The notes under the pieces are model-generated. The model was not told the origin of the DNA. It did not search any database and saw only the letters and a list, made by a program, of their open reading frames with translations. DNA of 42,002 nucleotides from Gemmatimonadota bacterium. Its GTDB lineage: Bacteria; Gemmatimonadota; Gemmatimonadetes; Gemmatimonadales; GWC2-71-9. Within the stretch, counting starts at the first letter, position 1. Each line of letters starts with the position of its first letter. A program made the position numbers and the translations under genes. Where the stretch lies: contig JBLNGI010000116.1 of assembly GCA_050264615.1 (NCBI GenBank), positions 1 to 42,002 of the forward strand. The letters run 5' to 3'. Shown piece by piece: positions 1 to 42,002 of this stretch.

Positions 1-121
1 CGACCCGGGGTTTCTGCGTTCCAGGGGCGACTGGCGCTGAGCATCCCAGCAGCATCAGGAGCAACGCCGGCGTGAAGCGTTCCTTCGTGATCACGACCAA
101 CAAGATAAGCCGCGATCACGG

Positions 122-189
122 GCTGGGACACGCGACTGTTCGACCTCGCCAAAAACCGCCGAGAGCCAGACCTAGTGTGACGAAGTAAA
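122..189 (+). pseudogene. Degenerate fragment of the sugar phosphate isomerase/epimerase gene (second copy of 5516-5582)
   Basis: 122-147 gctgggacacgcgactgttcgacctc is identical to 5516-5541. Similarity continues to ~189 with one extra A and an in-frame TAG (WDTRLFDLAK/TAESQT*CDEV vs WDTRLFDLPKAAESQSYCDEV). Confidence 0.8.
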
Positions 190-191
190 TG

Positions 192-317
192 TTATCGTGG
201 CCGAACGCTCACGATCGCCGTTTCGGTCTCGAGCTCATTCGGCGCGGGGCTCTCGTCGGCTGCCATCGTGTGCTCCACATTGGCGGGCACGAACAGGAAA
301 CTGCCGACGCCATACCG
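192..317 (-). pseudogene. Possible cupin C-terminal remnant
   Basis: Minus-strand frame reads RYGVGSFLFVPANVEHTMAADE, resembling cupin motif 2. The frame is closed upstream by a stop near 387 and I see no motif 1. Confidence 0.3.
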
Positions 318-435
318 GGGATCGTGAGGGGCCGAAGCATCTTGTGGATCATCGACATCTACGGCTTCCTGCTGACCGACTCGCGGTCACCAGCGCGGCC
401 CATTCAGGCGCTGGCACTGGTTCTTCGCTGCCGGG

Positions 436-852
436 CTACCTGCGTTCCGACGCATCACTTGAGGGCACTCCAGGACGAAGACGCTCGAGGCGATCCAGCA
501 GAACCCCGGCGCTTGTGAGCGCCATGCCCAACCCGACGATCGCGGCGAGTGAGAGGAATACGAGATCGCGGCTCGCGATGTACAGGCCGATCGTGACGCA
601 GACAATCGGGAGCCGCACGACGAGCGTCGTCGCATACAGCGCTTCGATGCGCAGCCGGGCAATTTGAATCACGATCACGGCGAGAGCGATGAGAAACGCC
701 CCAACCAGGCGGATCATCGGCAGGGGATAATCGCGTGCGGCGCCGAGCAGCCGGAAGCTGACGTCGGGAGCGATCAACATCGCCGCACCACCGAGTGCCA
801 GGTAGCCGATCAGATACGCGAAGCTGCGGCGCGTCCAGCGTACGCTAGGCAC
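436..852 (-). CDS. Hypothetical membrane protein (about 4 TM helices)
   Basis: 138-aa ORF with four hydrophobic stretches. The GTG start overlaps the end of the upstream gene. Confidence 0.7.
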   Translation of the reverse strand: MPSVRWTRRSFAYLIGYLALGGAAMLIAPDVSFRLLGAARDYPLPMIRLVGAFLIALAVIVIQIARLRIEALYATTLVVRLPIVCVTIGLYIASRDLVFLSLAAIVGLGMALTSAGVLLDRLERLRPGVPSSDASERR

Positions 853-1585
853 GACTGCGCGCCGCCACGGCGCTCCTCACTTCCGGGCCGCGCGCGAGCC
901 ACGGTCGCCCCGACAGCTGCCAGAGGGACACGACGTGCACCATCACGGCCAGCGGCACGAGAAAGCCCGGCACGAGCGCGAGCGGAAAGTGCGTGATGAG
1001 CTCGGCCGTGGGCGTGGTTCGGAAGACCTGGAGCGGCGGGCTCGTCGTGACGCCAAGTCCCACCGCCACCACCAGGTCGGCGAGGCCAACGAGATTGAAG
1101 ATTGTGGCCAGTCGCTTTCCGCCCGGCGCATGGACTCGGCTCGCCACCCAGAACGCCGTCGATCCAACCAGCACATCACCCAAGCCGGCCGGGAGCGCCC
1201 ACACCGCCGGCATTTGGCCAGACACCATGAGCGCCACGAATAGCGCGCCCACGAGTCGCCACACATTGAGACGAATCAGGAACGTCTGGTTCGTGAGCAG
1301 GCTGCGGAGCGAGGGCGAGCCGCGCAGCGCCAATCCCATGACGCCCAACGCCACGAGAAGTTGGAGGCCGATCGGTGGCAAGGTGGCCACCGGGGGCGGC
1401 AGATAGACGCCGCGATTGGCGAGGATCGCGGTCGCGCCGCCCCAGCCCGCCAGCACGACGCCGCTGAGAATCGCTACGGCTCCACTTCGCGGTGTGGTCC
1501 GCGCGCGCCACAGCATCCAGGACATTGCGACCACGACCAATGCGGCTGGCACGATCACGAAGGCCGCGAGCAACGCAGGTGTCAT
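845..1585 (-). CDS. Hypothetical multi-pass membrane protein, paralog of 2141-2866
   Basis: ATG at 1585 follows SD AAGGAGG; 246 aa. Shares RLNVWRLVG, GD..VG.TAFWVASR and THFPLALVPGFLVPLA with the 2141-2866 protein. Confidence 0.85.
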   Translation of the reverse strand: MTPALLAAFVIVPAALVVVAMSWMLWRARTTPRSGAVAILSGVVLAGWGGATAILANRGVYLPPPVATLPPIGLQLLVALGVMGLALRGSPSLRSLLTNQTFLIRLNVWRLVGALFVALMVSGQMPAVWALPAGLGDVLVGSTAFWVASRVHAPGGKRLATIFNLVGLADLVVAVGLGVTTSPPLQVFRTTPTAELITHFPLALVPGFLVPLAVMVHVVSLWQLSGRPWLARGPEVRSAVAARSRA

Positions 1586-1613
1586 TCCGATTCCTCCTTC
1601 ACCCGAGTATCGA

Positions 1614-1971
1614 TCAGCGGGCCGCGGTCTTGCTGTACCCCAGAGCCTCGACCACCTGCCCATTGTGGATGCGCATGAGGTTCACGCCACGCACGTAGTC
1701 GGCCGGTCCCTTGCCGAACCCGGTAGCCCCACCGGACCACGGCCCGGTCGCTTTCAACCAGCACATCTTCGGGTTCGAACTGCTTCGTGGGATCGTTCAG
1801 CATGGCCTCCCAGAAGGCCGGACACGCCTCACGTCCCACCACGCGGACCCCCTCGGGGGCCGGCGCGGAGGCCTCCATGACGCAATCGGGCGCGATCAGC
1901 GGGCGAAGCAGCAGTGCATTACGCTCGAGGAAGGCGCGGTTGAATCGCTGAATGACGTCGGCGGTATCCAT
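1614..1971 (-). pseudogene. SnoaL/NTF2-like protein with a +1 frameshift near 1720
   Basis: N-terminus MDTADVIQRFNRAF...DRAVVRWGYR. The family-typical C-terminus FGKGPADYVRGVNLMRIHNGQVVEALGYSK lies in another frame after an extra G (cgg g ttc) and ends at TGA 1616-1614. Confidence 0.75.
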
Positions 1972-1982
1972 TACACCGCACC

Positions 1983-2094
1983 ATCCTAGCATCCTGCACG
2001 TCCCTGATCTTGAACGAACAGGCTGAGTGTACCTTCAGGCGATTGCCCGCGCGGCCAGTTCGTTCAAGACTCCCCGCTGCCCACTCCCTATCGT
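1983..2094. promoter_or_regulatory. Twin inverted operator motifs GCC(A/T)GTTCGTTCAAGA with divergent promoters
   Basis: 2008-2023 (minus) and 2054-2069 (plus) match at 15/16 nt. Each TTCAAG is followed 20 nt later by a -10-like hexamer (TAGGAT 1988-1983; TATCGT 2089-2094). Confidence 0.65.
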
Positions 2095-2140
2095 GCGAAA
2101 CGCGCTCGCTTACGTTTCGCCCCCAACGAGGGAGGTCGCC

Positions 2141-2866
2141 ATGTCGCCCGGTTTGCTTGGGATCCTGATTGCGGGTCCGACTGCCGCCGTCGTGGTGGCG
2201 ATGTTCTACGTGTTCTGGAGCGCCCGGAGCTCGCCGCAGGCGACGCGAGTGGCATTAGTGGCAGGCGTGGTGCTGGCGGTGTGGGCCGCGGCGACGGCTG
2301 TCCTCGCAACCACCGGGTTCTATGCGCCCGCGTCCGCAGAGAGCTTCCCTCCGACCGGTGCCCAGTTCGGGATCGCGCTCGTGGCGCTCGCGGTGGCGCT
2401 GGCGATTTCCCCGTCCTTGCGGAGTCTCCTCTCGAATCAACGGCATGTCCTCCGTCTCAACGTATGGCGCCTTGTCGGCATCGTCTTCATTGCGCTCTGG
2501 GTGACCGGTCAGGTACCGGCCCTGTGGGCGATTCCGACCGGCGTAGGGGACATCATCGTCGGCGCAACAGCGTTCTGGGTCGCGAGCCGTTTCGAGCGGC
2601 CCGGCGGGCGACGCCTGGCGGTGCTCTTCAATCTGTTCGGACTCGCCGACCTGTTCGACGCGGTCGCGCTGGGGATCATGACCAACCCCGGCCCGCTCCA
2701 GGCCTTTCATACCACACCCACCTCCGAGCTGGTGACGCATTTCCCGCTTGCCCTCGTGCCGGGCTTCCTCGTGCCCCTGGCGATCATGCTGCACGTCGTG
2801 TCGCTGTGGCAGTTGGCCCGCGGGTCCTGGGCGCGCCCGGGAGAGGCGGCTCACGCGGTGCGATAG
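2141..2866 (+). CDS. Hypothetical multi-pass membrane protein, paralog of 845-1585
   Basis: ATG at 2141 after SD GGAGG; 241 aa, hydrophobic, clearly alignable with 845-1585. Confidence 0.85.
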   Translation: MSPGLLGILIAGPTAAVVVAMFYVFWSARSSPQATRVALVAGVVLAVWAAATAVLATTGFYAPASAESFPPTGAQFGIALVALAVALAISPSLRSLLSNQRHVLRLNVWRLVGIVFIALWVTGQVPALWAIPTGVGDIIVGATAFWVASRFERPGGRRLAVLFNLFGLADLFDAVALGIMTNPGPLQAFHTTPTSELVTHFPLALVPGFLVPLAIMLHVVSLWQLARGSWARPGEAAHAVR

Positions 2867-2875
2867 GGGAAGGCC

Positions 2876-3190
2876 ATGCTGTTTCTCGTCGAGATGGACT
2901 ACGCGACACCCGGAGCCGCGTTGACTCCGGAACTGGGCCGCGCATTCGTCGAGCAAGTCATCCTGCCCACGATCGCGCGGGCGGAGCAGCTGAACGAGGA
3001 CGGGACGATCGTGGCGGGCGGTCCGGTGGTGGGACGAATCGCGCTGCGTTTCATGATCGAGGCCGAGACGTCGGCACAGGCCGACCGCGTGGTCTCGAGT
3101 CTCGCGTTGTGGCCGCTCGCACGCACCCTCGTGACGCCGCTGGTGACGCTCGCCGAGCGCCGCAAACATGTTCAGGACCGCTGGGCGTGA
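2876..3190 (+). CDS. Muconolactone delta-isomerase/YCII-like small protein
   Basis: 104 aa, MLFLVEM start, G.IVAGG and SSLALWP...VTPL patterns typical of this dimeric alpha+beta barrel group; purine-rich SD. Confidence 0.65.
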   Translation: MLFLVEMDYATPGAALTPELGRAFVEQVILPTIARAEQLNEDGTIVAGGPVVGRIALRFMIEAETSAQADRVVSSLALWPLARTLVTPLVTLAERRKHVQDRWA

Positions 3191-3301
3191 CGGCCCGGCA
3201 AGTGTCGACCGCGAGGCATGCACTCACGGATGAGCAGCGGCGGCCGGACGGCCCTCGACGGCGACAGGGTATCGAGGGATGATGCGCGCTCGCGCCCCTC
3301 G

Positions 3302-4120
3302 TCAACCGCCTGCTGCTTCGATCGGCGCCGCAACGGAATCTCCCCCCTGGCCATCGGTCGTGAGAGACACGCCTGCCCCGGAACGATTCGGACCAAAGAA
3401 GCTCGAGGGCGTCGTCCCAAACGTGCGCCGAAACGTGCGGGTCAGATGCGCCGCGTCCGCGAAGCCGGCACTGTGAGCCGCGACGGACATCGTGGTGCCT
3501 GCGATCAGCTCACACGCCGCTTGCTGCAAGCGGAGCCAGCGGATGTACGGGCGGAGCGGCACCCCTAAAGATTCCGTGAAGAGGTGCATGAGCCGCGACG
3601 GGGACATGACGGCGACCGCCGCCAGCGCTTGGAGCGACAACTTGTCCTTTTTGTCGAGATGCGCGCGCAGGTAGGTCAGCACGGTTTCGACGCGCGGATC
3701 GAGCGTCACCGGGGAGCGGTTGCGCGCGAGCTCGTCATTGACCCACTGGCGGATGCGTGCCGACGTCGGGCGCAGTCCCAGGGCGGCGCGCCAGCGAGCG
3801 ACACTGGGAGCGCCGACGACCGTCATGTCGCCCCGAATTGTTTGGCACAGCGCCGCGCCGATGCTACTCTCGGGTTCGAAGAATCCAAACAGGGCGGGAC
3901 TGCGACTCGTGTCCATCTGGTGCACGGCATCGGGGCGCACGAGCGCGGCGCGGCATACGCGCCAAGCGTCATCCGGCCCACGGCGCAGCCGGAACGACCC
4001 CTGGAGCACCAGCGTCAGTTGAACGCAGTGATGGCGGTGGGGTGCCGTGGTGACTCCTGGTCCCCAAACGATCATGGCGGCCGGCCAGGTCGCCGCCCCG
4101 AACGCCACGGGACGCGACAT
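3302..4120 (-). CDS. AraC family transcriptional regulator
   Basis: N-terminal cupin-like HRHHCVQ; C-terminal double HTH (LAAVAVMSPSRLMHLF...YIRWLRL...AHSAGFADAAHLTRTFRRTFG). Start 4120 is favoured by TTGCCA-N17-CAATGT-N7-ATG; 4150 is an alternative. Confidence 0.92.
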   Translation of the reverse strand: MSRPVAFGAATWPAAMIVWGPGVTTAPHRHHCVQLTLVLQGSFRLRRGPDDAWRVCRAALVRPDAVHQMDTSRSPALFGFFEPESSIGAALCQTIRGDMTVVGAPSVARWRAALGLRPTSARIRQWVNDELARNRSPVTLDPRVETVLTYLRAHLDKKDKLSLQALAAVAVMSPSRLMHLFTESLGVPLRPYIRWLRLQQAACELIAGTTMSVAAHSAGFADAAHLTRTFRRTFGTTPSSFFGPNRSGAGVSLTTDGQGGDSVAAPIEAAGG

Positions 4121-4193
4121 GGGCAAAACATTGGTTCCGCGCGTGACCATTGGCAAGCCGCGCCGTGCCTCAGTGAGTAGGTCCTAGCTGCGG

Positions 4194-4952
4194 TTAGGTC
4201 ATCACCGCGCCGCCGCTGACATCCAGGATCATTCCTGTAATCCAGGTCGCGTCCTCCGCAACGAGGAACAGCGCCGCCGCGGCCACGTCCTCGGGCGTTC
4301 CGAGACGCCGCACGGGATGTTGCTCGATCATGTGCTGCTGGACGGTGGCCGGGATCTGCTGCTGATTGCGCTCGGTGAGAATCGTTTCCGGCGCAATGCA
4401 GTTGGCGCGAATCCCGAAGGGTCCCACCTGCGCGGCGAGATGCTGCGTGAGCATCTGAATGCCCGCTTTAGCGGCCGCGTAGGGAACGGGGGACTGGGGA
4501 TGTGGCCGCCGCGCGGCCGCCGAGGAAATCGTCACGATGTTGCCGCCGCGTCGTTCCTTCATCCGAGGCAGCACACTCTTCACGGTGAAGAACGTGCCCG
4601 TGAGATTGACGTCCACCGACGCGCGCCAGCCCTCGGGGCTGATGTCTTCGAGCGGACCCGGTGGCGTGAGGCTGCCGCCGGCATTGGCGACGACGATATC
4701 GATCGGCCCGAGCCGCGTTTCGATTTCCTCGGCCATTGCCTGGACTTCGGCAAAAGACGTGACATCGGCGACGACGGGCATCGCGGTTCCGCCCAGGGTC
4801 GTAATTGCCGCCCGCACCGCGTTGAGCGCGGCGACGTCGCGGCCATGCAGCGCCACTTTAGCGCCTTCGCCGGCGAACCGCCGCGCGATCGCCGCGCCGA
4901 TTCCTCGGGAAGCGCCGGTCACGAGCGCGATCTTGCCGTTCAACTTGCCCAT
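4194..4952 (-). CDS. SDR family NAD(P)-dependent oxidoreductase (FabG-like)
   Basis: TGASRGIG, NAG, catalytic YAAAK and RLGTPEDVA motifs; 252 aa. Confidence 0.95.
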   Translation of the reverse strand: MGKLNGKIALVTGASRGIGAAIARRFAGEGAKVALHGRDVAALNAVRAAITTLGGTAMPVVADVTSFAEVQAMAEEIETRLGPIDIVVANAGGSLTPPGPLEDISPEGWRASVDVNLTGTFFTVKSVLPRMKERRGGNIVTISSAAARRPHPQSPVPYAAAKAGIQMLTQHLAAQVGPFGIRANCIAPETILTERNQQQIPATVQQHMIEQHPVRRLGTPEDVAAAALFLVAEDATWITGMILDVSGGAVMT

Positions 4953-5388
4953 TTTGCAACCTTCCAAAGACTCGTCAGTGGTGAAGGATGCTTCGGATCG
5001 AGCGTCTCAGGTCCACGGCTGACGCGCGACCGTCATTCTTTGTACGCGGGTGCTGAAAGTCCGATGGCTGTCGCGGCCGTCGCGGCTCGTACCCACAGAT
5101 GTCTGGAAGGGTTCAGCGATTCACGCTGTGTCATGGCCTCACACTCCTGGCGCGGATTCCGCAACCTACTCTCCAAAAGAGGACCAGAAGAAGGAGCCAA
5201 TTCTTCCCAACTCGACTAGACCACTTTTCGGACGCCGGTGTATCGTTTCCGGCGAGTCGATCGCTTGCGGGAAGTCTCAGCGTGTCGCGAACCACGGTGT
5301 GCGTTGCGTACGATCGCGGGATTTGTCACCTCCCGCGTAGGACACACCGCGCATTCCTTCCTTCCGTGTATGGCGTAGCTTACGCGCC

Positions 5389-6444
5389 ATGAAGACAATC
5401 AAAGGACCCGCCATCTTCCTGGCGCAGTTCGCGGGCGATGCCCCGCCGTTCGATAACCTGAAGGCCATCGCCGGCTGGGCCGCGGGGCTCGGCTTCAAGG
5501 GCGTCCAGATCCCCAGCTGGGACACGCGACTGTTCGACCTCCCCAAAGCGGCCGAGAGCCAGAGCTACTGCGACGAGGTAAAAGGCATCCTCGCCGAGCG
5601 CGGGCTCCAGGTCACCGAGCTGTCGACGCATCTGCAGGGCCAGCTGGTGGCTGTGCATCCCGCCTACGACACCGCCTTCGACGCTTTCGCGGCGCCCGAA
5701 GTCCGCGGCAAACCTGCGGCGCGGACTGTGTGGGCGGTCGAGCAAGTAAAACTCGCGGCGCGAGCATCGCGCCGGCTCGGTGTGACCGAGCATGCCACGT
5801 TTTCGGGTGCGCTGGCGTGGCCCTACCTCTATCCCTGGCCGCAGCGGCCGGCGGGCCTGATCGAGACGGCGTTCGACGAGCTGGCGCGGCGCTGGCGTCC
5901 GATTCTCGACGTGTTCGAAGAAAACGGCGTCAACGCCTGCTTCGAGATCCATCCCGGCGAGGATCTGCACGACGGTGTGACGTTCGAGATGTTCCTCGAG
6001 CGCGTGGGTGGACACAAGCGCTGTAACCTGCTCTACGATCCCAGTCACTTCGTGCTGCAGCAGCTCGACTATCTCGAGTACATCGACCTGTATCACGACC
6101 GCATCCGCATGTTTCACGTCAAGGATGCCGAGTTCAATCCGACCGGCCGTCAGGGCGTGTATGGCGGGTTCCAGTCGTGGGTCAATCGCGCCGGCCGGTT
6201 CCGTTCCTTGGGCGACGGTCAGGTGGACTTCAAGGCGATCTTCTCGAAGCTGGCGCAGTACGACTATCCCGGCTGGGCGGTGCTCGAGTGGGAGTGCTGC
6301 ATCAAGCACCCGGAAGATGGCGCGCGCGAAGGGGCGAAGTTCATCGCCGACCACATCATTCACACGACCGAAAAAGCGTTCGACGATTTCGCCGGCGCCG
6401 GCACCGACCAGGCCGCCAACCGCCGCATGCTGGGTATCGCATGA
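5389..6444 (+). CDS. Sugar phosphate isomerase/epimerase (xylose isomerase-like TIM barrel, IolE/MocC-like)
   Basis: MKTIKGPAIFLAQF start and metal-ligand motifs EIHPGED, YDPSH, FHVKD, LEWE; coupled to a Gfo/Idh/MocA gene. Confidence 0.92.
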   Translation: MKTIKGPAIFLAQFAGDAPPFDNLKAIAGWAAGLGFKGVQIPSWDTRLFDLPKAAESQSYCDEVKGILAERGLQVTELSTHLQGQLVAVHPAYDTAFDAFAAPEVRGKPAARTVWAVEQVKLAARASRRLGVTEHATFSGALAWPYLYPWPQRPAGLIETAFDELARRWRPILDVFEENGVNACFEIHPGEDLHDGVTFEMFLERVGGHKRCNLLYDPSHFVLQQLDYLEYIDLYHDRIRMFHVKDAEFNPTGRQGVYGGFQSWVNRAGRFRSLGDGQVDFKAIFSKLAQYDYPGWAVLEWECCIKHPEDGAREGAKFIADHIIHTTEKAFDDFAGAGTDQAANRRMLGIA

Positions 6445-7595
6445 TGGAGCGTCCCCTCCGACTGGGGATGGTCGGCGGTGGGCGTGGGGCATTCATTGGC
6501 GGCGTGCACCGGCTGTGTGCCCGCATGGACGGGCAGTACGAGCTGGTCGCGGGCGCCCTTTCGTCCGATCCCCAACGCTGCAAAGAGTCCGGTGCCGATC
6601 TGGGTCTCGCGCTCGACCGCACGTACACGAGCTTCGCCCAAATGGCGGCGGCCGAGTCGAAGCGATCCGACGGCATCGAGGTCGTGAGCATCGTTACGCC
6701 GAACGACAGCCATCACGCCATCGCACGCGCATTTCTCGATCGTGGCATCGATGTGATCTGCGACAAGCCGATGACCACCACCGTCGAAGATGCCCTCGAC
6801 CTGGTGCAGACGGTGCGACGCACCGGGCTCGTCTTCGGTGTTACGCACAACTACACCGGCTACCCGATGGTCCGTCAGGCGCGCGAGATGATCGCGGCCG
6901 GCGAGCTTGGCCCGATCCGGGTCGTCCAGGTTGAGTATGTGCAGGATTGGCTCACGACCAAGGTCGAAGACACGGGGCAGAAGCAGGCTACGTGGCGCGT
7001 CGATCCCACGCGCGCGGGCGCCGGCGGCTCGCTCGGCGACATCGGCACACACGCGCACAATCTCGCGTGCTTCGTCACCGGCCTCGCCGTGCGCGAGCTC
7101 GCGGCGGACGTGAGCCGGTTCGTGCCGGGCCGCCGGCTCGACGACAACGCGCACATCCTGCTGCGCTTCGAGAACGGCGCGCGTGGCATGCTGTGGAGCA
7201 GCCAGGTGGCGCCCGGCAATGAGAACGGGTTGCGGCTGCGCGTGTACGGCGAGAAGGGCGGCCTGGAGTGGAGCCAGGAGCATCCTAACCAGCTGCGCTT
7301 CTCACCCGTGGCCCAACCGCCACGGGTGCTGTCGCGTGGTGGGCCGAATCTCGGTTCGGCCGCGGCGCGCGCGACCCGCATCCCGTCGGGTCATCCGGAG
7401 GGTTATCTCGAGGGGTTCGCCAATCTGTATCGCGATCTAGCGGAGCAGATCCGGGCGCGGCGCGCGCAGCGGGCGCCTGATCGGGCGGCGCTGCTCGTGC
7501 CGACGGTGGAAGATGGCGCCAACGGCGTCAAATTCATCCACGCGGCGGTGGAGTCGAGCGCGAAGAATGCCGCATGGGTGGACTTCACCTCGTGA
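6441..7595 (+). CDS. Gfo/Idh/MocA family oxidoreductase
   Basis: LRLGMVGGG.GAFIG, IVTPN..H, ICDKP, GDIGTH and GHPEGY motifs; ATGA overlap with the upstream stop; 384 aa. Confidence 0.95.
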   Translation: MMERPLRLGMVGGGRGAFIGGVHRLCARMDGQYELVAGALSSDPQRCKESGADLGLALDRTYTSFAQMAAAESKRSDGIEVVSIVTPNDSHHAIARAFLDRGIDVICDKPMTTTVEDALDLVQTVRRTGLVFGVTHNYTGYPMVRQAREMIAAGELGPIRVVQVEYVQDWLTTKVEDTGQKQATWRVDPTRAGAGGSLGDIGTHAHNLACFVTGLAVRELAADVSRFVPGRRLDDNAHILLRFENGARGMLWSSQVAPGNENGLRLRVYGEKGGLEWSQEHPNQLRFSPVAQPPRVLSRGGPNLGSAAARATRIPSGHPEGYLEGFANLYRDLAEQIRARRAQRAPDRAALLVPTVEDGANGVKFIHAAVESSAKNAAWVDFTS

Positions 7596-7672
7596 CTGTC
7601 ATTTGCCTTTCCGAGGAGCGCGCACGGTCATTGTGGCGCGGGAGCGACACACGACGCGCCTCGGCCACACAC

Positions 7673-7720
7673 GCCGTCACTAAATCCAGCCGTCAGTAAG
7701 CCTGCCAGCCGACACTAAGC
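7673..7720 (+). repeat. Three direct repeats GCCG(T/A)CA(C/G)TAA upstream of the HAF-repeat gene
   Basis: GCCGTCACTAA 7673-7683, GCCGTCAGTAA 7689-7699, GCCGACACTAA 7708-7718. The last two extend to CCAG...TAAGC. Confidence 0.6.
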
Positions 7721-7772
7721 GTGCATAGGACTTGCGCAGGGCCTCAGGCGTCTTCCTCAACGGGAGTTCGTC

Positions 7773-8969
7773 ATGAGGTGCACCTTCCTATTCATCGGCA
7801 CGATGGCGCTCGCGACAGCCTGCGGAGATCCCGGTCGCTCGGGTCTCCCCACTGCACAGGATGTCGTGCCCACGCCTGGCGATTATGTCGCGGTGGATCT
7901 GAGTATCTTGGCGAACCCGAATCCTTCGGGCGGAGTCGCAGGTATGGCGTGGGACATCAACGATCTGGGACAGGTGGTAGGCCAGACCCAGGCGGCCGAT
8001 GGCACGAGCCACGCGTTTCTGTTCAACGGCGTCATGCGAGATCTCGGAACGCTCGGCGGTGACTCCAGCGTCGCCTACGCGGTCAACAAGCTGGGCCATG
8101 TTGCGGGACGCAGCAAGAACGCCGCGGGCGAGTGGCGCGCCTTCCTGTGGGATGGCACCGCGATGCGCGACCTGGGATCGGCCTATCTCAGGCCCTACCT
8201 CAATGACAACGACCAGGCTGCCTGGACGGGAGTCACGGCGGACGGGTCGCTCCACGCGTTCCTGTGGGACAACGGCACACTGCGCGACCTCGGCACATTG
8301 GGTGGCCCGTCGAGCTTCGTGAATGCCATCGGCGACCAGGGCCAGGTGATCGGCATCAGTCGGGTGGACTCGACTTACAGGCAACATGGGTTTCGCTGGG
8401 CAGATGGTGTGATGACCGACCTGGGTAGGCTGGAGCCACACGCGATCAACACGTCTGGGTGGATCGTGGGCTTGTCCCCCTGGGCGGACACAATTCCGCC
8501 GTACCCCGTCTTCGCCACGCTGTTACACGGGGACAGCGCACTCAATCTCGGAACCTTGCCGGGGCACTACGAGAGCAGCGCGTCCGCCGTTAATGGTCGC
8601 GGCGAAATCGCGGGTATCAGTGTTTCTTCGTGGGGCGGCGACTTTTACTACCCGTTTGTGTGGCAAGACGGTGTGATGCGGGCGCTCGATCCGGCGTATC
8701 CGAGCGCTTTCCACCAGCGTGTAGTCGCGATCAACGACAACGGCTTCGTGATCGGCCACCGCCCGGTCAACCCGCACGCCTACCAGGCCACGGTGTGGGC
8801 CCCAGACGGGACCGGGCAGAACCTGGGGACGCTGGGTGGGGAGGGGAGCGATGCCACGGCGATCAACGAACAGGGCGTCGTAGTTGGATGGGCGACGACC
8901 GCATCGAATAATCAGATGCGCGCGGTGCTATGGATGCCTCTCAGTATTCAGGTTGTCGCGGTCCGGTGA
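7773..8969 (+). CDS. HAF-family extracellular repeat lipoprotein
   Basis: Lipobox-like ALATAC; repeated (H/R)AF.W..G.M.DLGTLGG...A.AIN..G units; SD GGAG. Confidence 0.9.
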   Translation: MRCTFLFIGTMALATACGDPGRSGLPTAQDVVPTPGDYVAVDLSILANPNPSGGVAGMAWDINDLGQVVGQTQAADGTSHAFLFNGVMRDLGTLGGDSSVAYAVNKLGHVAGRSKNAAGEWRAFLWDGTAMRDLGSAYLRPYLNDNDQAAWTGVTADGSLHAFLWDNGTLRDLGTLGGPSSFVNAIGDQGQVIGISRVDSTYRQHGFRWADGVMTDLGRLEPHAINTSGWIVGLSPWADTIPPYPVFATLLHGDSALNLGTLPGHYESSASAVNGRGEIAGISVSSWGGDFYYPFVWQDGVMRALDPAYPSAFHQRVVAINDNGFVIGHRPVNPHAYQATVWAPDGTGQNLGTLGGEGSDATAINEQGVVVGWATTASNNQMRAVLWMPLSIQVVAVR

Positions 8970-9045
8970 GAGAGCCGAACCAATCGGCATCGGAGTGATG
9001 GTCCCAGCAGCCTGAACCCCGCACAGACCCTTCGCAGATGTGTGT

Positions 9046-9187
9046 CGCGCGAAGCGGGCGCCCGATCGGTCGCCCGCTGCTCGTGCCGACCGTGGAAGAC
9101 GGCGCGCACGGCGTTAAGTTCATTCATGCGGCGCTGGAGTCGAGTGCGAAGAATGGCGCATGGGTGGACATGCAGCTGAAGCTGTGA
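9046..9187 (+). pseudogene. Stranded second 3' end of the Gfo/Idh/MocA gene
   Basis: 9077-9187 encodes [36 protein letters not shown], homologous to 7491-7595. Its TGA overlaps the permease GTG (GTGA 9184-9187). Confidence 0.88.
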
Positions 9188-10485
9188 CAGCTACCGAGCA
9201 TTCCCCCGGCCTGCGTCGCGTCATCGGCGTGCGTGGCCTCGCCGCCGCCGTCTTCAACATCACGATCGGCGCGGCGATCTTCGTGCTCCCTGCGCACGTC
9301 GCTGGTAATCTCGGTGCCGCGGCTCCGCTTGCCTACCTCGTGTGCGCCGTGGCGACGGCGCTCATCGCGCTCTGCATGGCAGAGGCCGGCAGCCGCGTCC
9401 CACAGAGCGGCGGCCCATATGCGTACGTCGGCGCGGCGGTCGGCCCCTACGCCGGATACCTGTGCGGCGTGCTGCTCTGGCTCGGTATCACGATTGCGAT
9501 GGGCGCCGTCGCCACGGTGTTCGCCGACGCGCTCGGGGGTTTGCTACCGGTCCTTGGCGGCCCGCTGGCTCGCGCCGTGCTCCTCATCGCAGCCTACGGC
9601 GGCCTGGCTTTCGTCAACATCCGCGGTGCCGCGTTGGGATCACGCGTGAGCGGCGTCGCTACGGTCGCGAAGATCGTCCCGCTCATCGCGTTCGTGGTGC
9701 TCGGCCTCTCGCACGTGCGGGCGGAGAATCTCGCCTTGGGAGCGTTCCCCCCGCTCGCGCCCCTGGGACGATCCGCGCTGTTGTTGATGTTTGCCTTCTT
9801 CGGGATGGAGTCCGCGCTGCAGGTGAGTGGTGAAGTGCGCGATGGGGCGCGCGCCGTGCCGCGGGCGATCGCCCTCGCGGTGACCGGCGTGGGGGTGCTG
9901 TACATCGCCGTTCAGCTCGTGGCGCAGGGCATCCTGGGCAGCGCGCTCGCGGCGCCCGAGACGGCCAAGGCCCCGCTCGCCGCGGCGGCTGTGCAATTCG
10001 CCGGATCGACCGGCTCCTCGCTGATTCTCATCGCGATGATCGTCTCGACCTTCGGCTTCATGACCGCCACTATGCTTTCCACTCCGCGGACGCTGTACGC
10101 ACTCGCGGTGGACGGCTACCTGCCGCGGCCGCTCGCGGCAGTACACCGCCATCACCACACGCCGCACGTCGCGATCGCGGCCCAGGGCGTGATCGTGTGC
10201 GCCATTGCCCTCACCGGCACCTACGTCAAACTGGCGATCATGGCGAACGTGCCGATCCTGCTCGTCTATTTCGGGTGCTGCCTCGCGGTCTGGCGGCTGC
10301 GGCGGCTCGACAGGGGCGCCGCCGAGCGGCCGTTCGTGATGCCTGGCGGGCGCGTGGTCCCGTGGCTGGGGGCGGGCTTGATCGTGGCATTGTTGGCGAC
10401 GGCCACGTGGCAGGCGTGGCTGGTGACGGGAGGAGTGATGGGCGCAGCTTCGCTCGCGTTCCTGGGGCGGCGACGCCTGGGCTGA
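9184..10485 (+). CDS. APC family amino acid permease
   Basis: [62 protein letters not shown] motifs; many TM helices. GTG 9184 is favoured over ATG 9160. Confidence 0.93.
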
Positions 10486-10544
10486 CGCCTGCAACCCTGG
10501 GAGCGACCTACCCATCCAACTCCGTAAATCCATCCGGGGCCCCC

Positions 10545-11573
10545 ATGCGGTTCACCGTCCTATTCCTGATCGGTTCCCTTGCAGCTCCCACGCTCTCGGC
10601 TCAGCGCGCGGTCCCCTCTGACGGGCAATGGCTGATCGAACCGGCTGATCAGTCGGGCAGAGTCCAGCTTACCATCCGATACGGCGATGACCGGCATTCG
10701 AGTAACTGGGGCCGGGAGGTCGCGTTGAGCGAGTTTGTAGGCCTCTCCGCCGCTGACATGCGTGGCTCCGGGGCGCCCGTGCATTTCAAGATCGTCAGAT
10801 CCGCCGGCACGCTCACCTGTGAGGGCTGGTTCGAGGGCGGCAAGGGCTCAGGCCATTTCACCTATCAACCCAATCCCGATTTCGCCGCTGAGCTGGCGAA
10901 ACGCGGCATCGGCGCGCCGACGGCCTGGGAACAGTTCCAAATGACCATGGCGGGCGTAGGACTGGAGCTCGTGGACGAGCTGCAGCGGCAGGGGTACGAG
11001 CGCCCGACCTCCGGGGAGCTCGCGCGCATGGCGACGCACGGCGTCGATCTCGAGTACGTCCGAGACATCGGAGCGCGCGGATACCACCTGAAAGAGCCGG
11101 AGAGCCTGGTCCGGATGCGCGACCACGGTGTGGATCCGGAATTCATCGAGTCATTAGCCGCCCGAGGCTACAAGAACTTGAGTGCGGAAGAGCTCGTGCG
11201 GCTGCGGGATCATGGTGTCAACCCGGAGTTCATTGCGTCCCTGGACAGCGCGGGCTACAAGAACCTGGATATCGAGGACCTCGTGCGCTTACGGGATCAC
11301 GGTGTTAGCGAAGACTACATCGCGGATATGAAGGAGGCGGGCTACGCGCCTGCCGACCCCGAGGAGCTGGTGGCGGCGCGCGACCACGGCGTCGATCCGT
11401 CCTACATCCGCTCGCTCAAGGAGGCGGGGTACGATCGGCTGTCCCTGGCCGAGCTACGCCGGGCCCGCGACCACGGCGTGACCAGACAGTTTATTCAGCG
11501 CGTGAAGGCGCGTGGATATGGCACGCCTTCGTTGGATGAGGTGATCCGACTGCGCGATCGGGGTCTCGAGTAA
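10545..11573 (+). CDS. Secreted hypothetical protein with ~29-aa L.R.RDHGV tandem repeats
   Basis: Signal peptide MRFTVLFLIGSLAAPTLSA; six clear repeats of the form LVR.RDHGV...(F/Y)I..L...GY plus partial ones. Confidence 0.85.
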   Translation: MRFTVLFLIGSLAAPTLSAQRAVPSDGQWLIEPADQSGRVQLTIRYGDDRHSSNWGREVALSEFVGLSAADMRGSGAPVHFKIVRSAGTLTCEGWFEGGKGSGHFTYQPNPDFAAELAKRGIGAPTAWEQFQMTMAGVGLELVDELQRQGYERPTSGELARMATHGVDLEYVRDIGARGYHLKEPESLVRMRDHGVDPEFIESLAARGYKNLSAEELVRLRDHGVNPEFIASLDSAGYKNLDIEDLVRLRDHGVSEDYIADMKEAGYAPADPEELVAARDHGVDPSYIRSLKEAGYDRLSLAELRRARDHGVTRQFIQRVKARGYGTPSLDEVIRLRDRGLE

Positions 11574-11590
11574 CTGGGGTTCGTGCGCCG

Positions 11591-13342
11591 TCATTTCATG
11601 ACGACGCTCAGCAACCCCTGCTTGAGGACGTTCCAGAACCAGGACGGTAGCGATTCACCCCTGAACGTGTAGTTCACCTGTCCGACGCGCGGTGGGAGAT
11701 CGGGCTCTTCGGGGTTGCTCTGGCGCACTTTCATACCCTGCGCCGCCTCCGCCGTCGCTCGGAGCAACCCGCCGATCGGATTGCGCCCGCCGAGAATGCC
11801 CCCGGCACCCGTACCCGTGATGTCCGCCGCGAGGTCCGTGTACCGGGGCACCACTACACCACGCGCGACGTCGTTACGCACCGTGTATTCGAAGACCACG
11901 CCGTCGATGCGGCCGTTCTTGACCCGCGCGGGGCTGACGTGCTCGAGGAGCGGATTGAGCGCCGCTGCATCCATCGACCCCAGCGACCCGCGGACCCACA
12001 TCGTCATCCGTGCGGCATCGAGCGGCGTTGTGATGGCCAACCGCAGGTCTCCTTGACTCATCAGTTTCCCGCGGATCTCCAGGGACACCGTGTCGGCGTC
12101 GCTGCGCCGGCCGGGTTCGTGCCGCACATGGAGGGCCAGCAGATGCACGTCGTCGATGGTCAGGCGTCCGGGACGGTCGTGGCCGGTTTTGAATTCCTCG
12201 TAGATGATCGTCGCGTTCGTGGCCTGGATGCTGTCCACCGCGACGCGATTCTCCAGCGCCGAGAACCAGCTCTGCGGCGTGCGGCGCGGCACGCGCGGGC
12301 CCGGCCGCCGTGGCTTGCGTTTGTCGGACAGGATCTCGAACCGAAGCGAGTCCAGCTCGATCGCGCGGGCCACCATCGCCCCCCCGCGGCTGTAGCCGCC
12401 TTGGTCCATCCCACGGATCGCGAGCCGCGCGGCCTTGACCCGGATGCGTTCGCGGCGGTAGGGGCTGAGGCGCTGGAAGTCGGCATCGCTGATCCGCGGC
12501 CCTTGTTCGAAGTCGTGGACGGTGATCGTCGAGTCGGTGAGATCGACCTCCAGCTTGCCGACGCGGACCATCTGCGCGGTGTCGGGGTGGAACTCGGTCG
12601 AATCCGCCTGCAACACCACGCCCTCGGCGAACAGCGGTCGCGCCCGGTACTGCGGCGCGGCAGGATCGATCACGACGCCGGTGACCCGAAGCTGGGCGCG
12701 GGCCAGGTCGAAGCGCTTGCGGTCGCCCGACGGCTTCCGCGCGACGATCCCGATCGCAACCGCAGGGAACACGATGCGGCCGATGCGGATCGTCGGCACG
12801 CGACGCGGCAGGTGGAGGTCGCGTTGGAAGGTCATCACTGCGCCGTGCGGCGCTTCCACCGTGCGCTGCGACCCGGCCGGCGGCACCGGCTTGGGGCGTG
12901 GCGCGCGCGCGCGCGCCTCCTGGAACCGTGCCACGCTCGCGGAGTCGGGTGGCGCATCGGACTCCCACTGCACCTCGGCGCAGCCGATCTGCGAAGCCTG
13001 GAGGCCGCGGCCGAAGACCAGCCGCGGCAGGTGGACACCGGATATGACGCAGTTGCGCAGGACGCCATTGACTGTGGCCTTCGGCCAGGAGCGCAGCGCG
13101 TTTCGCGCCGAATCGGTCAGCACCAGTGCGGAGTCGAGCGTGACGCGCCGCCGTGGCCAGTTAAAGTGCAGGCGACCGATTTGCAGGGCGTACACACTGT
13201 CGGATTGACTGGCGACTTCGCCGGTGGCCCAGTCGCGCAGCAACTCGTTGACGAGCGGCGACGCGCGGAGGCTGATGAGATAGACGCCAAGCAGCGCTAC
13301 ACCGACCAGCGCCAGCAGGCCGATCGCGATGCGCTTGATCAC
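11591..13342 (-). CDS. Hypothetical AsmA/DUF748-like envelope protein
   Basis: 583 aa, N-terminal membrane anchor, beta-rich alternating pattern, C-terminal amphipathic WFWNVLKQGLLSVV. GTGA overlap with the GDPD stop. Confidence 0.65.
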   Translation of the reverse strand: MIKRIAIGLLALVGVALLGVYLISLRASPLVNELLRDWATGEVASQSDSVYALQIGRLHFNWPRRRVTLDSALVLTDSARNALRSWPKATVNGVLRNCVISGVHLPRLVFGRGLQASQIGCAEVQWESDAPPDSASVARFQEARARAPRPKPVPPAGSQRTVEAPHGAVMTFQRDLHLPRRVPTIRIGRIVFPAVAIGIVARKPSGDRKRFDLARAQLRVTGVVIDPAAPQYRARPLFAEGVVLQADSTEFHPDTAQMVRVGKLEVDLTDSTITVHDFEQGPRISDADFQRLSPYRRERIRVKAARLAIRGMDQGGYSRGGAMVARAIELDSLRFEILSDKRKPRRPGPRVPRRTPQSWFSALENRVAVDSIQATNATIIYEEFKTGHDRPGRLTIDDVHLLALHVRHEPGRRSDADTVSLEIRGKLMSQGDLRLAITTPLDAARMTMWVRGSLGSMDAAALNPLLEHVSPARVKNGRIDGVVFEYTVRNDVARGVVVPRYTDLAADITGTGAGGILGGRNPIGGLLRATAEAAQGMKVRQSNPEEPDLPPRVGQVNYTFRGESLPSWFWNVLKQGLLSVVMK

Positions 13343-15216
13343 GGCCGCAGCGCATCCTCCGTTTCCACGGCCTGTGCGGTGGCGCCGAAGCGAATGAGCA
13401 TCGCCACCAGCAACCGCTGTGGCTCGCTCATGCGGGCGCGAGCGGTGATGACGCGTCGCGCGACGTCGGGATGATCGGTAATGAGGCCGTCGACGCCGCG
13501 CGTGAGGCCCACGAGCATCCAGGCTGCGTCGTTCACCGTCCAGATGTAGACGTCCTGACCGGCGCGATGGGCGCGGCGAATGAACCGACGGGACGCCATA
13601 CTCGCTTCGACGGCCAGGAAATCACCGTTCAACTCCGTCAGATCCCCCATGCCCTTCGCCACCAAAAACCCCACGCGCCATGACGGACGCAGCTGCTTGA
13701 GCTTACGCGCCATATCGTGATCCATCGACATGAACTCGCATTCGTTTACCATGCCGGCCGCTTCGACGATCTGCACGACCCGCTCTTCGAGCTGCTGGTT
13801 GTGGCCGTATGATTTAAGCTCGACCAGGACCTTGCAGCGCCCCTTGCACGCGGCGAGCGCCTCGGCGAGCGTCGGCACCCGTTCGGCGCCATAGCGCGGG
13901 TCCCTGTAGGTGCCGATGTCGATTGCGCGGAGCGTCGCGGCGTCGGTGTTCCAAATGTGCGCGGGATTGCCGGAGACCTTCATCAGGTCGGCGTCATGCG
14001 CGACGAGCACCTGGCCGTCGGACGATTCCTGCACGTCTAGCTCGACCAGGTCGGTGCGCTGCTCAGCCGCGAGACGAAACGCCGCCAGGGTATTCTCCGG
14101 CGCGACGGCCGATGCTCCGCGATGGGCGATGATCACGACCGGCGCCTGATTGCGCGTGGCGAGGAATGCCAGCGCAGCGACGCCCCCCATCCCGAGCACG
14201 ATGAGTGACAGGATGCCAATGCCTGATGGCCCGGTCAGCCGGATCCCCCACACCTCGCCCCCGTACTGAGCCAGCGACGCCGGCGTGCGTTGGGCAAGGC
14301 GCTGGTACAACCGTGTGAGGACCAGCGCAAACAGCGAAAAGTTCGCGACGTTGACTGCCAGCAGGAGCGCCGAGGCCACGAGGACCCACAAGCTCAGGAA
14401 CAGCAACAACAGCGAGAGCGAACCGGCTACAGCCGGGGCGACCCAGAAACCGATGGACCGCATCAACCACGTCAACGTGCTCGTCAAGACGAACGCCGAG
14501 ACCGCCCACATGGCGAGCGACGCGAGAATGAGCCCATAGGAACCGGCGGCGCGCCTGGCACTCTCGCCCAGCGCGAGTCGCGGGTGGACCTGCTCGAACA
14601 CGACCAGCGGCCAGGCAAATGCCCAGCGAGCAATGGTTCGGGCCAGTAAGAGCGCGAACCCGACACCGATCAGCCCAATCAGGGACGCGGCGATCCAGAA
14701 CTCCGGGGGGTGTTCCGCGAGGTAGTAGTTGATGTCGTGTGCGCGCAGCAGCAGCACGTACACGACGCCCGCCGCGAGCGCGAATGGCAGCACGCCGAGT
14801 ATGACACGTAACACCATGTGACCGGAAAGACGCAGGACATTCAGCGCGTTGGCCGCGCCGAACCGCAATGCGCCGCGCCCGTTGAGGCTGACTCCCTGCG
14901 ACCGACCAACGGCCACCGCCATCAAACACGAAGCCTCAACGGCCGTGATCGCGACGATCAATGACCCGCCCAGGATCAGGGTCACCAGCCCCGAGGGGGT
15001 GGTGAGGAAAAACATCGCGATGTCTGTATCCGCCACGACCCGCTGGGACGTCCCGGCTCGCAGCCAATACAGGACCAACGTCGTCGCCGGCATGAGCAAG
15101 GCGAAGGCGATCGCCTTGTATGCCAGATCGGTGATCGCGAGAACTTTCCAAGATTGACGCAAATCGCCGAGCGCGCTCAAAACCAGGTCGCGGGCTGCAC
15201 GGAGGGCAAGGAGCAT
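13339..15216 (-). CDS. Glycerophosphodiester phosphodiesterase with N-terminal membrane domain
   Basis: IIAHRGAS..APENTLAAF, ELDVQ..DG...V.HD, VPTL.E, ELK, WTVND and GVDGLITDHP motifs after a multi-TM domain. The ORF-track start lies inside the tRNA, so ATG 15216 is used. Confidence 0.92.
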   Translation of the reverse strand: MLLALRAARDLVLSALGDLRQSWKVLAITDLAYKAIAFALLMPATTLVLYWLRAGTSQRVVADTDIAMFFLTTPSGLVTLILGGSLIVAITAVEASCLMAVAVGRSQGVSLNGRGALRFGAANALNVLRLSGHMVLRVILGVLPFALAAGVVYVLLLRAHDINYYLAEHPPEFWIAASLIGLIGVGFALLLARTIARWAFAWPLVVFEQVHPRLALGESARRAAGSYGLILASLAMWAVSAFVLTSTLTWLMRSIGFWVAPAVAGSLSLLLLFLSLWVLVASALLLAVNVANFSLFALVLTRLYQRLAQRTPASLAQYGGEVWGIRLTGPSGIGILSLIVLGMGGVAALAFLATRNQAPVVIIAHRGASAVAPENTLAAFRLAAEQRTDLVELDVQESSDGQVLVAHDADLMKVSGNPAHIWNTDAATLRAIDIGTYRDPRYGAERVPTLAEALAACKGRCKVLVELKSYGHNQQLEERVVQIVEAAGMVNECEFMSMDHDMARKLKQLRPSWRVGFLVAKGMGDLTELNGDFLAVEASMASRRFIRRAHRAGQDVYIWTVNDAAWMLVGLTRGVDGLITDHPDVARRVITARARMSEPQRLLVAMLIRFGATAQAVETEDALRP

Positions 15217-15279
15217 GAGGAAGACTGCGGGAGGCTGGCAACGGAGGCTCTTGGACTTTAGTGCACGCGAGTCTCGAAG

Positions 15280-15352
<73 letters not shown>

Positions 15353-15557
15353 GGATTATGCAGCAGAAGAACTTAGCGGGCTCGTGGGGACGATGGCAGT
15401 GGGAATGTTTGCCATTGGCTCCTCTGGCGGGGCACGAGGCGCGCAGCGTACTCGCAGTCCAGTGCGCGCCCAGCTGCAAAGGGCCTCTGCGAGGGTAGAT
15501 CCGTCTCTTCCGGTTCTGTCTGCCACCAGTTTCGCCACCAGCGGATCGACGCCACAC

Positions 15558-16487
15558 TCAGCCCTCGATCGAAGCACACATCACGTGAGCATGCCCCCCG
15601 GGCACCACCAACACGGACAACCCTCTCGACTCGATGCTCACCTCGAACTCGGCTCCCAATACGACTTCGCCGTCGATCTGCACGGGCCCGTCGGCCTTGA
15701 ACCGCGCGCGCCGCCAGCGGCGCCAGCGCGGGTCATCGTCCCGGCCGGGCCGCGCCGTCCGCAGGCCGTGGCGCAGCGTGCGCCAGTAGGCCGGGGCGGA
15801 GAGACACGCCACGGCCTCGGCCGCGCCGTCGGTCGCGTCAGCATCAGGCCACATGAGCCACCCGAAGCCATAGTACGGCAGGTTGTAGAGGCCGGCGTTG
15901 TACACCTGCTCCGCTGGCTCCAGGAGAGGCTCCCCGTCAAGCATTACGCCAATGCCGCTCCACGACCGCATCGCAACGCCGAGCAGGGCGGGTACGACAC
16001 CGAGCCACCGGCGCCACGCCGGCCGGCGCGGAACGGCGGCCAGCAGGCGCGACTCGAACCCGGCGCTGATGGATACCAGGGCCAAGGAAAGCTCGGGGTG
16101 TGTGGTGGTCATCACGTCGATCCGTCGCGGTGTGCCAGTCTCGAGGGCCTGCAAAGCCCCCGCGAGGGTCCCGAGTCCGAAGGCATGGCCGAACGCGTTG
16201 CCGGTGCCCAGCGGAAGTATGGCGAGCGGACGGTCGGCCTTTCCCGCCGCGCGAAGGGCTCGGGCGAGCAGGTTGACCGTGCCGTCGCCGCCCGCGGCGA
16301 CGGGGATCTCGTCGTACGCGAGACCCTCCACGATCTCACCAGCTTCCTCGAGCGAGCGGACGACGGCGGTCCGGGCGCGCGCGCGCAGCCGGGGCGCGGG
16401 AGCCAGCGCCGCGCGTAGGCGGGGGAGGACGCGCCCGCCACCCGCGCCCGGGGTCACGAGAAAGACGACGCGCCGCTCCGCGCTCAC
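15558..16487 (-). CDS. Diacylglycerol/sphingosine/ceramide kinase family protein (DAGK_cat)
   Basis: PGAGGG, AAGGDGTVN, ILPLGTGNAF, YYGFG and QIDGE motifs; GTGA overlap with the upstream stop. Confidence 0.88.
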   Translation of the reverse strand: MSAERRVVFLVTPGAGGGRVLPRLRAALAPAPRLRARARTAVVRSLEEAGEIVEGLAYDEIPVAAGGDGTVNLLARALRAAGKADRPLAILPLGTGNAFGHAFGLGTLAGALQALETGTPRRIDVMTTTHPELSLALVSISAGFESRLLAAVPRRPAWRRWLGVVPALLGVAMRSWSGIGVMLDGEPLLEPAEQVYNAGLYNLPYYGFGWLMWPDADATDGAAEAVACLSAPAYWRTLRHGLRTARPGRDDDPRWRRWRRARFKADGPVQIDGEVVLGAEFEVSIESRGLSVLVVPGGHAHVMCASIEG

Positions 16488-17728
16488 TCCCCCGCCGCAC
16501 CCGGACGGAAGGTGACCTTGATGGCACCGCTACCACGGCGGTGCACCAGAGCGGTGAACGCGGCCGCATAGGCGTCGAGCGGGAGGGTGTGCGTGATCAG
16601 CTCGCGCAACACCAACGCCCCGGCCTCCAGGCGCGGCACGAGCAGTGTGTACGGATGCACCCACTCCCCCTCCCACGGCACCGGTCCATACGCGTAGATC
16701 CCCCGCACGGAGATCTCCCGGTACCACAGCGGCGTGGGATCCACGCCGTCGAGGGTGGGCGGCGCGGCCACCATCACCACCATGCCGAGCGGGCGCACCG
16801 CCTGCAGCGCCTGCGTGAGGGAGGATCGCGTTCCGGCCGCGTCGATCACGCGGTCGTACATCCCGCGGAACACGTATCCGTAGCCGACGACGTGCACCGC
16901 GCGCATCCCGCGCGCGGCTGCCCACTCACGGAACGCAGAAGCTCCTCGCACCATGGTGACCGACACCCCGTGGCGCTCGGCCCAGGCGCGCTGCGACTCG
17001 TACCGGACGAGCAGCTCACACACGCCGGGACGCGCGAGGGCGCGGTGGAGGTACGCAATCAACAGCCCGATGGTGCCGCCACCGATGACGAGCGTGCGTT
17101 CCCGCTCGGGTGCCTCGCTGCGGAGCAGGGCGGCGAGCGCCGTCGCGGCGGGATCGAGAAGCACCGCGTCCTCGTCCGCGACACGCGGGGAGAGCGGCCA
17201 GAGCTGCGAGCGGTGAGCGAGGCAGGTGTGGGACCAGCCGCCGCCGGTCTCGGCATTGAAACCGATCCCGATTCCGCGGCCCGGCCACTCGTCCCCGCGC
17301 CGCTCGCACAGCCCCTCCCACCCCCCCCCGCATGGCCCGCACGGCTGGGCGACGCCCCGCGCCCGGCAGCCGAGCACGGACCAGACGGCGCAGCGCGTCC
17401 CTGGCTGGAGTGGCGAGTCCGCGACGGCGGGCGCCAGGCCCTCAGCCTCGACCGCGGCGACCAATTCGTGGCCCGGCACAAACGGATATGACGCCTCGGG
17501 CTCGAGGTACAGTGAGTCCCGTCCGGTCACCAGGCTCACGTCGGTGCCGCAGATCCCCGAAAGCCGAACGCGCAGCCCCACCCAGCCCGATCGCGTCGGG
17601 ATGGGTGGGGGACGACACACGCGATGGAGGGGCGCGAGTCGCGCGGACCAGAGCGGACGCGCCCACTGATGCGTCAGTCGCGTCGCCAGGTAGCGCGCCA
17701 CGTCGTGGCGGAACTCGAGCGCCTCCAC
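16484..17728 (-). CDS. Zinc-binding medium-chain dehydrogenase/reductase
   Basis: SGICGTD, PGHE, four-Cys structural Zn site (CRARGVAQPCGPC...C), GGGTIG Rossmann motif. GTG start lies 2 nt after the upstream stop; 414 aa. Confidence 0.9.
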   Translation of the reverse strand: MEALEFRHDVARYLATRLTHQWARPLWSARLAPLHRVCRPPPIPTRSGWVGLRVRLSGICGTDVSLVTGRDSLYLEPEASYPFVPGHELVAAVEAEGLAPAVADSPLQPGTRCAVWSVLGCRARGVAQPCGPCGGGWEGLCERRGDEWPGRGIGIGFNAETGGGWSHTCLAHRSQLWPLSPRVADEDAVLLDPAATALAALLRSEAPERERTLVIGGGTIGLLIAYLHRALARPGVCELLVRYESQRAWAERHGVSVTMVRGASAFREWAAARGMRAVHVVGYGYVFRGMYDRVIDAAGTRSSLTQALQAVRPLGMVVMVAAPPTLDGVDPTPLWYREISVRGIYAYGPVPWEGEWVHPYTLLVPRLEAGALVLRELITHTLPLDAYAAAFTALVHRRGSGAIKVTFRPGAAGE

Positions 17729-17730
17729 CG

Positions 17731-18858
17731 TCAGCCGGTGAGCCGCCGCTCGTACAGTCGGAACGTCTTGACGCACGGGCCGCCGCACGCAGCGATCACC
17801 GCCAGGACCTTCCGGTTGTCCGCCTGAACCAGCGAGAGCTCGGCGTGTGCGATCCCCAGCCGGCGGGCGGCGTCCACCATCGCGGCGGCGATCACGACGG
17901 CCACGCCCCGCGCGCGATGCTCGGGAAGCACGCCAAGTAGCATGAACCGCGCGCTGCGGATCCGATGGACACCGCGCATGAGGCGCAGCCAGCCGAAGGG
18001 CCACAGCCGCCCGTCCAGGGGCGCGAGCAGCTCGTTGATGTCGGGAAGGGAGAGCCCGAACCCCACTGCCCGCCCGCCGCGCTCCGCAAAGAGGACGAGC
18101 TCGGGGCGGTAGAACGCGCGAAAATCGTTGGCGCGTCCCCGATACTCGTCCCACGTGAGCGGGACGAACCCCCACAGCTCGGCAAACGACGCGTTGTACA
18201 GCTCGAACAGCAGCCGGTTCTCGGCATCCCACCGGCCTGGATCGGCCGGGCGCACGCTCACACCATCCCGCGCCGACAGGCGCTGCAGGCGCGCCACGAC
18301 CGGCGCCAAACTCATGTCCGGCGTCCACGTGTGGGCATGGTAGTCGAGCCGGCGGGCATACCCGGCGGCCTCCACGAGGCGGGGATAGTACGGTGCGTTG
18401 TAGGGGGACAGTACCATCGGCCGCGAGTTGAACCCCTCCACCAAGAGGCCGACCTCGTCGTTCGTCGTCAGGTTGATCGGTCCCAGCACGTGTCGGACCC
18501 CCTGGGAACCCAGGTCCGCTTCGGCCGCTGCGAGGAGGGCTACGGCGGCCGCCGCGTCGTCGACGCACTCGAAGAACCCGAAGAACCCTGCCTCGCGCCC
18601 CCACCGCGCCGCGAAGGCCGGATCCACCACGCTGGCGACGCGCCCCACATCGCGGCCATCCCGCCGCGCGAGGAACCGCCGTACGCGGCGAGCACGCAGC
18701 GAGGCATTGTGCCGGGGCGACCAGCGCCGCCGCTCGATGCTGCGGAGCGGCGCCACCCAGTACGGGTCGCCCTCATAGAGCGCGTAGGGCAGCGCCCAGA
18801 ACGCGCGCTGCTCGGCACGCGACGCAACCGGGACGATCTCGATCGTTTCCCGCTGCAT
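17731..18858 (-). CDS. GNAT-fold acyltransferase, bacterial ceramide synthase (bCerS)/YghO-like
   Basis: F..LP..LY..DPYWV.PL, VGRVA, GFFGFFEC.DD, GP.N.TTNDEVGLLVEGF..PM...YN.PYY..L.E.AGY, WGFVP.T, PDIN and G.LWPFGW match my recollection of this family. Confidence 0.8.
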   Translation of the reverse strand: MQRETIEIVPVASRAEQRAFWALPYALYEGDPYWVAPLRSIERRRWSPRHNASLRARRVRRFLARRDGRDVGRVASVVDPAFAARWGREAGFFGFFECVDDAAAAVALLAAAEADLGSQGVRHVLGPINLTTNDEVGLLVEGFNSRPMVLSPYNAPYYPRLVEAAGYARRLDYHAHTWTPDMSLAPVVARLQRLSARDGVSVRPADPGRWDAENRLLFELYNASFAELWGFVPLTWDEYRGRANDFRAFYRPELVLFAERGGRAVGFGLSLPDINELLAPLDGRLWPFGWLRLMRGVHRIRSARFMLLGVLPEHRARGVAVVIAAAMVDAARRLGIAHAELSLVQADNRKVLAVIAACGGPCVKTFRLYERRLTG

Positions 18859-18866
18859 ATGACACC

Positions 18867-18945
18867 ACGATGCTCGCTCGGCCGCGACGCGTCAAACGTC
18901 CGGCTTGACGATCTCTTGACACGTCGAAGGGAAACTGTCTATTGA
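18867..18945. promoter_or_regulatory. Back-to-back promoters of the island cluster
   Basis: Minus strand TTGACG (18895-18890)-N17-CATCGT. Plus strand TTGACA (18916-18921)-N18-TATTGA. Inverted repeat CGTCAA-N9-TTGACG at 18890-18910. Confidence 0.45.
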
Positions 18946-18963
18946 CCAAATGCGGGGGCGCTC

Positions 18964-20283
18964 GTGAAGATCCTGCTCGTCAGCCCGACAGCAATGGACA
19001 GCCGGGGCCGACCCATCAAGCAGCGCACGGTGCACCTCCCCGCCCTCACGCTTCCCATGCTCGCCGCGGTCACCCCACCCGACGCTGACCTCCGTCTCTG
19101 CTGCGAAACGGCCGAGCAGATTCCCTTCGACGAGCCGTGGGACCTCGTGGGCCTCACCGGGATGGGATCCGGAATCGTACGGGCGTGGCAGATCGCCGAT
19201 GAATTCAAGCGGCGGGGCCGAACGGTGGTGATTGGGGGGATCGCCGCGACCCTCGGCGACCCCGAATGGTCCCTGGCCCACGCCGACGCGGTGGTCTTGG
19301 GCGAGGCGGAAGAAGTCTGGCCCACGGTCGTGCAGGACGCCGCTGCCGGCCGGCTGCAATCAGTGTATCGGATGCAGCGCGAACCGCCGATCGACCAGCT
19401 GCCCCTCCCCCGCTACGACCTGTTGAACGCGGCGGTCTACGGCGCGTGGCGGCCGGTGCAGGCGACCCGCGGGTGCCCCTTCACGTGCACCTTCTGCTCC
19501 ATCACCGCGTTCTTCCAACAACACTACCGCAAGCGGCCGGTCGACCAGGTGGTCCGCGACGTGCGCGCCGCGAAGCGGCAGGGCACGCGCTACATCGCCT
19601 TCATCGACGACAACATTGGGGTCGACTGGGAGTACTGCGCCAAACTCTGGACGGCGTTGATCCCCGAGCGGATCATCTGGATGAGCCAGTGCAGTCTCCA
19701 TATCGCCGATCGCGCGGACATGCTGGAGCTCGCCCACCGGAGCGGCTGCCGGCTTCTGTCGTTCGGCATCGAGTCCACGAACGCCGAGAGCCTGGCGGGA
19801 ATCGACAAGGAGTGGAACCGGCCCGGCCGCTATCGCGACGCCGTGCGGCGCATCCGCGCGCACGGGATCGACGTGTCCACGGAGATGATCATCGGCTTGG
19901 ACGGTGACAACGGCTCGGTGTTTCAGCGAACCTACGACTTCCTTATGGACAACGCGATCTCGGTGCCGCGGGTCCACATCCTGACGCCGATCCCGGGGAC
20001 GCCGCTCTTCACTCAGCTCAAGGACGAGGGCCGGATCGTGAGCGAAGAGTTTGACCGCTACACCGGCGGGCATGTGGTCTTCCGACCAAAGCACCTCGAC
20101 GCGGCCGAGCTCGAGGCCGGTTACTGGAAGCTGTACGAGCGCCTGTTCTCCTGGCCCGCCATTGTGCGGCGCGTCGCGCCCAATCCGGCGTCGCTCAGGG
20201 GCTACATGCGGGCCATTGTGCTCGGCGTGAACCTGCACTACCGCCGCCACATCCACAATCGTATCTGCCCCGGGATCGTATAG
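18964..20283 (+). CDS. B12-binding domain radical SAM protein 1
   Basis: N-terminal cobalamin-binding-like domain (VVIGGIAAT..P, VV.GEAE), RGCPFTCTFC, FIDDN, FGIES, IIGLDGD, LTPIPGT motifs. Confidence 0.92.
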   Translation: MKILLVSPTAMDSRGRPIKQRTVHLPALTLPMLAAVTPPDADLRLCCETAEQIPFDEPWDLVGLTGMGSGIVRAWQIADEFKRRGRTVVIGGIAATLGDPEWSLAHADAVVLGEAEEVWPTVVQDAAAGRLQSVYRMQREPPIDQLPLPRYDLLNAAVYGAWRPVQATRGCPFTCTFCSITAFFQQHYRKRPVDQVVRDVRAAKRQGTRYIAFIDDNIGVDWEYCAKLWTALIPERIIWMSQCSLHIADRADMLELAHRSGCRLLSFGIESTNAESLAGIDKEWNRPGRYRDAVRRIRAHGIDVSTEMIIGLDGDNGSVFQRTYDFLMDNAISVPRVHILTPIPGTPLFTQLKDEGRIVSEEFDRYTGGHVVFRPKHLDAAELEAGYWKLYERLFSWPAIVRRVAPNPASLRGYMRAIVLGVNLHYRRHIHNRICPGIV

Positions 20284-20301
20284 CTCCGCCCAGGAGGCTC
20301 C

Positions 20302-21783
20302 ATGCGCGTCCTTTTGATACGTCCTCCCGTTCCGCCGCACACGATCGGTCTCAAGCACATCATGATCTGCGAGCCGCTGGAGCTCGAGTACGTGGCGGCC
20401 GGGCTGGACGGACACGACGTCCAGATCATGGACATGATCGTCGAAGGGCACCTCGAGCGGCGCCTCCGGCAATTCGCGCCGGACGTCGTGGGGACGAGCT
20501 GCTACATCACCGGCGTGAACGAGGTCAAGAAGATCTGCCGCAGCGTGAAGCGGTGGAACCCGAACTGCTGGACGGTGGTGGGCGGGGTCCAAGCATCGAG
20601 GGTGCCCGAGGACTTCGCCGACACCGCGATCGACGTTGTCGTCCGCGGCGACGGGACGACGGCGATGCCCGCCCTGCTCGACGCCTTCGCGAACGGGCAC
20701 TCCCTCGTGGACCTACCGAATCTCGCGCTCCCCGACGGGGACCGCATGGTCCTAACTGCCGACCGCCCCTACATGCCGAAGCCCGATCAGCTCCCGTTCC
20801 CACGCCGCGATCTCGTCCGCCACCTCCAGCACCGGTACTACTACCTGTTTCACCAGCCCGTGGCGACGATGAAGACCACGTGGGGGTGCTGGTACAAGTG
20901 CAACTTCTGCTACACCTGGCGCATCACCGATGGACTCCCGTACTCCCGCAGTCCCGAGTCCATCGTGGACGAGCTCGAGCAGATCGAAGCCGACGACGTC
21001 TACATTGTAGACGACATCTTCCTCATCAACCGGAACCGGCTCGCGCGCATCGCCGAGCTGCTTCGCGCGCGCAACATCCGCAAGAACTATCTCGTCTACG
21101 CCCGCGCCGACTTCCTCGCCGAGAACGAGGACGTGATCGCCGAGTGGGCGGGGCTCGGGCTCAAGGCCGTGTTCGTCGGGCTCGAGGCCGCGACGGACGC
21201 GGAGCTCGATTCGATGAACAAGGAGTGCAGCGTGGACTACAACCGGCGGGCCATCGCGGTGCTGCGCCGGCAACGGGTCGATACGTACGGATCGCTCATC
21301 ACGCAGTCCGACTACGTCGAAGCCGACTGGGCGCGACTCAAGCGGTTCATCGACGAAACCAAGCTCTACTACTTGAACATCTCCCCCCTGACGCCCATGC
21401 CGGGTACGCTCATCTGGGACCGGTACAAGGACCAGACGACGGTGAGTCGCGTGGCCCACGGGCTGTGGGACTTGTCGCATATGCTGCTGCCTACCCGCAT
21501 GCCCCTCAAGCAGTACTATCGCTCGCTCCTGGGGGTGTACGCCCACGCGTGTATCAACCCCCGCCGCGCCGCTGCGCTGTCGCTGCGCACCGCGCCGCCG
21601 ATCTGGTCGTGGAAATTCCTGCGGTTGTGGTACGGCGCGCTGCAGATCGCCCGACAGTTCTTCACGGCGCATCGACACCACACGCCGGCGGAGGTCGCGC
21701 GGGCCTCGGACACGGGCCCCGAGGTACCGGGGCTCATCCCGCGCTGGAAGGCGCGCCGACCGGCGCCGGTGGCGGCGGACTGA
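20302..21783 (+). CDS. B12-binding domain radical SAM protein 2
   Basis: EPLELEYVAA, VVGGVQAS..P, WGCWYKCNFC, IVDDIF, VFVGLE, LTPMPGT motifs; SD AGGAGG. Confidence 0.92.
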   Translation: MRVLLIRPPVPPHTIGLKHIMICEPLELEYVAAGLDGHDVQIMDMIVEGHLERRLRQFAPDVVGTSCYITGVNEVKKICRSVKRWNPNCWTVVGGVQASRVPEDFADTAIDVVVRGDGTTAMPALLDAFANGHSLVDLPNLALPDGDRMVLTADRPYMPKPDQLPFPRRDLVRHLQHRYYYLFHQPVATMKTTWGCWYKCNFCYTWRITDGLPYSRSPESIVDELEQIEADDVYIVDDIFLINRNRLARIAELLRARNIRKNYLVYARADFLAENEDVIAEWAGLGLKAVFVGLEAATDAELDSMNKECSVDYNRRAIAVLRRQRVDTYGSLITQSDYVEADWARLKRFIDETKLYYLNISPLTPMPGTLIWDRYKDQTTVSRVAHGLWDLSHMLLPTRMPLKQYYRSLLGVYAHACINPRRAAALSLRTAPPIWSWKFLRLWYGALQIARQFFTAHRHHTPAEVARASDTGPEVPGLIPRWKARRPAPVAAD

Positions 21784-21790
21784 GGCTCCG

Positions 21791-23056
21791 ATGGCTGCCC
21801 CGACTGCGGTCACCGGCACGCCGTACGACCCGTTCGACGGCTACTTCGCCCACGACGGCCATCCGGCCGCGGCCCCCGGCAGTCTCCTCGACCTCGCCGC
21901 GGCACGCCGGTGGTTCGAGATCCTGCGCCGAGGGTCCGAGGAGGACCTCTACACCTACCAGCAACCGCTCGAGGGACGCTCGGGTCCGCGCGTCTCGGTC
22001 AACGCGCGCCCGACCCTGATGCTCGCGAGCTACGACTACCTCGGCCTCCTCGGGTGTCCGGCCGTGGAGGAGGCCGCGGTGGCCGCCGTGCGGGCCTACG
22101 GCACCGGGACCGGGGGCGTCCGGATGCTCACCGGCACCACGGCCCTGCATCACGAGCTCGAGCGCGAGATCGCGGCGTTCAAGGGCGTGGCAGCGGCGCT
22201 CACCTACGGCGCCGGTTACCTCGCGAATCTCTCGGCCATCGGGGCGCTGGTCGGCCCCCGGGACCGCGTCATCATGGACGCCCGCGCCCATCGGAGTCTC
22301 CACGATGCCTGCGCGCTGGCGCGCGTGCCGATCCGGACCTTCCGTCACAACGACATGGTCACGCTGCGCCAGGAACTCGCCCGGGAAGCCGCCGGGCAGC
22401 GGACGCTGATCGTGGTGGACGGCCTCTACTCCATGGACGGCGACGTCTGCCCGCTCGCGGAGATCGTCGCGCTCAAGCGGGAGTTTGCGGCGTTCCTGCT
22501 GGTGGACGAGGCCCACGCCCTCGGCGTGCTCGGCGCGAGCGGCCGCGGCGTGCACGAGCATTTCGGCGTCCCCGCCGACGCCGTGGACATCTGGACCGGA
22601 TCACTGTCGAAGGCCATCCCGGCGAACGGCGGTTTCCTCGCCGGCTCCCGCGAGCTGGTGATCTACCTCCAGCACGTCACCGCCCCGTTCTGGTTCTCAG
22701 CGGCGCTGTGCCCCGCGGCGGTCGGTGCCGCGCTCGAAGCGCTACGTGTGCTGCAACGCGAGCCCGCGCGCTTGGACCGCCTCCGCCGCAACGCCGCGCG
22801 GCTGCGCGACGGGCTCCGCAGCCGCGGCTACGACACCGGTGCCTCAACGGGACCGATCATCCCGGTGATGGTCGGAACCAACGACGCGGCCTGGCGACTC
22901 GCGCGGCGGCTGTTCGACCACGGGGTGCTGGCGCCCGCGGTCGTGTACCCGGCGGTGCCGCTGGACGCGGCCCGCCTGCGGCTCTGTGGCACGGCGGCGC
23001 TGTCCGACGCCGACATCGACGAAGCCCTCGCGGCCTTCCAGGACGCCCGCGCATGA
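21791..23056 (+). CDS. PLP-dependent alpha-oxoamine synthase (serine palmitoyltransferase-like)
   Basis: SYDYLGL, GYLAN, H(R)SL, FRHND, DGLYSMDGD, VDEAHALG, GSLSK (PLP lysine), FSAAL, YPAVP...RLR. Family call is firm; substrate is inferred from context. Confidence 0.88.
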   Translation: MAAPTAVTGTPYDPFDGYFAHDGHPAAAPGSLLDLAAARRWFEILRRGSEEDLYTYQQPLEGRSGPRVSVNARPTLMLASYDYLGLLGCPAVEEAAVAAVRAYGTGTGGVRMLTGTTALHHELEREIAAFKGVAAALTYGAGYLANLSAIGALVGPRDRVIMDARAHRSLHDACALARVPIRTFRHNDMVTLRQELAREAAGQRTLIVVDGLYSMDGDVCPLAEIVALKREFAAFLLVDEAHALGVLGASGRGVHEHFGVPADAVDIWTGSLSKAIPANGGFLAGSRELVIYLQHVTAPFWFSAALCPAAVGAALEALRVLQREPARLDRLRRNAARLRDGLRSRGYDTGASTGPIIPVMVGTNDAAWRLARRLFDHGVLAPAVVYPAVPLDAARLRLCGTAALSDADIDEALAAFQDARA

Positions 23057-24222
23057 CAGCGGTGAGCGCGGTCCGGGCGCGGCGCGGGACGCGGCCGTAC
23101 AGCGTGCGCGCGTTCACCGACATCGCGGACGTGGATCCCGCGGCTTGGGACGCGATCATCGATCCCGACGACCTCCAAGCCACCCACCGGTTCGTGAGTG
23201 TGTGCCAGCGCTCGGCAGTCGAGGGCGCCGCATACCGGCACGTCATGGTGCATTGCGGCGCACGCCTCGCCGCCATCGCGAGCTTCTCGCGAATGGACGT
23301 CAAGGTCGATTTGCTCGCTACCGGGGTCGCGCGCGCAAGCATCCGCTGGATCCGGCGCCGGCACCCGTCGTTCCTCGTAGTGCCCGTGGCGTTCTGCGGT
23401 CTGCCGGTGTCGTTTGGGCAGTCCTGCCTGCGCCTCGCGCCCGGGGTGGACCGGGCGGCGGTGCTCCCGCTCCTCGCCCGCGAGCTCGACGCGTTCGGAG
23501 CGGACACGGGGGCGCGGTTGCTCTGCTTCAAGGAGTACGGGCCGGCGGAGGGCCCGGCGCTCGCCCCGCTCCTGGCCGCGGGTTACTTCCGCGCGCCGAG
23601 CCTCCCCTCGTGCCGCCTCGCGATCCGGTGGCGCACGTTCGACGAGTACCTCGCCGCGATGCGCGCGGGCTATCGCCGTCAGGTGCGGGCGGGTCTGCGG
23701 GTGGGGGCGGCGCAAGGACTCGAGTGCCGCGTCGTGGCGGACTTCGGCCCGGACTGCCGCCGCATCTTCCGCCTCTACGAGCAGGTGATGGACCGGGCGG
23801 AGGTTCAGCTCGAGCGCTTGAATCTCGCGTTCTTCGAAGAGCTGAACGGGCGACTGGGCGCGCAGTCGGCGGCGGTCCTGCTCGAGCGGCACGGCGCGCT
23901 GGCGGCCGCCGCCGTGCTGCTGTACTCGCCGCACGTCGTCACCTTCCTTCTCGCGGGCATCGACAGCGCGCAGAACCGTCCGTGCTGGGCCTACCCGAAT
24001 CTCGTCACCGCGGTCGTGCGGGAGGCGATACGACGCGGCGCGACGGCGCTGGAGATGGGGCAGACGTCGTACGACCTTAAGCTGCGCCTCGGCGCCGCGA
24101 CGAGCAGTCGCGAGATCTACATCAGGTGCCCCGGCCGCGTCCGGCACGCGTTGCTCCGCGCCGCGGCCCCGGCGCTGTTCCCCGTCGTTCACCCGGCGGC
24201 TCGGCGGGTGTACCGCGCATGA
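23053..24222 (+). CDS. GNAT family (FemAB-like/Acetyltransf_6) acyltransferase
   Basis: W.TFDEYLAAMRAGYRRQ, LYEQV...LE.LN..FF and EMGQTSY..K.RLGA patterns; ATGA overlaps at both ends; 389 aa. Confidence 0.8.
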   Translation: MTAVSAVRARRGTRPYSVRAFTDIADVDPAAWDAIIDPDDLQATHRFVSVCQRSAVEGAAYRHVMVHCGARLAAIASFSRMDVKVDLLATGVARASIRWIRRRHPSFLVVPVAFCGLPVSFGQSCLRLAPGVDRAAVLPLLARELDAFGADTGARLLCFKEYGPAEGPALAPLLAAGYFRAPSLPSCRLAIRWRTFDEYLAAMRAGYRRQVRAGLRVGAAQGLECRVVADFGPDCRRIFRLYEQVMDRAEVQLERLNLAFFEELNGRLGAQSAAVLLERHGALAAAAVLLYSPHVVTFLLAGIDSAQNRPCWAYPNLVTAVVREAIRRGATALEMGQTSYDLKLRLGAATSSREIYIRCPGRVRHALLRAAAPALFPVVHPAARRVYRA

Positions 24223-25196
24223 CCGGCGCGTGGCGGCCGGCGCTCGCGCGCTATCAGGGCGGCGACTGGCGCATCGGCGCCCGCCAGATCGCGACGACGG
24301 GCGCGCTCTTCGTCCTCGCCTGGTACGCCGCGTACCGGAGCCTCGCGATCTCCTACTGGCTGACGCTCGCCCTCGCGCTCCCGACGGCTGGTGTGCTGGT
24401 ACGGCTGTTCACCATTCAGCATGACTGCGGCCACGGATCTTTCCTGCCGAGTCCGACGTGGAACGACTGGATCGGCCGGGCGCTCGGCGTGGTCACGCTG
24501 ACGCCCTACCGGTACTGGCGGCGGTTCCACGCCCTGCATCACGCCACCTCTGGGAAGCTCGAGCGGCGCGGCTTTTACGACATCATCACCCTCACCGTGC
24601 GGGAGTACCGCGCGCTCCCCTGGTGGAAGCGCCTTGCCTACCGCGTGTATCGCGACCCCGTGTTCCTCTTCGCCATCGCGCCGACCGTGCTTTTCGTGGT
24701 CCTACACCGCTTTCCATTCCTGGCGCCCCGCAGCTGGCGCGCCGAGCGCCGGAGCATCCTGGGGACCGACGTCGCGCTCGCGGCGGTGATAGGCCTGCTG
24801 GCGGCGACGATCGGCCTGCGCGCGGTCCTCCTGATCCAGGCGCCAGTGACCGTGATCGCGTCGGGCGTGGGGATGTGGCTGTTCTACGTGCAACACCAGT
24901 TCGAAGACGCGTACTGGGAACCGGCCGGGCGCTGGGACTTCACGCACGCTTCGCTCGTGGGGTCCTCGTATTACGCGCTCCCCGCGTGGTTGCATTGGTT
25001 CACCGGACACATCGGATTGCACCACATCCATCACCTCAACACCCGCATCCCGAATTACCGGCTCCAGGCTTGCTTCAACGAGAATCCCGATCTGCCGCCG
25101 GCGGCCCGCCTCACGTTACGCGACAGCTTCCACTGCGTGCGCCTCAAGCTCTGGGACGAGGAGCGCAGGAAGCTCGTGCCGATCCCGAATGCCTGA
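24219..25196 (+). CDS. Membrane fatty acid/lipid desaturase (Des-like)
   Basis: His boxes HDCGH, HALHH and HHIHH, plus WLFYVQHQFE and RIPNYRL; 325 aa. Confidence 0.93.
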   Translation: MTGAWRPALARYQGGDWRIGARQIATTGALFVLAWYAAYRSLAISYWLTLALALPTAGVLVRLFTIQHDCGHGSFLPSPTWNDWIGRALGVVTLTPYRYWRRFHALHHATSGKLERRGFYDIITLTVREYRALPWWKRLAYRVYRDPVFLFAIAPTVLFVVLHRFPFLAPRSWRAERRSILGTDVALAAVIGLLAATIGLRAVLLIQAPVTVIASGVGMWLFYVQHQFEDAYWEPAGRWDFTHASLVGSSYYALPAWLHWFTGHIGLHHIHHLNTRIPNYRLQACFNENPDLPPAARLTLRDSFHCVRLKLWDEERRKLVPIPNA

Positions 25197-27061
25197 TGTC
25201 GCATGCTTCGCTCGAGCTCCTGCTTGTCGTAGGCTGGTTCGGCCAGTCGGCCAACTGGGTGTGGGCGCTCGCCCGCGCGGGACGCCGCGCGGCGACGCCG
25301 CTCGAGTGGGCCCCCGAGTTGTTGTTGCGGGCGGCCATGGCGGCGCTCGTCGTGTGGGCGTTGGTCGGCACCGCCGGTACACGGGTTCCGCTGCCCGACG
25401 GAGTGATGGCGGCGTGCGTGGTGCTGTTCCTCACGGGCCACGCGGTCGCGGTGCTCGGTCGCGTCCGCCTCGGCGGCGCGTGGGGCATCGGCACCCGCCC
25501 GCGGGCTGACCTCGACGCGCCGGTCCGCAGCGGCATCTACCGGCTCGTCGCGCACCCGATCTACCTCGGAACAACCACCGCAGTCGTGGCGCAGCTGGCG
25601 GTGCTGCAGAACCTTCCGTCGCTCCTGCTTGTGGCGGGCGCCGCCGCGGTGAATCCTTGGAAAATCGCGCGAGAGCGGCGCTTGCTCCGGCGGGCCGGAC
25701 TGCCGACAGCCCCGGGGCCGCCGGGTCACATGCTCCTCGGCCACCTGCCGGCGTTCCGCCAGGAGCCGCTGGGTTTCCTCCTCCGCGCCGTCCGGGATTG
25801 GGGCGACGTGGTCGCCCTGCGCATCGGGCGCCAGCCCGCCTACCTCCTCTGGCGGCCGGAGCACGTGCAGCAGGTGCTCCAGACCAACCAGCGGATCTAT
25901 TCCAAGCGCGTTGACCCGCTCAAGCGGCTCAGCGAAGTGCTCGGTCGCGGGCTGGTCACGAGCACGGGCGATCTGTGGCGGCGCCAGCGGCGCCTCGTGC
26001 AACCGGCATTCCATCCAGAAGCGCTGGACGCGCTGGGGCCGGTCATCACGAGAGCAATCGCCGAACTGGTGGACGGCTGGCGCCCGCTCGCCCGGGCGGG
26101 CGCGGTCCTGGACGTCCACCACGAGATGATGCGCCTGACATTCTGTATCGTGGGCGAAACGCTGTTCGGGGCGGATCTGCGTCAGCAGGCCGATTCCGTG
26201 CGCGGGGCGCTCGCGGTGGTGCAGCAGCAAACCAATGAGCGGCTCGACACCCTGGTGCCGCTTCCTCTCTGGGTGCCCACCCGCCGGAATCGCGCCTTCC
26301 ACAACGCGCTGGCTACCCTTGACCGCGTCGTCGGAGGCGTGATCGATGCGCGCACCGCCGCAGGCAACGGCGCTGGCCGCGCGGACCTGCTCGCCACCCT
26401 CATGGCGGCGCGCGATGAGCATACCGGTCGCCCGATAGGGCGGCGACAGCTGCGGGACGAGATCGTCACGCTACTTCTTGCCGGCCACGAAAACACCGGG
26501 AACGCGCTGACGTGGCTGTGGTATCTCATCGCCCGGCACCCGCCGGTCGCGGATCGCGTCGGGGAAGAGCTCGGGCGGGTCCTACACGGCCGCCCACCCG
26601 CATGGGCCGATCTTCCGGCGCTCCCCTACGCAAGAATGGTGATCGAAGAGACGCTGCGACTGTATCCCACGTCGTGGCTCATGCTGCGCCGTGCCGAGGA
26701 GCCGGACGAGATCGGCGGGTTCGCGATCGAGCGCGGCGCGATCATCGTGATCAGTCCTTACCTCACTCACCGGCACCCCGAGCATTGGTCCGATCCCGAG
26801 GTGTTCGACCCGGAGCGTTTCGAGGAGCAGCGGTCGTCCGCGCGCCACCGCTTTGCTTACTTCCCGTTCGGGGGAGGTCCACGGAAATGTGTCGGCAGTG
26901 GATTCGCGGCGGGCGAGCTGCAGCTCGTGCTCGCGGCGGTCGCCCAACACTATTGCTTCGAGCTCGAAGCCGGGCAGGTGGCGCATCCACTCCCGGTGGT
27001 GTCGCTCCCGCCCCGCGGCGGCCTGCCGCTCCGCATGCGACTCCGTTCCGGGCGCGACTGA
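25196..27061 (+). CDS. ICMT/PEMT-like membrane domain fused to cytochrome P450
   Basis: First ~165 aa are hydrophobic with LG.AW...SGIYRLVAHPIYLG...KIARERRLL. P450 follows with APGPPG, W.RQRR..QPAFH, AGHENT, EETLRLYP, FDPERF and FGGGPRKCVG. TGATG overlap; 621 aa. Confidence 0.88.
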   Translation: MSHASLELLLVVGWFGQSANWVWALARAGRRAATPLEWAPELLLRAAMAALVVWALVGTAGTRVPLPDGVMAACVVLFLTGHAVAVLGRVRLGGAWGIGTRPRADLDAPVRSGIYRLVAHPIYLGTTTAVVAQLAVLQNLPSLLLVAGAAAVNPWKIARERRLLRRAGLPTAPGPPGHMLLGHLPAFRQEPLGFLLRAVRDWGDVVALRIGRQPAYLLWRPEHVQQVLQTNQRIYSKRVDPLKRLSEVLGRGLVTSTGDLWRRQRRLVQPAFHPEALDALGPVITRAIAELVDGWRPLARAGAVLDVHHEMMRLTFCIVGETLFGADLRQQADSVRGALAVVQQQTNERLDTLVPLPLWVPTRRNRAFHNALATLDRVVGGVIDARTAAGNGAGRADLLATLMAARDEHTGRPIGRRQLRDEIVTLLLAGHENTGNALTWLWYLIARHPPVADRVGEELGRVLHGRPPAWADLPALPYARMVIEETLRLYPTSWLMLRRAEEPDEIGGFAIERGAIIVISPYLTHRHPEHWSDPEVFDPERFEEQRSSARHRFAYFPFGGGPRKCVGSGFAAGELQLVLAAVAQHYCFELEAGQVAHPLPVVSLPPRGGLPLRMRLRSGRD

Positions 27062-27064
27062 GCC

Positions 27065-28399
27065 ATGTTCGCGCAAGCGGTCCTCGCGCCAGGCCCTCGG
27101 CCGCACCCGCTGTTCGGGCACGTCACCGCATTCCGGAAGGACCCCTTCGGGTTCCTGACGACCGCTATTCGCGACTACGGCGACATAGTGGGGCTGCGCC
27201 TGGGACCACGGCCAGCGCTGTTCCTCCGCCATCCGGATCACATTCAAGTCCTGTTGCAGGCCCACCGAGACAATTACGTCAAGCAGCCGCTGTTCCGCGT
27301 CGTATTCGGCGACGGCGTCGCTACTGCAAACGGTGCCGCCTGGCACCGCCAGCGGCGGCTCCTGACACCGTGGTTCCACCCGCGGCGGGTCAGCGGCGCG
27401 ATCCCGGTTCTGCACGACGTGCTCAACGACCTAGTACGGCGCTGGCGTCTGCTCGCCGATTCGGCACAGCCTGTCGAGCTCCTCGTGGAGATGAGACGGC
27501 TCGCCTTGCTCTTCGTCGCCCGCACGCTCCTCGGAGCCGAGCTCGGCAGCGCGGCCGACGGCATCCGGAGAGCCGCCGACCTGCTTCAGCGTGGAATGGC
27601 CGAGCGGCTTTTCCGCCTGGTGCGCCTGCCGCTCTGGGTGCCGACCCCGGGGAATCGGACGTTCCTCGGCGCGGTGAGGGCTCTCGACCAGTTGGCCTAC
27701 GGCCTCATAGCCGAGCGCCGTACCGCTCGTGGCACCTCCGACGATCTCTTTCGCGCACTGCTGGAGGCGGACGGCACACCCGCCTCCGACCGCGCGGTGC
27801 GCGACCAAGTCCTCACGCTCCTGTTCGCCGCGTACGAAAACACCGGCAATGCGCTGACCTGGCTGTGCTACGTCTTGGCACGGCACAGAGAGGTCGAGGA
27901 GCGTGTTCACGACGAGCTGCTGGCGACGTGCGATGGCGGGCTGCCGAACGGGGAGGCGCTGGCGCAGCTGCGATATACGCGCATGGTGGTGGACGAGACG
28001 CTGCGCCTCTACCCCACGGGATGGATCGTCCGCGTCAGCCGGGCGGAGGACATGATCGGCGCATACCGGGTCCCCGCGAGCACCGTCGTTTTCGTGAGTC
28101 CATACTTGACGCACCGCCATCCCCAGTTCTGGCCGAACCCGGAGCGCTTCGATCCCGCGCGCTTCGCGGCCGGCACCGCACCGTTTCACGCATTCTCGTA
28201 TTTGCCGTTCGGCGAGGGTCCGCGGCAGTGCCCCGGCGGCGACTACGCGGTGGTGGAGTCGCTCCTCACCGTCGCCGCCGTCGTCGGGCATTTCCGCCTG
28301 AGACTCGTGGCCGGTCAAAGTCTCGAGCCCGACCCCTTGTTCTCCGTCGCACCGCGCCATGGGCTCAAGGTGATCCTGCAGTCGCGCGGGAACCATTAA
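27065..28399 (+). CDS. Cytochrome P450
   Basis: AAYENT I-helix, DETLRLYP, FDPARF, FGEGPRQCPG heme motif; clear paralog of the upstream P450 domain. Confidence 0.95.
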   Translation: MFAQAVLAPGPRPHPLFGHVTAFRKDPFGFLTTAIRDYGDIVGLRLGPRPALFLRHPDHIQVLLQAHRDNYVKQPLFRVVFGDGVATANGAAWHRQRRLLTPWFHPRRVSGAIPVLHDVLNDLVRRWRLLADSAQPVELLVEMRRLALLFVARTLLGAELGSAADGIRRAADLLQRGMAERLFRLVRLPLWVPTPGNRTFLGAVRALDQLAYGLIAERRTARGTSDDLFRALLEADGTPASDRAVRDQVLTLLFAAYENTGNALTWLCYVLARHREVEERVHDELLATCDGGLPNGEALAQLRYTRMVVDETLRLYPTGWIVRVSRAEDMIGAYRVPASTVVFVSPYLTHRHPQFWPNPERFDPARFAAGTAPFHAFSYLPFGEGPRQCPGGDYAVVESLLTVAAVVGHFRLRLVAGQSLEPDPLFSVAPRHGLKVILQSRGNH

Positions 28400-28406
28400 C
28401 GAACCG

Positions 28407-30644
28407 ATGGCCGGGGCCGCACGACCATCGGGTGGGCACCCGAGCAGCTGGGCTGTCAGATACCGTGTCTGGGTGCTTGGCGCTTGGACGGTCACGGGGC
28501 TCGCTCTCGCCCCGCGGGCGGCGCGAGTTGAACGGTTCCTGGCGGTCGCCCCACCCGAGGGAGGCGAAGCGGCCGCGGTCGACGCAGCCCTGGCCAGTCG
28601 ATTCCGCACGCCCTTCGTCAATTCCGTGATTCTGGTCGTGGGCGGCGGTCCGGGTCCGATCGAGCCCGCCGGCCGTGCCCTCCTCGATTCGATCCGGGAT
28701 TCCGTCGCGCGCGTCCCCGGAGTGCTCCGCGTGCGCTCATATGAGAGTCCGCGCGACACATTGTTCTTCCACCGGGGCAACGCCGCCTCATTCATCCTTG
28801 TCGGACTCGATGACCGGGGACGCACGCCGGAGGATGCGGTGCCGGAGCTACGCCGCGCGACGTCGGCTCTCCTTCCCGCGCTGGCGCAGCAATTCCCAGA
28901 TCTTACCCTGCGCTGGACGGGACGAGCGGCTCTGAATGCCGACCTTCGAGAGGCCAGCGGAGCGGACGTGCGTGCCGCCGAGAAACGGGCGCTGCCGCTG
29001 ACTCTGCTCGTGCTCGTGGCCGCGCTGGGGACGGTCTTCGCCGCGCTCTTGCCTGTCGGGTGTGGTGTGCTCGTCATCACCGTCGCGCTGGGTCTGGCCA
29101 CGATCGTCGGCGCCCACTGGCCGCTAGCGACACTCGCCCAGAGCTTCATCGCGATGATAGGCCTCGGACTGGGGATCGATTACGCGCTGCTGGTCGTGAG
29201 TCGGTTTCGCGAGTCGTTGGCGGCAGGCCTGGCAGCGGATGCCGCGGCGTGTGAGGCCGGCCGCGCCGCCGGCAGGACGATCATCTTGTCCGGGGCCGTT
29301 GTCGCGGTAGGATTCGCGGCGCTCCTCGCGATTCCCCACTCCGAGGCCCGGGCCGCTGCCGTGGGGGGGCTCTTGTCTGCGGCGACCGCGGTACTCGTTT
29401 CGGTTTCGCTCCTGCCCGCATTGCTCTCCTGGTTAGGGGCACGAATTGACCGCGGCCGGCTATGGCCCGGGGAATGGGCGCTGGGTGCCGGCGCAGCTTG
29501 GCGCCGCTGGGGCCGACACGTGGTCGCCCGTCCCATCGCCGTGCTCGTCGCAGCCGGTCTGCCCATCGTTGTCCTGGCCTGGCAGGGACATCGGCTGCGG
29601 CCCGGCCTGCCCCGTGGCGGGGACTGGCTCCCGCCGGAGATCGAGTCCACGAGAGCGCTCCGGGAGTTAGAGGCGATGGGGCGCGGAGGGGTGGTCCAGA
29701 CCCTTCACATCCTGATGCAGCTCCCTCCGGGACATGACGTCCTGACCCACGACGGATGGAGCGCCGTTCGCCGCATGCGCCGGCGCCTGGTGGCCGACGA
29801 GCGGATCGCCGCCGTGCAGTCGTTCACTTCGTTCGCCGCCGAGCGGCCGCCGTCCCGCCTTGCCCTGTTCATGGCGCCACGGGCGACGTGGGAGCCATTC
29901 CTCACCGAGGACCGGCGCTCCGTGTTGTTGCACGCGATCCCTGCCGAGTCCGTCGATGACGTGGCGCTGGTCGCGCTCGTGAGACGATTACGCGCGTTCG
30001 ACGCGGAGCAGTTCACGGGGGTGGCCGGCACGCGCATCCTCGTCGGGGGTCTCCCCGCCGCGCGGGCCGACTACGTCGATGCCGTAGAGGGCCGCTTCGG
30101 CACGGTCGCGACGCTGCTCCTGGCGGGTACATTCGTGGCGCTGCTCATTGGCCTCCGGTCGGTCCTGGTGCCACTCAAAGCGATCGCCTTGAACCTCCTG
30201 GCGGTAGGCTGCGGCTTCGGCGTCGTCGTTCTCGCGTTTCAGGATGGCTGGGGGTTGGGCATCTTCGGCCTACACCAGCGGGTGGACGCCGTCTTCCTGA
30301 TCCTTCCCACGATCGTGTTCTGCACCGTGTTCGGACTGAGCATGGATTACGAGGTGTTCCTCGTCACACGCGTGGCGGAAGCGGCGCGACAGGGGGCAGA
30401 CGACCAGACGGCGGTAGTCGAGGGACTCGCGAACACTGGCCCGGTCATCACGAGTGCCGCGGCCATCATGGTCGCCGTGTTCGGCGCATTCATGCTCGGT
30501 GATTTTCTGTTCGTCAAAATGCTGGGACTGGCGCTCGCTGTCGCCGTATTCATGGACGCCACGCTGGTCCGGAGCGCCATCGGCCCGGCGTTGCTCACGC
30601 TGGCCGGTCGGTGGAACTGGTGGCCCGGCAGAACGCCACCGTGA
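28407..30644 (+). CDS. MMPL family (RND) lipid transporter
   Basis: MIGLGLGIDYALLVVSRFRE, GRTIILSG, RSVLVPLKA..LNLL, FGLSMDYEVFL.TR and TG.VITSAA.IM motifs; 745 aa. Confidence 0.95.
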   Translation: MAGAARPSGGHPSSWAVRYRVWVLGAWTVTGLALAPRAARVERFLAVAPPEGGEAAAVDAALASRFRTPFVNSVILVVGGGPGPIEPAGRALLDSIRDSVARVPGVLRVRSYESPRDTLFFHRGNAASFILVGLDDRGRTPEDAVPELRRATSALLPALAQQFPDLTLRWTGRAALNADLREASGADVRAAEKRALPLTLLVLVAALGTVFAALLPVGCGVLVITVALGLATIVGAHWPLATLAQSFIAMIGLGLGIDYALLVVSRFRESLAAGLAADAAACEAGRAAGRTIILSGAVVAVGFAALLAIPHSEARAAAVGGLLSAATAVLVSVSLLPALLSWLGARIDRGRLWPGEWALGAGAAWRRWGRHVVARPIAVLVAAGLPIVVLAWQGHRLRPGLPRGGDWLPPEIESTRALRELEAMGRGGVVQTLHILMQLPPGHDVLTHDGWSAVRRMRRRLVADERIAAVQSFTSFAAERPPSRLALFMAPRATWEPFLTEDRRSVLLHAIPAESVDDVALVALVRRLRAFDAEQFTGVAGTRILVGGLPAARADYVDAVEGRFGTVATLLLAGTFVALLIGLRSVLVPLKAIALNLLAVGCGFGVVVLAFQDGWGLGIFGLHQRVDAVFLILPTIVFCTVFGLSMDYEVFLVTRVAEAARQGADDQTAVVEGLANTGPVITSAAAIMVAVFGAFMLGDFLFVKMLGLALAVAVFMDATLVRSAIGPALLTLAGRWNWWPGRTPP

Positions 30645-30731
30645 GCGAAGCAGCCCACAGCTTCACCAACCCCTGCCCAGCGGGGCGCGGGGGTTGCACA
30701 AGGCTCGGCCGCTGGCGAGGCTGTGCTCCCT

Positions 30732-30775
30732 GGAGAGGTGGCAGAGTGGCTGAAGGCGGCGGTTTGCGAAGCCGT
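30732..30775 (+). pseudogene. Decayed 5' half of a tRNA-Ser(GCT)-like gene
   Basis: GGAGAGG TG GCAGAGTGGCTGAAGGC G GCGGT TTGCGAA GCCGT has the acceptor strand, D arm and anticodon arm typical of tRNA-Ser. No T arm or 3' acceptor strand follows. Upstream TTGCAC-N17-GAGGCT. Confidence 0.65.
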
Positions 30776-30875
30776 GCCAGGACATCGGGGTAGGTCGGTT
30801 GTTTGCCGCAATGTTTGCCGGTCAGTGCTGGCCGACGTAGTCGAATGGGGTACGTGAGTGCCAGTGCCGGAGCAC

Positions 30876-30910
30876 AAGACGAGGGGCCCGCACAGGACCC
30901 CTCGTCTTTT
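30876..30910. terminator. Hairpin/intrinsic terminator abutting the right att repeat
   Basis: Perfect 11-bp stem AAGACGAGGGG (30876-30886)/CCCCTCGTCTT (30898-30908) running into TTTT. Confidence 0.7.
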
Positions 30911-30944
30911 CAGTCCGCTGCTCTACCAACTGAGCTACCTGGCC
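30907..30944 (-). repeat. att direct repeat, right copy (displaced 5' half of tRNA-Phe)
   Basis: Identical to 15315-15352. Preceded on the minus strand by a -10-like TAGATT (30964-30959), the probable native tRNA promoter. Confidence 0.95.
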
Positions 30945-30980
30945 CAAAGTGGAAGCGGAATCTAGAAACGTGAGGGGGGT

Positions 30981-32150
30981 TTAGAAAGCCTCGCCTACAG
31001 AGAAGTAGAGCAGACCCCCGTCGCGGCCCCACGAATAGTCGAGCCGGAGGTGCATCGGATACTTCGCGCTCAGCTGGTAACGGGCACCGAGCCCGCCCGC
31101 CGGCAGCAGCTGCGCCTCGAAGATGTCTCCAGCCGTCGCGGCGACCTGCCCAAAACCGCCGAACACGACCGCGCCAAAGCGGGCGCGATGACCGCGCAGC
31201 TCCGCCTGCACCACGTTCCCGACATGGTCGCGGTAGCGGCCCTGCGTGTAACCACGCATGGTGTACCGGCCCGAGCCCAGTGAGCACAGCCCGTAAAAGG
31301 GCGCGTCCCCCGGAGCCGCGCAGGCATTGATGTTCGTCGCGAGCACGAGATCGCTGCCGCGCAGTCCGTTGTACCATGACCACGAGCCGGTGTAGCGCTG
31401 GAACGAGCCCGAGTTGCCGGTGGTCGTCGAGAAGAATCTCGCTTTGAGCTCCGCCAAGCCCCCGTGCGCGGGCCAATAGTCGTTGTCACGCGTGTCGTAC
31501 TCCGCCTGCAGCCCCGGCGCGATCAGCACGGCGCGCGCCTGGTCGGGAACCGCGGGCAGACCGGGCCCCCCCGAGTCGCGCAGCTCGACAGTGGTCTCTC
31601 CGCGGAAGAGTGACGCGCCGAGGTATACCGGACCGGCAACACGACGCAGCAACACGAGGGCGGCGGGGAAAAACGTCTGCTCGAGCGCCACGGAGCGTCC
31701 CGCTTCGCCCGCGTCGATCCCGATGCCATAGAAGTCGTAGCGCAGATCCATGTAACCCACCATGCCGCGCACGCGCCACGCATCCTGCTTGAAGCGTGCG
31801 ACCTCGATCGCCATCACGCCCCAGCTGCCGTTTTCGCTTGCCAACCCCATCACCGCCCCCGTCGACGGCTTCACCGTCGTGTCGCCATCGAAGCGGTGAA
31901 TCAATCCCACCATCAGCGCTCCGCCCCACCCGATCTGCGAGTTGCGAAACGGCAGCGGCGCGATGAGCGGCGTGACGCGCTTGGTGCGACGACTCGTCCC
32001 GGCACCTGGTTCGATCGTCGGATCGATCGAGGGAACGTCCACGGCCGTAGGATCGACCACTGGAGACGACCGGCCCTGAACGGAAGCGGACACCGCAACC
32101 AGCGCAGCGGCAAGGATCGAAAAGATCACGCGGAAGACTGCGGGCACCAC
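30981..32150 (-). CDS. BamA/TamA (Omp85) family outer membrane beta-barrel protein
   Basis: Signal peptide, YDTRDN.YWP..G, MRGYTQGRYRD, GLGARY and C-terminal YFSVGEAF. Start uncertain (GTG 32150/32147/32129). Confidence 0.85.
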   Translation of the reverse strand: MVPAVFRVIFSILAAALVAVSASVQGRSSPVVDPTAVDVPSIDPTIEPGAGTSRRTKRVTPLIAPLPFRNSQIGWGGALMVGLIHRFDGDTTVKPSTGAVMGLASENGSWGVMAIEVARFKQDAWRVRGMVGYMDLRYDFYGIGIDAGEAGRSVALEQTFFPAALVLLRRVAGPVYLGASLFRGETTVELRDSGGPGLPAVPDQARAVLIAPGLQAEYDTRDNDYWPAHGGLAELKARFFSTTTGNSGSFQRYTGSWSWYNGLRGSDLVLATNINACAAPGDAPFYGLCSLGSGRYTMRGYTQGRYRDHVGNVVQAELRGHRARFGAVVFGGFGQVAATAGDIFEAQLLPAGGLGARYQLSAKYPMHLRLDYSWGRDGGLLYFSVGEAF

Positions 32151-32176
32151 GGCTCGACGGCTCTTGCACCTTGGTG

Positions 32177-33289
32177 CTAGGGACTGACGATGACTCGACC
32201 GCGGGACATCACGAACCGCACTTTCTGATACGCCGTCACGTCTTCGCGCGGATCGGCGTTCAGCGCCACGAGATCGGCGACCATTCCTTGCCTGATCTGA
32301 CCAAGCGAGTCGAGGCCAAAAGCTCGGGCCGCGTTGACCGTGGCGGAACGCAGCAGCTCGGCAAGCGGTACCCCCGCCTCGGACATCGCGACGAACTCCT
32401 TCGCGTTTTGGCCGTGGGGCAGCACGCCACCATCCGTGCCGAACACCAGCCGCACCCCGTGTCGCTGCGCCAGCCCGACCGATTCGATCAGTGCGCGGCC
32501 GGCGGCGCCCGGGGTCCCGGCCGGCAGCGACGCCAGCGTAGGGATCATGAACACCGCGCGAGTCCGCATGAGGCGCGCCGTGACGCTGTCGAGGTAGGCG
32601 GTGTGCGCGAGACCATCGATGCCGGCCGCGAGTCCGGCTCTGACGCCGCCGAGCGAGATGTCGTGCGCGATCACTCGGCGCCGATCCGCGTGCGCCGCAT
32701 CGACCACGGCCTTCAGCGTGCTGTCGGGTAGCTCGTAATCGTTCGGGTGCGCGTACGCGTCCGCCGGCCATCCCGTCACACAGACCTTGATGAAGTCCGC
32801 GCCGGCTGCGACGTTCTCGCGCACGCGGGCCCGGAACCCTTCCGCTCCTCCCGCGATTCCGATCCCCCCGAACTCGCACACGCCGTCCTTGCGTCCCACC
32901 CAAATGCCCGCGGCATAGACCCGCGGGCCCGGAATCTCGCCGGCGTTGATCGAGTCGCGGATTCGCAACAGCCGCGTCGTGCGAGACCCGAGATCGACCA
33001 CGGTGGTGAAACCCGCCTGGAGATCGGCGAGCGCGTTCGAGCGCACCGGCCCGCCGATGGCAAGATGTACGTGCGCGTCGATCAAGCCCGGAATGATCGT
33101 CGCGGACGAGAGGTCGTAGACGGTGGCGCCCGCGGGAATGGCAACGTCAGGGCCAATCGCGCCGATCCGGCCGCTCTGCACCAGAATGATCTGGTGGAGC
33201 GACGCGCTGGCTGTCTCGGGATCGAGCACGCGCCCGGCGCGGATCGCGATGACCTGAGTGGTGAGAAGCACCGCGAGCAGGTGAGTCAT
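32177..33289 (-). CDS. Metal-dependent amidohydrolase (Xaa-Pro dipeptidase-like)
   Basis: PGLIDAHVH, AGFTTV.DLG, GADFIK, FGTDGG, SATVNAA and G.VADLV motifs. Confidence 0.92.
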   Translation of the reverse strand: MTHLLAVLLTTQVIAIRAGRVLDPETASASLHQIILVQSGRIGAIGPDVAIPAGATVYDLSSATIIPGLIDAHVHLAIGGPVRSNALADLQAGFTTVVDLGSRTTRLLRIRDSINAGEIPGPRVYAAGIWVGRKDGVCEFGGIGIAGGAEGFRARVRENVAAGADFIKVCVTGWPADAYAHPNDYELPDSTLKAVVDAAHADRRRVIAHDISLGGVRAGLAAGIDGLAHTAYLDSVTARLMRTRAVFMIPTLASLPAGTPGAAGRALIESVGLAQRHGVRLVFGTDGGVLPHGQNAKEFVAMSEAGVPLAELLRSATVNAARAFGLDSLGQIRQGMVADLVALNADPREDVTAYQKVRFVMSRGRVIVSP

Positions 33290-33357
33290 GACTGCAAATC
33301 GTACGGCCTCCCGTGAACTTCACTAGGAGGCCGTGTCGAATCGGACGAAATGCTGAC

Positions 33358-36300
33358 CTACCGGCCGCCCGCGGCCGCCTCCCACTGTTGCCGCGTCATC
33401 ACCACGATCGGCTCGAGTTTCTTACCACGCAGCGCCGTGTTGATGCCGGCCAGGTCGCGCGTGATCCAGGCATCGAAATCCCGCATCACGTCGCCCAGCT
33501 CGCGCGCGATCGCATCCGCCCGCTCGATCTGCGTCTGCGTCGGGCCGCCGTCGTAGAAGATGATGTTGCCGTACAGGTCGGCGAGGTTCTCGCGCAGGCG
33601 TTCCTCGCCGGTGATCATGCCGCCTTCCTTGGTGGCCACGATCTTCTTCCGCATCACGTCCACGGCGCCCGACGCGGCGCGGAGCCGCTTTGCGACGGCG
33701 TCGCCGGCCGACAATTTCCCGGCGCGATCATCCAGCGCCTGCCGCACGCTGTTCATCCGTTCGACCGCGAACGTCATCTCGGTAAGGGTGCCCGACGTCT
33801 TCAGGGCAAGATCGAGCGCCGCGCGACGTTCCTGATCGGTGTGGGTGGCGCGCGGGTCGGGAACGACCGCGAGCTGCGTCGAGTACGTCGCCGTGTCCTT
33901 GGTCATCTTGATCGTGTACGTCCCCGGCAACACCCGGGGCCCGTACGCGGCGCCGAACGCCGCGCTCGCCGCCGGCGGCACGCGTGGGGGGGAGAGCCGC
34001 ATCGACCACGTGACGCGACTCAAGCCCCGGCGCTTGCTCGTCGGCAACGTGCCGAGGAGTTTGCCGCTCGCGTCGTAGACCTCGAGCTTCATGTCGCCGA
34101 AGATGTGGCGCCGCCGCTGGTAGTAGGTAATCACCGCGTCGCTCGGCGGATTCGGTCCGACGTACATCGCGTCGCCGTTCGCCCACCCACCCCCCGCCTG
34201 CAGGCGCTGCACCGTGGGACGGCCGGGCAGGAAGGCGACGGAGCTGCCCAGCACCTCGGGCGTGAGCGCCCGGAGCGGCGAGATGTCGTCCACGATCCAA
34301 ATGCCGCGCCCATGCGTCCCGATCACGAGGTCGTGGTCGCGCGGATGAATCGCCAGGTCGCGCACCGCGACGTTCGGGAGGTCCCCCCCCTTGTAGTGCG
34401 CCCACTGCTTCCCGCCGTCGACCGAAATGAACAGTCCGAATTCGGTGCCGAGGAACAGCAGGTTCGGATTGACGAGGTCTTCCTTTATGACGTGGGCGTA
34501 GCCACGCACCGGACTGTCCGGGGCGACCAGCGCCGTCCACGTCGCGCCGAAATCGGTGGACTTGTAGGCGTAGGGGCGCATGTCGCCGAAGGTGTGCAGA
34601 TCGAACGTCGCGTAGATCGTGCCGTTCGCAAAATGGCCGGGCTCGACCGAAGTGACCCACGCGTTCTTCGGCAGGCCGGTGATCTTTGGGGCGACGTTCG
34701 TCCACGTCTTCCCGCCGTCGCGCGTGACCTGCAGGTTGCCGTCGTCGGTGCCGGCCCAGATGATCTGCCCATCCCGCGGCGACTCGGCGATGGCGAAGAT
34801 CGTGGTGTGCATCTCCGCGGCCGAGTTGTCGACCGTGATGCCGCCGGACAGTTCCTGGCGCTGCTTGGTCGAGTCGTTGGTGGTCAGATCCGGAGAGATG
34901 CGCTCCCAGGTTTGCCCAAAGTCCTTCGAGCGGAACAGCACCTGCGCGCCGAGATAGATCGTGCCCTTCTGCGTCGCGCTGATGTGGATCGGGGTGTTCC
35001 AGTTGAACCGCAGCTTCTTCTCCTGGTAATGCGGCAGTGGCTGGATACCGCGCGCCTCATGGGTGCGGCGGTTGATTCGCCCGATGTATCCACCCTGCGA
35101 CTCGGCGTAGAGGTAATTGGGATCGGCTGGGTCGACGAACATCCAGAAGCCGTCGCCACCGTACATGTTCTCCCACTGATGGTTCGTGATCCCGCCCGGA
35201 TACTCCGACGGGCCGACCCACGAGCTGTTGTCCTGCAGCCCGCCATACACGTTGTACGGGCGGTCCATGTCGACGCTGACGTGGTAGAACTGCGACACCG
35301 GCAGGTTCTCGTTCTTTACCCATTTGTTGCCGGCGTCGTAGGAGAACCAGAGGCCGCCGTCGTCCCCGGTGATGAGGTTGTCGGTGTTGCTCGGATCGAT
35401 CCAGACGTCGTGGAAGTCGCCGTGCGCGCCGCCCGAGATGCCGCTGAAGCTCTTGCCACCGTCGGTACTGACGATGAAGCCGCCGTCCGGCTTGTACACA
35501 CGCTCCGGGTTACGCGGGTCGACGATGAGGTTTGCGAAATAGAACGGCCGCCAGATCATGTTCTGGCTCCGATCGAGCATCTGCCACGTCTTGCCGGCGT
35601 CATTCGACCGGTACAGGGCGTTCAGCGGCGGCACCGCTTCGATAAACGCGTACACGACCTCGGGCTTCGAGGGCGCGACCGTCACGGCCACACGACCCCA
35701 GGGTTTGGGCGGCAGCCCCGCCGAGCCGGCGGGCAGCTCGGTCCACGTCGCGCCCCCATCGGCGGTCTTGAACAGCCCGGAGGCACTCGGCGCCGTCGCG
35801 CTGTCGCCCCCGGAGCGGAACGTCCAGCCGCGCCGGCGGAAATCCCACATTCCGGCATACAGCGTCTTGGGATGCGCGGGATCCATCGTCATCATCGAGC
35901 AGCCGGTCGACAGGTTGGCGCCCTTCAGCACCTTGGTCCATGTCTTCCCGCCGTCGGTCGTCTTGTAGACGCCCCGCTCGTCCGAGTCGCTCCACAGTTT
36001 TCCGGGCACGCAGACGTAGACCGTATTGGTCTCGGCGGGGTCGACGAGCACTTTGACGATGTGTTCGGAGTTGCGCAGCCCCATGTTCGTCCAGTTCTCG
36101 CCGCCGTCGTCGGAGCGGTAAATGCCGTCGCCGATGGACACGCTGTTGCGCATCCAGGACTCACCGGTTCCGACCCACACGACTTTCGGATTCTTGGGAT
36201 CGATCGTCACGGCGCCGATCGACTGCACCGCTTGCTTGTCGAACACCGGCTTGAACGTCGTGCCGCCGTTCGTCGACTTCCACACGCCGCCGCTCGCGGC

Positions 36301-36468
36301 GCCGACGTAGATCGTGAGCCGCGCCCCTTCGTGCACGGCGTCCAGCGCCGCGATCCGCCCGCTCATGGCCGCGGAGCCGATGTTCCGCGCGCCCAGCCCG
36401 GAAATCGTTTCCGAGTCGACTTTGACGGAAGGTTGCTGGGCGATCAGGAGCAGCAGGAGCGCGTTCAT
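33358..36468 (-). CDS. VPS10/sortilin-like BNR-repeat beta-propeller protein (putative glycosyl hydrolase)
   Basis: Many S/T.DGG.TW Asp-box repeats, SGRIAA, GGLQDN, GGDGF, RFNWNTPI, GTEFGL, THGRG; 1036 aa. Confidence 0.92.
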   Translation of the reverse strand: MNALLLLLIAQQPSVKVDSETISGLGARNIGSAAMSGRIAALDAVHEGARLTIYVGAASGGVWKSTNGGTTFKPVFDKQAVQSIGAVTIDPKNPKVVWVGTGESWMRNSVSIGDGIYRSDDGGENWTNMGLRNSEHIVKVLVDPAETNTVYVCVPGKLWSDSDERGVYKTTDGGKTWTKVLKGANLSTGCSMMTMDPAHPKTLYAGMWDFRRRGWTFRSGGDSATAPSASGLFKTADGGATWTELPAGSAGLPPKPWGRVAVTVAPSKPEVVYAFIEAVPPLNALYRSNDAGKTWQMLDRSQNMIWRPFYFANLIVDPRNPERVYKPDGGFIVSTDGGKSFSGISGGAHGDFHDVWIDPSNTDNLITGDDGGLWFSYDAGNKWVKNENLPVSQFYHVSVDMDRPYNVYGGLQDNSSWVGPSEYPGGITNHQWENMYGGDGFWMFVDPADPNYLYAESQGGYIGRINRRTHEARGIQPLPHYQEKKLRFNWNTPIHISATQKGTIYLGAQVLFRSKDFGQTWERISPDLTTNDSTKQRQELSGGITVDNSAAEMHTTIFAIAESPRDGQIIWAGTDDGNLQVTRDGGKTWTNVAPKITGLPKNAWVTSVEPGHFANGTIYATFDLHTFGDMRPYAYKSTDFGATWTALVAPDSPVRGYAHVIKEDLVNPNLLFLGTEFGLFISVDGGKQWAHYKGGDLPNVAVRDLAIHPRDHDLVIGTHGRGIWIVDDISPLRALTPEVLGSSVAFLPGRPTVQRLQAGGGWANGDAMYVGPNPPSDAVITYYQRRRHIFGDMKLEVYDASGKLLGTLPTSKRRGLSRVTWSMRLSPPRVPPAASAAFGAAYGPRVLPGTYTIKMTKDTATYSTQLAVVPDPRATHTDQERRAALDLALKTSGTLTEMTFAVERMNSVRQALDDRAGKLSAGDAVAKRLRAASGAVDVMRKKIVATKEGGMITGEERLRENLADLYGNIIFYDGGPTQTQIERADAIARELGDVMRDFDAWITRDLAGINTALRGKKLEPIVVMTRQQWEAAAGGR

Positions 36469-37211
36469 GGGCGCGCCCCCGGCCGCGTAAACCGCTGATT
36501 CTCGAGCGGGACGTTGGCCTCGATCTTGTCGAATGTGATCTTCCCGCGATCGGTGCTACTCGAGCCCTTCGGCCCCGACTCGGAGGAGAACGGCAGATAC
36601 ACGCCGTTGACTTGCTTGTAGTCGCCGAGCGAGGTCTCGAATTCCTGGGGCGCGCCGCGAATCATGCGCTGGGTGTCGATGCGGATCGGGACGTAGTACT
36701 CGGTATCCAGATAGTAGAAGCTCACGTCACCGTTGGGCCGCGTGACCTTGAGCTTGTACGCGTCGCTGCCCTCGACTTGCTCCAATCCCTGAAACTCGAC
36801 CCGGTTGCCCTTGGCCTGGTAATCCACGAGCGGGCCATCGAAATCGGCGTCGTCGAGAATGCCGTGCATCTCTTCTTCTCCGAGCGCCTCAGGATCCCGC
36901 TTGCCGTTCCACGGCTCGATCTTCCAGCCGTCGTGGCCGTCATAGGCGTTGATGCCGGTCATCCCCTGGATCGAGAATTCTTGCCGCACGCTGTTGGGAC
37001 GTTTGTTTTCCTGCACCACGACTGCCTCGAACCCACCGCTGCCGGTGAACTTTCCGGTGCGCCGCAGCGTCTGCAGAGCCTGGATCCGGGCCAGGCCGCC
37101 GGACGCCTGGAGGTATTTGGCGACGAGGCTGTCGACGGATTGAGCGGAGACCACGGATACGGCGGGTCCGGCCCAGAGGCCGGCGCTCAGAATCAGGAGT
37201 TTGCGAATCAT
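36465..37211 (-). CDS. Secreted hypothetical protein (LolA-like/lipoprotein-sorting fold suspected)
   Basis: Signal peptide, KY..A.GG, YDG..GW, DYK.VNG...PF; ATGA overlap with the VPS10 gene. Confidence 0.75.
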   Translation of the reverse strand: MIRKLLILSAGLWAGPAVSVVSAQSVDSLVAKYLQASGGLARIQALQTLRRTGKFTGSGGFEAVVVQENKRPNSVRQEFSIQGMTGINAYDGHDGWKIEPWNGKRDPEALGEEEMHGILDDADFDGPLVDYQAKGNRVEFQGLEQVEGSDAYKLKVTRPNGDVSFYYLDTEYYVPIRIDTQRMIRGAPQEFETSLGDYKQVNGVYLPFSSESGPKGSSSTDRGKITFDKIEANVPLENQRFTRPGARP

Positions 37212-37293
37212 GCGACCCTTCCGGTAGGCGAATCAGGGATCTGAAACCTACCGGCGCTCCGAGCGCTCCGCGAGCCATCGCGACAGGCCCGTT

Positions 37294-37362
37294 TGCCAAG
37301 ATGATCGACCGCTCTGCCAGATCGGCAAAAGAGCGCGCGCAAGAAAACGGCACGGATGATGC
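37294..37362 (+). promoter_or_regulatory. Sigma54-type promoter with upstream palindrome
   Basis: CGGCACG-gatg-ATGC (GG 37349-50, GC 37361-62, correct -24/-12 spacing). TGCC-N5-GGCA at 37315-37327 and a half site 21 bp upstream. Confidence 0.6.
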
Positions 37363-37419
37363 CAACGCCAGCCGTGAGAGTTTTCAAACCCGATCGTTCT
37401 CATCGAAAGGAGGAAACCT

Positions 37420-37890
37420 ATGTTCCTGACGACTCGCAACTCGCAGAGAGACCCGGCCACGGCCGAGTTCGTCAACGTCGGTCACCGGATCAGCCGTTTG
37501 CTCAACGATGCGTTGGGCGGGCTGGATTGGCAGTACCGGGACAGCGTCAGCGCGTCCTGGGTGCCCCCTGTCGACATCTTCGAAGAGAAGGACCTGATCC
37601 GCATCATGGCCGAAGTGCCGGGCGTGCGGCCGCAGGACGTGAAGATCTCGCTGGAGGGCAATGTTCTCACCGTCCATGGACAGAAGCAGCAAGTCGCGGA
37701 ACAGCGCACCGAGCGCGTGCATCGCTACGAACGGACCTACGGCGAGTTCGAGCGCACGTTCAGCCTTCCCGCTTCGGTCGATGCCAACGCGATCTCGGCA
37801 TCGTACGAGCATGGCATCCTGACGATCACGCTTCCGAAGGTCGAGCAGGCGAAACCGCGGGAGATTCAAGTGGCAGTGACCCAGAAATAA
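37420..37890 (+). CDS. Hsp20/alpha-crystallin small heat shock protein
   Basis: [39 protein letters not shown]; SD AGGAGG. Confidence 0.96.
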
Positions 37891-37901
37891 CGAAGCTCCG
37901 G

Positions 37902-37925
37902 AGGGGCGGCGAGAGCCGCCCCTTT
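37902..37925 (+). terminator. Probable intrinsic terminator after hsp20
   Basis: Stem AGGGGCGGC/GCCGCCCCT with GAGA tetraloop and a short T tract. Confidence 0.65.
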
Positions 37926-37942
37926 CTGCTAGCTTCTCCGCC

Positions 37943-38596
37943 ATGGCGCGGGCCGCGACCCAGCAGTTCCCCAACCTCACGGTGCTCTCGCACCCGCTCA
38001 TTCAGCACAAGCTCACGATCTTACGCGACAAGCGGACCAGCACGCGCGACTTCAAGCAGCTCGTCAATGAGATCGCGATGCTCATGGCGTATGAGGTGAC
38101 GAAGGACCTGCCGCTCGAAGCGGTGGAGATCGAGACCCCGCTCGAACAGACGTCGGGCAGGCAGGTCGCCGGGAAGAAGCTCACGCTCGTGCCGATCCTG
38201 CGCGCCGGCCTCGGCATGGTCGAAGGAATCTCGCAGCTCATCCCCTCGGCCCGAGTCGGGCACATCGGCATGTACCGCGACCACGCCACGCTTCAGCCTG
38301 TCGACTACTACTTCAAGATTCCTTCGGGGGAGGCGGACCGCGCCTTCTTCCTCCTCGATCCCATGCTCGCGACCGGCGGGTCCGCCGTGGCGGCCGTGAC
38401 CGCCCTGCTGCGGGCGGGCGCCCAGAAAGTCCGGTTCCTCTGCCTCGTTGCCGCCCCGGAGGGGGTGAAAGCCATGCTGGACGCCCACCCCACGGTGCCG
38501 GTGTATACGGCCTCGCTCGATCGGGAGCTCAATTCCAAGGGGTACATCCTCCCCGGTCTGGGGGACGCCGGCGACCGCCTGTTTGGCACCCGCTAG
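37943..38596 (+). CDS. upp: Uracil phosphoribosyltransferase
   Basis: [48 protein letters not shown]. Confidence 0.98.
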
Positions 38597-38674
38597 AGCC
38601 TCCCCACGTAACCCTTTTGTCGTCCCCCGTGTCCCATCAGTAGTTACGAGCCCAGCCCGTCACCTCGGAGCTTC

Positions 38675-39217
38675 GTGGACGAATCACAGCTCATTGCCCG
38701 CGTCCGCGCCGGGGATAGCTCCGCAGAGCGCGCGCTCTACGACGCGCATGTGGACCGGGTGTACCGCCTGGCCTTCCGGCTCGCGGGCGATGATGCCCTC
38801 GCGCAGGATTTCACCCAGGAGACGTTCATCCGGGCGTTCGACCGGCTTGGCTCGTTCCGTGGCGAGGCTGCGTTTTCGACCTGGTTGCACACGATCACGA
38901 CGACGGTCGTGTTGAACGGGCTGCGCAAGGTGAAGCGGTTTCGGCAACGGGAAGCGGACATCGACGATGCGCATGAGATCGGCACACTGCCGCGACACGC
39001 GGAGCCTGATTTGAAGGTGCGACTGAAACAGGCCATCGACGAGCTCCCGGAGGGTTATCGCACGGTGTTCCTGATGCACGATGTCGAGGGCTACACACAC
39101 GAAGAGATCGGTGCCGCGTTGGGCGTCGAGACCGGCACCTCGAAAGCACAGTTGTCGCGGGCGCGCGCGAAGCTGCGCGTGGCGCTGGCGGACTTTGCAG
39201 GAGAATGGACGACATGA
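38675..39217 (+). CDS. ECF-type RNA polymerase sigma-70 factor
   Basis: D..QETFIRAF, FRGEAAFSTWL, LPEGYR.VF..HDVEGYTHEEI...GTSKAQLSRAR. Confidence 0.95.
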   Translation: MDESQLIARVRAGDSSAERALYDAHVDRVYRLAFRLAGDDALAQDFTQETFIRAFDRLGSFRGEAAFSTWLHTITTTVVLNGLRKVKRFRQREADIDDAHEIGTLPRHAEPDLKVRLKQAIDELPEGYRTVFLMHDVEGYTHEEIGAALGVETGTSKAQLSRARAKLRVALADFAGEWTT

Positions 39218-39891
39218 TGGACCAGCACGACGACCCGAAATTCGAAGCGTGGCTGAAGGATGTGGCCAAGTCCTACCACCGCCCGCATCCCACACCCCAC
39301 GAAGAGATCTGGGCGCGCATCCACGCCGCACGCCGCACGCGTCACGTTCTTGAGTTGCGCCCCTGGATGCGCTGGGCGGTCGCGGCTGCCGCCGTGCTGG
39401 TAGTCGGCATCGGCATTGGCCGCTGGACCGCCAATCAGTCGCATGAAGGCACTCAGGTCGCGACGAATGATTCGACGCAGTCCGCCGTCCCGAACAGTAC
39501 GCAGGTCACGCGAGAGATAGACTCGCTGGCCGGCGTGGCCTACAAGATCGCGGCCACGCAATACCTCTCCCGTACCGAGGCCTTTCTCACGTCGTTCCGG
39601 ACGGATGCCAATCGCTCGGCGAACACCGCGAGGCTGGCACGCCAGGCGCGGGAGCTCCTCACCACCACACGGATGATGCTCGATTCACCCGCGGCGCAGG
39701 ATCCGCGGCTGCGCTCCCTGCTGGAGGACTTGGAGCTGGTGCTGATGCAGATCGCCTTGCTCAATCCGCTCGAGGATGGCCACGACCGCGATCTCATCAC
39801 CCAGGGCATGAACCAATCGAACGTGTTGCCCAAGCTGCGCTCGGCGATTCCCGCCGGGCCCGTATCGGCGCGCACACAAGGAGCACTTTGA
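39214..39891 (+). CDS. Putative membrane-anchored anti-sigma factor
   Basis: Overlaps the sigma stop (ATGA); P.EEIWARI motif then a single TM helix (WAVAAAAVLVVGIGIGR). Confidence 0.75.
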   Translation: MMDQHDDPKFEAWLKDVAKSYHRPHPTPHEEIWARIHAARRTRHVLELRPWMRWAVAAAAVLVVGIGIGRWTANQSHEGTQVATNDSTQSAVPNSTQVTREIDSLAGVAYKIAATQYLSRTEAFLTSFRTDANRSANTARLARQARELLTTTRMMLDSPAAQDPRLRSLLEDLELVLMQIALLNPLEDGHDRDLITQGMNQSNVLPKLRSAIPAGPVSARTQGAL

Positions 39892-41600
39892 TGTTGGCCA
39901 GTTTGTCTCTCTTGCTCGCCGTTACGATGTCCGTTCAGGACGCCACGCCGGCGCCCGCCCCATCCGCCAAGCCGCGCGCGCGTCGCCACGCATCACCGCC
40001 GCTGGCCGCGATCGTGCCGTTCACCATTGCCCCGACCCCGCTCGTCACCATGAGCATGACCGAAGCGGCCGTCGCATTGGAAATGGCGTCCGCCGAGCTC
40101 CAGTCGCTCAGTATACGAGCACCGGTCATCGCCTCGATCGCCCCCATGGCGATGGTCGGCCCCGAGCTGGCAGCGGCGGCGTATCACTTGCGCGCGGCGC
40201 CGATCGCGCTCGCGCTGGACTTCGACGACTCCGAGGAGATCGAGGAGCCGGACTGGACCGTGGCCGACAAGGTGCAGGGCGATGCCGCCGATTCCGTCTA
40301 TCGCGCGGCTCGCCAGGCGTTGAACGACAACGACTACGAGCGCGCGGCCGGGCTGTTCAAGAACCTGCGCGACAAGTACCCGCGCTCCTCGCACGTCCCG
40401 AACACCTATTACTGGCAGGCGTTCGCGCTCTATCGCGCCGGCTCGGATGAACAGCTGCGCGACGCGCGCGCGGCATTGCAGACGCAAGCGCGCCGCTATC
40501 CCAAGGCCACGACGCGCCGTGATGCCGAAGCGCTGTTGCGCCGCGTGGAAGGCGCGCTCGCGCAGCTCGGCGATGAGGAGGCCGCCGCGTCGACGATGGA
40601 GGCGGTCACAGCCATCGCGCCGAATGTGCCGCAGACGCCGCAGCCTGCACAGCCGCCCCAACCGGCGACCGCTCCGACGCCGAGACCCGGCCGGCACGAG
40701 CGGAGCTCCGATCGCTGCGACGACGACGATGACGATATCCGGATCGCTGCGTTGAACGCGGTGCTCCAGATGGACGCGGACCGCGCGGTGCCGCTGCTCA
40801 AGTCCGTGCTCGCGCGACGCGACGCAGGCTCGGCGTGCCTGCGGCGCAAGGCCGTGTTCCTCGTGTCGCAGAAGCGCAGCGACGAGACGTCGCGGATTCT
40901 GCTCGACGCGGTGCGCAACGACCCGGACAAAGAGGTCCGCGAGCAGGCGGTGTTCTGGCTGTCGCAGGTGCCCGGCGAGGAGACCGTCGCAGCGCTCGAT
41001 TCGATCCTGCAGGATCCCAAGAGCGATCCGGAGATTCAGGAGAAGGCGATCTTCGCGCTGTCGCAACACCGCAGCCCGCGCGCGGCGGCGATTCTCTGCA
41101 CGTATTCGGGGCGTCGCGATCGGCCCGCGGACCTGCGCGAGAAATCGATCTTCTGGCTCGGGCAGCGTCGCTCTGCCGAGAACCAGCAGTGCCTGAGAGA
41201 TCTCTACAAGAACCTGGATACCGATGATCTGAAAGAGAAGGTGATCTTCTCGCTGTCACAGATGGGCGGCGCCGACAACTATCGCTGGTTGATGGACATC
41301 GCGCTGAACACCCGCGAGAACATCGAGCTGCGCAAGAAGGCGCTGTTCTGGGCCGGGCAAGGCCGCAGCGTCGACGTCGCCGATCTCGTGCGACTCTATG
41401 ACAGCATGAACGATCGCGAGATGAAGGAGCAGCTGATTTTCGTATACTCGCAGCGGCGCGAAGAAGCCGCGCTCGACAAGCTGTTCCAGATCGGCAAGAA
41501 CGATCCCGATCGCGAGCTGCGCAAGAAGGCGATCTTCTGGATCGGGCAATCCCGGAGTCCCCGGGCTGCTCAATACCTCCAAGACCTGATCAATCAATGA
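39891..41600 (+). CDS. Secreted HEAT-repeat protein with a TPR-like segment
   Basis: Signal peptide, YWQAFALYR TPR-like motif, repeated R.KA(I/V)FW(L/I)(S/G)Q helical repeats; SD AAGGAG. Confidence 0.85.
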   Translation: MLASLSLLLAVTMSVQDATPAPAPSAKPRARRHASPPLAAIVPFTIAPTPLVTMSMTEAAVALEMASAELQSLSIRAPVIASIAPMAMVGPELAAAAYHLRAAPIALALDFDDSEEIEEPDWTVADKVQGDAADSVYRAARQALNDNDYERAAGLFKNLRDKYPRSSHVPNTYYWQAFALYRAGSDEQLRDARAALQTQARRYPKATTRRDAEALLRRVEGALAQLGDEEAAASTMEAVTAIAPNVPQTPQPAQPPQPATAPTPRPGRHERSSDRCDDDDDDIRIAALNAVLQMDADRAVPLLKSVLARRDAGSACLRRKAVFLVSQKRSDETSRILLDAVRNDPDKEVREQAVFWLSQVPGEETVAALDSILQDPKSDPEIQEKAIFALSQHRSPRAAAILCTYSGRRDRPADLREKSIFWLGQRRSAENQQCLRDLYKNLDTDDLKEKVIFSLSQMGGADNYRWLMDIALNTRENIELRKKALFWAGQGRSVDVADLVRLYDSMNDREMKEQLIFVYSQRREEAALDKLFQIGKNDPDRELRKKAIFWIGQSRSPRAAQYLQDLINQ

Positions 41601-42002
41601 ACACACGTGCGTCGTACGCAGTGCGTGGTGCGTGGGCAGCGCTCTTCGTGGCGTCAGTCGGCCAGGCCCAGTCACTCGAGCGGCGCGTTGCGAACGCGCC
41701 CGACGGCACTGTGCGGTTCAGCTATGCCGCCAAGCCCGGCGTCTACGGCAACGGGCGCAACCGCATCAGCTGGGACTGTCGGGACGGAGATTGCCGGCAC
41801 AACCAGACCAACGGTTATGACGGCGATCGTGACGACTGGGACGCGCCGTGTGACTCTGGGCCCGTCCGAGTCGCGCTGACCAAACAGAACGGCCGGCTGT
41901 CCGATCTGCGCGTTTACGTCGGCGGTGAGTGGCGCGCCAGCACCACGGCCACCGACCTCGGCATGGTCGGCACCAAGGACGCGACGACCTACCTGGTGGG
42001 GC
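41597..42002 (+). CDS. Secreted protein, truncated by the window end (probably a second HEAT-repeat partner)
   Basis: ATGA overlap; open frame MNTRASYAVRGAWAALFVASVGQAQSLERRVANAPDGTVRFSYAAKPGV... runs to the window end. Not in the ORF track. Confidence 0.75.
   Translation, partial: MNTRASYAVRGAWAALFVASVGQAQSLERRVANAPDGTVRFSYAAKPGVYGNGRNRISWDCRDGDCRHNQTNGYDGDRDDWDAPCDSGPVRVALTKQNGRLSDLRVYVGGEWRASTTATDLGMVGTKDATTYLVG

Follow-up and report, generated by a model that had tools for sequence, protein, structure and literature searches.

Does an 11-gene island in a soil Gemmatimonadales MAG encode a lipid pathway of its own, or does it serve the ceramide pathway that its host already has? In Caulobacter, ceramide is synthesized by Spt (an alpha-oxoamine synthase, AOS), bCerS (of the GNAT fold) and CerR. 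Bacterial sphingolipid genes have been defined recently, and surveys count producers by homology to Spt, bCerS and CerR. The window analyzed here is a 42,002-nt stretch of contig JBLNGI010000116.1, in which the island had been described as a mobile cluster for a heavily tailored ceramide-like lipid. In our best reading, this 11-gene island was acquired horizontally by a Gemmatimonadales bacterium with an ordinary spt-bcerS-cerR operon.

Gene content and organization

GC3 frame plots and Pfam/NCBIfam searches show all 11 genes to be real and intact with the domains first listed for them (Table 1), and the first-pass annotation was right in describing two tightly coupled divergent operons, of three genes on the minus strand and eight on the plus strand. 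Genes within an operon are 0–18 nt apart or have overlapping start and stop codons. The catalytic motifs are complete: D and E have CX3CX2C (residues 171 and 196), H has its three His boxes, both P450 genes (I, J) have the heme Cys motif, and C has GGDG. Compared with a naive ORF list, the open frames of B, G and I extend upstream of the true starts, and the ATG at 24219 is the most likely start of H.

Table 1. Features of the island and its borders (window coordinates).
Feature	Position	Strand	Evidence
tRNA-Phe (GAA), intact	15279-15352	-	ARAGORN
Left direct repeat, 5′ 38 nt of tRNA-Phe	15315-15352	-	repeat search
Island proper, between repeats	15353-30906		repeat search
Left arm, one TGTTTGCC at 15406	15353-15417		conserved beside tRNA-Phe in G011, G013, G017
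C, DAGK_cat/YegS-type lipid kinase, GGDG at residue 66	15558-16487	-	PF00781 (E 5.8e-15), NCBIfam, motif
B, Zn-dependent medium-chain dehydrogenase, ADH_N + ADH_zinc_N	16484-~17728 (start approximate)	-	frame plots, Pfam/NCBIfam
A, GNAT, YghO/CC_1154 (bCerS) family, cluster-specific subclade	17731-18858	-	Pfam, alignment, tree
Divergent spacer between the operons, 105 nt	18859-18963		gene calls
D, B12-binding radical SAM with DUF4070, CPFTCTFC at residue 171	18964-20283	+	Pfam/NCBIfam, motif
E, B12-binding radical SAM, HpnR the closest curated model	20302-21783	+	Pfam/NCBIfam, motif
F, alpha-oxoamine synthase (AOS), distinct clade	21791-23056	+	Pfam/NCBIfam, tree
G, FemAB_like/Acetyltransf_6 GNAT, start overlaps AOS stop	23053-24222	+	Pfam, synteny, fusions
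H, membrane fatty-acid desaturase, three His boxes	24219-25196	+	Pfam/NCBIfam, motif
I, PEMT/ICMT-like N-terminal membrane domain (weak) fused to cytochrome P450	25196-27061	+	Pfam/NCBIfam, motif
J, cytochrome P450	27065-28399	+	Pfam/NCBIfam, motif
K, MMPL-family RND transporter, 11 hydrophobic segments	28407-30644	+	Pfam/NCBIfam
Right arm, two TGTTTGCC at 30800 and 30812	30800-30906		conserved with G013 island end
Hairpin, 9-bp stem, in right arm	30878-30906		sequence scan
Right direct repeat, remnant of tRNA-Phe 5′ half	30907-30944	-	repeat search

D and E each carry PF02310 and PF04055, the PF02310 match of D lying at 25.4 bits, under the cut-off of 32.1. The methyltransferase-like domain previously assigned to I is present as a PEMT match (25.3 bits, cut-off 25), but this match is weak and ICMT falls under its cut-off. 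H scores 341 bits on a DesA-like model (cut-off 500). H and K, like the N-terminal part of I, are integral to the membrane. K is the last gene of its operon and shares with HpnN and the MmpL exporters of Actinobacteria an MMPL domain (222 bits) and 11 hydrophobic segments, but it has 745 aa, scores far under the MmpL3 and HpnN cut-offs and belongs to a diderm host. We know of no sphingolipid cargo for the MMPL family.

No sigma-70 consensus was found in the divergent spacer, and scans of the island for sigma-70 promoters and terminators did no better than shuffles. Soil metatranscriptome contigs span D and E (18961-21757, 3 differences), and the same run also covers parts of F, H, I/J and K; contigs from RNA libraries can stem from contaminating DNA, which is a possible source in both cases.

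Island borders and acquisition

The island is 15.6 kb long, adjoins the tRNA-Phe gene and is bounded by two direct repeats that match at 38/38 nt and are the sole two copies in the genome (0 expected by chance). Downstream of the right repeat lies a native-type tRNA upstream region, and the right end of the G013 island matches the right arm plus repeat at 90% identity across 146 nt. The arms are kept in other islands of this genus, which differ in cargo. The G+C content of the island is slightly higher (0.696 vs. 0.66), and its marker gene G was found in 0/24 genomes of the same genus (completeness 59–100%, the unpublished G009 counted in) and in 1/16 of the same order. The upp gene beside the island is 88–92% identical to those of congeners, so the contig is correctly binned. 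By tblastx and DNA comparison with congeners, the region around the island is a mosaic; the left-flank protein (13339-15309) had no match in five congeners and the right-flank protein (32177-33289) had matches of just 39–42%, which makes simple flank synteny unusable. No contig joining 15352 to 30945 was found in four runs; as these are contigs, the result is silent either way on an empty site.

The att-like repeats and patchy distribution uphold the part of the earlier proposal that concerns acquisition, but mobility was overstated, as the island has no integrase. Neither a recombinase nor an integrase gene was found on it, all five PF00589 matches in this MAG (G000) lie on other contigs, and no recombinase was found among 14 ORFs scanned near the island ends of G011, G013 and G017. 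The end sequences and tRNA repeat were also absent from the other cluster-bearing loci searched, including the close relatives L114-L116 and L122. With tRNA-targeted islands it shares a perfect tRNA-segment direct repeat at both ends, conserved arms, variable cargo and absence from most congeners searched. It differs from them in that the 5′ half of the tRNA is duplicated, in that the intact gene carries an element-type upstream arm, and in the lack of a recombinase here and in the examined parts of the G011, G013 and G017 islands. The island in this respect resembles a cis-mobilisable cassette.

Core enzymes and their counterparts in the same genome

Another contig of the same MAG (C234) carries a canonical spt-bcerS-cerR-PAP2 operon (spt-GNAT-epimerase-PAP2), the GNAT of which is present in 22/24 congeners. 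The CerR-type epimerase-fold reductase is found there and not on the island, where B is a Zn-ADH.

GNAT A aligns with E. coli YghO over its full length at 32% identity (376 aa, E 6e-66) and shares 38% identity with the GNAT of the C234 operon. The legend of Fig. 9 in PMC9386255 gives yghO as the counterpart of Caulobacter CC_1154/bCerS. In the tree, A-type GNATs form a 23-row clade (support 100/100) that is paralogous to canonical bCerS. The description of A as a bCerS-like GNAT is correct with respect to YghO/CC_1154 homology, but the protein belongs to its own paralogous subclade, and it is the C234 operon that encodes the canonical bCerS. A single-sequence PDB search returned one weak GNAT match (E 0.0027), NCBIfam has no model for A, and no paper on the function of YghO was among the matches listed in a literature search by name.

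The AOS F falls in a clade of 30/53 rows (support 100/99), apart from E. coli BioF and Kbl and from the Spt clade formed by the E. coli Spt-like, C234 and P. distasonis proteins (98/92); the tree backbone carries no firm order between the F and Spt clades. On NCBIfam, F scores alike on BioF, Kbl and Spt models and under the cut-off of each, with bioF as its top score (357 bits, cut-off 426), Spt models at 228–325 bits (cut-offs 500–670) and a CqsA-type model at 194 bits. The earlier placing of this AOS in a ceramide-like core agrees with the separation from BioF/Kbl, but F lies outside the Spt clade too. A further AOS of the MAG, C276, groups with E. coli Kbl (100/99).

G matches FemAB_like (29.8 bits, cut-off 27) and Acetyltransf_6 (30.7 bits) in Pfam. 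Its profile gave non-significant FemX matches against the PDB (E 0.1–0.7), a single-sequence PDB search gave no match, NCBIfam gave just a 17-bit PEP-CTERM FemAB match, and an ESM Atlas search returned the same Pfam families and nothing further. In Mycobacterium BioF2, an AOS is fused to or paired with an Acetyltransf_6/FemAB-like domain; we know of no function for such pairs. The island-type AOS shows the same arrangement, with a PF13480/PF04339 protein directly after it in 35/40 loci with sufficient flank and five natural fusions (802–865 aa), but here the AOS-G pair sits inside a lipid-type cluster with radical SAM enzymes.

Conservation of the cluster across phyla

Co-occurrence of these genes elsewhere was confirmed by synteny conserved across phyla, and by record label the bearers of the cluster type are MAGs of Gemmatimonadota, Acidobacteriota, Planctomycetota, Bacteroidota and Proteobacteria. 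The core found across several phyla is the AOS with the FemAB-like GNAT; two B12 radical SAM proteins and the bCerS-like GNAT usually accompany it. Among loci with sufficient flank, to which all these counts refer, the island-type AOS is accompanied by rSAM2 in 24/35, rSAM1 in 23/31, an upstream A-type GNAT in 18/27, a Zn-ADH in 8/22 and a DAGK in 4/16. Heavy tailoring, which had been taken for a trait of the pathway, was overstated: the set of desaturase, PEMT-P450, P450 and MMPL is confined to four close relatives. Sister clusters have other partners: in L007, L015 and L018 an SDR lies beside A, L010 and L014 have a CDP-alcohol phosphatidyltransferase, and L016 and L017 combine an MMPL with a third B12 radical SAM and a sulfotransferase. 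L010 and L131 carry a second, canonical-type GNAT 4 kb from the cluster. One genome (G026) has A and D-E-G without an island-type AOS, together with a canonical operon, so the module can exist without its own AOS.

Proposed pathway and alternative readings

On the combined gene content, homology and synteny we lean, if not strongly, toward the island encoding a second, specialised and horizontally acquired route to a sphingolipid-like lipid, an N-acylated 2-amino-3-hydroxy lipid. F would join a fatty acyl thioester to an amino acid, with L-serine as the simplest choice, and so yield a long-chain base of the 2-amino-3-keto type. The amine of this base would be capped by G (whose translation is coupled to that of the AOS and which other organisms have as a fusion with it), by A, or by both. 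B would then reduce the 3-keto group in the role of CerR, a place held in sister clusters by an SDR, and C would phosphorylate the free hydroxyl as CpgB does on ceramide. D and E may add methyl groups at unactivated carbons or carry out some other radical C-C change, the trait that would set the family apart; the substrate of E would differ from that of HpnR in being an acyclic amino lipid. In this lineage only, H is predicted to add a double bond, I and J to add hydroxyls and K to export the product from the inner membrane.

PMC10331486 describes CpgB as a lipid kinase of the GGDG type that has ceramide as its substrate. The ceramide pathway of Spt, bCerS, CerR and CpgB is represented by Caulobacter, the E. 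coli BL21-type yghO cluster and Bacteroidales. In common with it the island has an AOS, a YghO/bCerS-family GNAT, a GGDG lipid kinase and a function for keto reduction, and in P. distasonis a DAGK-family gene adjoins the Spt-like gene. It differs in that its AOS and GNAT belong to clades of their own, its reductase is a Zn-ADH (an SDR in sister clusters) and not of CerR type, AcpR and AasR are missing, and two B12 radical SAM proteins and a FemAB-like GNAT are added. Several observations count against the proposed route. There are two candidate N-acyltransferases, A and G, for one amine; B is not CerR-like, and no ACP or acyl-activating gene is among the 11 island genes; F lies outside the Spt clade and under all model cut-offs; C is just 21% identical to the P. 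distasonis DAGK; and the G026 module has no island-type AOS.

This last observation would suit remodeling of the host's canonical ceramide by methylation, oxidation, phosphorylation and export, with F and G making a different part, for example a head group or another unit attached by an amide bond. The canonical operon of G000 and of 22/24 congeners, its presence in G026 and the canonical-type GNAT near the L010 and L131 clusters point the same way. However, almost every other cluster has the AOS, which anchors the synteny, and all three core functions (AOS, bCerS-like GNAT, reductase) are duplicated here, so the cluster reads as a parallel pathway; we consider remodeling improbable. The product might also be no membrane lipid but a specialised metabolite or signal that is secreted, in the form of an amino-ketone or amino-alcohol lipid like sphingofungin, myriocin or CAI-1 with the MMPL protein as exporter. 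An accessory island of patchy multi-phylum distribution, P450s of a kind frequent in secondary metabolism and a dedicated pump are consistent with this, but enzymes of membrane-lipid head groups occur here or in sister clusters (DAGK-type kinase, CDP-alcohol phosphatidyltransferase, sulfotransferase) and the CqsA-type model is far below the others for F (194 vs. 357 bits), which leaves a secreted product unlikely.

Modification or export of hopanoids or another polycyclic lipid, with E as an HpnR-like methylase and K as an HpnN-like transporter, has in its favor that among curated models E scores best on HpnR (239 bits), with which it shares the B12-binding domain, radical SAM core and CX3CX2C motif of class B enzymes, and that K has a weak HpnN match (57 bits). 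Both scores fall far short of the cut-offs of 650 and 752, a search of G000 (88% complete) found no squalene-hopene cyclase domain, and hopanoid synthesis has no place for an AOS or GNATs; we regard this reading as very improbable. Even less can be said for ordinary biotin or threonine metabolism, with F as a BioF or Kbl beside unrelated genes. Source records do label close homologues of F 'glycine C-acetyltransferase' or '8-amino-7-oxononanoate synthase', and bioF is its top NCBIfam score, but the F clade is separate from E. coli BioF/Kbl and from tdh-linked Kbl clades, C276 is already the Kbl-type AOS in the tree, no bio genes or tdh are adjacent, and the radical SAM and GNAT synteny holds across phyla. 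Tree and synteny together make it extremely improbable.

Implications

The first-pass statement that a sphingolipid pathway with this set of tailoring and export genes is not known to have been described agrees with the literature searched, where nothing was found that combines a sphingolipid pathway or an AOS with radical SAM or FemAB proteins; supplementary tables of surveys may already list homologues from Gemmatimonadota or Acidobacteriota. Returning to the specialised sphingolipid-like route, a wider version of it is possible but rather doubtful as a whole: a horizontally spreading, previously unrecognised family of sphingolipid-like lipids whose hallmark would be cobalamin radical SAM lipid chemistry (C-methylation or cross-linking), made by dedicated Spt and bCerS paralogues and an AOS-coupled FemAB-like transferase, and carried here by a recombinase-less cassette that inserts into the tRNA-Phe 5′ half and brings a promoter arm of its own to restore the gene.

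The borders hint at an unusual 5′-half tRNA integration system with variable cargo, and the AOS-FemAB-like pairing and fusion offers a testable handle on a widespread gene pair. Radical SAM and FemAB-like enzymes accompany the paralogous AOS and bCerS-like enzymes in this cluster type, so screens by homology may assign a class of envelope lipids of soil bacteria wrongly or overlook it. If the radical SAM enzymes methylate the lipid, its products could serve as environmental biomarkers.

Gene content of the island and its host genome

The 11-gene cluster described by the first-pass annotation was borne out: all 11 genes (A-K) were resolved by third-position G+C frame plots together with Pfam and NCBIfam models, and every catalytic signature checked is intact. 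Adjacent genes overlap or are separated by gaps of at most 18 nt. The window is an entire contig (C116) of a metagenome-assembled genome (G000; 88% complete, 3.55 Mb in 329 contigs). The uracil phosphoribosyltransferase gene on this contig shares 88%–92% identity with counterparts in 5 of 5 congeners searched, and the named database relatives of the protein are Gemmatimonadales. Thus, the contig is correctly binned and the host is a soil Gemmatimonadales bacterium.

Genes of the island, assigned from frame plots and Pfam/NCBIfam, and a canonical-looking sphingolipid operon of the same genome
Feature	Position	Strand	Remarks
C, DAGK-type lipid kinase	15558-16487	minus	
B, Zn-dehydrogenase	16484-~17728	minus	start approximate
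A, GNAT	17731-18858	minus	
D, B12 radical SAM (rSAM1)	18964-20283	plus	
E, B12 radical SAM (rSAM2)	20302-21783	plus	HpnR-like, 239 bits vs cut-off 650
F, alpha-oxoamine synthase (AOS)	21791-23056	plus	
G, FemAB_like/Acetyltransf_6 protein	23053-24222	plus	
H, desaturase	24219-25196	plus	
I, PEMT/ICMT-like membrane domain fused to P450	25196-27061	plus	
J, P450	27065-28399	plus	
K, MMPL transporter	28407-30644	plus	
Canonical-looking sphingolipid operon (contig C234, locus L089)	1249-5448	minus	AOS, GNAT, NAD-epimerase-fold reductase, PAP2_3

Relationships of the synthase and N-acyltransferase

The host genome carries three AOS genes. On C234, a Spt-like AOS gene comes first, followed by genes for a GNAT resembling the bacterial ceramide synthase (bCerS)/YghO family, a CerR-like NAD epimerase and PAP2_3; this AOS scores 535 bits against the Bacteroidota Spt model vs 398 for bioF and 387 for Kbl. 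The canonical bCerS-like GNAT is found in 22 of 24 congeners (including the unpublished G009) at 65%–86% identity. For the AOS tree, 154 matches were cut to 41 by dereplication at 62% identity for rows labelled tdh or none and 88% for the others, and 8 tdh-linked rows and four references (E. coli BioF, Kbl and Spt-like; P. distasonis Spt-like) brought the total to 53. F falls within a window-type clade of 30 rows (support 100/99), next to which the tree contains a Spt clade (98/92) and two tdh-linked Kbl clades; the third AOS of the genome groups with E. coli Kbl (100/99), joined by BioF. The branching order among the window-type, Spt, Kbl/BioF and tdh-linked groups is without resolution. Thus, F is neither BioF/Kbl nor demonstrably Spt. 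BioF/Kbl metabolism as the role of F was rejected by the tree and by synteny.

In the legend to Figure 9 of PMC9386255, "yghO ECD_02850" is listed alongside Caulobacter CC_1154 as a dihydroceramide-synthesis N-acyltransferase, and in an E. coli record yghO adjoins acyl-AMP ligase, NAD-epimerase, ACP and AOS genes. A shares 32% identity with YghO across 376 residues (E 6e-66) and 38% with the C234 GNAT, which itself shares 34% with YghO; thus, A truly belongs to the bCerS/YghO family. A 31-row tree, built from every GNAT match covering 80% or more, places the cluster-linked GNATs in a clade of 23 rows (support 100/100) apart from the C234 GNAT, the second GNAT of locus L010/L131 and YghO.

Two other AOS loci were seen in database records. 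In Parabacteroides distasonis (L196, 4822-7179), a diacylglycerol-kinase-family gene divergently adjoins the Spt-like gene, the same association as on the island. A Thioclava plasmid (L198, 8285-18207) has a different AOS cluster with ACP, AMP-binding, ketosynthase-like, PPTase and DUF1295 membrane proteins, and is another non-canonical AOS lipid-like locus.

Conservation of the cluster

A window-type AOS (at least 53% identity) turned up at 53 loci in scans of genome and metagenome contigs, some metagenome loci repeating genome loci (e.g., L006 = L124; L010 = L131 = L147). Counting only loci with sufficient flank, a FemAB-like gene lies directly downstream of this AOS in 35 of 40, rSAM2 accompanies it in 24/35 and rSAM1 in 23/31, and an A-type GNAT is upstream in 18 of 27 and downstream instead in four further loci. 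The remaining genes were counted at 8/22 (Zn-dehydrogenase), 4/16 (DAGK), 3/20 (MMPL), 2/33 (desaturase) and 1/25 (PEMT-P450). The full order, C-B-A divergent from D-E-F-G-H-I-(J)-K, was seen at no loci other than the four nearest metagenome contigs (L114, L115, L116 and L122), whose AOS are 83%–91% identical to F; L116 is without J. Sister clusters hold other lipid-type genes: an SDR beside A, a CDP-alcohol phosphatidyltransferase, or MMPL with a third B12 radical SAM and a sulfotransferase. Among proteins P0241-P0246, five are natural fusions of AOS with FemAB-like/Acetyltransf_6 (802-865 aa) and in one, of 1245 aa, the latter domain is joined to a class III aminotransferase; this suggests that G works on the amine produced by the PLP enzyme.

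By record label, the named hosts are Gemmatimonadota, Acidobacteriota, Planctomycetota (Gemmataceae), Bacteroidota and Proteobacteria, and hosts of different phyla are interleaved in the AOS tree. In a Pyrinomonadaceae genome (L008:12670-15546), the cluster is followed by a gene for an LRR-Roc-COR-TIR protein, a defence- or signalling-like architecture. In the complete genome G026, from the same order, the A-type GNAT gene is divergent from rSAM1-rSAM2-FemAB-like with AOS absent between (L199, C1:359463-364645), and an MMPL gene lies ~3 kb past the GNAT.

Borders and acquisition of the island

Marker gene G turned up in none of 24 congeneric species (including unpublished G009) and, at the level of the order, in 1 of 16 genomes. 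The island (15353-30906) lies between two perfect 38-nt direct repeats (15315-15352 and 30907-30944), each a copy of the 5′ half of tRNA-Phe; the genome has no further copies. G+C is 0.696 in the island vs 0.66 in the flanks. Among the congeners compared, sequence upstream of the tRNA is of two types, native vs an "element arm". The native type occurs in G002 and G016 and also right of the remnant copy in the window and G013; the element arm stands beside the intact tRNA-Phe in the window, G011, G013 and G017. The right arm includes a hairpin with a 9-bp stem and shares 90% identity over 146 nt with the corresponding end of a G013 island, and TGTTTGCC occurs at 15406, 30800 and 30812 (0.4 expected per strand across the whole window). 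No recombinase was found on the island or in a scan of 14 ORFs from its relatives in G011, G013 and G017; all five tyrosine recombinase matches in the host genome are on other contigs. We picture the island as a cassette that would insert at the 5′ half of tRNA-Phe, restoring the gene, and that is probably mobilized in trans.

The genus has a family of such tRNA-Phe islands, whose left and right arms are conserved and whose cargo differs (window 15279-15417 and 30800-30944; G013, L111/L112; G017, L113; G011, L098). The cargo in G013 comprises Usp, a P-type ATPase and histidine kinases; in G017, part of the right arm bounds a 3.3-kb island with a Ser/Thr protein kinase and a response regulator (RR-HD) protein. 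The gene right of the window's island (30978-31988) has 84% amino acid identity to G011:C1:201886-202896, which sits on the far side of the BNR/sortilin gene in G011; its place there is held in the window by an HSP20 gene (37384-37890). The left 15 kb of the window maps ~47 kb from tRNA-Phe in G011. Overall, the neighborhood is a mosaic. Left of the tRNA, the longest ORF of a membrane GDPD phosphodiesterase gene (13339-15309) reaches 31 nt into tRNA-Phe; the true start is therefore probably more downstream. A search of five congeners found neither this gene nor the neighbor of 583 aa (11591-13342), which matches no Pfam family.

Occurrence in soil

By matching of sequence words, some part of the island was detected in 17 of the 20 soil metagenome runs listed, and at least half of it in 4; the runs come from 11 studies. 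A second study supplied a DNA contig that links the interior of the tRNA, by way of the left arm, to the cluster. The soil metatranscriptome of a third study yielded a contig spanning 18961-21757 (D and E) with three differences, along with shorter ones over portions of F, H, I/J and K. This is only a hint that the island is transcribed in soil, because DNA carry-over is a possible source of these contigs.

Possible function of the island

We lean toward reading the island as a parallel, specialized sphingolipid-like pathway whose chemistry is inferred throughout. It is rather improbable that the island serves instead as a module tailoring ceramide that the host makes itself, a reading favored by G026, where the A and D-E-G genes occur without a window-type AOS (its three AOS genes share only 37%–42% identity with F) alongside a canonical operon. 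That the product is a secreted amino-lipid metabolite is unlikely as well, if a shade less so. Modification of hopanoids is disfavored because no cyclase was found in the host genome, which is 88% complete.

The literature searched gave no account of radical SAM or FemAB-like enzymes as partners in a sphingolipid or AOS system. We class the finding as a form of bacterial ceramide-type synthesis in which both the paralogues and the tailoring are new, carried on an unusual island.
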